From a virus (lineage: Duplodnaviria > Caudoviricetes), in IMG/VR virus record IMGVR_UViG_3300048839_001287, positions 1 to 58,045 of that record: a DNA stretch of 58,045 nt; one strand, 5' to 3'. Below are positions 1-58,045 of this stretch, one piece after another. Numbering within the stretch: position 1 is the stretch's first letter; each line of letters opens with the position of its first letter. The translations under genes and the position numbers were made by a program. The notes beneath the pieces are model-generated. The model did no database searches. It saw only the letters and a program-made list of their open reading frames with translations, and was not told the origin of the DNA.

Positions 1-102
1 GATGAATCTGAAACCATTATTACTGTAAAAGATGTCTTTGGAAATATTATTTTTTATCTACATCTTAAAGGTGAATATGAAGTTAAAGTAGATAAATTAT
101 GA
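1..102 (+). CDS. Hypothetical protein, 3' end (truncated by window)
   Basis: Open frame from base 1 (DESETIITVKDVFG...) to TGA at 100-102, overlapping the next ATG (ATGA coupling). Confidence 0.5.
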   Translation, partial: DESETIITVKDVFGNIIFYLHLKGEYEVKVDKL

Positions 103-242
103 TAAAGATATTATTTCAATTGCCAAATTTAGTAGGCAAACTGGCAGTAAAAACTTTGGTAGAAGCTTTGGCCTTTATTCGTGAATGTTACGAACAAGGA
201 GGACAAGCAAAAATTGAAAGAGATGAAAAAACCAAAGATTAA
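99..242 (+). CDS. Small hypothetical protein (47 aa)
   Basis: ATG at 99 overlaps the upstream stop; MIKILFQLPNLVGK...EKTKD*. Below the ORF-track size cutoff. Confidence 0.5.
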   Translation: MIKILFQLPNLVGKLAVKTLVEALAFIRECYEQGGQAKIERDEKTKD

Positions 243-411
243 AGACGTAATCGTCGAAGACAAAAAAACCGGCCTTTTAATTATTTACCAACCAAAACCG
301 GAAAAAGGTTTACCGCCAAAACCCAGCAAGTTTCAAGAGTGGTTGGAGGAAATAGCAGAAGAACGGTTGGAAAATGAAGCCATAGATTGGGCTACAACCG
401 ATTTTGACTAA
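223..411 (+). CDS. Hypothetical protein
   Basis: Track ORF 181..411; the ATG at 223 (MKKPKIKD) fits gene packing better than the GTG at 181. Confidence 0.55.
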   Translation: MKKPKIKDVIVEDKKTGLLIIYQPKPEKGLPPKPSKFQEWLEEIAEERLENEAIDWATTDFD

Positions 412-421
412 TAATAATAAT

Positions 422-484
422 ATGGGAATATTTGTTTTACTTATCATGATTTGGCTGCAATTTGTAGTCAATGACAAAAAATAA
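422..484 (+). CDS. Possible 20-aa hydrophobic peptide
   Basis: MGIFVLLIMIWLQFVVNDKK* fills the gap before the tRNAs and has an A-rich leader. Confidence 0.3.
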   Translation: MGIFVLLIMIWLQFVVNDKK

Positions 485-490
485 CATCGT

Positions 491-563
491 TGGCCTGAAG
501 CTCAATTGGTAGAGCAGTGGGCTCATAACCCAAAGGAAGCTGGTTCAAATCCAGTCGGGCCAA
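491..563 (+). tRNA. tRNA with CAT anticodon (Met/fMet-like; Ile2 not excluded)
   Basis: Cloverleaf: TGGCCTG/CGGGCCA acceptor, GCTC/GAGC D-stem, GTGGG-CTCATAA-CCCAA anticodon arm, GCTGG-TTCAAAT-CCAGT T-arm. CCA not encoded. Confidence 0.9.
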
Positions 564-639
564 CAGTGTTTCGGCCTCATAGTTCAAGGGATAGAACCGC
601 GGTCTTTAAGCTATAATAGGAGCACATAGTTAGTAATAA

Positions 640-1161
640 TTATGTGAATTCTGGCTGTTCAGGAAAGTCTAAAAATAACAAGCCATGGTCAAATTCCCAG
701 TGGCAATTTCTGCATAACTGAATTATGTTATTGCGAGCATTTGCTTCGCCTACCGTTTGGTCTTCAGAAAATGAAGATAGTGGTTTTATATGACATAATT
801 CTACATGCTTGTCATAACCACAGTTTGCACATGGGAGCTTTATTAAATCCTTGTATTTGCTTCTTGCAAGTCCTCGGATATGAGCATTTTTACTGGAAGT
901 GTGAAGATTAGTTAAACATTTTCTGTTCCAGTATTCTTTTAAAGGAAGAGTTTGAAAATAATCATAACGAGTTTCTGTATATTCTTTATGGTGTTTTTCA
1001 CATAATGTGTGTCGGTAACTCTTTACTGGTTTACCACATTTAGTGCAAGTTTTCTTAGTTTTCCTTTTAGGATAAAGCTTATTCGTAACAATTGCAGCAC
1101 AAGAACTAGAACAAAACTTTGGATTGTTTGTCTCTTTGTTGCAGTTAATACAGTTATTCAT
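640..1161 (-). CDS. Intron-encoded HNH homing endonuclease, antisense to the intron
   Basis: CANCG...ELCHIKP...NARNNIIQLCRNCHWEFD HNH/zinc motif plus N-terminal Cys clusters (CINC...FCSSSC; CTKC...LCEKH). Confidence 0.85.
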   Translation of the reverse strand: MNNCINCNKETNNPKFCSSSCAAIVTNKLYPKRKTKKTCTKCGKPVKSYRHTLCEKHHKEYTETRYDYFQTLPLKEYWNRKCLTNLHTSSKNAHIRGLARSKYKDLIKLPCANCGYDKHVELCHIKPLSSFSEDQTVGEANARNNIIQLCRNCHWEFDHGLLFLDFPEQPEFT

Positions 1162-1257
1162 GATAATCGTGAGCTTATTTATTTAATAAATGAGTGCAGA
1201 GACTGTACGCCAGACACCCCACCATATAAAATGAGGGTGAAGAGACAGTCCAGACCA

Positions 1258-1266
1258 CAAATATAC
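1258..1266 (-). promoter_or_regulatory. Candidate Bacteroidota -7 promoter box (TAnnTTTG) for the HNH gene
   Basis: Minus strand GTATATTTG about 95 nt upstream of the HNH ATG, with the same context as the box at 54242-54250. The motif is short and can occur by chance. Confidence 0.45.
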
Positions 1267-1441
1267 ACAAAATAATCGAACAACGAGGTTTTATTTTAAT
1301 ATAAGTTAAAGTTCGAGTGTATAGCGATGAAAATCGTAGTCGGTAAGCTAAACCGCTAATTCCAGTTCGAGTCTGGATGGGGCTACTAATAAAAAATAAA
1401 AAAGAATTTTATACCTTTCTAAAGCTTTAAGAAGCCCTGCA

Positions 1442-1515
1442 TTTTAGGTGGGAAGATCTGTACTACGTGTACAGTAGAGAGGAAGAGGGCGGTTCTGAGA
1501 ACTGCCCACTTAAAA
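1442..1515 (+). ncRNA. Structured GC-rich intergenic element (possible three-way junction RNA)
   Basis: TTTTAGGT(GGG)/(CCC)ACTTAAAA outer helix encloses the hairpins CTGTAC/GTACAG and GGGCGGTTC/GAACTGCCC. Confidence 0.35.
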
Positions 1516-1524
1516 AAAATTAAA

Positions 1525-1752
1525 ATGGACCCGAATCAAAAATATCCTTATAACAGAGAGCAACTAGATACCTTAATTAGAATGTATAATCACGCATATG
1601 CGATAATGATTTTACAAAAAATTAAAAAGGGGATAAAACCAGAGGAAATAAAAGCCGAAGAAGAGGCTTTATTTTCACAGGCCCAAAAAGAATTTAATGA
1701 AAATGGCGGGTTAGACAATACCTTTAAAATGTTAGAAGAGGAAACAAAATGA
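1525..1752 (+). CDS. Hypothetical protein
   Basis: ORF with A-rich leader and ATGA coupling to the next gene. Confidence 0.65.
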   Translation: MDPNQKYPYNREQLDTLIRMYNHAYAIMILQKIKKGIKPEEIKAEEEALFSQAQKEFNENGGLDNTFKMLEEETK

Positions 1753-1967
1753 TAGAAGGATATAAAAGAATCCATATGACGGGATTTGCAATAACATTTA
1801 TTTTTTTGCTGATCTTTCGGTTCTTAATTGATTGGAAAAAGATGCAGAAAAATGAATGGGCAGAGATTGCCTTTATTGCGTTTTTTTGGGAATACTATTT
1901 AATTAAAACAATATGGGAATTATTCCAGAATTTAATTTTAGGACTTCGCGCGAAAACGCGGAAATAA
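1749..1967 (+). CDS. Small membrane protein
   Basis: Two hydrophobic segments (GFAITFIFLLIFRFLI; IAFIAFFWEYYLI). Confidence 0.6.
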   Translation: MIEGYKRIHMTGFAITFIFLLIFRFLIDWKKMQKNEWAEIAFIAFFWEYYLIKTIWELFQNLILGLRAKTRK

Positions 1968-2212
1968 AATTCGCAGAATTAATTGATCATATGGGAAATC
2001 TAACTCCAGGCGCATATGTAGGAGTTATGCTCCCATTTTCTACAAACATAGAAGACGATATTCTTCTTGTCTTGCGAGAAGATTACCGCACTGTTTACAG
2101 AAAAAAAAATAATTTGATCTGGGAAGATACATCATCCGGTCTTACCAGACAAGCAACAGAAACAATTGAAACTCTTGCAAGGAAGAATTTCGATTGGTCT
2201 AATTGGACATAA
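1913..2212 (+). CDS. Hypothetical protein
   Basis: 99-aa ORF that stops immediately before tRNA-Leu. Confidence 0.55.
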   Translation: MGIIPEFNFRTSRENAEIKFAELIDHMGNLTPGAYVGVMLPFSTNIEDDILLVLREDYRTVYRKKNNLIWEDTSSGLTRQATETIETLARKNFDWSNWT

Positions 2213-2213
2213 C

Positions 2214-2297
2214 GGGGTTGTGCTGGAACTGGAATACAGGATGGTCTTAAAAACCATTGCCCAGAAGGGATTGGGGGTTCGAATCTCCCCTGCCCCA
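2214..2297 (+). tRNA. tRNA-Leu(TAA)
   Basis: GGGGTTG/CTGCCCC acceptor, ATGGT-CTTAAAA-ACCAT anticodon arm, long variable arm, GGGGG-TTCGAAT-CTCCC T-arm, discriminator A. Confidence 0.92.
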
Positions 2298-2315
2298 CTA
2301 AAATTAACTAATATT

Positions 2316-2645
2316 ATGACAGAACAAGAACAACGAAGCAAGGAATATTACGGGTTGCTGTACTTTATTTGTGTGGCAGAAGAAATACTACAAATACTGG
2401 CAAAAAACTCTATTATTACGCATCAAAGAGAAGTGGAAGATTATTGGAAAAAAATGCAAGGAATAGCTTTTGAAAAATACGCGGAAATTCAAAGAAAGGG
2501 AAAAATTTCCTCAGAAACTTTAGATAAAATACTCAAAGACTTTTATCTAAAGAACTACAGAAATTACTTTGAAGCCAGGTTTTTCCGTCCCGAGGTTATT
2601 CCACAACTGGATAGAGTACTAACCCTGCTAAAAATTAAATCATGA
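2316..2645 (+). CDS. Hypothetical protein
   Basis: Track ORF 2166..2645 runs through tRNA-Leu; the plausible start is ATG 2316 (MTEQEQ). Confidence 0.6.
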   Translation: MTEQEQRSKEYYGLLYFICVAEEILQILAKNSIITHQREVEDYWKKMQGIAFEKYAEIQRKGKISSETLDKILKDFYLKNYRNYFEARFFRPEVIPQLDRVLTLLKIKS

Positions 2646-2920
2646 CGCAACAACAAAACATAAGAAGAGAGGACCGCTCTCTTCATATAAAAGAATTGGT
2701 AGAAAAGAAACATCTTAAAGTTTTGCGCGAAAGGCGTACTAATAAAGCTTTGAATGTTTCTTATACAGAAGATGGATTAAAATTTACCATGAATAAAACT
2801 GGTAGATATATTTTTGATCCGGAAAAAAATTATGTGGAAGAATTTAATCCACGGGAATTTAAAGATCCACACCTTCAAAAATGCGAGGTTATTTGGATCA
2901 TGAAAGCCACTAAACTTTAG
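2642..2920 (+). CDS. Hypothetical protein
   Basis: ATGA-coupled 92-aa ORF. Confidence 0.6.
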   Translation: MTQQQNIRREDRSLHIKELVEKKHLKVLRERRTNKALNVSYTEDGLKFTMNKTGRYIFDPEKNYVEEFNPREFKDPHLQKCEVIWIMKATKL

Positions 2921-2947
2921 TGGTATTTTTTCATTAAAGAAATTAGT

Positions 2948-3451
2948 ATGAAATATGCAATTATGGCTATTCTTGTGTTGTTTACGTCGTTAGGTAACGG
3001 CAACTCAACAAGTAAAGAAAGTCCGGTACTGTACCAAGCTACACTTACAGAAGTATTGGTAACAGCAAAAAAATACACCAAAGAAGAGCTTGCCGCAGCA
3101 GAAAAATGCGTGTGCGGAGAAGCCGAAGGACAATCATTAACAGGCAAAATAGCCGTGATGAACGTCATTCAAAATAGAATGGAAAGAAGAAATAAAAATC
3201 TTCTTGAAGTTGTGTACCGTAAAGGCCAATTTGATGGTATGAAATCAAAAAGACCTATTACAGCAGAATGCAAAAAAGCAGTACGTATGGCTCTATTTGA
3301 AGACATACGAATCTTACCAAAGGATGTCGTGTATTTCCATAATAAGGATATAGCGACGGATAAAGGTTGGATAAACAAATTGTATAAAACAAAAATTCGT
3401 TGGGGGCAAATTGAAGACCACGAATTTTTCTCATTCATAGACAAACCATGA
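2948..3451 (+). CDS. SleB-like cell wall hydrolase (Hydrolase_2 family) with N-terminal signal/anchor
   Basis: GEAEGQSLTGKIAVMNVIQNR...VVYRKGQF...YFHN...IEDHEF pattern and hydrophobic N-terminus. Confidence 0.85.
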   Translation: MKYAIMAILVLFTSLGNGNSTSKESPVLYQATLTEVLVTAKKYTKEELAAAEKCVCGEAEGQSLTGKIAVMNVIQNRMERRNKNLLEVVYRKGQFDGMKSKRPITAECKKAVRMALFEDIRILPKDVVYFHNKDIATDKGWINKLYKTKIRWGQIEDHEFFSFIDKP

Positions 3452-3684
3452 GGCAATTACCTAGATATCAAATGTGGCTTCTCAATTTTGTTGAACTACT
3501 TGAAATTCTCATAAGTATTGTTTCTTTTACATACGTTCGCCCTTCGTGGGCATTAAAAATCCACGCAAAATGTTTACTAAGAAAGCAAAAGAACTGCTCA
3601 AAGCGCTTATTGAAAGAAACGCAGAGGACATCAGTCGAGAATACAACCAAAGCGGTTTATCTTGGGAAGAGAGACGCCTTTTAA
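3448..3684 (+). CDS. Hypothetical protein, possible membrane segment
   Basis: ATGA-coupled to the SleB-like gene; overlaps the next ORF. Confidence 0.45.
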   Translation: MRQLPRYQMWLLNFVELLEILISIVSFTYVRPSWALKIHAKCLLRKQKNCSKRLLKETQRTSVENTTKAVYLGKRDAF

Positions 3685-3743
3685 AAAAATCGGTAGAAGA
3701 TGCTAAAAAGAAAGAAGAAGAGAATAAAAGACCTCGAACCTAA
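3570..3743 (+). CDS. Hypothetical protein
   Basis: Charged helical ORF (MFTKKAKELLK...); start uncertain (3546 or 3570). Confidence 0.4.
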   Translation: MFTKKAKELLKALIERNAEDISREYNQSGLSWEERRLLKKSVEDAKKKEEENKRPRT

Positions 3744-4086
3744 GGTGGGGTCTCTTATTCCAATTTATTTGGATTATAAAAACCAACTTAAATTTGAAGG
3801 TTTTGCCAAATTAATAAGAAAGGAGCCACAAATTTCTCTAACATTCTTTGCTGATAACGAAGAGTTTTCAGAAGAGTGGCATCCGAATATCTATGTAGCA
3901 GAAAGATGGCTTGTGGAATTTACTTCATGGCAAAAAACCATTTTTCGTACTCATAGGTGGATTAGAAGATTAGTGAGACCAGCTACGAGAATAAGGAAAG
4001 GCGGAGATAGCGTAATGTCGTTATATACCACCTATGATCAAAACATTGAAGAGGAAATATTACCAGAAACAGATTTTTGGGAATGA
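3700..4086 (+). CDS. Hypothetical protein
   Basis: 128-aa ORF in a packed operon. Confidence 0.6.
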   Translation: MLKRKKKRIKDLEPKVGSLIPIYLDYKNQLKFEGFAKLIRKEPQISLTFFADNEEFSEEWHPNIYVAERWLVEFTSWQKTIFRTHRWIRRLVRPATRIRKGGDSVMSLYTTYDQNIEEEILPETDFWE

Positions 4087-4376
4087 AACAATTATACGAA
4101 GACTTTAAAAAAAGCATTGTGGATTACTATCAGGCCATTCCAAAAGGAATTTATAAGTTCCCGCCGGATTATTGGATATTACATTTTACACATAGTTTAG
4201 AATGTAAAGAGCTGGTAAAAACCAAAAATGATGTTTATATAAATACAAGAAGTATTGACGGAGAAAAAATTCGAGTCAGATGGAACGCCCTAATCCCAGA
4301 ACAGCTTATGTATATAGCACAAACATTGGAAGATGATATACAAAATAAACAAAAAGACAATAGCAATAAGCTCTAA
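4083..4376 (+). CDS. Hypothetical protein
   Basis: ATGA-coupled start at 4083. Confidence 0.6.
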   Translation: MKQLYEDFKKSIVDYYQAIPKGIYKFPPDYWILHFTHSLECKELVKTKNDVYINTRSIDGEKIRVRWNALIPEQLMYIAQTLEDDIQNKQKDNSNKL

Positions 4377-6306
4377 AGAAGAGTGTCTTTCATTTTTGGA
4401 AAAAACTAAAACGGTAGGACTTGATATTGAAACTACGAAAAAATACCAAGGAAAGGTTTATGGAAACAGAGAAGGTTTAGACCCTTATACTTCAGAAATC
4501 ATAATGCTTCAATTTGGTAATGAAACAACTCAATATATTTTAGACACCAGGGTTGTAGACAAAAAAATAGTTATTGAGATTCTCGAAAAAATTAACGAGA
4601 AACCTATAATCGGACACAACTTAAAGTTCGAGTATAAACACATTCTTCATAATTATGGTGTTCGTTTGAAAGATTTAAATGATACCATGATAGCCGAATC
4701 AGTTATTGAATGTGGAGATACTAGAGGCAAGTTAGGCTTGAAACAACTTGCTGTAAAATATCTTGGAGAAGAGTGGGAGCAGGAAATTGATAAATCAACA
4801 AGAATCCAATTTTTGGATATTGGTGATAAAGAATTCTCAGAAGAACAATTAATATATGGTGCATTGGATATTGTAATGCCGTGTTCCATTATTAAAGCGC
4901 AAAAGAGAAAACTTCAGTATCTTGACCTACAAGATACGTTTTCTTTTGAGAAACAGTTTATTCCTGTTCTTGGAGAAATGGAATATAACGGTAAATATAT
5001 CAATCGAACAAAATGGATGGATATTTATCGTAAAAATCTTGAGCGGTTTTATTCCTATGAAAAACAGCTTAATACGGCTTTAGAATCTAACCCAGATATG
5101 TTTGCTCCTTTTCTTGATGATGGTAAAGCAAATATATTGTGGACATCTTCTAAACAAGTTATTCCAGTAATGCAAACTATTGGAGTAGATACTTGGGTAA
5201 AAGATAAGATAAAAACTAAGAAAACCGGAAAGGCTTCCTATAAACATTCTGTTGAGGCAAAACACCTCAGAAAATATCTTCATCTTGATTTGGTAAAAAT
5301 GTATCTCAAATATAAAACTCTTGAGAAATATGTTACCAGTTATGGGGAAAAGTTTCTTGATAATGTGAATCCTATCACAGGAAGAATTCATCCTGATTTT
5401 TGGCAAATTGTAAACACAGGAAGAACTTCTTGTCAAAATCCAAATCTTCAGAATATTACTTCTGGAGAATTTAGAGATTGCTTTACTGCTACTGATGAGG
5501 AACATAAATTAGTGTGTTGCGATTTTTCTTCGCAGGAGCCGAGGGTAACAGCCCACTATTGCCAAGATCCTGCTTTAATGGAATTATTCCTTAAAGGAGA
5601 CGGGGATACACATAGTTTGATTGCCCGCAAAGTATTTGAGGTTATAGAAAACAAGCCTCAAATTATTGATAAGCATAATGAAGGTTGGTCAGAGAAGTTT
5701 AATATGACCAAAAGAAAAGTAGGTAAAACTATTAATCTTGGTCTTGATTATGGTAAATCTGCATTTTCATTAAAAGCCGATCTTGGTATTACTCAAGAAG
5801 AAGCAGAGGATATTTACAACGCCGTAAGGAATGCCTTTCCATTAAAAGAAAAATATTTTGAAAAAAAGAGAGTAGAAACTTTTAAGAATGGGTATGTATT
5901 AATCGATCCAATTATTAAAAGAAAGTCTTTTGTAAAAGCTTCGTTGAATCGTTATAAATATTTATCGAAGAAAAAAGATAAATCAGATGAAGAAAGATCT
6001 GAATTATTCTCTATTGAAGGCTCTTTGCAAAGAGATAGTAACAACTATCCTACCCAAGGAACGGCGGCTTCTATGACAAAACAAGCTTTGATTCTGATTT
6101 ATCAGTGGCAAGATAAAAATAAAGCTTGGAATAAATTTAAAGTTGTGAATGCTGTTCACGATGAAATAGTTGTAGAAAGTACTATTGATTATACTGAAAA
6201 GGCGGCCAAAGTAGTTCAATGGGCCATGATCAAAGCAGGAAAAATATTTTGTTCTACTATCCCAATGGTAGCAGAACCAATCATATCAGATAAATGGGAA
6301 CATTAA
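4333..6306 (+). CDS. polA: Family A DNA polymerase (3'-5' exonuclease + polymerase)
   Basis: ExoI GLDIETT, ExoII GHNLKFE, ExoIII YGALD; TGRTSCQNPNLQNI; motif A DFSSQEPR; motif B RKVGKTINLGLDYG; motif C VHDEIV. Confidence 0.97.
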   Translation: MIYKINKKTIAISSKEECLSFLEKTKTVGLDIETTKKYQGKVYGNREGLDPYTSEIIMLQFGNETTQYILDTRVVDKKIVIEILEKINEKPIIGHNLKFEYKHILHNYGVRLKDLNDTMIAESVIECGDTRGKLGLKQLAVKYLGEEWEQEIDKSTRIQFLDIGDKEFSEEQLIYGALDIVMPCSIIKAQKRKLQYLDLQDTFSFEKQFIPVLGEMEYNGKYINRTKWMDIYRKNLERFYSYEKQLNTALESNPDMFAPFLDDGKANILWTSSKQVIPVMQTIGVDTWVKDKIKTKKTGKASYKHSVEAKHLRKYLHLDLVKMYLKYKTLEKYVTSYGEKFLDNVNPITGRIHPDFWQIVNTGRTSCQNPNLQNITSGEFRDCFTATDEEHKLVCCDFSSQEPRVTAHYCQDPALMELFLKGDGDTHSLIARKVFEVIENKPQIIDKHNEGWSEKFNMTKRKVGKTINLGLDYGKSAFSLKADLGITQEEAEDIYNAVRNAFPLKEKYFEKKRVETFKNGYVLIDPIIKRKSFVKASLNRYKYLSKKKDKSDEERSELFSIEGSLQRDSNNYPTQGTAASMTKQALILIYQWQDKNKAWNKFKVVNAVHDEIVVESTIDYTEKAAKVVQWAMIKAGKIFCSTIPMVAEPIISDKWEH

Positions 6307-6518
6307 CATTAAATGACAAACAACTGCACATTATACAAATAGCAGTTGCTTTAACTTTCTATCAGGAAGCCAAAGTAGCTGGTATACAAGAAGATGGTCC
6401 AGTTGTTTATTTAGACAATTGGACAAGCCTAAATTTTGTTAGTCCTTATCAAATTGTGCAAACTAAAAGAAACATCCAAATTCAAAAAAAGATTAAATGG
6501 TTACAGATAGAAGAGTAA
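6294..6518 (+). CDS. Hypothetical protein
   Basis: Packed ORF. Confidence 0.55.
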   Translation: MGTLTLNDKQLHIIQIAVALTFYQEAKVAGIQEDGPVVYLDNWTSLNFVSPYQIVQTKRNIQIQKKIKWLQIEE

Positions 6519-6748
6519 GCAGAGACGAATTAAGAAAAATCTCTGCGGATTATGATATATTGCAGACCATGTTTCCAGAAGAGCTTTTTACGGATTGGCT
6601 ACGTCGGACAGATGAACCCGATGTGTTCCATAAAAAGGGAAGGAGCAGTGTAGCCTATCTAGACTTAGGGAAGGCTTCCTGTATAAGGAAAATGGACAAA
6701 AACCTAAAAAAAAGATGCAAGAAAGAGGGCACGAAGATTACGGAATGA
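6497..6748 (+). CDS. Hypothetical protein
   Basis: Packed ORF; stop overlaps the ATG at 6745. Confidence 0.55.
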   Translation: MVTDRRVSRDELRKISADYDILQTMFPEELFTDWLRRTDEPDVFHKKGRSSVAYLDLGKASCIRKMDKNLKKRCKKEGTKITE

Positions 6749-7182
6749 TTAGAATCATTCCCGATAAACTCCAATTAGGAGTTGATTACACTAAAACCAT
6801 GTCCTTCGATGACGCACAAAGATTAGCTGATAGACTCGGCCTTGATCTTGTGTGTGTCAACGAAGCCGCTTTAATATATACAATTACAAACGAAGAAAAG
6901 TTCCTTTATGCTGAAAAGAAAAGAAAGAAAAATAAGCCAAAGGAGCAAAAAACAATAAAAATTAAAGCGGGTATTTCTTCTGCTGATTTAGCTAGAAAAT
7001 TAGAAAATATACTAGAATTCAAAAAAGAAGGACATCCAGTAAAGATTGAGTGGTTCATTCCACAAAGAATGAAAAATGATGTTAATATTACAGCCTTCAA
7101 ATCTTTTTTAACTGTTTTATCTAGCCATTTTCTTGTCAAAATTCCAGAAACGATCGAGATAAAAACCATTTTATATATATGA
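6745..7182 (+). CDS. infC: Translation initiation factor IF3 homologue
   Basis: N-domain MSFDDAQRLADRLGLDLVCVN, basic linker YAEKKRKK, C-domain KTIKIKAGISSADLARKLENILEFKKEGHPVKI match the IF3 architecture; C-terminus looks shortened. Confidence 0.8.
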   Translation: MIRIIPDKLQLGVDYTKTMSFDDAQRLADRLGLDLVCVNEAALIYTITNEEKFLYAEKKRKKNKPKEQKTIKIKAGISSADLARKLENILEFKKEGHPVKIEWFIPQRMKNDVNITAFKSFLTVLSSHFLVKIPETIEIKTILYI

Positions 7183-7595
7183 ACGTAGTTCTTGACAAAA
7201 AGGTTCCTAGACTTATCGCAGTCTATGGAACATTGAGAAAGGGGTGGGGAAACCATCGATTGATAGCCGACGCGGAATTTGTAGGAAAGGGGAAAACCAA
7301 GGAAGACCTGGTGCTTACCCAATCTGGAATTCCCTATGTCTCAAGACAAAAGGTTGGAAATCCGGATTACCCAGCCAGCAAAGTAACAGTGGAAATCTAC
7401 CGCGTCACCGACCCATGGATGATGAATTCACTGGATAGTCTTGAAGGGCATCCAGAGTGGTATTTTCGCAGCCCCGTTGAAGTTGAGTTGGAAGATGGCA
7501 ATGAACTCGTAGCAGAGATTTATCTGAACGAGCGCTCTGTCGGTAGACCAAACGCATCCGGCGACTTCGGAAAACCCATCTTCAGTGAAGAGTAG
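7179..7595 (+). CDS. Gamma-glutamylcyclotransferase (GGCT/AIG2-like)
   Basis: IAVYGTLRKGWGNH...VEIYRV...LDSLEGHPEWYFR. Confidence 0.9.
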   Translation: MNVVLDKKVPRLIAVYGTLRKGWGNHRLIADAEFVGKGKTKEDLVLTQSGIPYVSRQKVGNPDYPASKVTVEIYRVTDPWMMNSLDSLEGHPEWYFRSPVEVELEDGNELVAEIYLNERSVGRPNASGDFGKPIFSEE

Positions 7596-8661
7596 AGAAG
7601 AGATCCAAACAAAGGCCCTGTCTAAATGGTTATCCATTAGGCGGGGTCTTATTGTTTTGCCAACCGGAACAGGAAAATCAAAGGTTGCGATTGATGCTAT
7701 AAAGGCAATAAATCCAAAAAATATTTTGATTGTTGTTCCAACTACAAAGCTAAGAGATATCTCTTGGCCAGCAGAATTAAAGAAATGGGGAATAAGAAGA
7801 AAAATCAAAATTGTATGTTATGTATCTTTACCTAAAATAGTCAATGAAAAATTTGATTTGATTATATTAGATGAAGCGCATAGAATTACTGAAAGAAATA
7901 AAGAATTCTTCAAAAACAATAAATACAAATACTTAATGGGATTAACAGCAACGAATCCCAGAGATAAGTACGACCTTATCAAAGATATTTGTCCCGTTAT
8001 TCATCAAATTGATTTAGATGATGCTATTAAAGCTAATGCAGTATCAGATTATGAAATAAATATTATCTATATTAATCTTGATGCTAAAGATAAGTACATA
8101 GAAGCTGGAAACAAAAAAGCCAGATTTATGACCACAGAAAAAGGTCATTATGATTATCTTACCAAGACTATGAACAAGATTCGTTTCATGCGTAAAGATG
8201 TACCAGAATTTATGTACATGCAGCGTATGAGGTTCATATATAATTTGCGATCGAAAACAACGTACGCAAAAAAGTTTATAGAAGAATTGGACTATAATAG
8301 GTTATTAGTTTTTTGTGGCTCAATTGATCAAGCAAACTATATAACTGATAAAGTTTATCACAGTCAATCAGACGATGTTAATTTGAAGAAATTTATTCAA
8401 GGAGACATCAATATATTGGCATCCGTAAAAGCTTTAAATGAAGGAATGAACATTCCTAATGTAGACACTGCTTTTATTGTACAGCTTAACTCTAAAGAGT
8501 TGGATTTAGTACAAAGAATAGGCCGTGTATTAAGAACAGATAAGGATCAAATAGCCAAGATATATATTTTGGTTGCACTTGATACACAAGATGAGGTTTG
8601 GGCAAATAAAGCAACTGCTTATTTCGACCAAACAAAAATAACTAAAATATATGGAGGATAG
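7585..8661 (+). CDS. Superfamily 2 (DEAH) helicase
   Basis: LPTGTGKS, ILDEAH, GLTAT, LNEGMNIP, QRIGRVLR. Confidence 0.93.
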   Translation: MKSREEIQTKALSKWLSIRRGLIVLPTGTGKSKVAIDAIKAINPKNILIVVPTTKLRDISWPAELKKWGIRRKIKIVCYVSLPKIVNEKFDLIILDEAHRITERNKEFFKNNKYKYLMGLTATNPRDKYDLIKDICPVIHQIDLDDAIKANAVSDYEINIIYINLDAKDKYIEAGNKKARFMTTEKGHYDYLTKTMNKIRFMRKDVPEFMYMQRMRFIYNLRSKTTYAKKFIEELDYNRLLVFCGSIDQANYITDKVYHSQSDDVNLKKFIQGDINILASVKALNEGMNIPNVDTAFIVQLNSKELDLVQRIGRVLRTDKDQIAKIYILVALDTQDEVWANKATAYFDQTKITKIYGG

Positions 8662-8893
8662 AGAAGACCTTTCTAAAGCATGTATGGACATTGTCAGGAC
8701 TTTTAAAAGAGTCCATGATGATTATCTGGGAAACGCTTTATGTGGAAGAATTGTTTTATTAGATAGACCGACAAGCCGATCCTACAGGATATTTAATATG
8801 CCCAAAGAAAGATTTGATGTTGTGTCTATATTCCCCGGAAAGGGAATAGCGATCATAAATCCGGTAATTGATTATCACGATGAAGAAAACTGA
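8651..8893 (+). CDS. Hypothetical protein
   Basis: Packed ORF. Confidence 0.55.
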   Translation: MEDREDLSKACMDIVRTFKRVHDDYLGNALCGRIVLLDRPTSRSYRIFNMPKERFDVVSIFPGKGIAIINPVIDYHDEEN

Positions 8894-9140
8894 AGAAGTA
8901 TTACAGGCAATCGCTATATTAGAGGAGGATTGCCGATATGTGCCAGAGATATGTTTTATAATCTCAACAATTACTCATTTCTATTTTATTGACAGGGAAG
9001 GCTTTTTTGGTCATTCAATGGATAAATATACAAAACAGATTGAAATGTTATGTGATTATAAAGAAATTGAATGGCTATTAAACAGATATGTACCAAGCCA
9101 TGACAGAGAACTTTTGCAAGGACTTGTGCCAGTTGACTGA
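8868..9140 (+). CDS. Hypothetical protein
   Basis: Packed ORF. Confidence 0.5.
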   Translation: MIITMKKTEEVLQAIAILEEDCRYVPEICFIISTITHFYFIDREGFFGHSMDKYTKQIEMLCDYKEIEWLLNRYVPSHDRELLQGLVPVD

Positions 9141-9576
9141 AAAAACTGGCATTGTTCAACAAATGATAAGACGAGGGCTTGTCTTTATAGATGACCAAGG
9201 GGAATATAAAATTTCTGCTAAAGGTTATGAAATATTAGGCAAGCCCTCTGCACTTGAGGATTTACCAGCTTTTATTGAAAAATATAGAAGCTTATTTCCG
9301 AAAGCAGTAAGAAGTGGAGGTTATTTAGTTAAAGGATCAAAATCTGGGTGTGTTAGAAAAATGAGAAAGTTCATTGAAACTCATCCAGACTATAACAGAG
9401 ATTTAATTATAGCCGCCACTCAAAATTACATAAATAGAAAACAAAGGGAAAATTGGCAATTTATGTCGTTATCCCACAACTTTATTGAAAAAGACGGGAC
9501 CAGTCAATTAGAAGCAGAATGTGAAAACTTATTGGCCGGAATAGATACGTCTGATGATTTTACAAAAGACGCATGA
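9088..9576 (+). CDS. Hypothetical replication-associated protein (possible initiator/helicase loader)
   Basis: Winged-helix-like start (RRGLVFIDDQGEYKISAKG) and helical C-domain, two genes upstream of the DnaB-like helicase; function inferred from context only. Confidence 0.5.
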   Translation: MYQAMTENFCKDLCQLTEKTGIVQQMIRRGLVFIDDQGEYKISAKGYEILGKPSALEDLPAFIEKYRSLFPKAVRSGGYLVKGSKSGCVRKMRKFIETHPDYNRDLIIAATQNYINRKQRENWQFMSLSHNFIEKDGTSQLEAECENLLAGIDTSDDFTKDA

Positions 9577-9896
9577 CAGAAATAGAAAACATTTTAAATG
9601 GAATTCCATATAATTTTTTAGTGGAAAATCCAGACAAACAATATGAAGATATTAAACTAATCCGGATCTTACAGGAAAAAGTCTATGATGGAATTGTACA
9701 TAAGGAAGCAATTCTTATGCACAAAGAGCGAGACCAGTTTCTTAGGTGTGTATGGGCTTTAGACTTTGTACATAACAAAGTGCTATTTGAAGAAATTAAC
9801 AAAATAGACGCAAAAGATGTCGTTTTGTTAATTCTAAAAAGCTTAAACATAAATGACACCATTACCACTATCGAACGCCATAAAGAAGATTCTTGA
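9573..9896 (+). CDS. Hypothetical protein
   Basis: ATGA-coupled ORF. Confidence 0.55.
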   Translation: MTEIENILNGIPYNFLVENPDKQYEDIKLIRILQEKVYDGIVHKEAILMHKERDQFLRCVWALDFVHNKVLFEEINKIDAKDVVLLILKSLNINDTITTIERHKEDS

Positions 9897-10833
9897 GAAT
9901 AAAGGGAGAGCAGATAAAGGATTATCCAACACATTAAATTGGAATTTTCCTTCCTTTGAGAAATATCTTCCTGGTATTGAGAGAGAAAAATTTTACTGCA
10001 TAACTGCAAACACTAGCGTTGGTAAATCTAAGCTGGCTAAATTTATGTTTATCTTCTCCCCATTTGAAAGGTGGAGAAAGCATAGAAACGAAAAGGTAAA
10101 TATATTGTATTACAGTTTAGAAGAATCCAAAACTTACTTCATTCTAAATGCAATATCATTTTATCTTTTTGTGGTTCACGGAGTAAAGAAATCTAGTAAA
10201 GAACTTCTGTCTCTTACATCACCCTTAGATGATAGGATTATTGATTTAATAAAAGACATTAGTCCAATTATAGAGGAGCTTTTATCAGTAGTAACAGTTG
10301 TAGATGATCTTAGAAGACCATCAGAAATTTTTGATCATGCAACCAAGAATCTTATAGAGGATGAAAATGCCTACAACATCATTATTGTAGACCACCTTTC
10401 ATTATTGGATACTGATAGAGACACACCAACTGTTAGAGATGCAATGATAAAGTTTACTTCCAAGTATGCTTTATATCTTAGAGATAAGAAACAGTGTAGT
10501 ATTTGTGTTGTACAGCAACAGGCCGCAGAACAAGAAAGTCTTGACCATTTTATGGAAAAGAAACTTGAACCATCTTTAAATGGTTTAGGAGATGCAAAAG
10601 TATGTGGCAGAGATTACAATGTTGTTTTGGGATTATTTGCCCCAGCAAGACATAGTATTCCAAAATACAGGGGTTATGATGTTCTCAAATTAGGAGATTC
10701 TTATAGGTCTCTTATTATCTTAAAGGACAGAGAAGGTGAAGCAAATATATTTGATCACCTTTATTTTGATGGAAGAGTAAATTATTTTGCTGAACTTCCA
10801 AAAGCAAATGAATTGAATTATTCTATATTATAA
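9853..10833 (+). CDS. dnaB: DnaB-like replicative helicase
   Basis: Walker A ANTSVGKS, YYSLEE, Walker B IIIVDHL, VVQQQ, ILKDREG. Confidence 0.85.
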   Translation: MTPLPLSNAIKKILENKGRADKGLSNTLNWNFPSFEKYLPGIEREKFYCITANTSVGKSKLAKFMFIFSPFERWRKHRNEKVNILYYSLEESKTYFILNAISFYLFVVHGVKKSSKELLSLTSPLDDRIIDLIKDISPIIEELLSVVTVVDDLRRPSEIFDHATKNLIEDENAYNIIIVDHLSLLDTDRDTPTVRDAMIKFTSKYALYLRDKKQCSICVVQQQAAEQESLDHFMEKKLEPSLNGLGDAKVCGRDYNVVLGLFAPARHSIPKYRGYDVLKLGDSYRSLIILKDREGEANIFDHLYFDGRVNYFAELPKANELNYSIL

Positions 10834-10840
10834 ATAGAGA

Positions 10841-11605
10841 ATGAGTATTATATTACCAAAAACAAAAATTGCCGTAGAAGGCGATAATCCTAGGTCCATT
10901 TTATTGTATGGGCCAGAAAAGGTAGGGAAAACCGTCTTTGCATCAAGCTTAGAGGGGGCCTTACTTATTGATCTTGAAGACGGATCAGATTACGTAGAAG
11001 CCATGAAGCTTAAGGTTAATAACTTAAACGAATTACAACAAGTTGGTGGACAAATTCTTAAAGAAAATTGTCCTTACAAGTATGTTATTGTCGATAGTTT
11101 AACAGAGCTTGAATCCTGGCTTGAGTGGGAAGCCACTGAAGATTATATGAACAGTGTTATTGGTCGTTGGTTTAATCGTACAGTAGATAAAGACACATGG
11201 AGACCAACAAGACCAAAAGAAACACCGCCGACTCTCCCGAGAGAAGAGTGGAAAAGTGTTTTATCCCTTGGAGATGGTGCAGGATATCTTTGGCTTCGTA
11301 TAGCCTTTAAAAGATGGCATGCAAAAATTAAAAAACTTGCTCCACATATCATCTATATAGGTCATATGAGAGACAAGATTGAAAACAAAGAAGGGATAGA
11401 AGTCACATCAAAAGAACTTGATTTAACAGGCAAAGTAAGAAGAATTGCTTGTCAATCCGTTGATGCTATTGGCTATATGTTTAGAGACAAATCTGGTAAT
11501 CTTAAAATCAGTTTTGTAAATAACGAAGAGCTTGCATCCGGATCAAGAAACGAGCATCTGAAAGGCAAAATTATTGATGCTGACTGGAAAAATATCTTTG
11601 TATGA
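10841..11605 (+). CDS. AAA-domain ATPase (AAA_24/Sak4-like)
   Basis: LLYGPEKVGKT, LIDLEDG, VIVDSLT, IYIGH, VDAIGYM. Confidence 0.85.
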   Translation: MSIILPKTKIAVEGDNPRSILLYGPEKVGKTVFASSLEGALLIDLEDGSDYVEAMKLKVNNLNELQQVGGQILKENCPYKYVIVDSLTELESWLEWEATEDYMNSVIGRWFNRTVDKDTWRPTRPKETPPTLPREEWKSVLSLGDGAGYLWLRIAFKRWHAKIKKLAPHIIYIGHMRDKIENKEGIEVTSKELDLTGKVRRIACQSVDAIGYMFRDKSGNLKISFVNNEELASGSRNEHLKGKIIDADWKNIFV

Positions 11606-11883
11606 AAGAAGTAATCGCTTTACTAAGAGAGGCGATAAATATACTAGAAAGTGCTGAAGGTGGCCCAGTCTTGGGGTCTAAAAAGAAAAAGTCGTACAAT
11701 GCCAAATTTATTGTGCGAAAACAAACCGAAAAAGCTCTTTTAGTACAATTCTTAGAACCGGCTCCTACCGAAGAAGTATGGTTGCCAAAAAAAGTAGTAG
11801 ATAATTTAAAAGAAATTGAGGCGGAAATATACACAGCGTATTTACCTCAATGGCTTATTGACGAAAAAATAAATAACCGATAA
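11602..11883 (+). CDS. Hypothetical protein
   Basis: TEKALLV...VWLPK...LPQWL small beta-rich domain. Confidence 0.6.
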   Translation: MKEVIALLREAINILESAEGGPVLGSKKKKSYNAKFIVRKQTEKALLVQFLEPAPTEEVWLPKKVVDNLKEIEAEIYTAYLPQWLIDEKINNR

Positions 11884-11884
11884 T

Positions 11885-12451
11885 ATGAATAATTTTTCAT
11901 TCGATAATACAACCAAAGAATTTTTGAACCGCTCTTTTAAAGAGCCGGGTATTTACCACAATAACATTATTGCGGGTATTGAAGTCGGAAAACCAGAAGT
12001 AGGTTCTCCGTATATTGACATCAATATTGAGAACACAGAACATGGATATACCTTGAGAGAGCGTTATTTTGCTCCCGGAGATACCGTACCTTCTTGGACT
12101 ACTCCAGAGAAGGAAATCCAAAAACTGAAAGCAACTATTAAACATATTATGGCAAGATTTGTTCCTGCCGAAGAAATGCTCTTTGAGGCCTCCAGTTTTA
12201 TCGATATGTGTAATCAAGTCAAAGAAAGACTTGATAAGTATGCGGTAGAACCAAAAAAACGGTTCTCTATCAAAACTGTATATGACAGAAACTTCACGTA
12301 TATTGTGTTGGCTCCGTATCCGCCATTTATGGCAGCAGAAAACGACCAACCTCTCAAGTATTCTGAATCAGAAACAAAAAGAAACTTCCCTGATCTTGTA
12401 GAGGAAGATAATATGCAGCAACCGGAAATGGATGATGCGCCAAAATTTTAA
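11885..12451 (+). CDS. Putative single-stranded DNA-binding protein
   Basis: Beta-rich N-terminus (EPGIYH...PYIDINIEN), acidic tail ending MDDAPKF, located after a Sak4-like ATPase. Confidence 0.6.
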   Translation: MNNFSFDNTTKEFLNRSFKEPGIYHNNIIAGIEVGKPEVGSPYIDINIENTEHGYTLRERYFAPGDTVPSWTTPEKEIQKLKATIKHIMARFVPAEEMLFEASSFIDMCNQVKERLDKYAVEPKKRFSIKTVYDRNFTYIVLAPYPPFMAAENDQPLKYSESETKRNFPDLVEEDNMQQPEMDDAPKF

Positions 12452-12469
12452 TTAATTCACAAACAAATA

Positions 12470-12495
12470 GGGGGCTCCGGCCCCCTTTCTTATTT
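12470..12495 (+). terminator. Intrinsic terminator
   Basis: GGGGGC-TCCG-GCCCCC hairpin followed by TTTCTTATTT. Confidence 0.8.
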
Positions 12496-13416
12496 ATGCA
12501 AAAATCGAAAATATTTCAAGAGAAACAAAGAGGTTGGGGTGTTATCCAAAGAGGAGATTTTAATCCAAAAGCAAGCATTATTGTTCGTTCCACTTCTTTT
12601 GGGTGGGGATGTGCCCAAGAAGTTAGAGACGCGTCAATCGACTTCAGTCAAGAAGCCGAAACCGAACTCAAAAGAATGTGGATTTATTCCTATATCCCTA
12701 TTACTGGTAAAGAGATTCCGGAATTGGTTACTCAATGGATTGGCCTGTTAAACGACGAAATGAAAAAAGTGCAAGTAGAAAATGCCCCATCTTTTTTTGA
12801 GATTCTCGGCGTTTTTACTGCTGATCAGTTGTATAGCCATGAAGGTTACGGCTACCAAAAAGAGCTCGATAATTGGGTAGTCGTAAAGCAACTGATTCCA
12901 AAACGTTCCGAGCTGAAGCCTGAAATAAAATGGGCTAAATTCATGAACCTGGCCCTTTACACACTGGTGCGCTATCTGTACAGATCAGAATACATCCGAA
13001 CTCCACCTACGACAATCAAAATCTGGGAAAAAAATCCGGACTTGACATTTTTAGAGACAATGTGGTTGGCACAACAAACAACCATTGGAATGAAAATCAA
13101 CAGCACATTTTCAATCCATACGTATGATTCTTTGCCAAAAGAATCTATAGAAAAAGTTTTACAAGATTTGACAACAGGTTCAATCTTGCTGGCTTTTGGG
13201 AATAAGTTTTACGATACAAGGTTAATTTCTCAGCCCTTAGTCAACCGGATGGCATCAAATAGTGGAAGATATCCGAATAATGACCTCATGGCTTACGCAA
13301 TGTGTCTGTTGGACAAAGAATTTGCGGAGAGAAAAAATGATTACGAAATCATGAAAGAAGCAATTACAGAAAGAAAATTTCCTGTACTGCTTGAACTGTT
13401 AAAAAAATACAAATGA
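12496..13416 (+). CDS. Hypothetical protein heading the first amidoligase block
   Basis: 306-aa ORF, ATGA-coupled to the class I amidotransferase; no motif recognised. Confidence 0.7.
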   Translation: MQKSKIFQEKQRGWGVIQRGDFNPKASIIVRSTSFGWGCAQEVRDASIDFSQEAETELKRMWIYSYIPITGKEIPELVTQWIGLLNDEMKKVQVENAPSFFEILGVFTADQLYSHEGYGYQKELDNWVVVKQLIPKRSELKPEIKWAKFMNLALYTLVRYLYRSEYIRTPPTTIKIWEKNPDLTFLETMWLAQQTTIGMKINSTFSIHTYDSLPKESIEKVLQDLTTGSILLAFGNKFYDTRLISQPLVNRMASNSGRYPNNDLMAYAMCLLDKEFAERKNDYEIMKEAITERKFPVLLELLKKYK

Positions 13417-14108
13417 GAAGAAAAAAGCTGGTCGGCATCCCACCGACATTAAACAACAATTTGGGAGTATCTCGGGAGTATCATGAATTTTTCAGTTATT
13501 TTGGCAATGTTATTATATTGCCCACGAGCAAAGAACTCATAGATATTGATCTTCTCGTACTCCCGGGAGGTGCCGATGTTTGCCCCAGCCGTTACTCAGT
13601 TGATCGGTTTTTCTCTTATGGAGGAAATCCAAACAGATTTTATGAGTGGTTTGATACGCAGGTACTCCCTGGTTACATTCAAAGAGCAATAAACAGGGAA
13701 ATGGGAATTTTTGGTATTTGCCGAGGACTGCAAACCCTCAATGTCGCTCTTGGAGGAACTCTTTACCAACATCTGTTGGACGAAGTGTATAATCCAGAGT
13801 TAGACAGAAGCAAATTGACACAAACCGGAATTGTGCTGGATACAGCAAAGGACGTATGGAACGGGCCGAGAGAAATCAAATTTAATTCAATGCACCATCA
13901 GGCTATCCGCCAATTGGGTGATGGATTAGTTCCGACTATTCTCTCAAAAAACCCGGTTACTGCAACAGAGCACTATGAACCCTTCAAAGTCATTGAAGGA
14001 ATCAGACACAAGACAGGGAAAATCTGGGGGGTACAATACCATCCAGAAGAAATCTACGACGCATTTTCCAACAAAATAATTAATCATATTCTTTATGAAA
14101 AACTTTAA
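13413..14108 (+). CDS. Class I glutamine amidotransferase / peptidase C26 (PuuD-like gamma-glutamyl hydrolase)
   Basis: LVLPGGADV, GICRGLQ (nucleophile Cys), NSMHHQ, GVQYHPE. Confidence 0.92.
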   Translation: MRRKKLVGIPPTLNNNLGVSREYHEFFSYFGNVIILPTSKELIDIDLLVLPGGADVCPSRYSVDRFFSYGGNPNRFYEWFDTQVLPGYIQRAINREMGIFGICRGLQTLNVALGGTLYQHLLDEVYNPELDRSKLTQTGIVLDTAKDVWNGPREIKFNSMHHQAIRQLGDGLVPTILSKNPVTATEHYEPFKVIEGIRHKTGKIWGVQYHPEEIYDAFSNKIINHILYEKL

Positions 14109-14967
14109 TGAAGTCACAGTTGGCTCCGATGTCGAAGTGTTTCTCACAACAAACGGCTTACCAATTTCAGCGGTTGGCCTTATTGATGGAGGAAAAGAGA
14201 ATCCGGTAGAATTTTTACCGGGGTTCGGTCTCCAACGCGACAATGTGATGGCCGAATACAACATTCCGGCTTTCCCGATTGAAGAGAGGCACCTTTGGCC
14301 CGAGTACCACAAAACTGCTCTGGAACACATCAAAACAATAGTCCCGCCATTCCTGCAAGTAACTGTTCGCCCTAGCCTGGAATTCCCGGAAGAAGCTCTT
14401 CAGGACCCAGAGTCGTGCGAATTCGGCTGCTCGCCCTTCGTGGACATCTGGAAACAAAACCCAGGAATGGTGACACAAGAAACAATTGTTGCCGGAGACG
14501 TTGGTAACCTTCGCTTTTGCGGGGGGCATATCCATTTCGGATGGCAAGGAGCTTCCATCGGCTGGGATAAACCCAGCGAAAAAGTTACCGACGAAGAAGA
14601 AATTTTAAAAAAACTTTTCTGGGCCAGCTTATGCGACATTTTCCTCTGGATTCCTTCACACTTCGAGGACACCGATGATATCCGCCGTCAATACTACGGC
14701 AAACCCGGGAAAGTCCGGTACAAAGAGTACGGTGTTGAGTATCGTTCTTTGAGCAACTACTTCGTTGCTTCAGAAGAACTGCTCAACAAAGTCATGCAAC
14801 GCATTCAGGCAATGCATGATTATGCAAATACCGTACACCCGAGCGATTGGGCCGCCCACTTCGAAGAAAACCGGAAAATGATTGAAATGTTTGTAGCAGC
14901 AAAAGACAAAAAAGCTGCTGCCGAACAGTGCAATCTGGCTTGCCGGTTTAATCTGCAAATCGCCTAA
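14095..14967 (+). CDS. phiEco32-like COOH-NH2 ligase type 2
   Basis: VGSDVEVFL, GGKENP, QRDNVMAEYN, FGC, RFCGGHIHFG, RRQYYGKPG, YGVEYRSLSN. Confidence 0.88.
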   Translation: MKNFNEVTVGSDVEVFLTTNGLPISAVGLIDGGKENPVEFLPGFGLQRDNVMAEYNIPAFPIEERHLWPEYHKTALEHIKTIVPPFLQVTVRPSLEFPEEALQDPESCEFGCSPFVDIWKQNPGMVTQETIVAGDVGNLRFCGGHIHFGWQGASIGWDKPSEKVTDEEEILKKLFWASLCDIFLWIPSHFEDTDDIRRQYYGKPGKVRYKEYGVEYRSLSNYFVASEELLNKVMQRIQAMHDYANTVHPSDWAAHFEENRKMIEMFVAAKDKKAAAEQCNLACRFNLQIA

Positions 14968-14971
14968 AAAA

Positions 14972-16012
14972 ATGGACTACAGCATCAGAGAAGATTTAAA
15001 CTTCTCAAGTATTCGACAAACAATTTCTGATGAAGAAATCTATGCTGGATATATAGGTGCTCCCATCCAACTAGACACAAAGTACTGTTCTGTCTTTCGT
15101 TCAAATGATATGATTCCTTCATTATCCTTTTATGTGACTCCGAATCACTGGGTAATGCATAAAGATTTTGGACGAAACGACAGAGCAGGAAATGTATTTG
15201 ATTTTGTACGAAAGCTGTATCAATTAGAAAATAATTGGCAAGCAGCAGTACAAATAAATAAGGATTTTGGTTTAGGTTTATTGAATAATACAAAAACCTC
15301 TCCAAAACCTTCTGTTCCTATAAAGAGGATGGAGAGCAAAAAATTACAAAATATTGAAAAGATATTAAGGTATAAACCAAGACCTTTTTTTGAAAGAGAT
15401 TTATTTTATTGGAGTAAATTCAACGTAGACTTGAATATACTTAAACATTTCAATGTGCATACAGCGGACATTGTTTTTATTAACAATGTTCCTATATGGG
15501 TCTACGAAATAACAAACCCTATATATGTGTACACTTTTACTGATAAATTTAAATTTTATCGACCACTTACTAAAAATAAGGACGGTAAATTTTTATCCAG
15601 TAAAAATATTGGAGAAGTATATGCTGGTTATGAACAACTTCCCAGAAATGGAGAAGAACTTATCATCACCAAAGCTATGAAAGATGTTATGGTTCTTTAT
15701 AGTTTAGGAATTAATGCTATTGCTCCTAACGGAGAAACATACGCATTTGATCCATTAATAATAAAGAATTTAGAACAGCGGTTCAAAAAAATTTTTATAA
15801 TGTTGGATAATGATTGGCATAAGCCAGTAGAAGATAATACTGGAATTAATGCCATGAAAAAGTTTACTGAAAAATATCCAACAATATTACCATTAATTAT
15901 TCCAGACCAATTAAAATGTACAGATATAGCAGAGGTCATGGATGAATATGGTGTTTCATTTACAAAACAAGTACTAAATCATGTTAGAAAAAATTCAAGG
16001 AAATTTTCATAA
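14972..16012 (+). CDS. dnaG: DNA primase (Toprim, crAss type)
   Basis: N-terminal CSVFR..D..PS...KDFG...GNVFDFV; Toprim IITKAMKDVM...IMLDND...TDIAE. Confidence 0.85.
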   Translation: MDYSIREDLNFSSIRQTISDEEIYAGYIGAPIQLDTKYCSVFRSNDMIPSLSFYVTPNHWVMHKDFGRNDRAGNVFDFVRKLYQLENNWQAAVQINKDFGLGLLNNTKTSPKPSVPIKRMESKKLQNIEKILRYKPRPFFERDLFYWSKFNVDLNILKHFNVHTADIVFINNVPIWVYEITNPIYVYTFTDKFKFYRPLTKNKDGKFLSSKNIGEVYAGYEQLPRNGEELIITKAMKDVMVLYSLGINAIAPNGETYAFDPLIIKNLEQRFKKIFIMLDNDWHKPVEDNTGINAMKKFTEKYPTILPLIIPDQLKCTDIAEVMDEYGVSFTKQVLNHVRKNSRKFS

Positions 16013-16637
16013 AATTATCGAAGCTTTTCAACAAACAGAGGACTGGAAAAAGTTAAAAGATTTTATTGGCAAAAACAATATTTTGCCGACAAAAGATAAA
16101 ATTTTTTATGCTTTTGAATTGTGTCCTATGGAAAAAATAAATGTGGTAGTTATAGGGCAAGATCCTTATCATACTCCAGGAGCAGCCCACGGATTGGCTT
16201 TTTCTGTCCCACAAGAATATTCTCAAGTGCCGCCGTCCCTTTTAAACATCAAAAAAGAAATTGCCGATGATATCTATGGAACAAAAGATGTAGATATCAT
16301 AAATAATGATTTATCATATCTTGCTGCCCAAGGGGTTTTACTTTTAAATACATCCTTAACTACTATTCCTGGTGTTGCTGGTGCGCACAAGAAGGAGTGG
16401 GAAAATTTTACAGCACATGTAATGAAACATTTGGGGCAACTTGAAAATGTTGTCTTTATGTTGTGGGGAAAACACGCACAAGAGTTAGAAGGTTTTATTA
16501 ACCATAAAACCAACCTGGTTCTTCGTGCTGCTCATCCATCTCCTTTTTCTGCAAACAAAGGGTTTTTGGGTTGTAAACATTTCTCTAAGGCAAACGAGTA
16601 CTTAAAAACAAAAAATAAACCAGAAATCGTATGGTAA
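15981..16637 (+). CDS. ung: Uracil-DNA glycosylase, family 1
   Basis: GQDPYH, HGLAFS, VPPSL, GVLLLN, LWG, HPSP. Confidence 0.97.
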   Translation: MLEKIQGNFHKIIEAFQQTEDWKKLKDFIGKNNILPTKDKIFYAFELCPMEKINVVVIGQDPYHTPGAAHGLAFSVPQEYSQVPPSLLNIKKEIADDIYGTKDVDIINNDLSYLAAQGVLLLNTSLTTIPGVAGAHKKEWENFTAHVMKHLGQLENVVFMLWGKHAQELEGFINHKTNLVLRAAHPSPFSANKGFLGCKHFSKANEYLKTKNKPEIVW

Positions 16638-17644
16638 CGATACCAAATACATTGAAAAATAAGGCTAATGAAAAAATAAGGAAATTTCTCCGGAAATATT
16701 CTTTATTATTAAAAAAACTACATCCAAACTTGGCTGCTTCTTACAGAAAAGAAAATATTCAAATAGAAGGTAACTGGGCAAAACAGTTTCGCCTTGTACT
16801 AGAGCAATATGTTCGAAATGAGGAGGCCGAAAATTGGCAGGATTTTATCCAATTGGTGATTGATCTGAAGTTTCATGATTTGTACAAACAGATTGAAAAA
16901 GCAGAGTTGATTTGCTATAAAGAAGAAATTAAACCACCAAAAAAACAAAAAACTAATTTTAATCAGCAGGAAAATATTTTATCTTTATTGTTGACCAAAT
17001 TCTTACATTGTTCATCTATTGAAGAAAAAGACGAAGTAAGAAAAGAAATGCACAGAGCTTTGTTTTCAATTTTCCAAGACTTGAAAACAATGAGAGAAAT
17101 TGTGCCAAGTTTAGAACAATATTCAAATTTGGTAGAGCTAAAGATGTCAATTAATAGAATCTCAAAAATGGCCAGCAGAAATTCAGATGAACTTATTTAT
17201 CTCATACAAAATGAAATCAAAAGAATATCGAGCGTTACAAATCCGATCAAGACACCCATCCCATCGAATCCTTCGCAGAACATCCATTTTAAAACAGGTA
17301 AGCCGGGGTCTGTCGGTGATTATTCGAATGGGTTCGACAACGACATTGTCAGTAGACGAAAAGACGTTACAACTGAACCCATTCGAAGGGGTCCAGGCTT
17401 GCGCGAACAAACTAGAGATGAAGCGGTTATTTACGAAGTTCCAAGTTCAGACTCCACCTTGGGTTTTTATTCCGAGGAACCTGGCATCAGAACAAGCACT
17501 GCAAGTCCTGAAAGAAATCAATGGACGAGAGTTGAACGAGAGTTCTATGCTAGTCTTCAAGACCGTCAATCACTCACGTGGCCGGGGAATGATGCTGTTG
17601 GATTGGAACCAAGTCAGGGAATTCCTGACGAAACCAAGGACTAA
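16631..17644 (+). CDS. Hypothetical protein; last ~144 codons overlap the ATP-grasp gene
   Basis: Helical N-terminal ~190 aa, then a Pro/Ser-rich tail read in an alternative frame of the next gene. Confidence 0.6.
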   Translation: MVTIPNTLKNKANEKIRKFLRKYSLLLKKLHPNLAASYRKENIQIEGNWAKQFRLVLEQYVRNEEAENWQDFIQLVIDLKFHDLYKQIEKAELICYKEEIKPPKKQKTNFNQQENILSLLLTKFLHCSSIEEKDEVRKEMHRALFSIFQDLKTMREIVPSLEQYSNLVELKMSINRISKMASRNSDELIYLIQNEIKRISSVTNPIKTPIPSNPSQNIHFKTGKPGSVGDYSNGFDNDIVSRRKDVTTEPIRRGPGLREQTRDEAVIYEVPSSDSTLGFYSEEPGIRTSTASPERNQWTRVEREFYASLQDRQSLTWPGNDAVGLEPSQGIPDETKD

Positions 17645-18050
17645 AGATTACATTGTCGAAAAATTTGTTTCACACACAAAAGAATACCGTATCCATGTGT
17701 CTTCTTTGGGCAGATGTTTTTACACCTGTCGAAAAATGTTGAAACAGGACGCTACTGAAAGATGGTTCAGAAATTCCAAAAACTCCGTGTGGATTTTGGA
17801 AGACAACCCTCTTTTCGATAAGCCTATTACATGGAACGCAATTGTTCAAGACTGTCTTAAAGCCCTCAATGCTTTAGGTCTCGATACTTGTGCTTTCGAC
17901 GTAAAAGTAAACAAGAAAGGAGAGTGGAGTATTCTGGAAGGTAACTCAGCACCTTCTTTTGGAGACTGTACAATAGACAATCCCACGATTGTTGCACAAA
18001 GATACATAGAAGAATTTAAAGATTTAATAATCGAAAAAAGCAAAAAGTAA
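17211..18050 (+). CDS. ATP-grasp ligase (phiEco32/YheCD/RimK-like)
   Basis: ANKLEMK, HSRGRGM, YIVEKF, KEYRIHV, LGLDTCAFDV, ILEGNSAPS. Confidence 0.88.
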   Translation: MKSKEYRALQIRSRHPSHRILRRTSILKQVSRGLSVIIRMGSTTTLSVDEKTLQLNPFEGVQACANKLEMKRLFTKFQVQTPPWVFIPRNLASEQALQVLKEINGRELNESSMLVFKTVNHSRGRGMMLLDWNQVREFLTKPRTKDYIVEKFVSHTKEYRIHVSSLGRCFYTCRKMLKQDATERWFRNSKNSVWILEDNPLFDKPITWNAIVQDCLKALNALGLDTCAFDVKVNKKGEWSILEGNSAPSFGDCTIDNPTIVAQRYIEEFKDLIIEKSKK

Positions 18051-19786
18051 TGTGCGGAATTTTCGGATATTCGGGGCCGTCCCCCGATTTAGATAAGGTT
18101 AGGGTGCTTGGCATCCAAAACGACACAAGAGGGGGAAACGGATGTGGAATTTACATAGATGGGACACTTCACAAATCCGTTACACCCCCGAAATTCGGAG
18201 ATTGGGTGAAGACCGTCCGTCTTCCCCAACCAACCAAAGTAGGCACAACGTTCGGACATTGCCGGAAGGCAACAGTTGGAGCCGTCTCATTGGACAATAC
18301 GCATCCATTTGAAATCCGCGGCACCAATAACCGGGTAAAACTGGTTGGTATGCACAACGGTACGATTTCAAACTGGTCGGAACTGTGCGAAAAGCACAAC
18401 ATTGACAGCCACCAAGACATTCAAGTAGACTCTGTTGGTCTACTGTCTTTGTTGGCTCAACTTCCCAAAGGAGACTTCTCAATTTTAGAAGAGTATGTTG
18501 GTGCTGCTGCTCTGGCATGGGTTTATTCTTCTAAACCGAACGAGCTGTATCTATTTCACGGGAAGTCCCCGAGATACAAAAACTCTACGATAGAATCGGA
18601 AGAACGCCCGCTCTATTTTTGGGATATCTCAAAAGAGAAGAAAGGCGAAGAAATCGTAGACACAGGAAAAGTGGGAATCTACTTCTCAAGTATCAAAGAT
18701 TCTCTTATGCTTATTGGAGCCTTAGAGAATGAAGTAGAAGATCTCCCGCATAACAAAGTTTTCGTCATTGAAAATGGAAAGATGCGTGAAATTCGGGAAA
18801 TCAACAGAGCAAAAGCTGCCCAAGAAGAATGGTCAACTACTGGCACTAGTTACGACTACAGCGACAAGAGGACTTATGGCATGGGGGGGACAAATTATAA
18901 CGACGTTACCAATTTTACTCACAAAACCTATTACCCACCATCCGGAAAAAAGATTCCCGATCCTACCAAGTTTGTTAAGATAATACAAAACAGCGACAAA
19001 TTTCTTCTGCTCAAAAATGAGCCGGAAATACCTATCAGCAACACGTACGGAAAGGTATACTTTCATAAGGGCTTGTACTGGAGAGCGGGGTTTCCTGTTC
19101 ATAGTCGTTTTGCTGTTTTTGATTCTTCTATCAATAGCGCCCCATTTATGATGGATATACCGTTTTATGTTGACATAGACGGTACAGTACTTACCATGAA
19201 AGAAGGGGCCGCTAGACAGCTTACTCCATACTATTTCTACAGAGGCTACCTGATGGAAAACAGAGAAAAGTATGAGGGGCTTTGTCGGGAGATCGAAAAC
19301 TTTACTACAGTTAGCGCAACAATGTATAAAACGTGCTACCTAAAACGAGTACATCCAAGACAGTTTGTTGCATGGTCAGAAAGTAGTTACGGTAATAGTA
19401 CAAACGACGGCAAAATTTTGTTGCCGGATATAACTAAGGTTGAACACGGTAATTGGTGGAACTGCGTAGCAAATGGGGCTGTTTATCCGTTATTCTCCAA
19501 CAAAGTTTATCATTTTGAAGACGGACAGTTGAATATGATCGAAGAGCGAGAAAGCTACAACGGTCTTATCATTAGTCCAGAAGATTATGAACAAACCGAA
19601 GCAACTGATGTGGAAGAATTCGAACAAGCTGCCGCGGATCTTTGTAAAGAATTTACAGAACAGTTGGAGGATTTTATATCTGATAACTACGCGATTTTCG
19701 AGTCCAAAGAAGAAAACGATACAGTAATGAGAATGATTGTGTTGAAAAAAATTGTCGAAGGAGTAATTAAATACCAAGAACAATAA
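18050..19786 (+). CDS. Class II (Ntn) glutamine amidotransferase with long C-terminal extension
   Basis: MCGIFG (Cys2 nucleophile), RG..GCG, GHCRKATVG, NTHPF, HNGTI, VDS, ERPL. Confidence 0.92.
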   Translation: MCGIFGYSGPSPDLDKVRVLGIQNDTRGGNGCGIYIDGTLHKSVTPPKFGDWVKTVRLPQPTKVGTTFGHCRKATVGAVSLDNTHPFEIRGTNNRVKLVGMHNGTISNWSELCEKHNIDSHQDIQVDSVGLLSLLAQLPKGDFSILEEYVGAAALAWVYSSKPNELYLFHGKSPRYKNSTIESEERPLYFWDISKEKKGEEIVDTGKVGIYFSSIKDSLMLIGALENEVEDLPHNKVFVIENGKMREIREINRAKAAQEEWSTTGTSYDYSDKRTYGMGGTNYNDVTNFTHKTYYPPSGKKIPDPTKFVKIIQNSDKFLLLKNEPEIPISNTYGKVYFHKGLYWRAGFPVHSRFAVFDSSINSAPFMMDIPFYVDIDGTVLTMKEGAARQLTPYYFYRGYLMENREKYEGLCREIENFTTVSATMYKTCYLKRVHPRQFVAWSESSYGNSTNDGKILLPDITKVEHGNWWNCVANGAVYPLFSNKVYHFEDGQLNMIEERESYNGLIISPEDYEQTEATDVEEFEQAAADLCKEFTEQLEDFISDNYAIFESKEENDTVMRMIVLKKIVEGVIKYQEQ

Positions 19787-21468
19787 TGGAAGTAATAACC
19801 TTTTTTGGCGGCACTGCGAATAGAACACAGTGCCGCTACATTAAGGGGAGTTTCTACGAAATTGGAAAAGAAGCCTACATGGTAGATGGCCAATGGCACA
19901 GAGTTAATAACAGCAAAATTGGGTACGACATGATTTCCAAAGAATGGAGATTAATGGAAAGTATGCCCATAAACTACAAAAAAGTTTTGTTGAACATTGA
20001 CCCTGTAACAAATATGCCTTACTATGGCTACAGACCGATTGAAAAAGAAGAGGCTTTTCTGTTCGTTACAGTTTCGCGCACCATTCCGGGGTCGAAAAAT
20101 AACGAAACGGTATCAAAGCACATCGAAGCCTTAATCAATCGTGGCGCCGATTCAGCAGAAGCTGCCCAACAATACCTAGTGTATACGTCGAAAAACAGAA
20201 AAGAAACCTTGCCAAGAGATGAGTGGTTTAAGGCTAACTTTTTACCAAAACTGCAAAAAACTCTTGAAGAGTTGGAAGAGTCTGAATACATGAATTACAG
20301 TCAAATTCTTTGCGAAGAACAGTTGGCCGTTAAACTTGGTCATGTGGAAGACCCGAAAACCGGGATTTTCTATCAAAAAGATCGTTTGACAAATACAGAA
20401 AAGCAAAGAATAAGTAAAATCATGACTTATTCCTTGCAGTACTATGGTCGTGCCTACACAACGGTAGGACACAAAGACGAAGAGCAAACAAGGGAATACA
20501 GCGAAATTTACAGCAGAAAGATTTCAGGAAAACCCGCCGACAAAGTATTACAGAAGTTTATTCCTTACACGTTTGGAATTGAACACGAGACCATTCGTGG
20601 CTTTATACCGGAACCCAGACTTCCCTGGTTAGGTCTTATTCCTTTAAGGGATGGGTCGCTTGAAACTGGAGATGGGCCCGCCGGAATTGAGTATACATCT
20701 GTACCAATGGAGGGGGAATATGGAATTCGTTTATTGCGAAAACAAGCAGAATACCTCAAGAAAAGCTGCGTAGTAAATAACAAATGTGCTTGGCATATCC
20801 ATTTTTCCGGGTTCCCCAGAACTTGGTCTTATGTTAGCAAACTGTATTCTACATGCAAGTTACTCGAAGATGAAATGTATTCCTTGTTCCCAAGATACAA
20901 AAGGCATTCCAGGGAAATCATTGGCTCTCAAAAAGAGTATACGGCTCCTTTGCCCGCTGGATTAGACAGGCCCAGAAACATGTTCAATTATCTTTCTGGA
21001 GGAATGGACGAAACCAGAGCAGAATTCGAGGGGCAAAAATTTGAGGGGGAAATAAAGCACATTAACATAAGACACCATCCCAATGGTGATCAAAAATGGA
21101 ATCGTGCAGCCAGATATCATTGGATAAACTTTGAGCCCATCATTTTTTCTCCGGCGCAAACAATTGAGTTCAGACTTCACACTCCTACGGTTAACTTCCA
21201 AAAGATGGTAGCATGGTTACTGATTTGTTCTGCAATTCTACGTTACGCAGAAATCATGCTTGTAGCTCCATTGACAAAAAAACTGTCGTTGGAAACTGTA
21301 ATCAAAGAAGTAATCGATACCAAATGGCTCCAAGAGTGGGTACTTCGTTACATTGAAACAAGGAAAAGTTGGTTCGTGAATGGAACCGATGAAACAGGAG
21401 AGAAAGAAATTGCCTATGATAAAGTCTTTTCTATCTCGACTGTTGGAGAAAAAATATCTGTTGAATGA
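19786..21468 (+). CDS. Putative amidoligase (Amidoligase_2 / COOH-NH2 ligase fold) with N-terminal extension
   Basis: TFGIEHET, RDGSL, GIEYTS, CAWHIHF, RYHWIN, TIEFRLH. Confidence 0.85.
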   Translation: MEVITFFGGTANRTQCRYIKGSFYEIGKEAYMVDGQWHRVNNSKIGYDMISKEWRLMESMPINYKKVLLNIDPVTNMPYYGYRPIEKEEAFLFVTVSRTIPGSKNNETVSKHIEALINRGADSAEAAQQYLVYTSKNRKETLPRDEWFKANFLPKLQKTLEELEESEYMNYSQILCEEQLAVKLGHVEDPKTGIFYQKDRLTNTEKQRISKIMTYSLQYYGRAYTTVGHKDEEQTREYSEIYSRKISGKPADKVLQKFIPYTFGIEHETIRGFIPEPRLPWLGLIPLRDGSLETGDGPAGIEYTSVPMEGEYGIRLLRKQAEYLKKSCVVNNKCAWHIHFSGFPRTWSYVSKLYSTCKLLEDEMYSLFPRYKRHSREIIGSQKEYTAPLPAGLDRPRNMFNYLSGGMDETRAEFEGQKFEGEIKHINIRHHPNGDQKWNRAARYHWINFEPIIFSPAQTIEFRLHTPTVNFQKMVAWLLICSAILRYAEIMLVAPLTKKLSLETVIKEVIDTKWLQEWVLRYIETRKSWFVNGTDETGEKEIAYDKVFSISTVGEKISVE

Positions 21469-21827
21469 AAAACAACAAGAGCAGGGGAAACACGTGGGAA
21501 AGAACCATCGTGAAGTACCTAAAAGAGTTGGGGTATGAAGGGATCAACACTTGTCGTGCAGAATCTAAACTGCGCGATAATCAAAAGGTTGATATATGTA
21601 GTTTGCCTGGGTGGAATATCCAAGCAAAGACCCTTCATACCCCGGTACATCCGGAAAAGATTTTATCTGTAATGCCGGAGGAAGATGCAGTTAATGTCAT
21701 CTTTTTTAAAAAAACGAAGAAAATGGGAAAAAGATTTATGCCAGAAGGAGAATACGCAATTCTTAATCTTGCAGACTTTTTAGAAATAATGAAAAGTATA
21801 GATGAAAAAACGAACAGCACTCATTGA
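21465..21827 (+). CDS. PD-(D/E)XK Holliday junction resolvase-like nuclease
   Basis: NKSRGNTWERTIVKYL...VDI...IQAK. Confidence 0.8.
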   Translation: MKNNKSRGNTWERTIVKYLKELGYEGINTCRAESKLRDNQKVDICSLPGWNIQAKTLHTPVHPEKILSVMPEEDAVNVIFFKKTKKMGKRFMPEGEYAILNLADFLEIMKSIDEKTNSTH

Positions 21828-22563
21828 TGCAGATGGAATCGCATATAAGATTGCCGCTGCCAATGAAACACTTGACTCATATAACGACATAGAAAATCTG
21901 GTTCATGAATATATGAACTTTTTATTTTCTAATACAGAGGCTACACACGCCGTTTGCTTCATTAAAGGAGCAGGAAATTTTCGAAAAGATATTGCTAAAA
22001 TTAGGCCATATAAAGGAAATAGAAATCCTAAAAGAATAAAATGGTTAGAGGCAGTCTATCATATTCTAGAAAAAGAATATTTAGCTATTGCATCTAATGG
22101 AGCAGAGGCCGATGATTATATTGCTTCTTATGCGAAACAGCTAAAAGATTCTAGTGAAGACTATATTATATGTAGTCACGACAAAGACTTAAAACAAATA
22201 TGTGGTAAACATTTTGATTTAAATGATTTTGATTTTATAGATATAGATGAAAAAGATGCGGCCTATAGATTGTATCTGCAAATCCTATGTGGAGACAGCA
22301 GTGACAATATCCAAGGGATTCCCAAAGTAGGTATAAAAACTGCGGCAAAAATATTAGACGCAGGAGAACAGGCACCGAATGGGTATTTGGTTTCTTGTAT
22401 AATGGCCTATAAAGATTTTTACGGAGAGTCGTGGCCAATGTTATTCGCGGAAAACTATCAATTAGTATATCTACTTAACAACATAGATTTAAGCGAACCA
22501 ATTGAAAACGGGAAATTTATAGACGTAAATGAAAAACTACAAAACATGGAGGGGGCCGGATGA
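21802..22563 (+). CDS. 5'-3' exonuclease / flap endonuclease
   Basis: ALIDADG, FR...YKGNR, EADD, DKDL, GDSSDNIQGIPKVGIKTA (H3TH). Confidence 0.93.
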   Translation: MKKRTALIDADGIAYKIAAANETLDSYNDIENLVHEYMNFLFSNTEATHAVCFIKGAGNFRKDIAKIRPYKGNRNPKRIKWLEAVYHILEKEYLAIASNGAEADDYIASYAKQLKDSSEDYIICSHDKDLKQICGKHFDLNDFDFIDIDEKDAAYRLYLQILCGDSSDNIQGIPKVGIKTAAKILDAGEQAPNGYLVSCIMAYKDFYGESWPMLFAENYQLVYLLNNIDLSEPIENGKFIDVNEKLQNMEGAG

Positions 22564-23101
22564 TAATAATTCGTCAACGCTCTTTCTTTTGCCAATAACT
22601 AATATGCAATTAGGGGATTTCTATTCTCATAATTTCATAAACACCTTTGTTGGGGATGATGAGTTGGCAGAAGAAACCAAAGATAAAATACTGGTTGTTA
22701 TTAAACCAGATAATAAAATAAAATTAGAAACATTCATGGAAAATCGAGTAAGAAAGAATAAACTTTACTTATTCGAATACGATATGGATGATTATCTTAT
22801 TATTGTTTTTGATGTCCCTATGATATGGGGACCAGTACTTTATCTGTTTAAACAAGGAAAATACTCGCAATTCCCCGAAGAGTATAAACAAGCTTATTTT
22901 CCAAAGATAAGCCCCATTACTAAAAGGGAATCTTTAATCCATAAAATATTATACAAACATGAGGATGCTTTCCGTTTCCTTGAAATGAAGTATGATATTG
23001 TTATTCCAAGACATCAAGAAGCATGGTCAAAACCACGCTGTCATGAAGAAATATTTAGATTTAACGAAAACAATTCAATACTATGTTGGACCAAGAATTA
23101 A
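22529..23101 (+). CDS. Hypothetical protein
   Basis: 190-aa ORF (...FKQGKYSQF...) following the exonuclease. Confidence 0.7.
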   Translation: MKNYKTWRGPDDNNSSTLFLLPITNMQLGDFYSHNFINTFVGDDELAEETKDKILVVIKPDNKIKLETFMENRVRKNKLYLFEYDMDDYLIIVFDVPMIWGPVLYLFKQGKYSQFPEEYKQAYFPKISPITKRESLIHKILYKHEDAFRFLEMKYDIVIPRHQEAWSKPRCHEEIFRFNENNSILCWTKN

Positions 23102-23535
23102 AAAACTTTGTGTTAATACAACTTGAGGGATTGCTTGGGAATCAATTCGTCCCTTTTGCAAACCACGGTAGCCATAACTATAGAAACGGTGTGGCGCATA
23201 CAATAACACGAATCAACGGCAGAGGAAATTCTGTACGTGGATACAGGGAATATGCAGAGGAAGAAGGCAATGCCATCAACCTCAATGAAGAGGCCCGCCT
23301 TGTTTACACAGAAAAGGGTGTGGATAATATCCTGAAAAACATTAACATTGTTAAAAAAGAGCTGGTCAAATTGGAAGAAGAATTTCTTTCCATAAAAGAA
23401 AAGGTCAAAGAAAAAGGGGTATATGACCCCAAAACAGAAAGGCTCGAAGAAATGCTGGTTCTTTTGAGGGAAAAAAACACAGACCCAGCCATTATTGTGG
23501 ACAAACTGTTGAAAGCAGTAAATAGTGGCTGGTAA
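23083..23535 (+). CDS. Hypothetical protein
   Basis: 150-aa ORF with coiled-coil C-terminus. Confidence 0.65.
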   Translation: MLDQELKNFVLIQLEGLLGNQFVPFANHGSHNYRNGVAHTITRINGRGNSVRGYREYAEEEGNAINLNEEARLVYTEKGVDNILKNINIVKKELVKLEEEFLSIKEKVKEKGVYDPKTERLEEMLVLLREKNTDPAIIVDKLLKAVNSGW

Positions 23536-23732
23536 TGGGGCAAGAATACGGTGTATTTGTAACTAAAGACGGCAAATCTTGGGGGATGTATTTCAAAGGC
23601 ACTAATGCTTATCAAGCTGCTATGAAAAATAGGGTTTTGCTTTTCAGTTTTGGAAAAAAAACCGGAGACGGGATGCTTTGGCAAAACATGCCTTTTTTAA
23701 CAAGAATTATTGCCGAAACATTTAAGCCATGA
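23535..23732 (+). CDS. Hypothetical protein
   Basis: TAATG-coupled ORF. Confidence 0.55.
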   Translation: MGQEYGVFVTKDGKSWGMYFKGTNAYQAAMKNRVLLFSFGKKTGDGMLWQNMPFLTRIIAETFKP

Positions 23733-23911
23733 GAAAAGCATTTTTCATTTCAAAAAAAACTGTCTTGACGTACATAGAATATGATTACAAAGGAAGAAAA
23801 CCAATTCCCACAGTTGAGGTTCTTCTGTTTGAACATAATTGTGAACGTCGAGAGGCAAGAAGAATAAAGGGAATCATTTTTGAAGCAATAAAAAAGGGTG
23901 CTCCTGTTTAG
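23729..23911 (+). CDS. Hypothetical protein
   Basis: ATGA-coupled ORF whose stop lies within the terminator. Confidence 0.5.
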   Translation: MRKAFFISKKTVLTYIEYDYKGRKPIPTVEVLLFEHNCERREARRIKGIIFEAIKKGAPV

Positions 23912-23927
23912 GGGCACCCTTTCCTTT
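23890..23927. terminator. Bidirectional intrinsic terminator between the convergent gene blocks
   Basis: AGGGTGCTCCT-GTTT-AGGGGCACCCT stem with an A-tract on the left and a T-rich tract on the right. Confidence 0.85.
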
Positions 23928-23956
23928 CCGAGTCATATAAAAAATTTAAATGACCG

Positions 23957-26900
23957 CTATTTATCAAACAATTGAACTCCTGAAGAATAAATTTTATGTG
24001 CTTGAGTTGTGCCGGGTAAAAACTGCGCCGTTTCTCTAAGAATTCTAGAGTCTCCAGAGTACACACCAGATTTAATTTCATCTTCTCCTAACATTAATTT
24101 CCAAGTGGCATCCATTAGTTGTGTTGCATCACTGAATAATGACATGGCTGGAATTGGCCTCTTGATAAGCGTTTCCATCGCCGACGGATTAGAGTAAAAC
24201 AAAATGTCTGTTTGAACTCTAAGTAATTCATTAATCATAATATTCGTAAGGAAACTTCTGTCGTCATCGTCTTCTCCTTCTGTAGCATGTTTCAAAGCGG
24301 CTAAGGCTATTGTTGCAGTTATAAGAAGTAAAGTTTCATTGACGTTGGCAGATAAGTTTGCATAATCTACATCATCAAACTTATACTGTTCACCCATAAA
24401 AACTCCCTGCTGGTCTGCCTTTTTAATTACATGGCCTAACAACATTCTTCTAACTAACTCTCTACCCATCAGCATACTTTGCTTTGACCAATCTAGTCCT
24501 GTTCCATTAGCATAAGCAAATACACTAAAACCACTGCGATAACGCCCTTTTCTTTTATAACCCAAAGAATAATCCTCGTACTCTTTACCAAATCTATTGA
24601 AAAATCCTTCAAACATCCAGGTTCTAAATTGCGCTAACAATCTGCCTATAGAAGTTTTCTTTACCATCAACGGAGATTCTGGGTCATAGTTACCGTGGGT
24701 TTTCTTAATGGCCTGGTCTATCCTTACTTTAAAATCAAGAATAAAGTCTCTAGGCTCTTTTCCAAACTCAGCAGTATTCCATTTCCCATCATTTCCAAAA
24801 GCTTCCCACATTGGCCTTTGTTTACCATTATTATCAGTAATGGTTTCTTTCAACATCATAGCAATCATTACAGGGGCCTGGTTAATATACTCGCTTCGTT
24901 TTTGCATCTGGTAAGGACTAAGAAAACGCAGTCTGTTTATACCTAAAAGGGACTTTGAAGTAGCTTTATACATTTCATCAGAAGCATCCTTTAAAACATC
25001 CATTCTGTCCATAAGATTTCTAATCTTTAAAGCAGTAGGATGATTATATGAATTGAATGAAAAGTTTCTTAAAACACTTCTCATTACCATTGCCATAGCT
25101 TTTTTATATTCTTGTTCTCCAAATAGTCGTCCGTCTCCAGCCTCAATAATATTTGAAACAAGACCAAAACCCATGTTAGCTATACCAGATAAAATGTTCC
25201 ATCCCATTGACTTTAACTGCATCCAACGAATAGCACCATTGACCACACCAGAACCAGTAAGAACCCCACCAAGATATTCTAATTGGCCCTCAAGAATTTT
25301 CTTGTTACTATCATAAACAGACTTAATCATTAAGCCGTTCTTATAGTCTTCTTCGTTTTGAGTAAGAAGAGTTTCGATTTTTTTCTTTTGTGCTAACTCT
25401 TCACTAGTTAACAATTTCTTTTCACTCTTAAGTTCTACGTCTTGTTCGCGTAAACCATAAAACCTACGAAGAGCAAAATCAAGCATGTTTTTATAGTTAT
25501 CTAGGCCATCCTTTACAGCTAACTCTCCAGCAGTATTATGTAATGGTGCACCAGAAGAATTAGTATGCACTTCTTTTCTGGTTTGAAATTGTTGCTCAAG
25601 AAGTTTAACATAGTCTTCTATAGCTGCTTTATGGTGAAAAGAATAAGTAGTAAAAGCATACAGTTTAAGAATCTTACCCAAATCAAACGACTTGTTTTGT
25701 GCCATTTCATGTAAGATGTCTTTTTCCAAGGCTTTCTTTTCCAACACATTAGGAACACGTTTGTTAGTAAGTTGAAACTCAATAACAGCCGTTTTCATTT
25801 TTTGTTCTACCTCTGCTTTATGATTAGACATCATATGAAAACGAATATTTTTTTCGTCTTCTCCAGTAACAGGATCAATATCAGCAGTACTTGTGTCAGA
25901 TAAATCTTCACTACGAAGAATCTCTTTCATTGAATCCCATAATCCAATAGCAGCTAACTTGCCAGAATTATCAGAGCCAAGCTTTTCCACTAAGGTTTTT
26001 TTAATTGTAGGAATAGTATTCAAACGAATGTTTCTTCTTACGTCATGGGGCAAAAGAGCGTTCAATTGGTAAAGAGTTTCTGCCATAAAATCATAGAACT
26101 CAAAAAGATCATTATCCTTTTCTATAATTTCAAAGTTAGGATCATACCATTTAGTTTTTGCTCCTGTGGCACCATATTTTTTAGGTACAGCATAAGTTCT
26201 ATGTTGTCCTTGGATTCTTAATTTATTTCCCTTATGGTCTAAAATAATCTTATTATCTACTACTTTTGCTGCCGCCCAATAAGGAGAGTTGATTTTATCC
26301 CACTGGTCCATTAACTCGTCTTTTTCAGCAATAGTTGTTATCGGGTCACTATAAATACGGTCTTTGGCTAATTCATAATCAAACTCAAATTCCTCTACTT
26401 TCTTTTCCAGTCTTGCGATTAACTTGTCGTATCCCTTTTGTCCAAGAGCTTCTAATAAATCTTTCTTGTGTGTATCAACATCAACAGCAGTAAAAATTTC
26501 ATTGTTATAACGATAAACACCGGACTTTTTAGTTTTAGGAAAAAGCTTGCGAACATCAAACATGATTTCGTTATTTCTTCTCCATCTAAAATAAGCGTCC
26601 CAATGTTTAGGTTTGTTTGTTGATTCCGCTACTCTAAGTAATTTATCTTTTTCATCAAAATAATCTACAGAATAGCGCATCACCATATCTCCAGTCTCTT
26701 TTCCGTTAGAGTCTTTTTGTTTAAAGATAGAGTAAATATCTTTAGAGTTAATAGCCATCAACTTTGGACGAATCTTTTCTACAAGCTCATCGACCTTTTC
26801 ATTAATACTTGCAGAATCCATTCTTGCCTTTGTACTCTGATTTTTAATAGCAATGGCTAAAGACTGAAGCATAGGGTCTTTTGTTTCCGCCAAAGAAATA

Positions 26901-27964
26901 ACTTGCCCCATAATGCTGCCTATATCAGTAATAGCTTTGTAAATATCAGGAGTATTTAAAAGAGTGCCTGTATGTTTTTGTACAAAACCAGTAATAACAT
27001 CTTCCTGGTATTCTCTAAGTAAAGCAGAATAATGATCCATTCTTTGCTTATAATAAGCAAAGCCGTTTACCCAGTTTCCAGAAACACTTTGATAGCCATA
27101 TTTTAATCTATCAGACTGCAACTCAATATCATCAAATAAGATATGAGATTCTCCATCAGATAAATTAAAGTCACCTGCTTTTTGCCAGAATCGCATAATT
27201 CTTTGTAGATACGCAATTGTACCAACATCCATAGTTGGTTGCTTAAAGGCCCCTTCTACTTCTTTTAAATGCTCTTCAGCAAAATTTAACAGCGTTTCAA
27301 GATCTTTTGTTTTAGACAGTGCTTTAAGATTTTGATCTATATTTTCAATCTGATTGTATAGTTTTGCAATCTTAGCATCAATATTCTTTACGCCTACTTT
27401 ATTGTTTGCAGCTTTTGCGTCTTTTTTCTTTTGGAATTCTTGGCTTAATCTTTTATACAGTTCGCTTTTTTGTTTCTTAAAAGTTTCTCTTAAAGCGCCA
27501 AAACGATTCATTTTAGAAGAAGAAACGATAAGATCATCATACTCATATTCTCCGTCTCGATCAAAAGCTCCTTGAATTTTTACTACATTATCTTTAAGAA
27601 CAGGAACTTTATATTTGATCCCAGTAGGAGTTTGTATTTTTATTGGATTACCCAAAACAGGCAAATCAAATATCCTGTTTATCTTTTTAATTGACAATAC
27701 TCCTTGGGTATAAGAATTACTTCCAGATGCTTTTTGATTTACATAATAGTATCCTTTAGCATTATTCTTTCTGATACCTTGTTTTGCACTAACAGCTTCA
27801 TCAAGATAATGTTGCACAGTTCTATTGACGTCGATTCTTCCTTCTTCATTAAAAACAGGAGGAAGGGTAGTTCCGACTACCCCATCAAATTCTCCTCTTT
27901 CAAGTAACTGCTGCATTTCTTCAGCAGTATATTCTTTACCATTGTATGTATATGTACAAGCCAT
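23957..27964 (-). CDS. Giant virion cargo/ejection protein (1335 aa)
   Basis: Follows the virion RNAP gene; helical; HGNY...GRLLAQFRTW motif and a late hydrophobic helix, as in large crAss-like cargo proteins. Confidence 0.75.
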   Translation of the reverse strand: MACTYTYNGKEYTAEEMQQLLERGEFDGVVGTTLPPVFNEEGRIDVNRTVQHYLDEAVSAKQGIRKNNAKGYYYVNQKASGSNSYTQGVLSIKKINRIFDLPVLGNPIKIQTPTGIKYKVPVLKDNVVKIQGAFDRDGEYEYDDLIVSSSKMNRFGALRETFKKQKSELYKRLSQEFQKKKDAKAANNKVGVKNIDAKIAKLYNQIENIDQNLKALSKTKDLETLLNFAEEHLKEVEGAFKQPTMDVGTIAYLQRIMRFWQKAGDFNLSDGESHILFDDIELQSDRLKYGYQSVSGNWVNGFAYYKQRMDHYSALLREYQEDVITGFVQKHTGTLLNTPDIYKAITDIGSIMGQVISLAETKDPMLQSLAIAIKNQSTKARMDSASINEKVDELVEKIRPKLMAINSKDIYSIFKQKDSNGKETGDMVMRYSVDYFDEKDKLLRVAESTNKPKHWDAYFRWRRNNEIMFDVRKLFPKTKKSGVYRYNNEIFTAVDVDTHKKDLLEALGQKGYDKLIARLEKKVEEFEFDYELAKDRIYSDPITTIAEKDELMDQWDKINSPYWAAAKVVDNKIILDHKGNKLRIQGQHRTYAVPKKYGATGAKTKWYDPNFEIIEKDNDLFEFYDFMAETLYQLNALLPHDVRRNIRLNTIPTIKKTLVEKLGSDNSGKLAAIGLWDSMKEILRSEDLSDTSTADIDPVTGEDEKNIRFHMMSNHKAEVEQKMKTAVIEFQLTNKRVPNVLEKKALEKDILHEMAQNKSFDLGKILKLYAFTTYSFHHKAAIEDYVKLLEQQFQTRKEVHTNSSGAPLHNTAGELAVKDGLDNYKNMLDFALRRFYGLREQDVELKSEKKLLTSEELAQKKKIETLLTQNEEDYKNGLMIKSVYDSNKKILEGQLEYLGGVLTGSGVVNGAIRWMQLKSMGWNILSGIANMGFGLVSNIIEAGDGRLFGEQEYKKAMAMVMRSVLRNFSFNSYNHPTALKIRNLMDRMDVLKDASDEMYKATSKSLLGINRLRFLSPYQMQKRSEYINQAPVMIAMMLKETITDNNGKQRPMWEAFGNDGKWNTAEFGKEPRDFILDFKVRIDQAIKKTHGNYDPESPLMVKKTSIGRLLAQFRTWMFEGFFNRFGKEYEDYSLGYKRKGRYRSGFSVFAYANGTGLDWSKQSMLMGRELVRRMLLGHVIKKADQQGVFMGEQYKFDDVDYANLSANVNETLLLITATIALAALKHATEGEDDDDRSFLTNIMINELLRVQTDILFYSNPSAMETLIKRPIPAMSLFSDATQLMDATWKLMLGEDEIKSGVYSGDSRILRETAQFLPGTTQAHKIYSSGVQLFDK

Positions 27965-30900
27965 TAGTTACATTTTTTACTTATAATACCCTCTTTCATT
28001 AAAAGTTCCAGCTCTTTCATCATTGTCATTTGCATGTCAAGTCGTTCTGCGGCCTCTTGTTTTTTAACCATGGCTGTGTCGTATTCTGCTAATAAATCAG
28101 GTCTGTTTTTTGCTAACCACGGACGGGGGTTAGAAGTTACTGGAAAACCCATAACTTGTGGTAATTCATTATGAGGAATAAACACTTCTTCATTTTTAAA
28201 TATTAATCTCAAATGACCCCTTTTGGTTCCAGAAGCAACCATATCATCAGAAACATCAACAACCTGCTCTTTATTTTTATTGCTTAACATAACCAATTGC
28301 GACTTAGTTGTTTGATAAAACTTGCCAGTATTAACCCACTCTTTGCTGAAAACAACATTACCAGGAATAGGACCGGCTTGTATAAACATATCCATCATTT
28401 CCAAACCTGTGTAACCGTTTAAAGATTTAGTTTCAACATTTCGATAAGCAACTTTAAAACTTTTATCTGGATTGTTCTTAGCTGCGGCATATAGCTTTTT
28501 AATGTTGTTAACAATTTGTTGAGGAGGGATTGACTTAAGTCCCTTATTATCCTTTACTCGTAAATCTTTTGTGGGTAACGCATAAGCATTGCCTTGTAAC
28601 CCCTCTCCTTGCCCATACTTAGCACCAAACTTTTCAACAGCAATTTTAGCTGCGCCAGCCCCGTGCCTTCCTTCTGGATTACTACCAAAAACAAAAACTG
28701 TCTTAGCATCAGGAATTATATCTCCTTCATAGTATAAAACATTTGGATCAATATTGGCAGTAACTTGAGGTTGAGAATTAAACAACTCTCCAAAGGTATT
28801 ATAATCATTAACATCCTTTGCTACAGCGTCAACAGCTTCGTTTCCTTGAACACCAGAGTGGCCTCTTACCCAATAATAAGAAACTTTACCCGGCCTCTTC
28901 ATAATCTCATCAACCAACTTGTCAGCAATAATCCTAATGTTATTATCTCCAGCAAAGTTACCTTTCGAGAAAGCTTCATTACCATAGATTTTTTTATCTA
29001 GAAGAGCCTTATCAAGTTTAACATACTGGGAAACTTTTTGATGAATTTCTTCTTGCTGTTTTGGTGTAAGAGTTTTCCAAAAATCTTTATAACCTTTTTC
29101 CGAAAGATGTGTGTTGTCAGTAACTCTCATTATAATTCTGGAAAGAATCCAAAGTTGAACACCTTCTAAGTCTTGGTAGATTTGTACAAACTCGAAAGAA
29201 GGAGTATTCTGAATAGCTACAAGAGAACCATAAAGTTCCATAACACCATTAGAAGGATCGCCTTTTATTTCTTCGCCAAGTTCTTTAGACATCTTTTCTA
29301 AACCGCCCTCAAACTTGTTGTAGTGGCCTGAGATCGAATGTTCTTTATCCCCGTGCTTCAGATATACACCGAAGCCTAATTTGCCCGCCTGCTTAATATC
29401 AGAGCCATCTACGAAGACCTGAAGAGGTTTATCTGGGGAACTAAATCGTGCTTGTGTTTGAATTGGTTGTTTTTGTTCTGGCTGCTTAATGTTTGCTTCG
29501 ATACGACTCTCAATAAGAGTTGTAATATCCTTAACAACATTTGCAGAAACTTCATCAGAGAAAGTGATGCCAATAGCCTTCAACAAGTCACTAATCAATT
29601 CTACAAACTTCTCAAACAATCCTTTGTCATTTAACTTTTCTTGGAAAGCAGGAGAAGTCATTCCTAAAGCAAAAAATTCTCTTAAGTTATGGGCACCATA
29701 AAGTGCACTAGCCTCTTCTCTGGTTAAGTTATCCCCATTCGTTTTTATATAAGCCTTGACATCGGTATCTTGTGATAACCCATATTCATCAAGAACAGCT
29801 TTCCTATATGTTTCTTGAAGTTTACTTAATCGAGCTATAATCGTTTTTTGTTGTGCCGTTAACTGATTTGGATTAATCCTATACTTATGTATGAGGTCGG
29901 TAGTCAAGCCATGGGTTAATTCATGCAGAACAACTTCTTCCAGCATACTTCTATTTTCTGCTTTGGAAGCATTGATTATAATGTTAACCTTATTATTAGT
30001 GCCATAAGTAGTTCTGGCAAGATATGGTGCTGTCGGATCATCAATAACTGAAATAGACCACTCAATACCTGTCTTATCAATAATATCTAAAATATTTTCA
30101 GCATACTCACGATAACCAAGGTTAGTTGTAAGAGACTTAATATTTTCAAGAACATCTTTGATTACAGGTAAAGACCCGTCCCCCAATTCCAGTTCTTCTA
30201 TCAACTGATTATAGTTTGGTTCCGCACTGGGAGTTATAGCTTTAATAACTTTTGCGGGTGCGGGAGCTTTTTGACTATTTCTTACTTTCTTGGCATCTTT
30301 AAGTCTAGTGTCATTATTAACAACAGAAGAAGACTCTGTGTTCCAAGAGTATTCTCTTATAGAGGCCACGTGTTTTTTACCTATAAATCTTGTGCCAAGA
30401 ACGGGGATTCTTTCATATTCATTACCACCAACATAAGCAAACAGATGCCATCCTTGGGGGACATCTGGATCTTTAAAAGAAATAAATTCAGTTAGCCATT
30501 CTCCGCCTTCTCTTTCAACAGTATATTCTTCCAGTTGATCTGGATTTATAGCAATAAAGTCTACCTCTTTTAGTTTAGTAATAGGTTGTTGTTTTCCTTC
30601 TGGAGTAACTAAATTAAAATGTTCAACTTCTCCCCTAGTAATACTACCAGGATTATGCTGTACGAATTGTTTTGTATATTTGCTATACTGATATGGATTT
30701 TCTTTTTTCATTACAACTTCCACATCCTTGCTATTAGCAAATGTAATTTTATTCATCGCTTCAGCAAATCCTATCTTTTGCAGATATTCTACAGGAATAT
30801 ACTTTACATATTGAGAAGCTTCTTGTAAGCCACCAGTCATATAAGCATAAAGAATTAACTCCCTACCCAAGTCCTGGGTAGTCATTGTCTTTCCATTAAA

Positions 30901-33900
30901 TTCGCCAATTGGAATTGGATGTACAAGCAACTCCATGAAGGAAGCATACAGATTTAGTTCATCATAGTTTTCAGCAGTTGCAGCATTGAACGTAACAGTA
31001 CTAGGTAAATCTCCTTTTCCAAGTCTTGGTCTTAATCTATTTAAGAAAGCATTATTCTTGAAGAATTCCTGATCTTTAGATGCCAACAATATAGCCGCCA
31101 AAGAATAATGTTCAAACGTATCCTCTCCGGTTTTTACATCAAATAAAAGCCTGCGCCTTTCTACACTAGCTGATTCAGTACCAAGATTAAGGGCAGCCGC
31201 ATTTGAAAACAGATAGGCTTTCAAGTCTTTCCAAACTTTTTCATAGTAATCTGCCTTTGCTTGTGGCGGAAGATTCATTTTACCAGTAACCTGAAGAATC
31301 TCTTCCATCTGCACTTGAATAGCATCTTGGTGGAATGGGAACAATTGTCTCCACAATCTATTATTAAGCAACAAAGCATTCTTAGTTGCATGACCATTGA
31401 TAGTATTAAATTGAACATTTACATGAGCACCAAATCGAGTATAACGCCCAAGTACAGTATGCCCGTTAACTATAGGAGAAACATCTAAAGAATAAATAGA
31501 CTCTTCTTTAGTCATACTAGAAAATATTGATTTGCCAACACCAGCAGAGTCGGTATTGATAGCAGACTGAATCTTTTTCAACTCTATACCATATGGTTGA
31601 AGGAAAAGAAACTTAGCAAGAAGAGCCGCCTGTTTCTTTTTATAATCAGGATAAGCTTCCCCCTGTTCGATCATTGCCATCATTTCTGCTGACCCAATAT
31701 TATCAGACTGCTCTACTAGTTTATCAATAATCTGTTGCTTTTCTTCTGGACTGGCTTTTAAGAACGCTTGTCCATAGTATTGTCCAAATAATTCATTTCT
31801 CACTCTTATTGCAGCCCCAACTTCATATTCTTTCAAAGAGTTGGTCGCCTTACTTAGTTTGTCTACATACTCAAAAATAATATCTTGGGAAATAAATGGG
31901 GCAACAACAGATTCATCAAAACCAAGTTGATTAAGGATACGAATAACATCATACGTGTAGTTATTCACATTGATCTTATCCATGATCTGTTCCTTCTCAT
32001 TATCCACAGCAGCCGACTGATAAGCAGCAATTACATCAGACTTATAACGTTTAGTAGTACCAAGAACATATTTACCAGATAAATCACCGCTCGATCTAAT
32101 ATTACCAAACACAATTGGCATTGGTGGCAAACTTTCCTCATCAAAAATAAACTGCTCAGTTAAATAAATTTGTTCACCAGAAACAGCATAAGCATGTTGC
32201 ATTACGGAGTTAAGAACGGAGTCAAGTGAAAATACACCGACACCGCCAACTCTACCAGCCATAGCATTGATAAACTTTTGCTTTTGATATGAATCAGAAA
32301 GAGGAGAAAATATTTTATCACTGTGTTTTCTAGCTGCTCTAGCAGAACTAATTTTTGCAGCAAGATCTTTTCCGCCTTTTAAATCACCATAAGCAAGAGG
32401 GGCATGAATTTGTTGCTGAACCACATCCCTTGGATCTGACATTACTTCAAAGTGAATATCAATAATGTCATTCTGAATACTCTTCTTATAATTACTGATT
32501 TGCTTAACAATATCTTTTCGAAGTAATTCGGCTTCAACTTTATCTAAACCAGCTTCAACAGCAGCATTAATATAATCCATCAAGAAATCTCTTGATTCAT
32601 TAATACCCATATTGTATTTAAGAAAATCACTGAACCTATTAATTTTAAATGTCCCCTCTTCCCCATTAAACATGTGAGTATAGAAGTAATCATTTAAATC
32701 AACAACAGAGTTTGCCTTTTCAACTAAACCTTTTATTGGATCAGCAAAAGAAGCCTTCTTAATATAAGGAGATTTTTCTGCCTTTATAGTTTTAATTTCT
32801 TCTATTAATTGTTTTCTTCCTTTTATTGTTTCGGACATTTCTCCAATCTCATCATACAGTTTATTTATTGCATCATAGATTTTCTGAATTTCTCCGGATT
32901 TATTCTTATTGAACTGAATTAATACTTGCTTTAAAGCTTTTGCATATTGAATTTCTTGTTCATCCTTAATCCACGCACCAAGATGTTCGGCACCAGCCTT
33001 TTCATTTAAAGAAGAGGCGTTAATTCTTTTAAGTTTGGCAATATCATTATCCATTAAGTTTCTAGCATAAGCCTTCAACTTAATAAAGTCTACTTTATCT
33101 GGATTATAAAAAGAACCGGTACCAACCACATTACTAAAGAATGCTCGGAAAGATGTGAACATTCTATCGCCAGCCTTGAACCCAAGTTCAGGAACATATA
33201 AGTCTGAATTAATAGATGTTATAGAAAGAATTTTTTCCTTCTTTAATTTACCAAGAGTTGCTTTAAAATAATCTAGCTTATCATAAGCCTGTTTGAGTTT
33301 GCCGTTTTCTTTTGAGAATATTTCCTGATTATCATCAATCAAAGTTCTCAACTGAATATTTAGCAAATCCAACTTATTCTGAGATTGTTCACTTAATGCC
33401 GAGTAATTTGTATGATGCATATACAAGTAAACCTTATCTACGTCAAAGTCAGAACCCATCTGTACAACAAGTTCTTTTGGCGCCACAATCATGTCACCAT
33501 GTGCTTTAGGCAAAAATCCAACTATTTCAAAATAAGCCATAGAGTTATGGCCTTGAGTTGGAATACGGAAACCAAATGTTTTTAAAAGCTCCTTATCAAA
33601 TTTAGTTGTGTCAAGAAACTTCTTACCATTTTTTTCTACGATAAAACTATCAATCTTTAATGCTTTACCATTATTGTCCAGAAATTTAAAGGGCATAAGA
33701 ATTTGCCCAGGTTTAAATTCTCCGTTTTCTACACGCATTGGCTGTAATCCTAACATTGGATCAAAACCTTCTACAAAAGTAATGTCTGGAGAATCTTTCA
33801 TGGATTCCCACTCCTTGAATTTAAAACCTTCTTCAGTTGCAAGTACGAGAGATTTCCCCGGGAAAGTCATCTTTCTCACTCTATTATCTACAATACTATT

Positions 33901-36900
33901 TAATAAGGCTTGTATTCTATCTGAAGAACTAGACGCCCAAAGAGGCATAACAAAAGAACCGTCGTCTTTAATATCTAAAGCATAAATATCATTTAAAGGA
34001 TAGTTTCTTTTTACAGCTTCATCTATAAGTAAGTTTCTCAACTTTCTTACATCTATTGTACCGTTATTATAACCAAGTTCATATTCCAAATCTCTCGCGG
34101 CTAATTCAAAAAGCTTTTGATAGTTTTTATTATACCTATCAAATTTTTCTTTCATTCCCGGAAGATCGAGAATATTGTTGAATAACAACTTCCTTTCTTG
34201 TGTACCAACATTAATTTCTTTCTTGTCTGCATCGTAAGGAATTTCTTGCTGAATTCTTAAACCGGCCCTAGGCAAAGTACGAACAGCCAGGTGCAGTTTT
34301 TCTGAATTATTGGAAAGGTCTGCTATAACTTCAGAATCAAAGCCACCTTCAGGTTTAACAAGTGTAGGCATATTCTTGTTAGAAGGAGCCCCCACTTTTG
34401 CAGCAGTAAGAAAAGCAGCACGATCAATACCATTCTTTTCCATAAGAATACGCAGCTCATCTAATTCTGTTCCTTTCACCATTGAAGGGGAAAGAGCAAA
34501 AGAAGATGATTTAATATACACGCGCCTGTCAATATTATTATCAAGGTCGATAACATTATTTACATAAACCGGCTTTAATGGTTGAAACACCAATGATTTG
34601 AACAACTTATAATCATCTTCTGAGACAGACTTTTTAATAGCCTCATCATAGTAATGATTACCATTTGCAATCTCTTTGTCTATTACATTTTTAATAGTGT
34701 TATACAAAGCAACAGGCATTTTACCTGTATGCCTTAATATATACATGTGTTCAGTTAAAGTAGTAATCTCCTGTGCATCAGTAGAAGCTATTTTACGATA
34801 ATCACCCGCAGCAGCTAACCCAAGTTTTTCAAAGAAAGCAGCAACAGTTGAGGCCACTTTTCTGTCTTTTATAAACAACTGTTTAAAACTATTGTTCTCT
34901 TGATCGTTAAGATCATAACCGGGGGCCATGTCACCAGCAAGACGTTTACCAACGTTTAAGAAAGTATCACCAACCATAGCTATTCTTTCTTCATCAGTAA
35001 GCCTATTTCTAAAAACAGACTGGTCAATTTCTTCTGGTGTATATAAAGACTCGGTATCTTTAGCCAGTTGTTCTCTTCTTCCCTTTAAAACCCCAGATTT
35101 AAAAAACATTGCTGGATCACCAATAACCATTTGATACATATTGGCATTAGCAAGTAAATAGTTAGCCACATAATCTGTTGCCGCATATTTAACTTTATCA
35201 AGTCTGGTTTTAGCTAATGGGCTCATTGTAGAGTTCATATAAGCTAAATCCATAAAAGCAGGAGGAGTTTCTTCATCTATATAACCTATACCCAATTCTT
35301 TCCACTCTTCCATTTTTTCTTCTACCAACTTAGTAACGTGATTCTTAATCACTTCCTTCATGATAGAAACATATTCCGGTTTTTCTAAAAGATCAGATTT
35401 AAGGGTTCCATCTTCGTTAAACAACGCGGAAACATTATTCAACTCAGGAACCATATAGAACATAAACCAACCCTCTTCCATACCAGCGTCATTCACTTTA
35501 CCGCCTTTAGCTTGATAGTAATGTATACGATTAATTTCTGGAAGAATCATTTGCTCATACAGCAGATCAACCATATTCTGATCTATTGTGCCGTCTGGAG
35601 TAATATTAACTTTAGTCTTGATGGCTTCTACAAGCATCATGGTTGTCTTATCAGACATAGTTGGATACATGAAATAGACTTTACCGTTTCCTTTATTTTG
35701 AAAAGCAGTAATCTTAACTACTTCATGTTCAGCGCTATCCGCTTGTTTCATTTCAGGGCCATCAAAACCAAACTTTTGTTTGATTGCCTCCAGACCCATA
35801 TAATGTAAATCGAAAGCATCCATAAATGGGGTTTCTGGCTTTTCAAGGTCTGGGTTGTTTTTCTTTTCTTTTTGCCATTTATCCAAAGCATTGTGATCAG
35901 CGTATAGTTGATCAAGCCAAGAAGAATTCTGACTAAAGCTAATGTTGCTTAAGGCATCTACTATGCTTATATCTGTTTTCAAGTCCCTTACTCTTTTAAC
36001 ATTATATTTGTTAAGAGCATGAGAATAAACAGTTTCATTACCAGTTCTATGTGAATTGGATAAAACGTAAGAGGAATATTTCGCCTGAACTTCTGCTAAT
36101 CTTTTAAAGGCAGTTTCAGCCAATGGGTTGTTTACAGATATAGGCCTGTCTCCACGAACTTTAAAATTCTCATAAAGAAGTCTAAATGCACCGCCTTTAT
36201 TTTTAAATAGGCCAATAAATTTTCGCGGGGGCCACCCAACTATTTCTGCCCAAGCTTTATCGTCAAGAGTAATACCAACTTCTTCTAACCATTTTCTTCC
36301 TTCGGCTCTCATTTTTGGAAGAGAATTGGCATCACGAACAGCAAACCCCTTTTCCGGATTAATCCACTGTTCGTATTGATTCATCAACCTATTAGTAATC
36401 CTTGGATCAAGAATTAAGTCCGCAGGATCATTTGGATCGGGAACAGTAATTTTATTGTTGATAAAGTTATCATACCACCCATCTTCTATTTGTCTTGCTA
36501 TAGCATTTGCATTAGCATCATAAACAGAAAGATCATAACTACCATCTTTGTTCTGACTCCACATAATAAATTTCATGGAGACATAATGCTTAGACATAGC
36601 AACCACAAACTCTGTCTTTACTTCGTCAGAAGCATTGTCAAGTCTGTTGATGACATTCTGTAACCAGGGGTAGGCCTTTCTAAACTTTTTCAGATGTTTC
36701 ACCATCTGATCGTAGTCTGCCCTTTGTCCAGACAAAAGAGAAATAAGAGTATTGTAAACAGTATCAAATGGTACTCTTTCCACCATATCAGCCGTATATG
36801 CTTTCTTTGGTGCAATAGTGTTATTAGGAGTTATATAAGCATCCTCAATAAAATGGAAAAATCTTCTTAATCTACCAGACATTGTAACTTTTCCGTCGAT

Positions 36901-37566
36901 CTTGAAAGTAGCGTTATCTTCATAACTGCGTTTTTCCATTGATGCCGTATCGTCCAACTCTGTTTCAGATTCTTCTACAGTAATAATATTTAAAGCATTA
37001 ATTTTTTGCTTGGCTAGTCCTGTTAATTGATCAAAGTTTTTAAGGATCTTTTTTATTTCAACAGCTTGTGCTGCATCAGTATCTCTTACTTCTGAAAGTT
37101 TTGCACGGAAATAATCTTTTAATTTTCCAAATAACTCTTCTTCAGAATACTTTTTTTGTTTTCCTTCAATAACATTCTTTACTACAGCATCAGCCATAAA
37201 ATCCACAACAACCTGTTGTTTTGCAACACCAAGATCGGGTATAATTAACTGTGCTAAATTAGTATGTTCTAATTCTTTTTGTACCGCGTCTGACATGCTT
37301 GGGAGCATATCATCTGCTTGCATATCCATAAAACTAAGTACAGACTCAATGGAAGGTTCTGAATAAACAGTCAGTCCATCGACCTGTTCTTTTGTCCAAT
37401 CCCCACCAATATAACCCATAAAGGAGGGAGAATAGGATAACGTGTAAGCAGCATTAGCCGCCGACACGTTACCTTGAAAATGGTCTAACAAACCAGCAAA
37501 TAGTTCGCTTTGAACTTCTTGCCCAGCATATCGACCATGCGTAGGAGTAAATACTTTACAATTCAT
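27964..37566 (-). CDS. Virion-packaged two-barrel RNA polymerase polyprotein (3200 aa) with zincin, RNase H and macro-like accessory domains
   Basis: TDAQ, QPLKP, AAKVG, LRIQQ, GFRIPTQGHNSM and catalytic GSDFDVDK (33436-33450); HELTH near 29910; RNase H motifs 28813-29424; FVFGSN..GRHGAGAA near 28690. Confidence 0.92.
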   Translation of the reverse strand: MNCKVFTPTHGRYAGQEVQSELFAGLLDHFQGNVSAANAAYTLSYSPSFMGYIGGDWTKEQVDGLTVYSEPSIESVLSFMDMQADDMLPSMSDAVQKELEHTNLAQLIIPDLGVAKQQVVVDFMADAVVKNVIEGKQKKYSEEELFGKLKDYFRAKLSEVRDTDAAQAVEIKKILKNFDQLTGLAKQKINALNIITVEESETELDDTASMEKRSYEDNATFKIDGKVTMSGRLRRFFHFIEDAYITPNNTIAPKKAYTADMVERVPFDTVYNTLISLLSGQRADYDQMVKHLKKFRKAYPWLQNVINRLDNASDEVKTEFVVAMSKHYVSMKFIMWSQNKDGSYDLSVYDANANAIARQIEDGWYDNFINNKITVPDPNDPADLILDPRITNRLMNQYEQWINPEKGFAVRDANSLPKMRAEGRKWLEEVGITLDDKAWAEIVGWPPRKFIGLFKNKGGAFRLLYENFKVRGDRPISVNNPLAETAFKRLAEVQAKYSSYVLSNSHRTGNETVYSHALNKYNVKRVRDLKTDISIVDALSNISFSQNSSWLDQLYADHNALDKWQKEKKNNPDLEKPETPFMDAFDLHYMGLEAIKQKFGFDGPEMKQADSAEHEVVKITAFQNKGNGKVYFMYPTMSDKTTMMLVEAIKTKVNITPDGTIDQNMVDLLYEQMILPEINRIHYYQAKGGKVNDAGMEEGWFMFYMVPELNNVSALFNEDGTLKSDLLEKPEYVSIMKEVIKNHVTKLVEEKMEEWKELGIGYIDEETPPAFMDLAYMNSTMSPLAKTRLDKVKYAATDYVANYLLANANMYQMVIGDPAMFFKSGVLKGRREQLAKDTESLYTPEEIDQSVFRNRLTDEERIAMVGDTFLNVGKRLAGDMAPGYDLNDQENNSFKQLFIKDRKVASTVAAFFEKLGLAAAGDYRKIASTDAQEITTLTEHMYILRHTGKMPVALYNTIKNVIDKEIANGNHYYDEAIKKSVSEDDYKLFKSLVFQPLKPVYVNNVIDLDNNIDRRVYIKSSSFALSPSMVKGTELDELRILMEKNGIDRAAFLTAAKVGAPSNKNMPTLVKPEGGFDSEVIADLSNNSEKLHLAVRTLPRAGLRIQQEIPYDADKKEINVGTQERKLLFNNILDLPGMKEKFDRYNKNYQKLFELAARDLEYELGYNNGTIDVRKLRNLLIDEAVKRNYPLNDIYALDIKDDGSFVMPLWASSSSDRIQALLNSIVDNRVRKMTFPGKSLVLATEEGFKFKEWESMKDSPDITFVEGFDPMLGLQPMRVENGEFKPGQILMPFKFLDNNGKALKIDSFIVEKNGKKFLDTTKFDKELLKTFGFRIPTQGHNSMAYFEIVGFLPKAHGDMIVAPKELVVQMGSDFDVDKVYLYMHHTNYSALSEQSQNKLDLLNIQLRTLIDDNQEIFSKENGKLKQAYDKLDYFKATLGKLKKEKILSITSINSDLYVPELGFKAGDRMFTSFRAFFSNVVGTGSFYNPDKVDFIKLKAYARNLMDNDIAKLKRINASSLNEKAGAEHLGAWIKDEQEIQYAKALKQVLIQFNKNKSGEIQKIYDAINKLYDEIGEMSETIKGRKQLIEEIKTIKAEKSPYIKKASFADPIKGLVEKANSVVDLNDYFYTHMFNGEEGTFKINRFSDFLKYNMGINESRDFLMDYINAAVEAGLDKVEAELLRKDIVKQISNYKKSIQNDIIDIHFEVMSDPRDVVQQQIHAPLAYGDLKGGKDLAAKISSARAARKHSDKIFSPLSDSYQKQKFINAMAGRVGGVGVFSLDSVLNSVMQHAYAVSGEQIYLTEQFIFDEESLPPMPIVFGNIRSSGDLSGKYVLGTTKRYKSDVIAAYQSAAVDNEKEQIMDKINVNNYTYDVIRILNQLGFDESVVAPFISQDIIFEYVDKLSKATNSLKEYEVGAAIRVRNELFGQYYGQAFLKASPEEKQQIIDKLVEQSDNIGSAEMMAMIEQGEAYPDYKKKQAALLAKFLFLQPYGIELKKIQSAINTDSAGVGKSIFSSMTKEESIYSLDVSPIVNGHTVLGRYTRFGAHVNVQFNTINGHATKNALLLNNRLWRQLFPFHQDAIQVQMEEILQVTGKMNLPPQAKADYYEKVWKDLKAYLFSNAAALNLGTESASVERRRLLFDVKTGEDTFEHYSLAAILLASKDQEFFKNNAFLNRLRPRLGKGDLPSTVTFNAATAENYDELNLYASFMELLVHPIPIGEFNGKTMTTQDLGRELILYAYMTGGLQEASQYVKYIPVEYLQKIGFAEAMNKITFANSKDVEVVMKKENPYQYSKYTKQFVQHNPGSITRGEVEHFNLVTPEGKQQPITKLKEVDFIAINPDQLEEYTVEREGGEWLTEFISFKDPDVPQGWHLFAYVGGNEYERIPVLGTRFIGKKHVASIREYSWNTESSSVVNNDTRLKDAKKVRNSQKAPAPAKVIKAITPSAEPNYNQLIEELELGDGSLPVIKDVLENIKSLTTNLGYREYAENILDIIDKTGIEWSISVIDDPTAPYLARTTYGTNNKVNIIINASKAENRSMLEEVVLHELTHGLTTDLIHKYRINPNQLTAQQKTIIARLSKLQETYRKAVLDEYGLSQDTDVKAYIKTNGDNLTREEASALYGAHNLREFFALGMTSPAFQEKLNDKGLFEKFVELISDLLKAIGITFSDEVSANVVKDITTLIESRIEANIKQPEQKQPIQTQARFSSPDKPLQVFVDGSDIKQAGKLGFGVYLKHGDKEHSISGHYNKFEGGLEKMSKELGEEIKGDPSNGVMELYGSLVAIQNTPSFEFVQIYQDLEGVQLWILSRIIMRVTDNTHLSEKGYKDFWKTLTPKQQEEIHQKVSQYVKLDKALLDKKIYGNEAFSKGNFAGDNNIRIIADKLVDEIMKRPGKVSYYWVRGHSGVQGNEAVDAVAKDVNDYNTFGELFNSQPQVTANIDPNVLYYEGDIIPDAKTVFVFGSNPEGRHGAGAAKIAVEKFGAKYGQGEGLQGNAYALPTKDLRVKDNKGLKSIPPQQIVNNIKKLYAAAKNNPDKSFKVAYRNVETKSLNGYTGLEMMDMFIQAGPIPGNVVFSKEWVNTGKFYQTTKSQLVMLSNKNKEQVVDVSDDMVASGTKRGHLRLIFKNEEVFIPHNELPQVMGFPVTSNPRPWLAKNRPDLLAEYDTAMVKKQEAAERLDMQMTMMKELELLMKEGIISKKCN

Positions 37567-40500
37567 ATTTTACATTTATTATTTACTTTATTCCTTGTTT
37601 GCCCCATAACAATCATATCATCTTCCCAATCAATCATTTGCTCATCAGATGGATTTAATCCTAAATCTCCAAGAATATCACCTGATTTTGTCTGTATTTC
37701 TTCGTCTGGAAAATCTGGGTCAGGATTTTCATTATCCTCATTCATTGCCCACTCTCCATCATGTTCATTTACCCATTTAATGAAAGCGTTTATATCTGCA
37801 TCAACATCAGGATTAATTCCCATTTCATTTGAATATTCGATGTACTGGCCAAAATCTCCAACAGATTTATATCTGAGGGTAGAATAGTATCTATCATCTG
37901 GAAAAATTAACTCTTCTTCTTGTTTCGCCAATCTTATCTCTGCTAATCCCCTTTCTAAAAAGATCTGCCTGGCGGCTTCTCTCTGAACAGCAGTATACTC
38001 ACCAAGACCATCAACAATGTTAGTAATCTCTTTATCAGACATACCAATCATGTTGTTCATTTCTTTAGTAACCTTGGTTCTATTTGCTTTCGTGTCCTTA
38101 ACAAACTCTAAACCTTTGAATGCCTCTTTAATTGTTGGGGGAGCAACATCGGGTTCAACACTTACTTTCTGGGTAGTGGTTGGAGTAGAAGTCTCCTCTT
38201 CCATTACCACCTTATATTCAATAGAAGGTTGATAAACAAAAGTAAAAGTGTTTCCAATTTGTACTGGTCTTAATCTTGTTTGTAATCCCATTTTGATGAA
38301 ATCAACATAGGAGCCGTCCTCATTTAATTTCTTTGTAAAAAGTTTACCTTCATTCGTAGTAATAAGAACGACAGGGGATTTTTTGTTTTCAGTTAATCGA
38401 CTGATAGAAACATTCAATTTCATTGCCTTAATATGATCTATCAAAAGAGGGCGAAGAGTTTTCTTTACTTCCGCAGGAGTTTCTTTTGATATAGAAAACG
38501 TTTTATCTGCACCACCAACAGCAAAATCAACAGAGTTACCACTAAAGTTTACAAATCTATGTGAAGAACTTAGAGACTCTCCAGCAGTCTTTACAAAAGC
38601 ATCTAACGGAGACATAAAGCCCCTTTCTTTAAAATCATCAAAGATTTTGTCTGGAGTAAAATTATATAAGAAATGTCCAAGATAAGCATAAAGGCCGGCT
38701 TCGGTTGTAATATCAATCCCCATAACATCAATAATCTCATCAATATATGCCTGTATATTAGCATCATATTCTCCTTTATGAGTTGCAATAAAGATTGCAT
38801 TTACCAGAGCCTCTGCCGTTTCGTTATCTATATTTCCAGGCCTTAATGTAAAACCATTCCAACCCCCTTTAGATGGCACAAACAAATAAGGAATACCAGG
38901 ATAAAGTTTCTCTTCATTATTGATTTTTTTAACATCAGTAACATTGTGTCCAACAATATTACTTTCTTTCATAATACCAATCTTTAACGAATCATTATTT
39001 TCAGAAGGGACTAATTCCTCTAGAGTTTGAAAATCTTCTTCTATTTTAAATACGCCACCATATTTATCTGTAATAACGATTTTCTTAGCTCTGCCTGCTA
39101 AAATATTTCTTCTAATATCCATTAACTTTTGAGCGTCTTCCTGCATACCAGCGGCGTCGTTAGCAACACGAAGATTGTTAATAAACTCAATATTATGAAG
39201 ATAAGCAATCACTTTACCATTGTGCTTTACAGCAATAGGAACCATTGCAGTAACAACATCGTTTGCATTGTCAAACCCAAAATGTTTTGCATAACGGTCT
39301 TTGTTGTTTTTAATTTCTCCCCAAGTAGTTGTTTCATTCACTCCACCAGGAAGATAAGTTGGCACGTTATTATCATCAACAACCTCTAATTCAAACTCTG
39401 CTCCAGGATATATAATACTATTATCGAGAATAGTTTCATAGTCATCTATAAATTCATCTGTATCTACTCTGAAAATCTTACCGCCTTCTACACCAGGAAC
39501 CACATCTGCATATACTCTATGTAAGTAAGCAAGAAAATTGTGGGCTGTAAAATGTCTGGCATAATCAGCTTCATAAGGATACTGTGTAAGTTTAGGACTA
39601 TCTTGTAATCCTTTTTCAGCAGCCTCGTCGTAATATTCTTCACCAGCCAAAAGCTTTTCCTCTGTTAGCATAGATTCAGGAATAGCAGCATCATATACTG
39701 TATCTACATTTTCAAGTAATTGCGCAATCTCTTCATCAGATAAATAAATATCTTCAAACTTAATAGCTGATACTTGAGCGGCTACTTCTTGGTCTATTTG
39801 AAAAGTTGGAGCATAAAAAGATTTGATATAAGGAAAAATCTTTTCCATTACTTTTTTGTCTACAGTTTTAGAGATTTCTCTCATTACTGCATAGAAAGCT
39901 CCTGGGCTATTAAAATCGTAATCAGGATTATCTTCTAAGATAAGCTCTGCTGTCTTTTTAAACAGTTCTGTAGAAGCTTGCATAACTTGTAGCTTCTTGG
40001 CAGAACTCATGACAGCAGCCATATCATCTCCTTCCTCATTAATAAGGTTAAAGATTTCCATAGCAGATGAGCGAATACCGGCTTGTTGAGCACTTAGATC
40101 ATTACCCAAAGAAACAACAGTTCCTTTTTGCATCAATACCCATTCTCCATCTTGATTTACATATTGAGCAGGGGAAACAACTTTAAACTTATCACCGTTT
40201 GTGAGAGGATCTTTTATGTCAAAAGCCTGTCCCAACGTATTAAATTCTTCTGTATAAGTATAACCATCGACAGCATTATCAGAAGGATAAACGTACATGA
40301 GATTTCCTTCACGAGTTCCAGTATAAGGCATTTCATTACCAGGAATTGTTTCTTGAGTTGTAATAGAACCATCTGGATTAACGTAGGCAAAAGAAGTCTT
40401 AATCTCTGGTTCAGGAGAAACTTCTTTTTCCTGCTCCAACATCGCATCAATATCTTCATTTTTTGCCTGATTTGTTACAACAGGAGCTTCTGTTTTAGGT

Positions 40501-42791
40501 TCGGCAGGACTCTTTTTTGTCCTCTTCTTCTTTGGTTTTGGAGCCGGTTCTGGGGTCGATGGAGTTTCTGGTACTATCTCTTCTGTTTTTTGCTCTTCTT
40601 TTCGCCACCTATAAGTCATTATCGCATAAGATCCAGTTCCAGAATAACTAAAAACTTTACCTTTAATAATATAAGCACCCTCTTCTTCATCTTCTATTTG
40701 GTAAACAGTACCATCTAAAACAACAGAATCGCCAATTTTTAAGTTGCGCGGCAATTTTCTATCCGGGGAATTGTTGATATTAAAAGCCCCGTCCGGAATT
40801 TCAGGTTTTTTAGATTTATTCACTTTAAACTCATCTAGGTAATCCCAAACACCCTTTTCTTCTAAATAATTAATAACTCCATCCTCAATTTTTGAAAGCT
40901 TTTTGGAAAGTTTAGAATAACCCTCGCCCATAAACTTTTTAGCAGACTTAAAGATACTTTCTTTTTTCTTGGTTTCTTTTTGTTCTGCAACAATTTCTTT
41001 CTGTCTTTTCTCTTTCTTAGCCAAAAACTCTCTTCTTGCCTTTTCAAGTTCTCTTGTATACTTAGTAGAGGAAACAGTTTTTAAAGCTTTCTGTAATTCA
41101 CCAACGGCAACCTCCATTTCTTTTACATCAGCAGCAAACTGATTAGCCTTAGTCTTTAATATATTATCAGCAGGATTAGCTTCTGCGGCAAGTCTAGTTT
41201 GTTCTTCTTGCTCTTTAAGATAATCAAGGCGATCGTTAGCCATGTTCAAAGATTCTCTAGCATAGAAAACCTTAGGTTGTTGCAAAGGGTCGGAATAACG
41301 CGTATCAGATACCCACTGCTTTTCTAACCTTTTAACCAATTCAAGATCCTTTTGCGCATCCTGTTCGCCAGCAGCTACTCTATCTTGAAGAAGATTAATG
41401 AGAGGTTGCATAGTGCCTATCTCCATATTTCTTATAGCAAGCTTTGTAAGATTCGCACGACGAACAATTTCTTGCATATTATCGTCGTTTTGTAAAGCTG
41501 CTTGATGCATAATAGACACAGCTTCTTTTTGAGAATTAATGTCTTTCTCAATAAACTTTTTGGTTTCTTCAACTAAAGCTTGTTGAGTATTGTATTGTTC
41601 TTGTAATTTATTGAGTGACCCTTTCTGATTAGTTAAAGCTGACGAGACAACTCTCTGCCCGGCACCGCCCAAGAAACCAAGAATACCCTCATATTGAGCT
41701 TCTGGTTTCATGAAGTTCATCAAAGTACGGACAAACAAATCTGTATTATCTTGTTCGACCATTATAGGCTTGGTTGCTTGATATTGAGATTCAGTAGAAA
41801 TTATACTTTGTCCAATTTCTTCGGCATACTCGCCCAATCCTTGCAGCAACAAGTCATCAGCAGTAAAAGTTCCAAAAGCCTTCTTATACTTTTGAAGAGG
41901 AGTAATTAGATCTTTACTATCAATTAAGTTTCTAGTATAATTCTTAAAGTTAGAAAGACCAGCAACACCGAGAATATTTGTAACAAGAAAAGCTTTGTTG
42001 GCCATATACATATTACGTCCAGCATCAGCAGCTCTACGAGTTGCTTCGGCGTCAGTTAATTTGTATTTCGTCATTAACTCTTCCTTTGTGTTCTCAAAGG
42101 TCTCAAGAGCCATCATTTTTGATTCGCCTATGTTTGTCCAATAACCAGCACCAACAGCGTTAATCATATTTGCCATTGGTTTAGATACGCGCATAATCTT
42201 TGAATACGCTGCCAATTTCTGTGCATAACTAAGAACCTTAACGGCGCCAGCAGATGGAACAGCAAAACCTACTGCATTATCTATTAAAGATTTTGTAGCA
42301 GAAAAATAGGAAGCCCAGTCACCTAAATCAAAAAATTGGTCTGGATTTTCACGATAAATAGGCATAGACTTATTAGTCCACTTCTTTAACTGTTTGCCCC
42401 AGTTAGAAAGAATGTTACTTTCTACTTCATCAACTCCACGAAGAACATCTAAGTTATTTTTAAACTGCGCCATGTATCCAATATCTTCCATAGCAGTACC
42501 TACAGCCGAAACCAGACCACCGGCTACAGCATTAAAAGCCTGAGCAGCAGCAGACTGATTAGAAGCTCTATAGGCTTCTTGATTCATTCCTGTTTTTAGG
42601 TACCTGTCTTTTTCCTCATCAAATTTAAATTGATCAAATTCAAAAGGCTTGTGTATATTAACAGGACTTGTAGCATTTGGAGCAGATGGGCCTTGAATAG
42701 GAGAATCCTTTAACGGGTTAAACGTTAAATCATATTTAGGTTCCTTTTCTGGAAGATTGGTTAACGGATTAAGTTGGTTATTCATTTCCAA
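37563..42791 (-). CDS. Giant virion cargo/ejection protein (1742 aa)
   Basis: Precedes the RNAP gene; RASNQS motif, Gly/Ala-rich hydrophobic helices, EYAEEIGQ motif, coiled coils. Confidence 0.75.
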   Translation of the reverse strand: MEMNNQLNPLTNLPEKEPKYDLTFNPLKDSPIQGPSAPNATSPVNIHKPFEFDQFKFDEEKDRYLKTGMNQEAYRASNQSAAAQAFNAVAGGLVSAVGTAMEDIGYMAQFKNNLDVLRGVDEVESNILSNWGKQLKKWTNKSMPIYRENPDQFFDLGDWASYFSATKSLIDNAVGFAVPSAGAVKVLSYAQKLAAYSKIMRVSKPMANMINAVGAGYWTNIGESKMMALETFENTKEELMTKYKLTDAEATRRAADAGRNMYMANKAFLVTNILGVAGLSNFKNYTRNLIDSKDLITPLQKYKKAFGTFTADDLLLQGLGEYAEEIGQSIISTESQYQATKPIMVEQDNTDLFVRTLMNFMKPEAQYEGILGFLGGAGQRVVSSALTNQKGSLNKLQEQYNTQQALVEETKKFIEKDINSQKEAVSIMHQAALQNDDNMQEIVRRANLTKLAIRNMEIGTMQPLINLLQDRVAAGEQDAQKDLELVKRLEKQWVSDTRYSDPLQQPKVFYARESLNMANDRLDYLKEQEEQTRLAAEANPADNILKTKANQFAADVKEMEVAVGELQKALKTVSSTKYTRELEKARREFLAKKEKRQKEIVAEQKETKKKESIFKSAKKFMGEGYSKLSKKLSKIEDGVINYLEEKGVWDYLDEFKVNKSKKPEIPDGAFNINNSPDRKLPRNLKIGDSVVLDGTVYQIEDEEEGAYIIKGKVFSYSGTGSYAIMTYRWRKEEQKTEEIVPETPSTPEPAPKPKKKRTKKSPAEPKTEAPVVTNQAKNEDIDAMLEQEKEVSPEPEIKTSFAYVNPDGSITTQETIPGNEMPYTGTREGNLMYVYPSDNAVDGYTYTEEFNTLGQAFDIKDPLTNGDKFKVVSPAQYVNQDGEWVLMQKGTVVSLGNDLSAQQAGIRSSAMEIFNLINEEGDDMAAVMSSAKKLQVMQASTELFKKTAELILEDNPDYDFNSPGAFYAVMREISKTVDKKVMEKIFPYIKSFYAPTFQIDQEVAAQVSAIKFEDIYLSDEEIAQLLENVDTVYDAAIPESMLTEEKLLAGEEYYDEAAEKGLQDSPKLTQYPYEADYARHFTAHNFLAYLHRVYADVVPGVEGGKIFRVDTDEFIDDYETILDNSIIYPGAEFELEVVDDNNVPTYLPGGVNETTTWGEIKNNKDRYAKHFGFDNANDVVTAMVPIAVKHNGKVIAYLHNIEFINNLRVANDAAGMQEDAQKLMDIRRNILAGRAKKIVITDKYGGVFKIEEDFQTLEELVPSENNDSLKIGIMKESNIVGHNVTDVKKINNEEKLYPGIPYLFVPSKGGWNGFTLRPGNIDNETAEALVNAIFIATHKGEYDANIQAYIDEIIDVMGIDITTEAGLYAYLGHFLYNFTPDKIFDDFKERGFMSPLDAFVKTAGESLSSSHRFVNFSGNSVDFAVGGADKTFSISKETPAEVKKTLRPLLIDHIKAMKLNVSISRLTENKKSPVVLITTNEGKLFTKKLNEDGSYVDFIKMGLQTRLRPVQIGNTFTFVYQPSIEYKVVMEEETSTPTTTQKVSVEPDVAPPTIKEAFKGLEFVKDTKANRTKVTKEMNNMIGMSDKEITNIVDGLGEYTAVQREAARQIFLERGLAEIRLAKQEEELIFPDDRYYSTLRYKSVGDFGQYIEYSNEMGINPDVDADINAFIKWVNEHDGEWAMNEDNENPDPDFPDEEIQTKSGDILGDLGLNPSDEQMIDWEDDMIVMGQTRNKVNNKCKI

Positions 42792-44907
42792 TATTTAAAA
42801 GTTCTTCTTTCGTAAAACTACCATAATCAATCCATTTTCCACCGGATTGAATTTTTACATCAAAGCCGTCTGTAGCTGCGTTATATTCAGATTTAAATTT
42901 AGCCAATACGGGCAACCCGTCTTGAGTTTTTGCCGGCCCATCAAAATACTCGGTGTCCCCCAAAGAATATGCAGCAGCTAATGTTCTATTAGCAAAATAC
43001 TGCGGCTTCATTTTTACTGTTGGAGACGGTTCTACATAAAACTGATCTTCCCCTATTTGAATAACATCTGTACCATATTCCATTGGAGAAGCTACTGTGT
43101 AGTTTGTACCGGCATAAGAAATAGGGCCGGAATCTAGTTTTTTTCTAAACTCTGCACCATCTATAATTGTTGTGTTTCCTTTTCTTTCGGTGCCTCTAAT
43201 TTTTCTACCAATTAATATGGGATTTGTTATTGGTGTTTTATCATCCCTTTTTACAGATTCGTCTGCCCAAATTTCTTCCCATTCTTTCTGTGCTTTAGCA
43301 TCATTAACAACATTATAATATTGTTGTCCGGCAGCATTTAGTTTACTTTCTGAGTCTTGAACCACAAGATTTAGCCAATAATTATCGTCTTTATCATCTA
43401 TTGGAATACCAGCTTCTTGATGACGAATTTTTTGGTTTTCTATTCCTCTTTGTATTTCAGGAGCATCGGCCGTAAGAACATCTCTGTTAAAGGTTCTATT
43501 CCAAGCCTCTAAAATTTTTAGAGAAATAGATGCCCCAATTGTAGAAAATGTTCCTCGTCCTGCCAAAGCATATGAAGCAGCGGCCATTGCATCAGCAGCT
43601 TCGCTGGTGTTTAACTTAAGATACCCAGATTTAACTTTAGCATTCATTATACCTTGTAGAGGATTGTCTTCAAAAGGCATTTGTCTTGCATAAGAAGGTG
43701 TTAAATCTCCAATTGTAAGTTGTTTCTCTAAACTTTTGCTGTATGCAGCAAGATCAAAAGAATCCATTTTCATGTCTTGATCTTTCTTTGTAATATTATC
43801 TTGCTCATAAAAAGTAGCAGCAGCAGAAACAGCGCCACGTATTTTATCTTGAACATACCTATTTTGAATATCAGAGACAGATTGTTGTTCAAAATTTAAC
43901 GGAGTAAGACTTTCTTTTACAAAACTAACTGCTTGTTCTGCCATCTTTTTTGTTTGTTCACCAATTACACCATCAACAGCTACAACATTATCTCCAAGGA
44001 CTTTATTTATATAATGTTGATATTCTTTCGTTGATTTAAATTTAGAAGGATCAGTAAGCTTACCAACAATTTCTCCTTTTCTTTCAAGTAAGTCCGAATT
44101 AGCTTCAAACGTTTGATTTCTTAAGTCTTCATTATAAGCAGCCAATTCTGTGTCTCCCATACGATATGTTTGTAGTCCAGCTTCAAACCCAAGATAATCT
44201 TGTACGCGGGGGTTATTCATCACAAACGGAGTAACTGCTTCAACGATATCTTCTTGGGTTACGCGTTCTCTCATAGAAGAATCCTTAAACCAATACCCGC
44301 CCTTTTTATACCAGCCAGTTGTTTGCGCTAACTTCTCAAGAGGAACTTCCTTTGCAAGCTTTAATGCTTCTTCGTTGACATCAATATACTTAGGAATTCT
44401 TGCTTGTCCAAATTGATTGTAGACTGTATTGCCAAAAGCATCCTGTTTACTGTTCTGCATTACATTTCCATACTTATACAAAAGCTGATCTTTAGCGGCA
44501 TCTTTTAAATAGGAGGGGAGATCAGAATCGTCTACTTTTTTAAATTCTTCCTGAGCTTTTACATAAGCAGTTTGCATTGCACCAATGTCTCCGGCAGGAC
44601 CAAATCGTCTTCCAAATTTTCTAACTTCTCTTTCAATTTCTCCCGCAGACTTTGCCAAGTCTCCTTGATTCATTTGTAAAAGATTGTCTACAAGATCAAT
44701 TTGGTCTTGTCTAGCCTTAGCAGCAAAATCGGTATCTACAGAAAGATTTTGAAATTGTTTCTCTTCTAGTTCCTGTAACTGTGCTTTACTTTGATCATAT
44801 CTCCCCTGTTGTGCTCCAAGCATTGTAACAAGTTCTTCAAAAGGAACTTGAATGGGAGTACCAATTTGTATTGGGTTTAATCCTACATCGAATCTATTAG
44901 TTGCCAT
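42778..44907 (-). CDS. Virion cargo protein (709 aa) with possible peptidoglycan-binding motif
   Basis: MATNRFD...VPFEEL N-terminus, position among cargo genes, internal YQHYIN...VDGVIGEQT. Confidence 0.65.
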   Translation of the reverse strand: MATNRFDVGLNPIQIGTPIQVPFEELVTMLGAQQGRYDQSKAQLQELEEKQFQNLSVDTDFAAKARQDQIDLVDNLLQMNQGDLAKSAGEIEREVRKFGRRFGPAGDIGAMQTAYVKAQEEFKKVDDSDLPSYLKDAAKDQLLYKYGNVMQNSKQDAFGNTVYNQFGQARIPKYIDVNEEALKLAKEVPLEKLAQTTGWYKKGGYWFKDSSMRERVTQEDIVEAVTPFVMNNPRVQDYLGFEAGLQTYRMGDTELAAYNEDLRNQTFEANSDLLERKGEIVGKLTDPSKFKSTKEYQHYINKVLGDNVVAVDGVIGEQTKKMAEQAVSFVKESLTPLNFEQQSVSDIQNRYVQDKIRGAVSAAATFYEQDNITKKDQDMKMDSFDLAAYSKSLEKQLTIGDLTPSYARQMPFEDNPLQGIMNAKVKSGYLKLNTSEAADAMAAASYALAGRGTFSTIGASISLKILEAWNRTFNRDVLTADAPEIQRGIENQKIRHQEAGIPIDDKDDNYWLNLVVQDSESKLNAAGQQYYNVVNDAKAQKEWEEIWADESVKRDDKTPITNPILIGRKIRGTERKGNTTIIDGAEFRKKLDSGPISYAGTNYTVASPMEYGTDVIQIGEDQFYVEPSPTVKMKPQYFANRTLAAAYSLGDTEYFDGPAKTQDGLPVLAKFKSEYNAATDGFDVKIQSGGKWIDYGSFTKEELLNIGNE

Positions 44908-46534
44908 TTTCGTTCTTTTTAAAATATTGTCCTTGCTCTAAAGCAGCCATTAATGCTGGAATATCTTTTGCTGTGATCCCATAATTAGCAAAAATATCAT
45001 CAAGCATACCTAGTTTCAATTTTTGTTCGATTTGTCTGTTTGAATAGTCCCCTACATTAGCCATAGATTGGAACATATTTCCAAGTCCTTGGCGCCTAAG
45101 ATTTCTTGTCTGTGCTCTATTCTGTGCGTTCTGCACATCTACGCCAGCCATAATTTGTGCGTTCTGACTATCTCTTTGGAGATTAAAAGAAGCCGCGGCA
45201 TGATCAATATTAGTATCGTAATTAAATTTATTTCTTGCTATTGCAGATTCTCTTTCACCATAACCAGATAAAGCAGCCAATCTATTAATTGTGTCAGTGT
45301 TACTACCAGAGTAATTTCTAAGGACAGTATTTAAAGCTGTTCTATTAGCAATTTTCTCTTGCGTGGGATTGTAATAGTTTTTCTCAAATTGAGTACCAAC
45401 AAGTCTTGGTCTATCTTTCTCTGGGCGAGAAATTAAACCTTCAAGAGCAGAATAAATACCACCAGACATTGCTGCGAATTTAGAAAGCTGCTCTCCATCT
45501 TTAGGAAGAATTCCAGTTAAAGGTTCCCTTACTCTCTTATTGCTTACTTCATAAGCAGGAGGAGCATTGCCTTCCCACATATCCATATTAGCATCAACCA
45601 TACCAGGATTCATACTAACTTCTCCATACTCATCTTGCCCAATCACATAATTAGGATTAGCAACATTATTAGGTAAAATTTCATCCGTTGGACCAACAAG
45701 GATATTTGGGATTTGTCCAGAAGGATTATCTCTCATTTCTTGGAATGTAGCCAATCTATTTTGGAAATACCCATCAAGACCAGGAAGACCACCAGGAAGA
45801 ATAGGGCCGCCATTAAAAAAATAACGGGGGTTAACAGTTTCACCCGAAGAATATTTTACAGGTTGTTCCATCCCTATGTTATCTCTTTCCAACAGCAGTG
45901 GGTCAATAGTTTGCATAATATTCTCATAAGAGGAACCAGAGGCCGCCTGTTGGTTTATTGTAGCAATAATTTTGTTATGATTATTTCGCCGCTCTTCAAT
46001 AGCTTTTGTTGCGGCAACATTATCGCTTTCTGTTCTTTTTAACATTAATTCTTTTGTTCTTCTGGCAATCATATCGTTTAACCCAGTAAGTTTTTTGTTC
46101 GTTCTTTTATCCACTGTTGCAAAAGTAGTTTTAGTTTCATTAGGATTTGTGGTTATCTTACCAAGTTTATCATAACCTATTCTATCAGATTTTACAATCC
46201 CACCGTTGGCAAAAATATCAATGCCTCCTTGCTCATGCCGAGGGCCCTTAGCAATAAAAAGAGCCTGTCCTTTTTCTGTATCAGAAATAGTTTCGCCCCC
46301 CTCTATATTTACTTTATTTATTTTGCCTCCCATTGCCATTAATCCTTGAGAGTTTACGTTTTGATACAAGTTCCTTGTGTCAGAAGGTTTAGAGGCGTTT
46401 TGTATTGCAGTAGTAATTAAACTACCGGCTGTTCCAGCAATAGCTAAATAAGGACTTACCGCCCCCAGTCCTCCTAAAGTATTAAAAATTGGAGCAAGGT
46501 CACCGCCTATAGATTTTTTTATTTTATTTTTCAT
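44897..46534 (-). CDS. Virion cargo protein (545 aa)
   Basis: NIEGGET...GPRHEQGGI motif, repeated hydrophobic-x-x-GG motifs, Gln/Asn/Ala-rich helical C-terminus; directly after the tail stabilisation gene. Confidence 0.7.
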   Translation of the reverse strand: MKNKIKKSIGGDLAPIFNTLGGLGAVSPYLAIAGTAGSLITTAIQNASKPSDTRNLYQNVNSQGLMAMGGKINKVNIEGGETISDTEKGQALFIAKGPRHEQGGIDIFANGGIVKSDRIGYDKLGKITTNPNETKTTFATVDKRTNKKLTGLNDMIARRTKELMLKRTESDNVAATKAIEERRNNHNKIIATINQQAASGSSYENIMQTIDPLLLERDNIGMEQPVKYSSGETVNPRYFFNGGPILPGGLPGLDGYFQNRLATFQEMRDNPSGQIPNILVGPTDEILPNNVANPNYVIGQDEYGEVSMNPGMVDANMDMWEGNAPPAYEVSNKRVREPLTGILPKDGEQLSKFAAMSGGIYSALEGLISRPEKDRPRLVGTQFEKNYYNPTQEKIANRTALNTVLRNYSGSNTDTINRLAALSGYGERESAIARNKFNYDTNIDHAAASFNLQRDSQNAQIMAGVDVQNAQNRAQTRNLRRQGLGNMFQSMANVGDYSNRQIEQKLKLGMLDDIFANYGITAKDIPALMAALEQGQYFKKNENGN

Positions 46535-49500
46535 CTTACACTATATCTTTTTAAAGTCTCAAGAATATTGGTTACAAGTTTTATATCTCTTTCATTTGGA
46601 TTATAATACAATCTAATGCCGCAATATTTATCTCGCATCCTTGCCATTTCATAAATATTTTTGTTGTTAGAGACCGAGTCCGGATTTACTACCTTATCGG
46701 TAAAGTAATCATTAGATAAAACATCCCAATCTTTACTAAACATGGGGACATTATAATTTACTCTTTGATCAAAGAAACTATTTATTCTCCATGTAGACTC
46801 TTTTCTGCCAGCAAGAAGGGGTGTATTAATTGATTCGTAGATTGCGCTTAAATCTTGTACACCAAGATTATGATAACCACTTATCTGGTTATCATTGTAA
46901 ACAACCAATCCATTAAATGTAACATCGTTTACATTATTATATTGGTCTCCTGAAACTTCTTTTGAATTGGAAAGATAACTAATGCTATCAGTTACCCATG
47001 TGTGTACAGGATTTTTATTAACGATAAAATCAACAACGTGCGGTTTCTTATTGCCGTAGTAGGACAAGTAGTTTTTGTTTCCATGTTTCCAAACGGTATT
47101 ATCTCTTGTGGTAAAATAATTGATTGCTCCTGAATAAGCAAATTTAGGTAAATAAGAATGGAACGAAGTCCATGTATTAGTTGTTAGTTTAAAACTAATG
47201 GTAAATGATTTATTTTCAAAATACTCTGCGTCGTCGAAATCTACAGATTGAAAAGTTCTACCGGTATCAGAAACGAGAACATCTCCTCTCCACTTTAATT
47301 CTCCAGGCCCTATATATTTGTAATCTCTTTTGTGCAGTATATATCGTTTATGTCTAGGATCATAAACAGCAATATAACCAATTCCATATCGGCCTGTTGG
47401 ATATTGATAAGGGTATTCTTCATTATGTAAAGACTGCCATTGAGCCGCAAATTCTAAACCAAGATTTTCTTGAAACCAGTTGTTCATTCCAAGCGCACTA
47501 ATCTCTTTCAAATCATTCAAACCACTTAAGAAGAAAACTTTGTTTTGATTACGATCAACAAACATTGTACCATACTCTGTACTAACTCTAGCAAACTCGT
47601 CTTTCCCCCCACCATAACCATTGTCAGAAGTAGCAAGCTTTCTTGGTTTTAAAGATAAAAATTCACCACTACCAATAAATATTGCAGCTTCATTTGACTG
47701 GAGAACTTGATCCTTTGTTGGAAATAAGTAAAGAGATCTTTCTGTTCTTACATATAGATTGTCCATGTGAACAAACATATCTGTAATGGCCACATCTTCT
47801 CCATAGATATTTCTAAAATCATTGGCCAAAATAATCCTGTAACCATCATCAAAAGAAGAAGGATCAGTACTAGTTGAATACCATACTCTGTTGGGGTTTG
47901 TTTCTAGACATCTAGCACAGCATTCATAACGACGACTAATAGCTGGGTAAAAATTCTCTACATTTAACTTGGAATAGTCTTCATTGTAGAAATAATTCTC
48001 TGGACATGGAACATCTTTGTACACATATTTTCCATCAACTAGATCGGTTAACTTGTTCAATATGTATTGCCCAATATCTCCGCCTTTAAAATAACTATTA
48101 CATACACCATCAGTAGCGTGGCGCATAAACATATTTAATTCACTCTCTACCCAAAACCCAGAATCATAAGTACCTCGGGCCACCTCTTCATTTTCTTCGT
48201 TATCTCCCCCAGTTTGATGAAGATCTATGTAATCTATACGACTTATAAATGTGTCGCCGCCATATATTTCTGGAGAAATTGCTCCTGATAAAATACTGTT
48301 ATGTAATCTACTGTATACTAAAGCATATAAATCGACATTTACTTCCCGTTCTATTTTATTAGTTACATAAAAGGCATTTCGGAAAGAACCGGAATTTGCG
48401 TAATCACTTGATGCTAGATTATTATCTAAAGCGTATAAATTCGCCCAATTAAAACAGGACCTATTTTGAACTTCACCATCAAAAGGAAAATTATTAATCT
48501 GCTGGGCGGAAGAATTAGGAGTAAGGTAAATATTGGTTGAATAAGCTCTATTATACGTAGATGCGCCTGTAACGTCTAATTCGTCCCAGATACTTCTGAA
48601 CACATTTATTGTTGCGTCCGGAGCGTTTAAAAATCCTGCGCCATATTCAAAAATTAAAAATCCCCCGCCATTAGTATTGTATTTATGATTAAATTTAAAG
48701 TAGTCTCCATTAAGATATTCTTTCCTTATTAAAGTCTTTGGAGAAATAAACTTCATAATACTTTCCTCATAAGGAGTGCCCGTATCAATGTTTAATTGCC
48801 CACCAAAAATACCTTCATTGACATTTAACCGAAATTCACCATAGTTATTTATGTAAGTCATTACTCCTGAATCCAAAACAGTGCGATTAAAATCATCACG
48901 TTTTACATACACAAAATAATGCCCAACAATATCTTCATGAGGATATTCTACTCCATCAAATTGAATACCTAGAATACCGAGTTCCCCGTTACCATCAAGG
49001 CCCTGACTAAAATGACGAATCAATCTCCTATCAGGAAATCTATGGTGACGAATAGATTCCCCAGCCAGATCACCATACAAATATTCTCCATCACAATCAG
49101 TATCTAATGGATATTCAGCAGTTGCTCTCCAAAAGGCCATTGTACCATCAAGACGGGCCGTGTTTTGCCAACGCCATCTTCTTACCGTATCTCCTTCTTG
49201 AATATTAGAGTCGACATGTTTTACATCAGCAAGATCAACCGTAGTGCCTACCGTATCCAGTTGCATATCTAATATATCAGAAGCTCTACCAGGAATATGA
49301 AAAGCAGGAGAATGATAACCAGATTTAAACACATATACAATACCAAAAGCATAAACTTCGTCTGCTGCAAATCCTCTCGTCTGATACCAGCTTGCAGGAT
49401 TCTTAGGATTTCCTTCTTCAAATTGATTGTAAGCAGGAATTCTTTTTACAGTATATTTAGAAGTAATATTATTAGCAAATCTTTGGAACCCACAAAAATT

Positions 49501-50505
49501 ATAATTAGGACTTGTTGTATTTGCTAAAACAAGCCGGTTATCTATCTGTGCATGATAGGCGACAGTTTCGATATATGGCCTTGGGGTTTGAATATCTAAT
49601 AAAGAGCCAATGGTATAGTTAGACACATCTCCAGTATAGATATATTCAACGGACGTATTTGTAATGGGAATTTCAGGAGTATAATATACATTTGTTACAG
49701 TTGCTAATCCTTCAGTAGATTCAATACCAGCTATTCTAATAAAAGCATAACGTTGATCAACACTCTCAATTTGAAGTCTAATTGATTTATTTGTTGCTCT
49801 GACACCATTTGGCCTGATACCAGTTTCACTATTCCAAGCACCATCTATTACATCAAACTCAGATGAAATGTTTTCATCATAAATAGCAACAGGATTTGTT
49901 ACATAAGACCACTCTATTTCATTATAAGCCGCATCTAAGTACTGAACAGCAAATTGATAAACGCCAACTTGAAGTCTGCCACCACCATCATTTACAGAAA
50001 CCAGATTAATGTTAGGATATGTTATAGGCGGAAAGTGATTAGCAAGATCGCAACTAAATTCTCCGTCAACAAAATAATCTTCAATGCGATCTAAATTAAT
50101 AGAGCGGTAAGAATTGTTTTTATCAGTAAAATAAATGATGTTATCACATCCTCTAATTACTCTGGATAAAACAGAAATGGGCCATTTTTTCTTAAACCCC
50201 AAACAAGTTGTTCTCACCTTTTCTTCAAAGGAACAACCAGTTTGAATACCTATTATAGAAGTTTCATCATCAGTAATAAAGAGTACATACTTATCGTTTC
50301 CGATAAATCTGGAACCTATTACCTCAAAACCTTCTTCAAGTTCTAGGCATAAAGTGTTTCCGGCCTCTGTCGATAAAGAACCTATTTCACCTTCGTGGGT
50401 TTCATTAACAGCATTGAGAGCAAACCTATAGGTATTCTCTGGTTGATTAATAAAATCAGTGTCAGTAAATAAGCCGACCGCTATATTTTGAGTGGTACGC
50501 TCCAT
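46531..50505 (-). CDS. Tail stabilisation / muzzle protein (P22 gp10-like, crAss type)
   Basis: 1324 aa, beta-rich; GLFTD...TYRFALNAV, GVYQFAVQY, DEVYAFGIV, GGDTFI, YDPRHKRY, WTSFHSY. Confidence 0.85.
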   Translation of the reverse strand: MERTTQNIAVGLFTDTDFINQPENTYRFALNAVNETHEGEIGSLSTEAGNTLCLELEEGFEVIGSRFIGNDKYVLFITDDETSIIGIQTGCSFEEKVRTTCLGFKKKWPISVLSRVIRGCDNIIYFTDKNNSYRSINLDRIEDYFVDGEFSCDLANHFPPITYPNINLVSVNDGGGRLQVGVYQFAVQYLDAAYNEIEWSYVTNPVAIYDENISSEFDVIDGAWNSETGIRPNGVRATNKSIRLQIESVDQRYAFIRIAGIESTEGLATVTNVYYTPEIPITNTSVEYIYTGDVSNYTIGSLLDIQTPRPYIETVAYHAQIDNRLVLANTTSPNYNFCGFQRFANNITSKYTVKRIPAYNQFEEGNPKNPASWYQTRGFAADEVYAFGIVYVFKSGYHSPAFHIPGRASDILDMQLDTVGTTVDLADVKHVDSNIQEGDTVRRWRWQNTARLDGTMAFWRATAEYPLDTDCDGEYLYGDLAGESIRHHRFPDRRLIRHFSQGLDGNGELGILGIQFDGVEYPHEDIVGHYFVYVKRDDFNRTVLDSGVMTYINNYGEFRLNVNEGIFGGQLNIDTGTPYEESIMKFISPKTLIRKEYLNGDYFKFNHKYNTNGGGFLIFEYGAGFLNAPDATINVFRSIWDELDVTGASTYNRAYSTNIYLTPNSSAQQINNFPFDGEVQNRSCFNWANLYALDNNLASSDYANSGSFRNAFYVTNKIEREVNVDLYALVYSRLHNSILSGAISPEIYGGDTFISRIDYIDLHQTGGDNEENEEVARGTYDSGFWVESELNMFMRHATDGVCNSYFKGGDIGQYILNKLTDLVDGKYVYKDVPCPENYFYNEDYSKLNVENFYPAISRRYECCARCLETNPNRVWYSTSTDPSSFDDGYRIILANDFRNIYGEDVAITDMFVHMDNLYVRTERSLYLFPTKDQVLQSNEAAIFIGSGEFLSLKPRKLATSDNGYGGGKDEFARVSTEYGTMFVDRNQNKVFFLSGLNDLKEISALGMNNWFQENLGLEFAAQWQSLHNEEYPYQYPTGRYGIGYIAVYDPRHKRYILHKRDYKYIGPGELKWRGDVLVSDTGRTFQSVDFDDAEYFENKSFTISFKLTTNTWTSFHSYLPKFAYSGAINYFTTRDNTVWKHGNKNYLSYYGNKKPHVVDFIVNKNPVHTWVTDSISYLSNSKEVSGDQYNNVNDVTFNGLVVYNDNQISGYHNLGVQDLSAIYESINTPLLAGRKESTWRINSFFDQRVNYNVPMFSKDWDVLSNDYFTDKVVNPDSVSNNKNIYEMARMRDKYCGIRLYYNPNERDIKLVTNILETLKRYSVR

Positions 50506-51350
50506 TATAGATATTTTGAATTGTCAAAAACGAGATGTTCGGGGCTGGCCAAATTACCAAATGCACTCCAAAATGTGTTAGAGTGTGGGCCTAAACGCAT
50601 AAGTTGATTTTTTAGATTTTCTAATCCACCAATATCTGGGAGTTTGCTTTCTCCTCTTGCTTTTGCTGCGGCCACTTCCCAACGACCAAGATAATGCATG
50701 TAACGTCTTTCGCTTTCCCTAGTATTTTCATCTACATTGTTCCACTTACTTTCCCATATTTTTGACATGCAATATAAACGAATAGCGTCAATTATGTTTT
50801 CATCATAAGGGATAAGGAACTGTCCATTATCATTTATAGGGAAATACATACCGGCCACAGCAATGTAGCCCTTCTCCATATTAAGTACAATATCTCCATT
50901 GGGCATTACCACATACTTTACTTCCGTATCACAAATTAATTGGGGGGAATTTTCACAAAGAATAGATAAAGTGAATGGAGTAGTGGATGGAACCGCCGGA
51001 GTCCAAACATTAATATAAGATGAGTTCATGAAGCTAGCCACTGACTGTTGTGTAATACCACATTCAGGACAAGTATCTACATAAACTGTAATTTCATCGA
51101 CATCCGAATTATCCAAAGTTCCTTTATATAAAACCTGAAAAAGCCAACGAAGTCCTTTAGGCAAACAAGCCTTGTAGTTTTTTACTTCTACAAAGCTTAT
51201 CTTTTGTTCGTAAGTTTCAGCTACGTACACCTTTTCCATGGCTTTGCTGGCCCACTTTTCTACACTGCCCACATCTACGTGGTCTTCTTCTATAATATCA
51301 TAAACGTCAGCTATTGCCACATTTAAGGGCACGTATTCTGTGTATTTCAT
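50505..51350 (-). CDS. Tail ring / tubular protein
   Basis: EVKNYKACLP...G.FLIPYD...AIRLY pattern and synteny next to the muzzle gene. Confidence 0.7.
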   Translation of the reverse strand: MKYTEYVPLNVAIADVYDIIEEDHVDVGSVEKWASKAMEKVYVAETYEQKISFVEVKNYKACLPKGLRWLFQVLYKGTLDNSDVDEITVYVDTCPECGITQQSVASFMNSSYINVWTPAVPSTTPFTLSILCENSPQLICDTEVKYVVMPNGDIVLNMEKGYIAVAGMYFPINDNGQFLIPYDENIIDAIRLYCMSKIWESKWNNVDENTRESERRYMHYLGRWEVAAAKARGESKLPDIGGLENLKNQLMRLGPHSNTFWSAFGNLASPEHLVFDNSKYL

Positions 51351-51838
51351 TTTATTCTAAATTCTCTAATCAAAAAATTGGTTAATCCGTATTTTCTTAT
51401 ATGACTAAGAATACTACCTTCCGCGTCTTTTCTTCTGGTTCTAACCAAAATTAACTTCCAGATTGTTTTATCTAATAAGTATGCATTCCATCTTTGCCAG
51501 TACAAAAGAAAAAAATACCCACCATGTTCTAAATTTTCATGGTATATGTTTTTACCAAATTCTTTTGTTTTATTAAAATCTACTAATTTTCTTCTATGCT
51601 TATAACGCATTATTCTTATACTTCCTAATCTATTAAATAACTTAACGGGCTCTCCTTTTTTTAAACGATCTATTACTACATCTGCATATATGTCCATTAT
51701 TTGTTGATAACGTTCTTTTGTAATATGCCCGGGTTTGTTAGGATTATCGTTTCCCTCTAAATAATAATAAGAATCGTAAACAGTAAGAGTTTTTTTCCTT
51801 TTTTGGTGACTAGGAAACATATGATCTAATAAACTCAT
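51347..51838 (-). CDS. IHF/HU-like basic DNA-binding protein
   Basis: VIDRLKKGEPVKLFNRLGSIRI HU-like motif, located within the tail module as in crAss-like phages. Confidence 0.7.
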   Translation of the reverse strand: MSLLDHMFPSHQKRKKTLTVYDSYYYLEGNDNPNKPGHITKERYQQIMDIYADVVIDRLKKGEPVKLFNRLGSIRIMRYKHRRKLVDFNKTKEFGKNIYHENLEHGGYFFLLYWQRWNAYLLDKTIWKLILVRTRRKDAEGSILSHIRKYGLTNFLIREFRIK

Positions 51839-52539
51839 ACTTCATTATTAGGCGCAGGAGAATTAGAATTATTAACAGCATCAACTATTTTTCCTTCTCT
51901 CCTAGCTAAACGATCTTCAATGTACTCGTATATATATGTATTCAAATCTGGCTCAATTGGAAACTCTGAATTAAAAACATCAAAACAAGGTTCTCCACTT
52001 GTATTTACACAATCAGTAATATCGGCAAGATCGGCAGGATCAACCCATAAAGCATTTACAATTACAAGAGGCAAATCAGTTGTTCCAAACACATAAAGAT
52101 AACCGTCAAATAATTGATATCCAATTCTATTAGGTACTCTGCTTGCCCCATTTTCTTGCTTGAGCCGCATGGGATTAATTTTCCCAAAATGCATAGAACC
52201 ATCAATAGTAGTTACATCCATGATAGCTTTATTACCACGCATGAACATATTAGGAATCTTAAACTTAGATTTTAAAACATAGCAATCAAGGCCTTTTGGA
52301 ATACAAGAACAGTCAAAATATTTTGTCTTTTCCAGTGGCACACAAATAGGAATCTTATTAAGCTCAGAAGTTGTTTCTCCTTTCTTAATTCTACGAGATA
52401 AAAATAAAGCTCTAGCATCTACTAATAGCTTATAAATAGAAAGATCAGATAAGTCCATATAGGAATCATCTGAATATTTGCGCATCATTTCTCTTACATG
52501 ATCTATATGCGCTTTTACACTTCTTAATTCATTAATCAT
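51835..52539 (-). CDS. Tail ring protein
   Basis: Cys-rich loop (CVPL...DCSC...DCYVLKS), DGYLYV, EFPIE; synteny. Confidence 0.65.
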   Translation of the reverse strand: MINELRSVKAHIDHVREMMRKYSDDSYMDLSDLSIYKLLVDARALFLSRRIKKGETTSELNKIPICVPLEKTKYFDCSCIPKGLDCYVLKSKFKIPNMFMRGNKAIMDVTTIDGSMHFGKINPMRLKQENGASRVPNRIGYQLFDGYLYVFGTTDLPLVIVNALWVDPADLADITDCVNTSGEPCFDVFNSEFPIEPDLNTYIYEYIEDRLARREGKIVDAVNNSNSPAPNNEV

Positions 52540-53321
52540 TGTTCAAGCTTTACTCTGTCTTTTAATATTGCTTCTATTTGTTTTTGCATATTTGGTATTC
52601 CAATGCTCAAGGCCTTTTCATTATATTCATTAAACCATACAATTTTACAAGCATTTATCTTTATATCAGTATATTTTTCTACAATATGTTTGTACAAATT
52701 TAACTGTAGGCCATAATAATTAGCGTCTGTCTTAGGCATGTAAGATAAGGAACCTAAAAACATTTCTGGTTTCCATTTATTATATGGTTGGAACCTAAAA
52801 TTCTTGTTGGTTTTCCAATCATAGAATTCTACTGATTGATTCCTTTGGTTATAAAAAGCTTGATCTACTACGCCCCTAATTCCGCACTCAGGATCACATA
52901 CCCAAAATTCAGAGCGAATAGGAACTAGATGCATGTTGCTTTTGTGAAAATCTTCTACTTGTTTCTTTAAAACAACTAAATGTTTATTAAATTGGTCTAT
53001 TTGTTCTGCATTTAAAATAGCCATAAAATCATAAACATCATCTTCTCCTTTTGTTACATCGTAACCATATAATTTTGATAAATGATTATGTACAACAATA
53101 CCTTTTACAGAACCCCACTTTCGGCTGAATTCCCATTCATTTAAAACTTCTTCTACCGTTCTGTTGTCTCTGTCTGCAATCTTTTTCGCCATCTTTTCTT
53201 GATCAAATGGAACCACATATTGATCAATAGCTTTGTATACAGAAATATATGGAAGAACGTTTTGTACTCCCCAATTGTTCGCTCTTTTTAGTTCAAAAGC
53301 CAGTTGTTCTATATTCATCAT
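52536..53321 (-). CDS. PD-(D/E)XK (RecB-like) exonuclease
   Basis: KGIVVH, SEF, GIRGVVD, FYDWKT, YGLQLNLY. Confidence 0.85.
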   Translation of the reverse strand: MMNIEQLAFELKRANNWGVQNVLPYISVYKAIDQYVVPFDQEKMAKKIADRDNRTVEEVLNEWEFSRKWGSVKGIVVHNHLSKLYGYDVTKGEDDVYDFMAILNAEQIDQFNKHLVVLKKQVEDFHKSNMHLVPIRSEFWVCDPECGIRGVVDQAFYNQRNQSVEFYDWKTNKNFRFQPYNKWKPEMFLGSLSYMPKTDANYYGLQLNLYKHIVEKYTDIKINACKIVWFNEYNEKALSIGIPNMQKQIEAILKDRVKLEQ

Positions 53322-54226
53322 GGCATGGAAATTAAAATAGGAAGTTTTCCTTTATCAAGAATCACACCACAATTAATAATTGGATTTGGTCCTTTTTTGC
53401 CGTAAGCAAAGGCATAAGAATCTTTGCATATTCCACAACCAATTTGAACAGCAAAAATAGAATTCTTGTTTCCAGAAACGTATTCAATATAAGACTTTGA
53501 ATGACGATGTCCTTGTACTACTGATTGTAAATATTGTTTATATTTAGCATTAGCAGAAGCAGATTCACCGTGATCAAAATAAACCCCATGAATTTCAATA
53601 TCTTCAACAAATAACCATCCCGGAGTTTGTAATACTTCTGATAGGTTTCTTACCCATTTAGAAGAAAGACCAGAACTAAAAGTCTTTCTTGATGCCATTC
53701 TATCGTGGTTACCGATAGTAACAAAAGCCTCTGGAAAAACTTTATACCAATCCTGTATTCTATTTATAGCATATTCAAGTTCTTGTCCAGCACCTAAACC
53801 ATCTGGATCACTATCATGATAAGAAGAATAGTGATTATCAATTACGTCTCCTATAAATACAACAGAACCACAATCAAATCTTTCTTGCTGCTCTCTACAA
53901 AAATACAAATAGTCGTCCAAACAAAATGGTTCGTGAAGATCTCCTACAATTAAAATGTTGTCAGGATTTCCCTTGTATGGAGTTGGCAAAGAAGTTCTTT
54001 TGCTGTATATTTTATTCTTTCTATTTTGTTTTTTCCACTCTAAAAATTCTTGGAACAAAGGATCTTGATTATTTGGTTGGTGTCTCCTTGCCAACTTTCT
54101 TACATAATCAGCCTTTTCTCTTTGGCTTGCGCCCTGTTTCAATTTATATATATCGGCTAAATCAGCCCATGGCATATTTTTGCCTAAAGTTTTAATATGT
54201 TGTAAAAATTGTTCTTTATTTGTCAT
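53318..54226 (-). CDS. Calcineurin-like metallophosphoesterase with N-terminal HTH-like extension
   Basis: GDLH, GDVID, GNHD, DHG, GHRH; likely start is ATG 54226 rather than TTG 54244. Confidence 0.88.
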   Translation of the reverse strand: MTNKEQFLQHIKTLGKNMPWADLADIYKLKQGASQREKADYVRKLARRHQPNNQDPLFQEFLEWKKQNRKNKIYSKRTSLPTPYKGNPDNILIVGDLHEPFCLDDYLYFCREQQERFDCGSVVFIGDVIDNHYSSYHDSDPDGLGAGQELEYAINRIQDWYKVFPEAFVTIGNHDRMASRKTFSSGLSSKWVRNLSEVLQTPGWLFVEDIEIHGVYFDHGESASANAKYKQYLQSVVQGHRHSKSYIEYVSGNKNSIFAVQIGCGICKDSYAFAYGKKGPNPIINCGVILDKGKLPILISMP

Positions 54227-54241
54227 AGATATAATTTCCTG

Positions 54242-54250
54242 CAAATATAC
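54242..54250 (-). promoter_or_regulatory. Candidate Bacteroidota -7 promoter box (TAnnTTTG)
   Basis: Minus strand GTATATTTGC lies intergenic, just downstream of a terminator and about 15 nt before the ATG at 54226. Confidence 0.6.
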
Positions 54251-54291
54251 AAAATAAATTTAAGAACCGTTTTTTCAATTTAAGGTTATAT

Positions 54292-54322
54292 AAATAAAAA
54301 AGGCACACCCATTAGATGTGCC
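54292..54322 (-). terminator. Intrinsic terminator after the endolysin
   Basis: Minus strand GGCACATCT-AAT-GGGTGTGCC followed by TTTTTTATTT. Confidence 0.75.
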
Positions 54323-54342
54323 CCAAAACCAGAAAAACATTC

Positions 54343-54783
54343 TTACTCTGGATGCTTTCTATAACTCAACACCCTAGCTTTTTCATAAGGAGAAATGCTT
54401 ACGGAGTCTCCTTGGTTACCACCGAGAACCCACACATATTTATCATTTTCTCTGACGTAAAATCCAACGTGTCCTTTCCATGAGTCGGGGGATTCCCTCC
54501 AAAAAATAACTATGTCTCCAATAGACGGTGTGTCAGTGGCGGTTCCGTAATTCATCCATGATCTTGCGGTTGCATCTATACCCTCTACTTTGTCTAACGC
54601 AAAGACAGTCTTGATTACGTCATTTGCAAAAGCACTGCACCAGCTAATTTCATCATTATTAGCCCATACAATAAGTTGTTTTAAATAACTTAAAATAGTT
54701 GGACTATTATTTGATTTTCCAGGAAACTCCTTTATACCAATTCTTTTGAGCCCTTCCGTTATTACTTTTATATTACTTTCCAT
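54343..54783 (-). CDS. NlpC/P60-CHAP type endolysin (TIGR02594-like)
   Basis: DEISWCSAF, ARSW, GDIVIF, GHVGF, LGGNQ. Confidence 0.9.
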   Translation of the reverse strand: MESNIKVITEGLKRIGIKEFPGKSNNSPTILSYLKQLIVWANNDEISWCSAFANDVIKTVFALDKVEGIDATARSWMNYGTATDTPSIGDIVIFWRESPDSWKGHVGFYVRENDKYVWVLGGNQGDSVSISPYEKARVLSYRKHPE

Positions 54784-55016
54784 TATTTAGATTTTTTCCA
54801 TAAAACATTAATACCCAAATCAATTGTGGTAGCTCCAATAAGTATTTTTAATACGCCGGCAAAAATATTAACAATTTCTGAGTCGCACGTAAATTTATCT
54901 GTAAAAGCGCACATAGCCAATACTATCAAACATAATAACCAAGTTAGCATCAACAATAAAACCCAGAAATCTCCTCTGGTGGCTTTCTCACTAAGTAGAC
55001 TAAATAATGAGCTCAT
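54783..55016 (-). CDS. Putative holin
   Basis: Two hydrophobic helices and a basic C-terminus, adjacent to the endolysin. Confidence 0.6.
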   Translation of the reverse strand: MSSLFSLLSEKATRGDFWVLLLMLTWLLCLIVLAMCAFTDKFTCDSEIVNIFAGVLKILIGATTIDLGINVLWKKSK

Positions 55017-55339
55017 TTCAATTCAATTCTTTCAATTCTTTTACTTAAAATTTCTAACATCGTACCTAAATGTACGTTGTTAATTTCTAATTCTGTGGAA
55101 ATCTTAATTAGGTTCTTATCTACGTTCTCTATCTTTACTTTAAGATTCTCTGTCTCTTTAGCATAAAGTCTTTCATGTATTTCCCTTTGACGAATTAGTT
55201 CTTCGATAGAAGCCTCTAAAACAGCAATCTTCTGTTTTAAAATACTTACTTCTCCCTTCAGATTAAACCAAAAAGCAATAATACCAACAATAGTGCCAAG
55301 TACATATAAAAAAAATTCCACGTTTTCAAACTGTTCCAT
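55013..55339 (-). CDS. Membrane-anchored coiled-coil protein (lysis-associated)
   Basis: N-terminal TM helix followed by heptad repeats. Confidence 0.55.
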   Translation of the reverse strand: MEQFENVEFFLYVLGTIVGIIAFWFNLKGEVSILKQKIAVLEASIEELIRQREIHERLYAKETENLKVKIENVDKNLIKISTELEINNVHLGTMLEILSKRIERIELK

Positions 55340-55340
55340 G

Positions 55341-56309
55341 TTAACAAGTAGTTATTGTTGGTGATGCATATACAGAACAAAGCTCGTTTAAACAGAACTT
55401 TGCTGGCCCAAAACATGGGTTAGTAATTGTATATGTATAACCAACACCAACCTCATACTCTATGTCAACGGTTCCTCCCCCATTATCGGTTAACCAATCT
55501 TGAAGGTCTGTCTCTAATTGAAGAGCATCTGCCTCTTCGTCTGTATCATAAGGAAAATTAAATTGTTCGGGGTAATAAAAATTGGAGATGAAGGTTCCAT
55601 CTGTCAATTGTATTGAATTAATATTATTACCTTCTGCCACTACTCCGGAATAACAAAGTACATTTCCAGTACAGTTAGCTGTTACTCTAATTGTAAATTG
55701 CGCGACTTTGTAACATTCTCTGCAACTCTGATCAAATCCTGGCAGCGAGTCAGCATATCCGCCGTATTGAAATTGATATATTCCAACTCCGGCTGTAGAA
55801 GGATTAAATGTATCATCAGTAATATCATTGGTCGTACCACCATTACCATATCCCGAATAGGTTTCTACAACTACTCTATTAGCCCAACCAACGTTAGAAG
55901 AACCGGCAGTACTTGGGGCATCATCACCCCACTCATCATATATATTTAAAGCTGTGTTATTAGTCACAAGAAACCCCCTTGTAGTACTTATTCCCGAATC
56001 AAAAGCCGGAGCAATAGGAACTACAAAGTTTACATTTTGTTCGGCACAAGCCCCAATAACGTCTACAGTAAAAGTCCAACTATAATAACCACCTGTATGC
56101 TCTTCCGACAAAAAAGAAAAATCTGATACAGTGTTTCCAATAGCAGGGAATTCTCCTGGCGGATCAGCCGGAGTATCTGCAAATTGTGCGAGATTATCTA
56201 CATCCCCATCAAATGTTTCACTATACCCATTATAAGTATAAGAGGTTGTTGCTCCTGTAGGAAGAAGAACACCGGTTAAAAACGAAGAAAGACTTTTTCT
56301 ACAGCTCAT
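55341..56309 (-). CDS. Acidic beta-rich structural protein
   Basis: Thr/Asp/Gly-rich with paired Cys; FNPSTAGVGIYQFQY Ig-like segment. Confidence 0.55.
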   Translation of the reverse strand: MSCRKSLSSFLTGVLLPTGATTSYTYNGYSETFDGDVDNLAQFADTPADPPGEFPAIGNTVSDFSFLSEEHTGGYYSWTFTVDVIGACAEQNVNFVVPIAPAFDSGISTTRGFLVTNNTALNIYDEWGDDAPSTAGSSNVGWANRVVVETYSGYGNGGTTNDITDDTFNPSTAGVGIYQFQYGGYADSLPGFDQSCRECYKVAQFTIRVTANCTGNVLCYSGVVAEGNNINSIQLTDGTFISNFYYPEQFNFPYDTDEEADALQLETDLQDWLTDNGGGTVDIEYEVGVGYTYTITNPCFGPAKFCLNELCSVYASPTITTC

Positions 56310-56974
56310 AGCCTAATCCAATTTATTTTGTGTTTATTCGGAGATTTTCTATTCCCTCCGAAGTTACATGTAATCTCTTTCTGGTTAACTAAAGAATGGT
56401 TGAATGGAACTTCAAAATAGTTTACTATATTACCATCGGTAAAACTAAACTTATATTTTTTATTGTCCCAATCTATTGTCAAATTAATCAGCCCAATAGC
56501 GTTTTTTGATAACTCTAAAGCGACTTCTTTATCTTGATAAGCCACACCAGATTTTACAACAGGGATTATTCTTTTAGAGTCTACATGACAATAAGCACAA
56601 AGTTCATACTTATTTGTGTCTATATTTTTTCTAAATCCCCACATAGCGGCATCAATTAAATGGTTTAAATAATTGAAAGAAATACCGCCACCTTTATTCC
56701 AATCTCTCTGATCTATACTTTGAAGATCATAATGAGACTCTTCTGTAAATTTCACTTGCCAAGCAAACTGAGATTTCTTTTTCCAGAAATGAGGAATATG
56801 GAGTAACCAACCATTAATCCAATATTCTTTCCCTCCTTTGTAACAAACTAAAGTCTTAAGATTTTGGTTTGCTGCTTTATATAATCCATTTTCTTCTTGC
56901 CAGCCCCTATTTAATAGATATAAAGTTAAAGCCACAAAGGCTGCACCAGCAATTATTAGTAATCCAGTTAGCAT
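56306..56974 (-). CDS. Membrane-anchored beta-sandwich protein
   Basis: N-terminal TM helix and aromatic-rich beta domain (DWNKGGG...WGFR...NFGGN). Confidence 0.6.
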   Translation of the reverse strand: MLTGLLIIAGAAFVALTLYLLNRGWQEENGLYKAANQNLKTLVCYKGGKEYWINGWLLHIPHFWKKKSQFAWQVKFTEESHYDLQSIDQRDWNKGGGISFNYLNHLIDAAMWGFRKNIDTNKYELCAYCHVDSKRIIPVVKSGVAYQDKEVALELSKNAIGLINLTIDWDNKKYKFSFTDGNIVNYFEVPFNHSLVNQKEITCNFGGNRKSPNKHKINWIRL

Positions 56975-57056
56975 AAGTTATTTTTTAAACGTGTTAAAAG
57001 ACCCTTCAATTTTTTAAAGAATCTGCGTAGTCCCATTAATTCGTCTTCAATTACTG

Positions 57057-57698
57057 TCATTGTTCAACCAGCCGGTATTTTCCAGTAATATCTTCCCAAA
57101 CAGTCTTCCCTTTATCGTTGGCACCGAGCTTAAATACCGGGACTGGAACACTGTTGATCTCCAAAATCATGGTATTATCAGACCTGCGTTCTACCGAGTA
57201 AAAGATATTGTTGTCTGCAACTTGTCGGAGACGAAGGCTTTCGTTTTGACGCTGAAACAACTCGTAGCTGCCTTGGTTGGCACCGTCCATTACAAATCTA
57301 AAAGTAGATAATACGCGGCCTTGTCCTTCAAATCCTGGATAGAAATAGTCACGAGTTGCTTTCTCAAGAGTAATGCCCCCGATGGAAGCGTAGAGGTTTT
57401 TCAGGTCACGAACCTTGGCTTTGAGTACCCGGCTACCCAGGATGTAAGACACAGCGGCACCACCTACCTCTTGGTTGAGGTTGATGTATTGAGCCAGGAT
57501 AAATTGCTTGGTCTGTGCCGTGTCACCAATCGCAGTAGGATTGATGTTTAGATTACGACCAACAGGTGTATACTGGATGTCACGTGCTTCATAAAAAGCA
57601 CCGTCTTGCCAGATGAGATAAGAAGTGTCTTTAGTTACTTTCTGAGCGAAAAGATTTGCTGCGAACAGCGACAGAATAATAATTAGAATGTTTTTCAT
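57057..57698 (-). CDS. Secreted hypothetical protein with Sec signal peptide
   Basis: MKNILIIILSLFAANLFA-Q signal peptide with +1 Gln. Confidence 0.7.
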   Translation of the reverse strand: MKNILIIILSLFAANLFAQKVTKDTSYLIWQDGAFYEARDIQYTPVGRNLNINPTAIGDTAQTKQFILAQYINLNQEVGGAAVSYILGSRVLKAKVRDLKNLYASIGGITLEKATRDYFYPGFEGQGRVLSTFRFVMDGANQGSYELFQRQNESLRLRQVADNNIFYSVERRSDNTMILEINSVPVPVFKLGANDKGKTVWEDITGKYRLVEQ

Positions 57699-57738
57699 AG
57701 TTTGATAAAGTTTTTGATTTTTTTGTAAATACAGTAAA

Positions 57739-58044
57739 TTATGTTTTACAATGCCAGGTAGCTGTGACGGCTGTACTCGTTACTGCTGCCCCTGTCATAT
57801 CGTAAAATCGAACTGTGAAATTAGTGGCGTCTATGGTGTGAACGGTGACAACGTAAGGCGTTGTTCCTGTAACTGTCACCTGTACGCTGGTGGGTGTGGT
57901 GACCATGCCGTGGGCTACCACTATGTCTCCGCTGGCGTCGGTGCTGGTGGAGATGGCGGCATATTTTTCTGCCGTTTCAATCAGCTTCCCAGCGGAGGTT
58001 ACGGAAATACTTTTAGCCGGTGTGCCGGTAATGTTGCCGGAGCC
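57739..58044 (-). CDS. Tail fibre-like protein, C-terminal end (truncated by window)
   Basis: Frame is open from the window edge (GSGNITGTPAKS...VAHGMVTTPTSVQVT...FTVRF...ATWHC); Thr-rich beta tip; GC-rich. Confidence 0.6.
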   Translation of the reverse strand, partial: GSGNITGTPAKSISVTSAGKLIETAEKYAAISTSTDASGDIVVAHGMVTTPTSVQVTVTGTTPYVVTVHTIDATNFTVRFYDMTGAAVTSTAVTATWHCKT

Positions 58045-58045
58045 G

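Follow-up and report, generated by a model that had tools for sequence, protein, structure and literature searches.

Giant RNA polymerases carried in the virions of crAss-like phages are already known, as is the idea that giant injected polyvalent proteins bring in enzymes needed at the very start of infection. According to the available text of its preprint description, gp66 of Cellulophaga phage phi14:2 is 2,180 residues long, and the crAss type is recognized by a DFDxD motif in which the fourth residue is isoleucine or valine (bioRxiv 10.1101/2020.03.07.982082). Polyvalent proteins, which occur in phages and in conjugative elements, include virion polymerases of the N4-like type that are joined to metallopeptidase domains (Iyer et al. 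2017, PMC5512222). The terms "RNaseH" and "ribonuclease H" are absent from the main text of that study, and we found no mention of an RNase H among the injected polyvalent or polymerase enzymes in the literature searched.

The window analysed here is the whole 58,045-nucleotide stretch of IMG/VR record IMGVR_UViG_3300048839_001287 (Duplodnaviria; Caudoviricetes), a 58-kb fragment that is estimated to be 58% complete. It encodes a 3200-residue polymerase homologue with several add-on domains towards its C-terminus, one of them an RNase H (Table 1).

Table 1. Features of the polymerase gene and of its add-on domains, in order along the protein
Feature	Coordinates	Strand	Basis
Single 3200-aa ORF, coding for the crAss-like virion RNA polymerase and its C-terminal add-ons	27964..37566	-	ORF translation, 6vr4_A, phrog_16227
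Polymerase core region, aa 979-1384	33415..34632	-	aligned to phi14:2 gp66 1009-1386 (alignment domain 4, 74.8 bits)
Catalytic DFDVD motif, aa 1373-1377	33436..33450	-	aligned to DFDID of 6VR4; codons checked
Zincin-like domain, putative metallopeptidase; HELTH (HExxH) aa 2548-2552 at 29911-29925	29467..30129	-	motif and weak matches
RNase H domain as modelled, aa 2705-2930; Pfam envelope aa 2714-2918 = 28813-29427	28777..29454	-	Pfam, PHROGs, alignment, structure model
D2720, first catalytic Asp	29407..29409	-	invariant in 13/13; aligned to D of E. coli DG block; codon checked
E2777, catalytic Glu	29236..29238	-	invariant in 13/13; M-E-L block aligned; codon checked
D2799, second catalytic Asp	29170..29172	-	invariant in 13/13; aligned to D of E. 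coli T-D-S block; codon checked
Family-specific helical insert, aa 2817-2871, 55 aa	28954..29118	-	missing from short stand-alone relatives; at the presumed place of the basic protrusion
H2903, conserved His, G-H-S-G loop	28858..28860	-	invariant in 13/13; aligned to E. coli G-H-A-G block; codon checked
D2913, last catalytic Asp	28828..28830	-	invariant in 13/13; aligned to E. coli N-E-R-C-D block; codon checked
A1S_2505-family domain, macrodomain-like predicted fold, aa 2957-3077	28336..28698	-	NCBIfam, fold search
Conserved 29-aa C-terminal tail with C3199 (second of two Cys)	27967..28053	-	tail identity to P0004 and P0005

The carrier protein and its add-on domains

Alignments show the carrier to be homologous to the crAss-like virion RNA polymerase of phi14:2. 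It matches that polymerase in the PDB (6vr4_A, E 1.8e-22) and the PHROGs family phrog_16227, labelled "virion structural protein" (E 8e-104). Its DFDVD motif, with valine in fourth place, fits the DFDxD pattern, and the aspartates D73, D75 and D77 of this segment are the same in all eight aligned polymerase cores. The reading frame probably begins at its own ATG rather than at the start of the 3151-residue database call; the N-terminus MNCK.F is common to the orthologues P0004, P0005 and P0014. An artefact or a separate gene is ruled out by 3200 codons without a stop, by the same domain order in these three orthologues and by a GC content that is even along the polymerase gene.

The earlier note had described an RNase H fused into a virion RNA polymerase polyprotein. 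The in-frame fusion to a homologue of the phi14:2 virion polymerase is upheld by Pfam, by 6VR4 and by the fold, and packaging into the virion is suggested by analogy with phi14:2. The polymerase gene lies within a block of co-directional giant genes. Residues 3 and 3199 are the only cysteines of the 3200-residue chain, which leaves none in the RNase H domain; this extreme depletion and the phrog_16227 label may be indirect signs of virion presence or ejection.

The add-on domains follow one another as a zincin-like HExxH domain, the RNase H, a macrodomain-like A1S_2505 domain and a conserved tail. Family matches of the zincin segment are weak (SprT-like, E 0.049; TIGR04338, E 0.098; M90 and M36, E 0.15), its HELTH motif is kept in the orthologues, and 22 of 80 related polymerase ORFs contain the segment as well (the best 80 of at least 545 IMG/VR loci). 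This putative domain just upstream of the RNase H, with its weak family matches, is the sole hint that the chain may be cut. The C-terminal domain was identified solely by NCBIfam (A1S_2505) and by a fold search (macro fold), and is shared by 6 of the 80 polymerase loci (again the best 80 of at least 545 in IMG/VR). For this domain Pfam gave nothing at E values up to 5 and no macro family, PDB sequences gave nothing convincing (best E 0.075), and an Atlas search returned weak leads (best 0.87; DUF7831 at 0.82). Judging from a literature listing, the papers that name A1S_2505 do not appear to address its function. Between this tail and those of P0004 and P0005 the identity is 52-55%, though the domain preceding it differs there. 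In PADLOC neither the RNase H nor the zincin-like or C-terminal segment had a match, and no particular defence system is linked to the RNase H.

Active site, fold and conservation of the RNase H

The segment at 28813-29424 on the minus strand translates into an open peptide of 204 residues, in which the four RNase HI motifs previously read there, VFVDGS, SNGVMELYG, IYQDLEG and WVRGHSGVQGNEAVDAVAK, do occur in the order claimed. Pfam places it in RNase_H (PF00075; 43.7 bits where the curated cut-off is 25.8, E 4e-11, covering positions 3-138 of the 141 in the profile), the only Pfam family detected in the 3200-residue protein, and PHROGs matches it to phrog_531, "Rnase H" (E 3.7e-10). A profile built from 13 relatives finds E. 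coli RNase HI chains (E 4e-13), and its D-G, N-x-x-M-E, D-x-x-G-V and G-H-S-x-x-G-N-E-x-x-D blocks align to those that hold the catalytic residues of the E. coli enzyme. The five catalytic positions are invariant although the 13 aligned sequences share just 27-67% identity; we take their E. coli counterparts to be D10, E48, D70, H124 and D134, respectively. The NCBIfam rnhA equivalog NF001236 scores 37.4 bits, below its cut-off of 160. By these profiles the domain is a member of a divergent phage clade and no rnhA orthologue. It is an intact type-1 RNase H as read from its sequence and modelled fold, from which cleavage of RNA:DNA hybrids is predicted.

Structure prediction bore out the fold proposed for the segment: the model shows the RNase H alpha/beta arrangement and its confidence is good along the whole segment, every residue having a pLDDT of at least 50. 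The long helical segment noticed between the third and fourth motifs is confirmed as an insert of 55 residues relative to the short relatives, and three extra helices are modelled at segment residues 119-156 (pLDDT of the block 82-97). In the profile alignment the insert starts opposite residues ~80-95 of E. coli RNase HI, which we take to be the basic protrusion. That protrusion, the handle of the E. coli and human enzymes, is absent here and a 55-residue helical insert is found instead; the handle is not universal in PF00075. The net charge of the insert is +2 here and +1 to +4 in four other carrier rows. Because the basic protrusion is replaced in this way, substrate preference may differ from that of classical RNase HI. 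A second, smaller insert of ~17 residues, which had escaped the earlier note, forms an extra helix between strand 3 and helix A. In a search of 1.84 billion representatives, all seven full-length matches to the insert-bearing RNase H were proteins of 1094-5679 residues.

The RNase H is 65-67% identical to its counterparts in P0004 and P0005, compared with 66-67% for the polymerase core and 49-62% for other segments. Against P0014 it is 39% identical, and other segments are 32-49% identical. As judged from these alignments, the domain is demonstrably under purifying selection.

Distribution of the module and its possible roles

How often crAss-like polymerases carry an RNase H can be answered for the nearest loci: none of the 80 nearest in IMG/VR (the best 80 of at least 545) has one within 10 kb of the DxDxD motif. 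A megablast search with 27964-32000 and a tblastn search with the 204-residue peptide gave no match in 50,697 GenBank phage records, and none of the 135 records that hold this polymerase was matched by the RNase H. The RNase H is present on 11 or 12 polymerase-bearing giant proteins, at differing positions. It is C-terminal in the 3200-residue protein and in P0004, P0005, P0014, P0023, P0025, P0026 and P0038, and N-terminal in P0008; in P0017 and P0022 it is flanked by pieces of the polymerase and precedes the DxDxD motif.

Among the representatives there are 14 giant RNase H carriers, with a clear polymerase core in nine and a marginal one in one more; the Pfam scan of carriers left out P0010 and P0011, each of more than 5000 residues. 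A core in 9 or 10 of these 14 proteins could signal a specific link to transcription and not generic cargo. The five giant-frame loci among the 20 found in IMG/VR all have the core. P0009, one of the carriers with no detectable polymerase core, holds LPD23, PIF1-type helicase and metallopeptidase domains. Domains adjoining the RNase H in carriers are ART-PolyVal, NADAR, DUF4326, cpYpsA SLOG and, in the 3200-residue protein, the macrodomain-like domain. Since the RNase H is rare, its positions and carriers are shuffled and its neighbours are of ADP-ribose type, it would be optional cargo and not a built-in part of transcription, which argues for a mobile cargo module on giant proteins.

We consider it slightly better than an even bet that the domain is a catalytically competent type-1 RNase H borne by the polymerase as cargo, most likely for conflict with the host. 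The host-conflict role is favoured because the module is optional, mobile and adjoined by conflict-type enzymes. The chain would present, in order, the polymerase, the zincin-like domain, the RNase H, the macrodomain-like domain and the Cys-bearing tail. By analogy with phi14:2 gp66, as far as the accessible text on that protein goes, it would be made late, packed into the capsid and ejected with the DNA into the next host. There, within minutes of entry, the refolded RNase H would act on RNA:DNA hybrids by cleaving their RNA strand. Its targets could be RNA paired to the entering phage DNA, or hybrids of host defence such as guide RNA on target DNA and reverse-transcriptase products. The protein would also be present late in the producing cell, and the RNase H could act there before packaging.

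A housekeeping role, in which the RNase H would remove R-loops or long RNA:DNA hybrids that the virion polymerase leaves behind on the incoming genome and so free the template for later transcription and replication, seems to us somewhat unlikely. The phi14:2 polymerase prefers single-stranded templates in vitro, as stated in the available text of the preprint (bioRxiv 10.1101/2020.03.07.982082), a mode that promotes hybrids and favours this reading, as does the polymerase core in 9 of the 14 giant carriers (plus the marginal one) and in all five giant-frame IMG/VR loci. Additionally, Rhc, an RNase H of the jumbo phage Goslar, is reported in the accessible part of a further preprint to support replication and, separately, transcription, the latter with a pattern suggesting R-loop resolution (bioRxiv 10.64898/2026.10.01.755736). 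However, the RNase H is found in 0 of the 80 closest polymerase loci (the best 80 of at least 545) and in 0 GenBank phage records, compared with 135 that have the polymerase. Because it is missing from these close loci and phages, the polymerase must function without it in most lineages. The position of the RNase H relative to the active site also varies, it occurs in proteins with no detectable polymerase core, and an RNase HI of their own is common in hosts of this phylum (control genome, Bacteroides thetaiotaomicron). We rank conflict with the host as somewhat more likely than routine R-loop clearing.

Within host conflict, the most specific version is counter-defence delivered by the virion, which we regard as quite unlikely in full. 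The RNase H would destroy the RNA of hybrid-based immunity before phage genes are expressed, the macrodomain-like module would strip ADP-ribose marks, and the insert would recognize protein-bound hybrids. Candidate targets would be CRISPR or Argonaute guide RNAs on the entering DNA, retron msDNA and the templates of defence reverse transcriptases.

RNase H cuts transcripts to prime DNA synthesis at ColE1-type origins. A replication role of this kind, in which the domain would process or make primers, perhaps through cleavage of polymerase transcripts at an origin, appears very improbable here. In several groups of jumbo phages primers are presumed to be removed by RNase H1, according to the accessible text of one source (PMC7824862), and fusion to an RNA polymerase would put primer synthesis and trimming in one chain. 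Nevertheless, the gene is part of the virion and transcription block and not of the replication module, which has a primase, a family A polymerase and a flap-type 5'-3' exonuclease (21802-22563) of its own, and relatives that share these replication genes rarely carry the RNase H (the best 80 of at least 545 loci). Primer removal already has a candidate enzyme because of this exonuclease, and a replicative primer-removal enzyme is therefore judged unlikely.

That the domain is a relic, or serves for structure or binding alone and lacks nuclease activity, or acts only late in the producer cell before packaging, would suit the replaced basic protrusion and a protein found in the cytoplasm late in infection, but is about as improbable given the five catalytic positions invariant in 13 of 13 such diverged sequences, a conservation equal to that of the polymerase core and the confident model.

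If active on arrival, the RNase H would add cleavage of hybrid RNA to the pre-made tools of phages. It would also offer a handle on how polymerases that prefer single strands escape trapping in hybrids, and on whether phages directly attack immunity that is RNA-guided or based on reverse transcriptases. For practical use, this clade is a source of RNase H domains that are compact, free of cysteine and would need to refold after ejection, and it provides a defined slot in the polymerase at which the exchange of cargo modules can be studied.

Comparison with known systems

Compared with other type-1 RNases H of PF00075, such as E. coli RNase HI, human RNase H1 and the RNase H of HIV-1 RT, the present domain has the ~55-residue three-helix insert and the extra helix of ~17 residues, is cysteine-free and is embedded at residue 2714 of a 3200-residue chain. 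Retroviral RT also carries a C-terminal RNase H; there the polymerase makes DNA, and the RNase H breaks down its RNA template. In contrast, the polymerase here makes RNA from DNA, so that the RNase H would destroy a product that is still paired; homology to retroviral RT is limited to the RNase H fold. Rhc (RNase H-clamp) of the Chimalliviridae jumbo phages is likewise a phage RNase H fused to a part of a nucleic-acid machine; it is a DNA polymerase subunit inside the phage nucleus, and the likeness is by description only, as given in the available preprint text (bioRxiv 10.64898/2026.10.01.755736).

With phi14:2 gp66 (PDB 6VR4), the carrier shares a homologous core, the DFDxD motif and the form of a giant single chain among giant genes. 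Alignments to gp66 end near residue 1906 of the 3200-residue protein, and none of the gp66 matches found reaches the add-on domains at aa ~2480-3200 (zincin-like, RNase H and macrodomain-like). With the polyvalent proteins it shares a very large multidomain chain, presumably delivered with the DNA, that combines a polymerase, a putative HExxH peptidase-like domain and swappable effector domains; the polymerase, the RNase H and the A1S_2505 macro-like domain are found in one ORF, and relatives of the protein carry the Pfam "polyvalent" domains ART-PolyVal and LPD23. The N4-like polyvalent polymerases are single-subunit enzymes, whereas the polymerase here is of the two-barrel crAss type.

An RNase H domain in a giant phage protein

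Translation of 28813-29424(-) yields an open 204-residue peptide, in which the four RNase HI motifs listed in an earlier note were recovered in the same order and which lies inside a single unbroken ORF of 3200 codons (27964..37566(-)). The domain is an RNase H. Pfam RNase_H, the sole Pfam family found in the 3200-aa protein, matched residues 2714-2918 over profile positions 3-138 of 141 (43.7 bits against a cut-off of 25.8 bits, E 4e-11), PHROGs concurred (phrog_531), and there was no other PF00075 match in the window. An alignment of 13 sequences was built from residues 2705-2930, seven homologous segments of other giant proteins and five short stand-alone relatives, the relatives being 27-67% identical to the window segment. 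D2720, E2777, D2799, H2903 and D2913 are invariant in all 13, and so are the G-H-S block, the G-N block and the Asn that precedes the Glu. With the resulting profile, chains of E. coli RNase HI were hit at E 4e-13, each conserved block aligning with its E. coli counterpart. Structure prediction, which the earlier note had proposed as a check, gave an RNase H-like fold: the AlphaFold2 model computed on the alignment (mean pLDDT 92.6, pTM 0.90, no residues below 50) had E. coli RNase HI as its top-ranked Foldseek match (E 6e-8, prob 1.00, target TM up to 0.75). The domain scores only 37.4 bits against the NCBIfam rnhA equivalog cut-off of 160, which rules out a bacterial rnhA orthologue.

Relative to the short stand-alone relatives, the domain carries a 55-residue insert (aa 2817-2871), where the AlphaFold2 model places three helices, at segment residues 119-156, with helix B before them and helix D after. 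In the profile alignment this insert opens at E. coli residues of about 80-95, which we take to be the basic protrusion, so the earlier remark that a long helical segment occupies the protrusion site was right. It is Lys-rich, has conserved aromatics and bears a net charge of +1 to +4 in five carrier sequences. Between strand 3 and helix A there is a further insert, a single helix of about 17 residues.

The carrier polymerase and its other domains

The 3200-aa ORF matched 6vr4_A, the virion RNA polymerase (gp66) of Cellulophaga phage phi14:2, at E 1.8e-22, and its GSDFDVDK block falls on the catalytic DFDID block of that structure. Homologues of the polymerase core occur in 135 GenBank phage records (best identity 33%), which are Bacteroides, Flavobacterium, Cellulophaga and uncultured crAss-like phages. 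These matches identify the carrier, by homology, as a crAss-like virion polymerase. According to the preprint on the phi14:2 enzyme, the fourth motif position of crAss-like polymerases is Ile or Val, and the phi14:2 polymerase is packaged, enters with the DNA and performs early-gene transcription, strongly preferring single-stranded or denatured DNA over duplex as template in vitro (bioRxiv 10.1101/2020.03.07.982082). The fusion to a virion RNA polymerase put forward earlier stands as regards polymerase homology and an in-frame RNase H; by analogy with phi14:2, the carrier would also be packaged in the window phage. As a separate observation, the polymerase core has an insertion hot spot between the piece ending near residue 1323 and the DxDxD-bearing piece, with about 120 additional residues in the closest orthologues, P0004 and P0005, and 1260-1480, including MORN repeats, ART-PolyVal and RNase H, in homologues P0017 and P0022.

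The gene belongs to a series of co-directional, end-overlapping large genes (1335, 3200, 1742, 709, 545 and 1324 aa), and a replication module occupies the plus-strand half of the window, with a family A DNA polymerase, helicases, a primase, a Sak4-like protein and a flap-type 5'-3' exonuclease. The window, which is linear and 58,045 bases long, makes up an entire IMG/VR virus record whose estimated completeness is 58%. Because the 3200-aa form begins MNCK.F, as do P0004, P0005 and the more distant P0014, the upstream ATG is probably the true start. The replication-side module also holds an amidoligase-type gene cluster at 13413-21468(+) (by PHROG names, a glutamine amidotransferase, a COOH-NH2 ligase, a second amidotransferase-like protein and an amidoligase), which may have a role in small-molecule, peptide or DNA modification.

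Coordinates of the carrier gene, its neighbors and its add-on domains
Feature	Position	Strand	Remarks
3200-aa polymerase	27964-37566	-	2 Cys: C3, C3199
49 codons from first ATG to start of database gene call P0003 (3151 aa)	37420-37566	-	
Zincin-like domain, HELTH (HExxH) at aa 2548-2552	29467-30129	-	motif conserved in orthologues; Pfam and NCBIfam family matches weak
A1S_2505 domain, NCBIfam 'phage non-structural protein'	28336-28698	-	NCBIfam match; after RNase H
1335-aa neighbor	23957-27964	-	1 Cys: C3
1742-aa neighbor	37563-42791	-	1 Cys: C1740, third from end
709- and 545-aa proteins	42778-46534	-	0 Cys

Alignments to gp66 stop near residue 1906, and residues from about 2480 to 3200 are add-ons: a zincin-like domain between polymerase and RNase H, the RNase H, an A1S_2505 domain and a tail. 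Among the related polymerase ORFs at 80 loci, the best from a core scan that gave at least 545 stretches, the zincin segment is common to 22 and the A1S_2505 segment, at varying positions, to six. The zincin-like domain may process the polymerase chain. The Pfam scan assigned no family to the A1S_2505 domain; its predicted fold is macrodomain-like, near TARG1, alphavirus nsP3 and DarG, and on this model it is a candidate ADP-ribose-removing cargo module. The 29-residue C-terminal tail is kept in orthologues even with a different preceding domain.

In the giant virion-block proteins, cysteines occur only at chain ends, compared with 2-9 cysteines in the five replication-side proteins checked and up to 14 in other minus-strand genes. 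The same end-only pattern is seen in P0004, P0005, P0013, P0014, P0025 and P0038, and in P0009, P0017 and P0022 cysteines near each end are accompanied by one to four internal cysteines. Such a pattern might reflect end-to-end linkage or anchoring of ejected proteins.

Distribution and maintenance of the module

Among 1.84 billion cluster representatives, 36 matched the 204-residue peptide at E <=0.001, 14 of them longer than 1000 aa; seven matched end to end including the insert, each a protein of 1094-5679 aa. With the window protein's core segment as query, the polymerase core was found in P0004, P0005, P0014, P0017, P0022, P0008, P0023 and P0007. A small profile built from these and the window protein added P0025, P0026 and P0038, with P0010 marginal (E 2e-4), and did not find the core in P0006, P0009, P0011, P0012, P0013 or P0032. 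The RNase H lies near the C-terminus in the window protein, P0004, P0005, P0014, P0023, P0025, P0026 and P0038, downstream of the motif and about 250 residues before the end in P0007, N-terminally in P0008, and upstream of the DxDxD motif in P0017 and P0022, with a polymerase piece on either side. Its Pfam neighbors include ART-PolyVal (P0022; just under cut-off in P0013), NADAR (P0032, P0038), DUF4326 (P0032) and cpYpsA SLOG (P0007). P0009, with no detectable polymerase core, combines RNase H with LPD23, PIF1/AAA_30 helicase and metallopeptidase domains and matches 2OG-Fe(II) oxygenase weakly, its 20.9 bits falling short of the 31.2 cut-off.

A pattern scan of IMG/VR with the RNase H alignment gave 20 loci. 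In five (L001-L005) a polymerase core precedes the domain in the same frame, 340-1400 residues upstream, and the remaining 15 lie within open frames of 130-480 aa. Scanning with the polymerase core gave at least 545 stretches; none of the best 80 had an RNase H at E <=0.01 within 10 kb per side where the contig allowed, by a profile that does detect ordinary stand-alone phage RNase H. No match to the peptide was found by tblastn in GenBank phage records. The survey of crAss-like polymerases suggested earlier thus yields few matches, differing positions and none in the nearest 80 loci, and the RNase H is therefore a rare, recurrent and movable module of these giant proteins.

At L001:3182-13660 (IMG/VR contig of 98,884 bases), TGA stands at two Trp positions that the RNase H family conserves. 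When table 4 is applied, the fragments merge into a single 3492-aa ORF in which 12 codons are recoded and which contains a DFDVD polymerase motif, a SLOG-like stretch and an insert-bearing RNase H; this related phage seems to read TGA as Trp.

The RNase H is 65-67% identical to its counterparts in P0004 and P0005, as against 66-67% for the polymerase core and 49-62% for the N-terminal, middle, C-terminal polymerase and zincin segments; against P0014 it is 39% identical and the remaining segments 32-49%. GC content is level along the whole gene. Identity equal to that of the core, together with flat GC, argues that the domain is maintained, and rules out a recent insertion or an assembly chimera.

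Possible function and known systems

RNase H domains of this family cut the RNA strand of RNA:DNA hybrids, and the window RNase H, its active site being intact and under selection, is presumably active. Because relatives package and eject such chains, and end-only cysteines would mark an ejected protein, it would reach the host along with the DNA of the phage and act ahead of phage gene expression. Clearing of R-loops and attack on hybrid-based defenses, both raised in the earlier note, are plausible, and distribution and neighbors lean toward conflict with the host. We tentatively favor such a role, with the host's hybrid-based immunity, or host RNA annealed to incoming DNA, as the target, because most relatives of the same polymerase can dispense with the module, and because it shifts between positions and carriers and has ADP-ribose-type and other conflict modules as neighbors, including the adjoining macrodomain-like domain.

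Removal of the phage's own R-loops is plausible, if somewhat less likely. The template preference of the phi14:2 enzyme makes persistent hybrids likely, and the RNase H-clamp protein (Rhc) of jumbo phages is reported to aid transcription with an R-loop-like pattern (bioRxiv 10.64898/2026.10.01.755736); however, most relatives with the same polymerase do without the module. A role in replication is less likely, as the replication module contains a flap nuclease of its own and does not include the gene. With catalytic residues invariant in 13 of 13 sequences, the domain is unlikely to be an inactive relic.

The domain call itself is easy and not unique, since automatic annotation already labels two homologous giant proteins 'ribonuclease HI'. 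What is new is the documentation of an RNase H clade that bears the insert, is confined to giant phage proteins and behaves as polymerase cargo; the stakes would be higher if the counter-defense role were true. The earlier observation is thus confirmed and its interpretation partly supported. Literature searches on injected phage RNase H as anti-defense listed only the Rhc preprint and a jumbo phage isolate description, and those combining crAss-like phages with RNase H listed nothing about the polymerase. RNase H terms were not found in the main text and four supplementary files of the crAss-like phage study by Yutin et al. 2021, nor 'RNaseH' or 'ribonuclease H' in the main text of Iyer et al. 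2017 (PMC5512222). The latter describes giant 'polyvalent' proteins, delivered with DNA, that combine virion polymerases with metallopeptidase domains and variable effector domains, and the window protein, with RNase H as a cargo that this main text does not mention, follows the same principle of a polymerase and other enzyme domains in one very large chain, with the zincin-like domain as a putative metallopeptidase.
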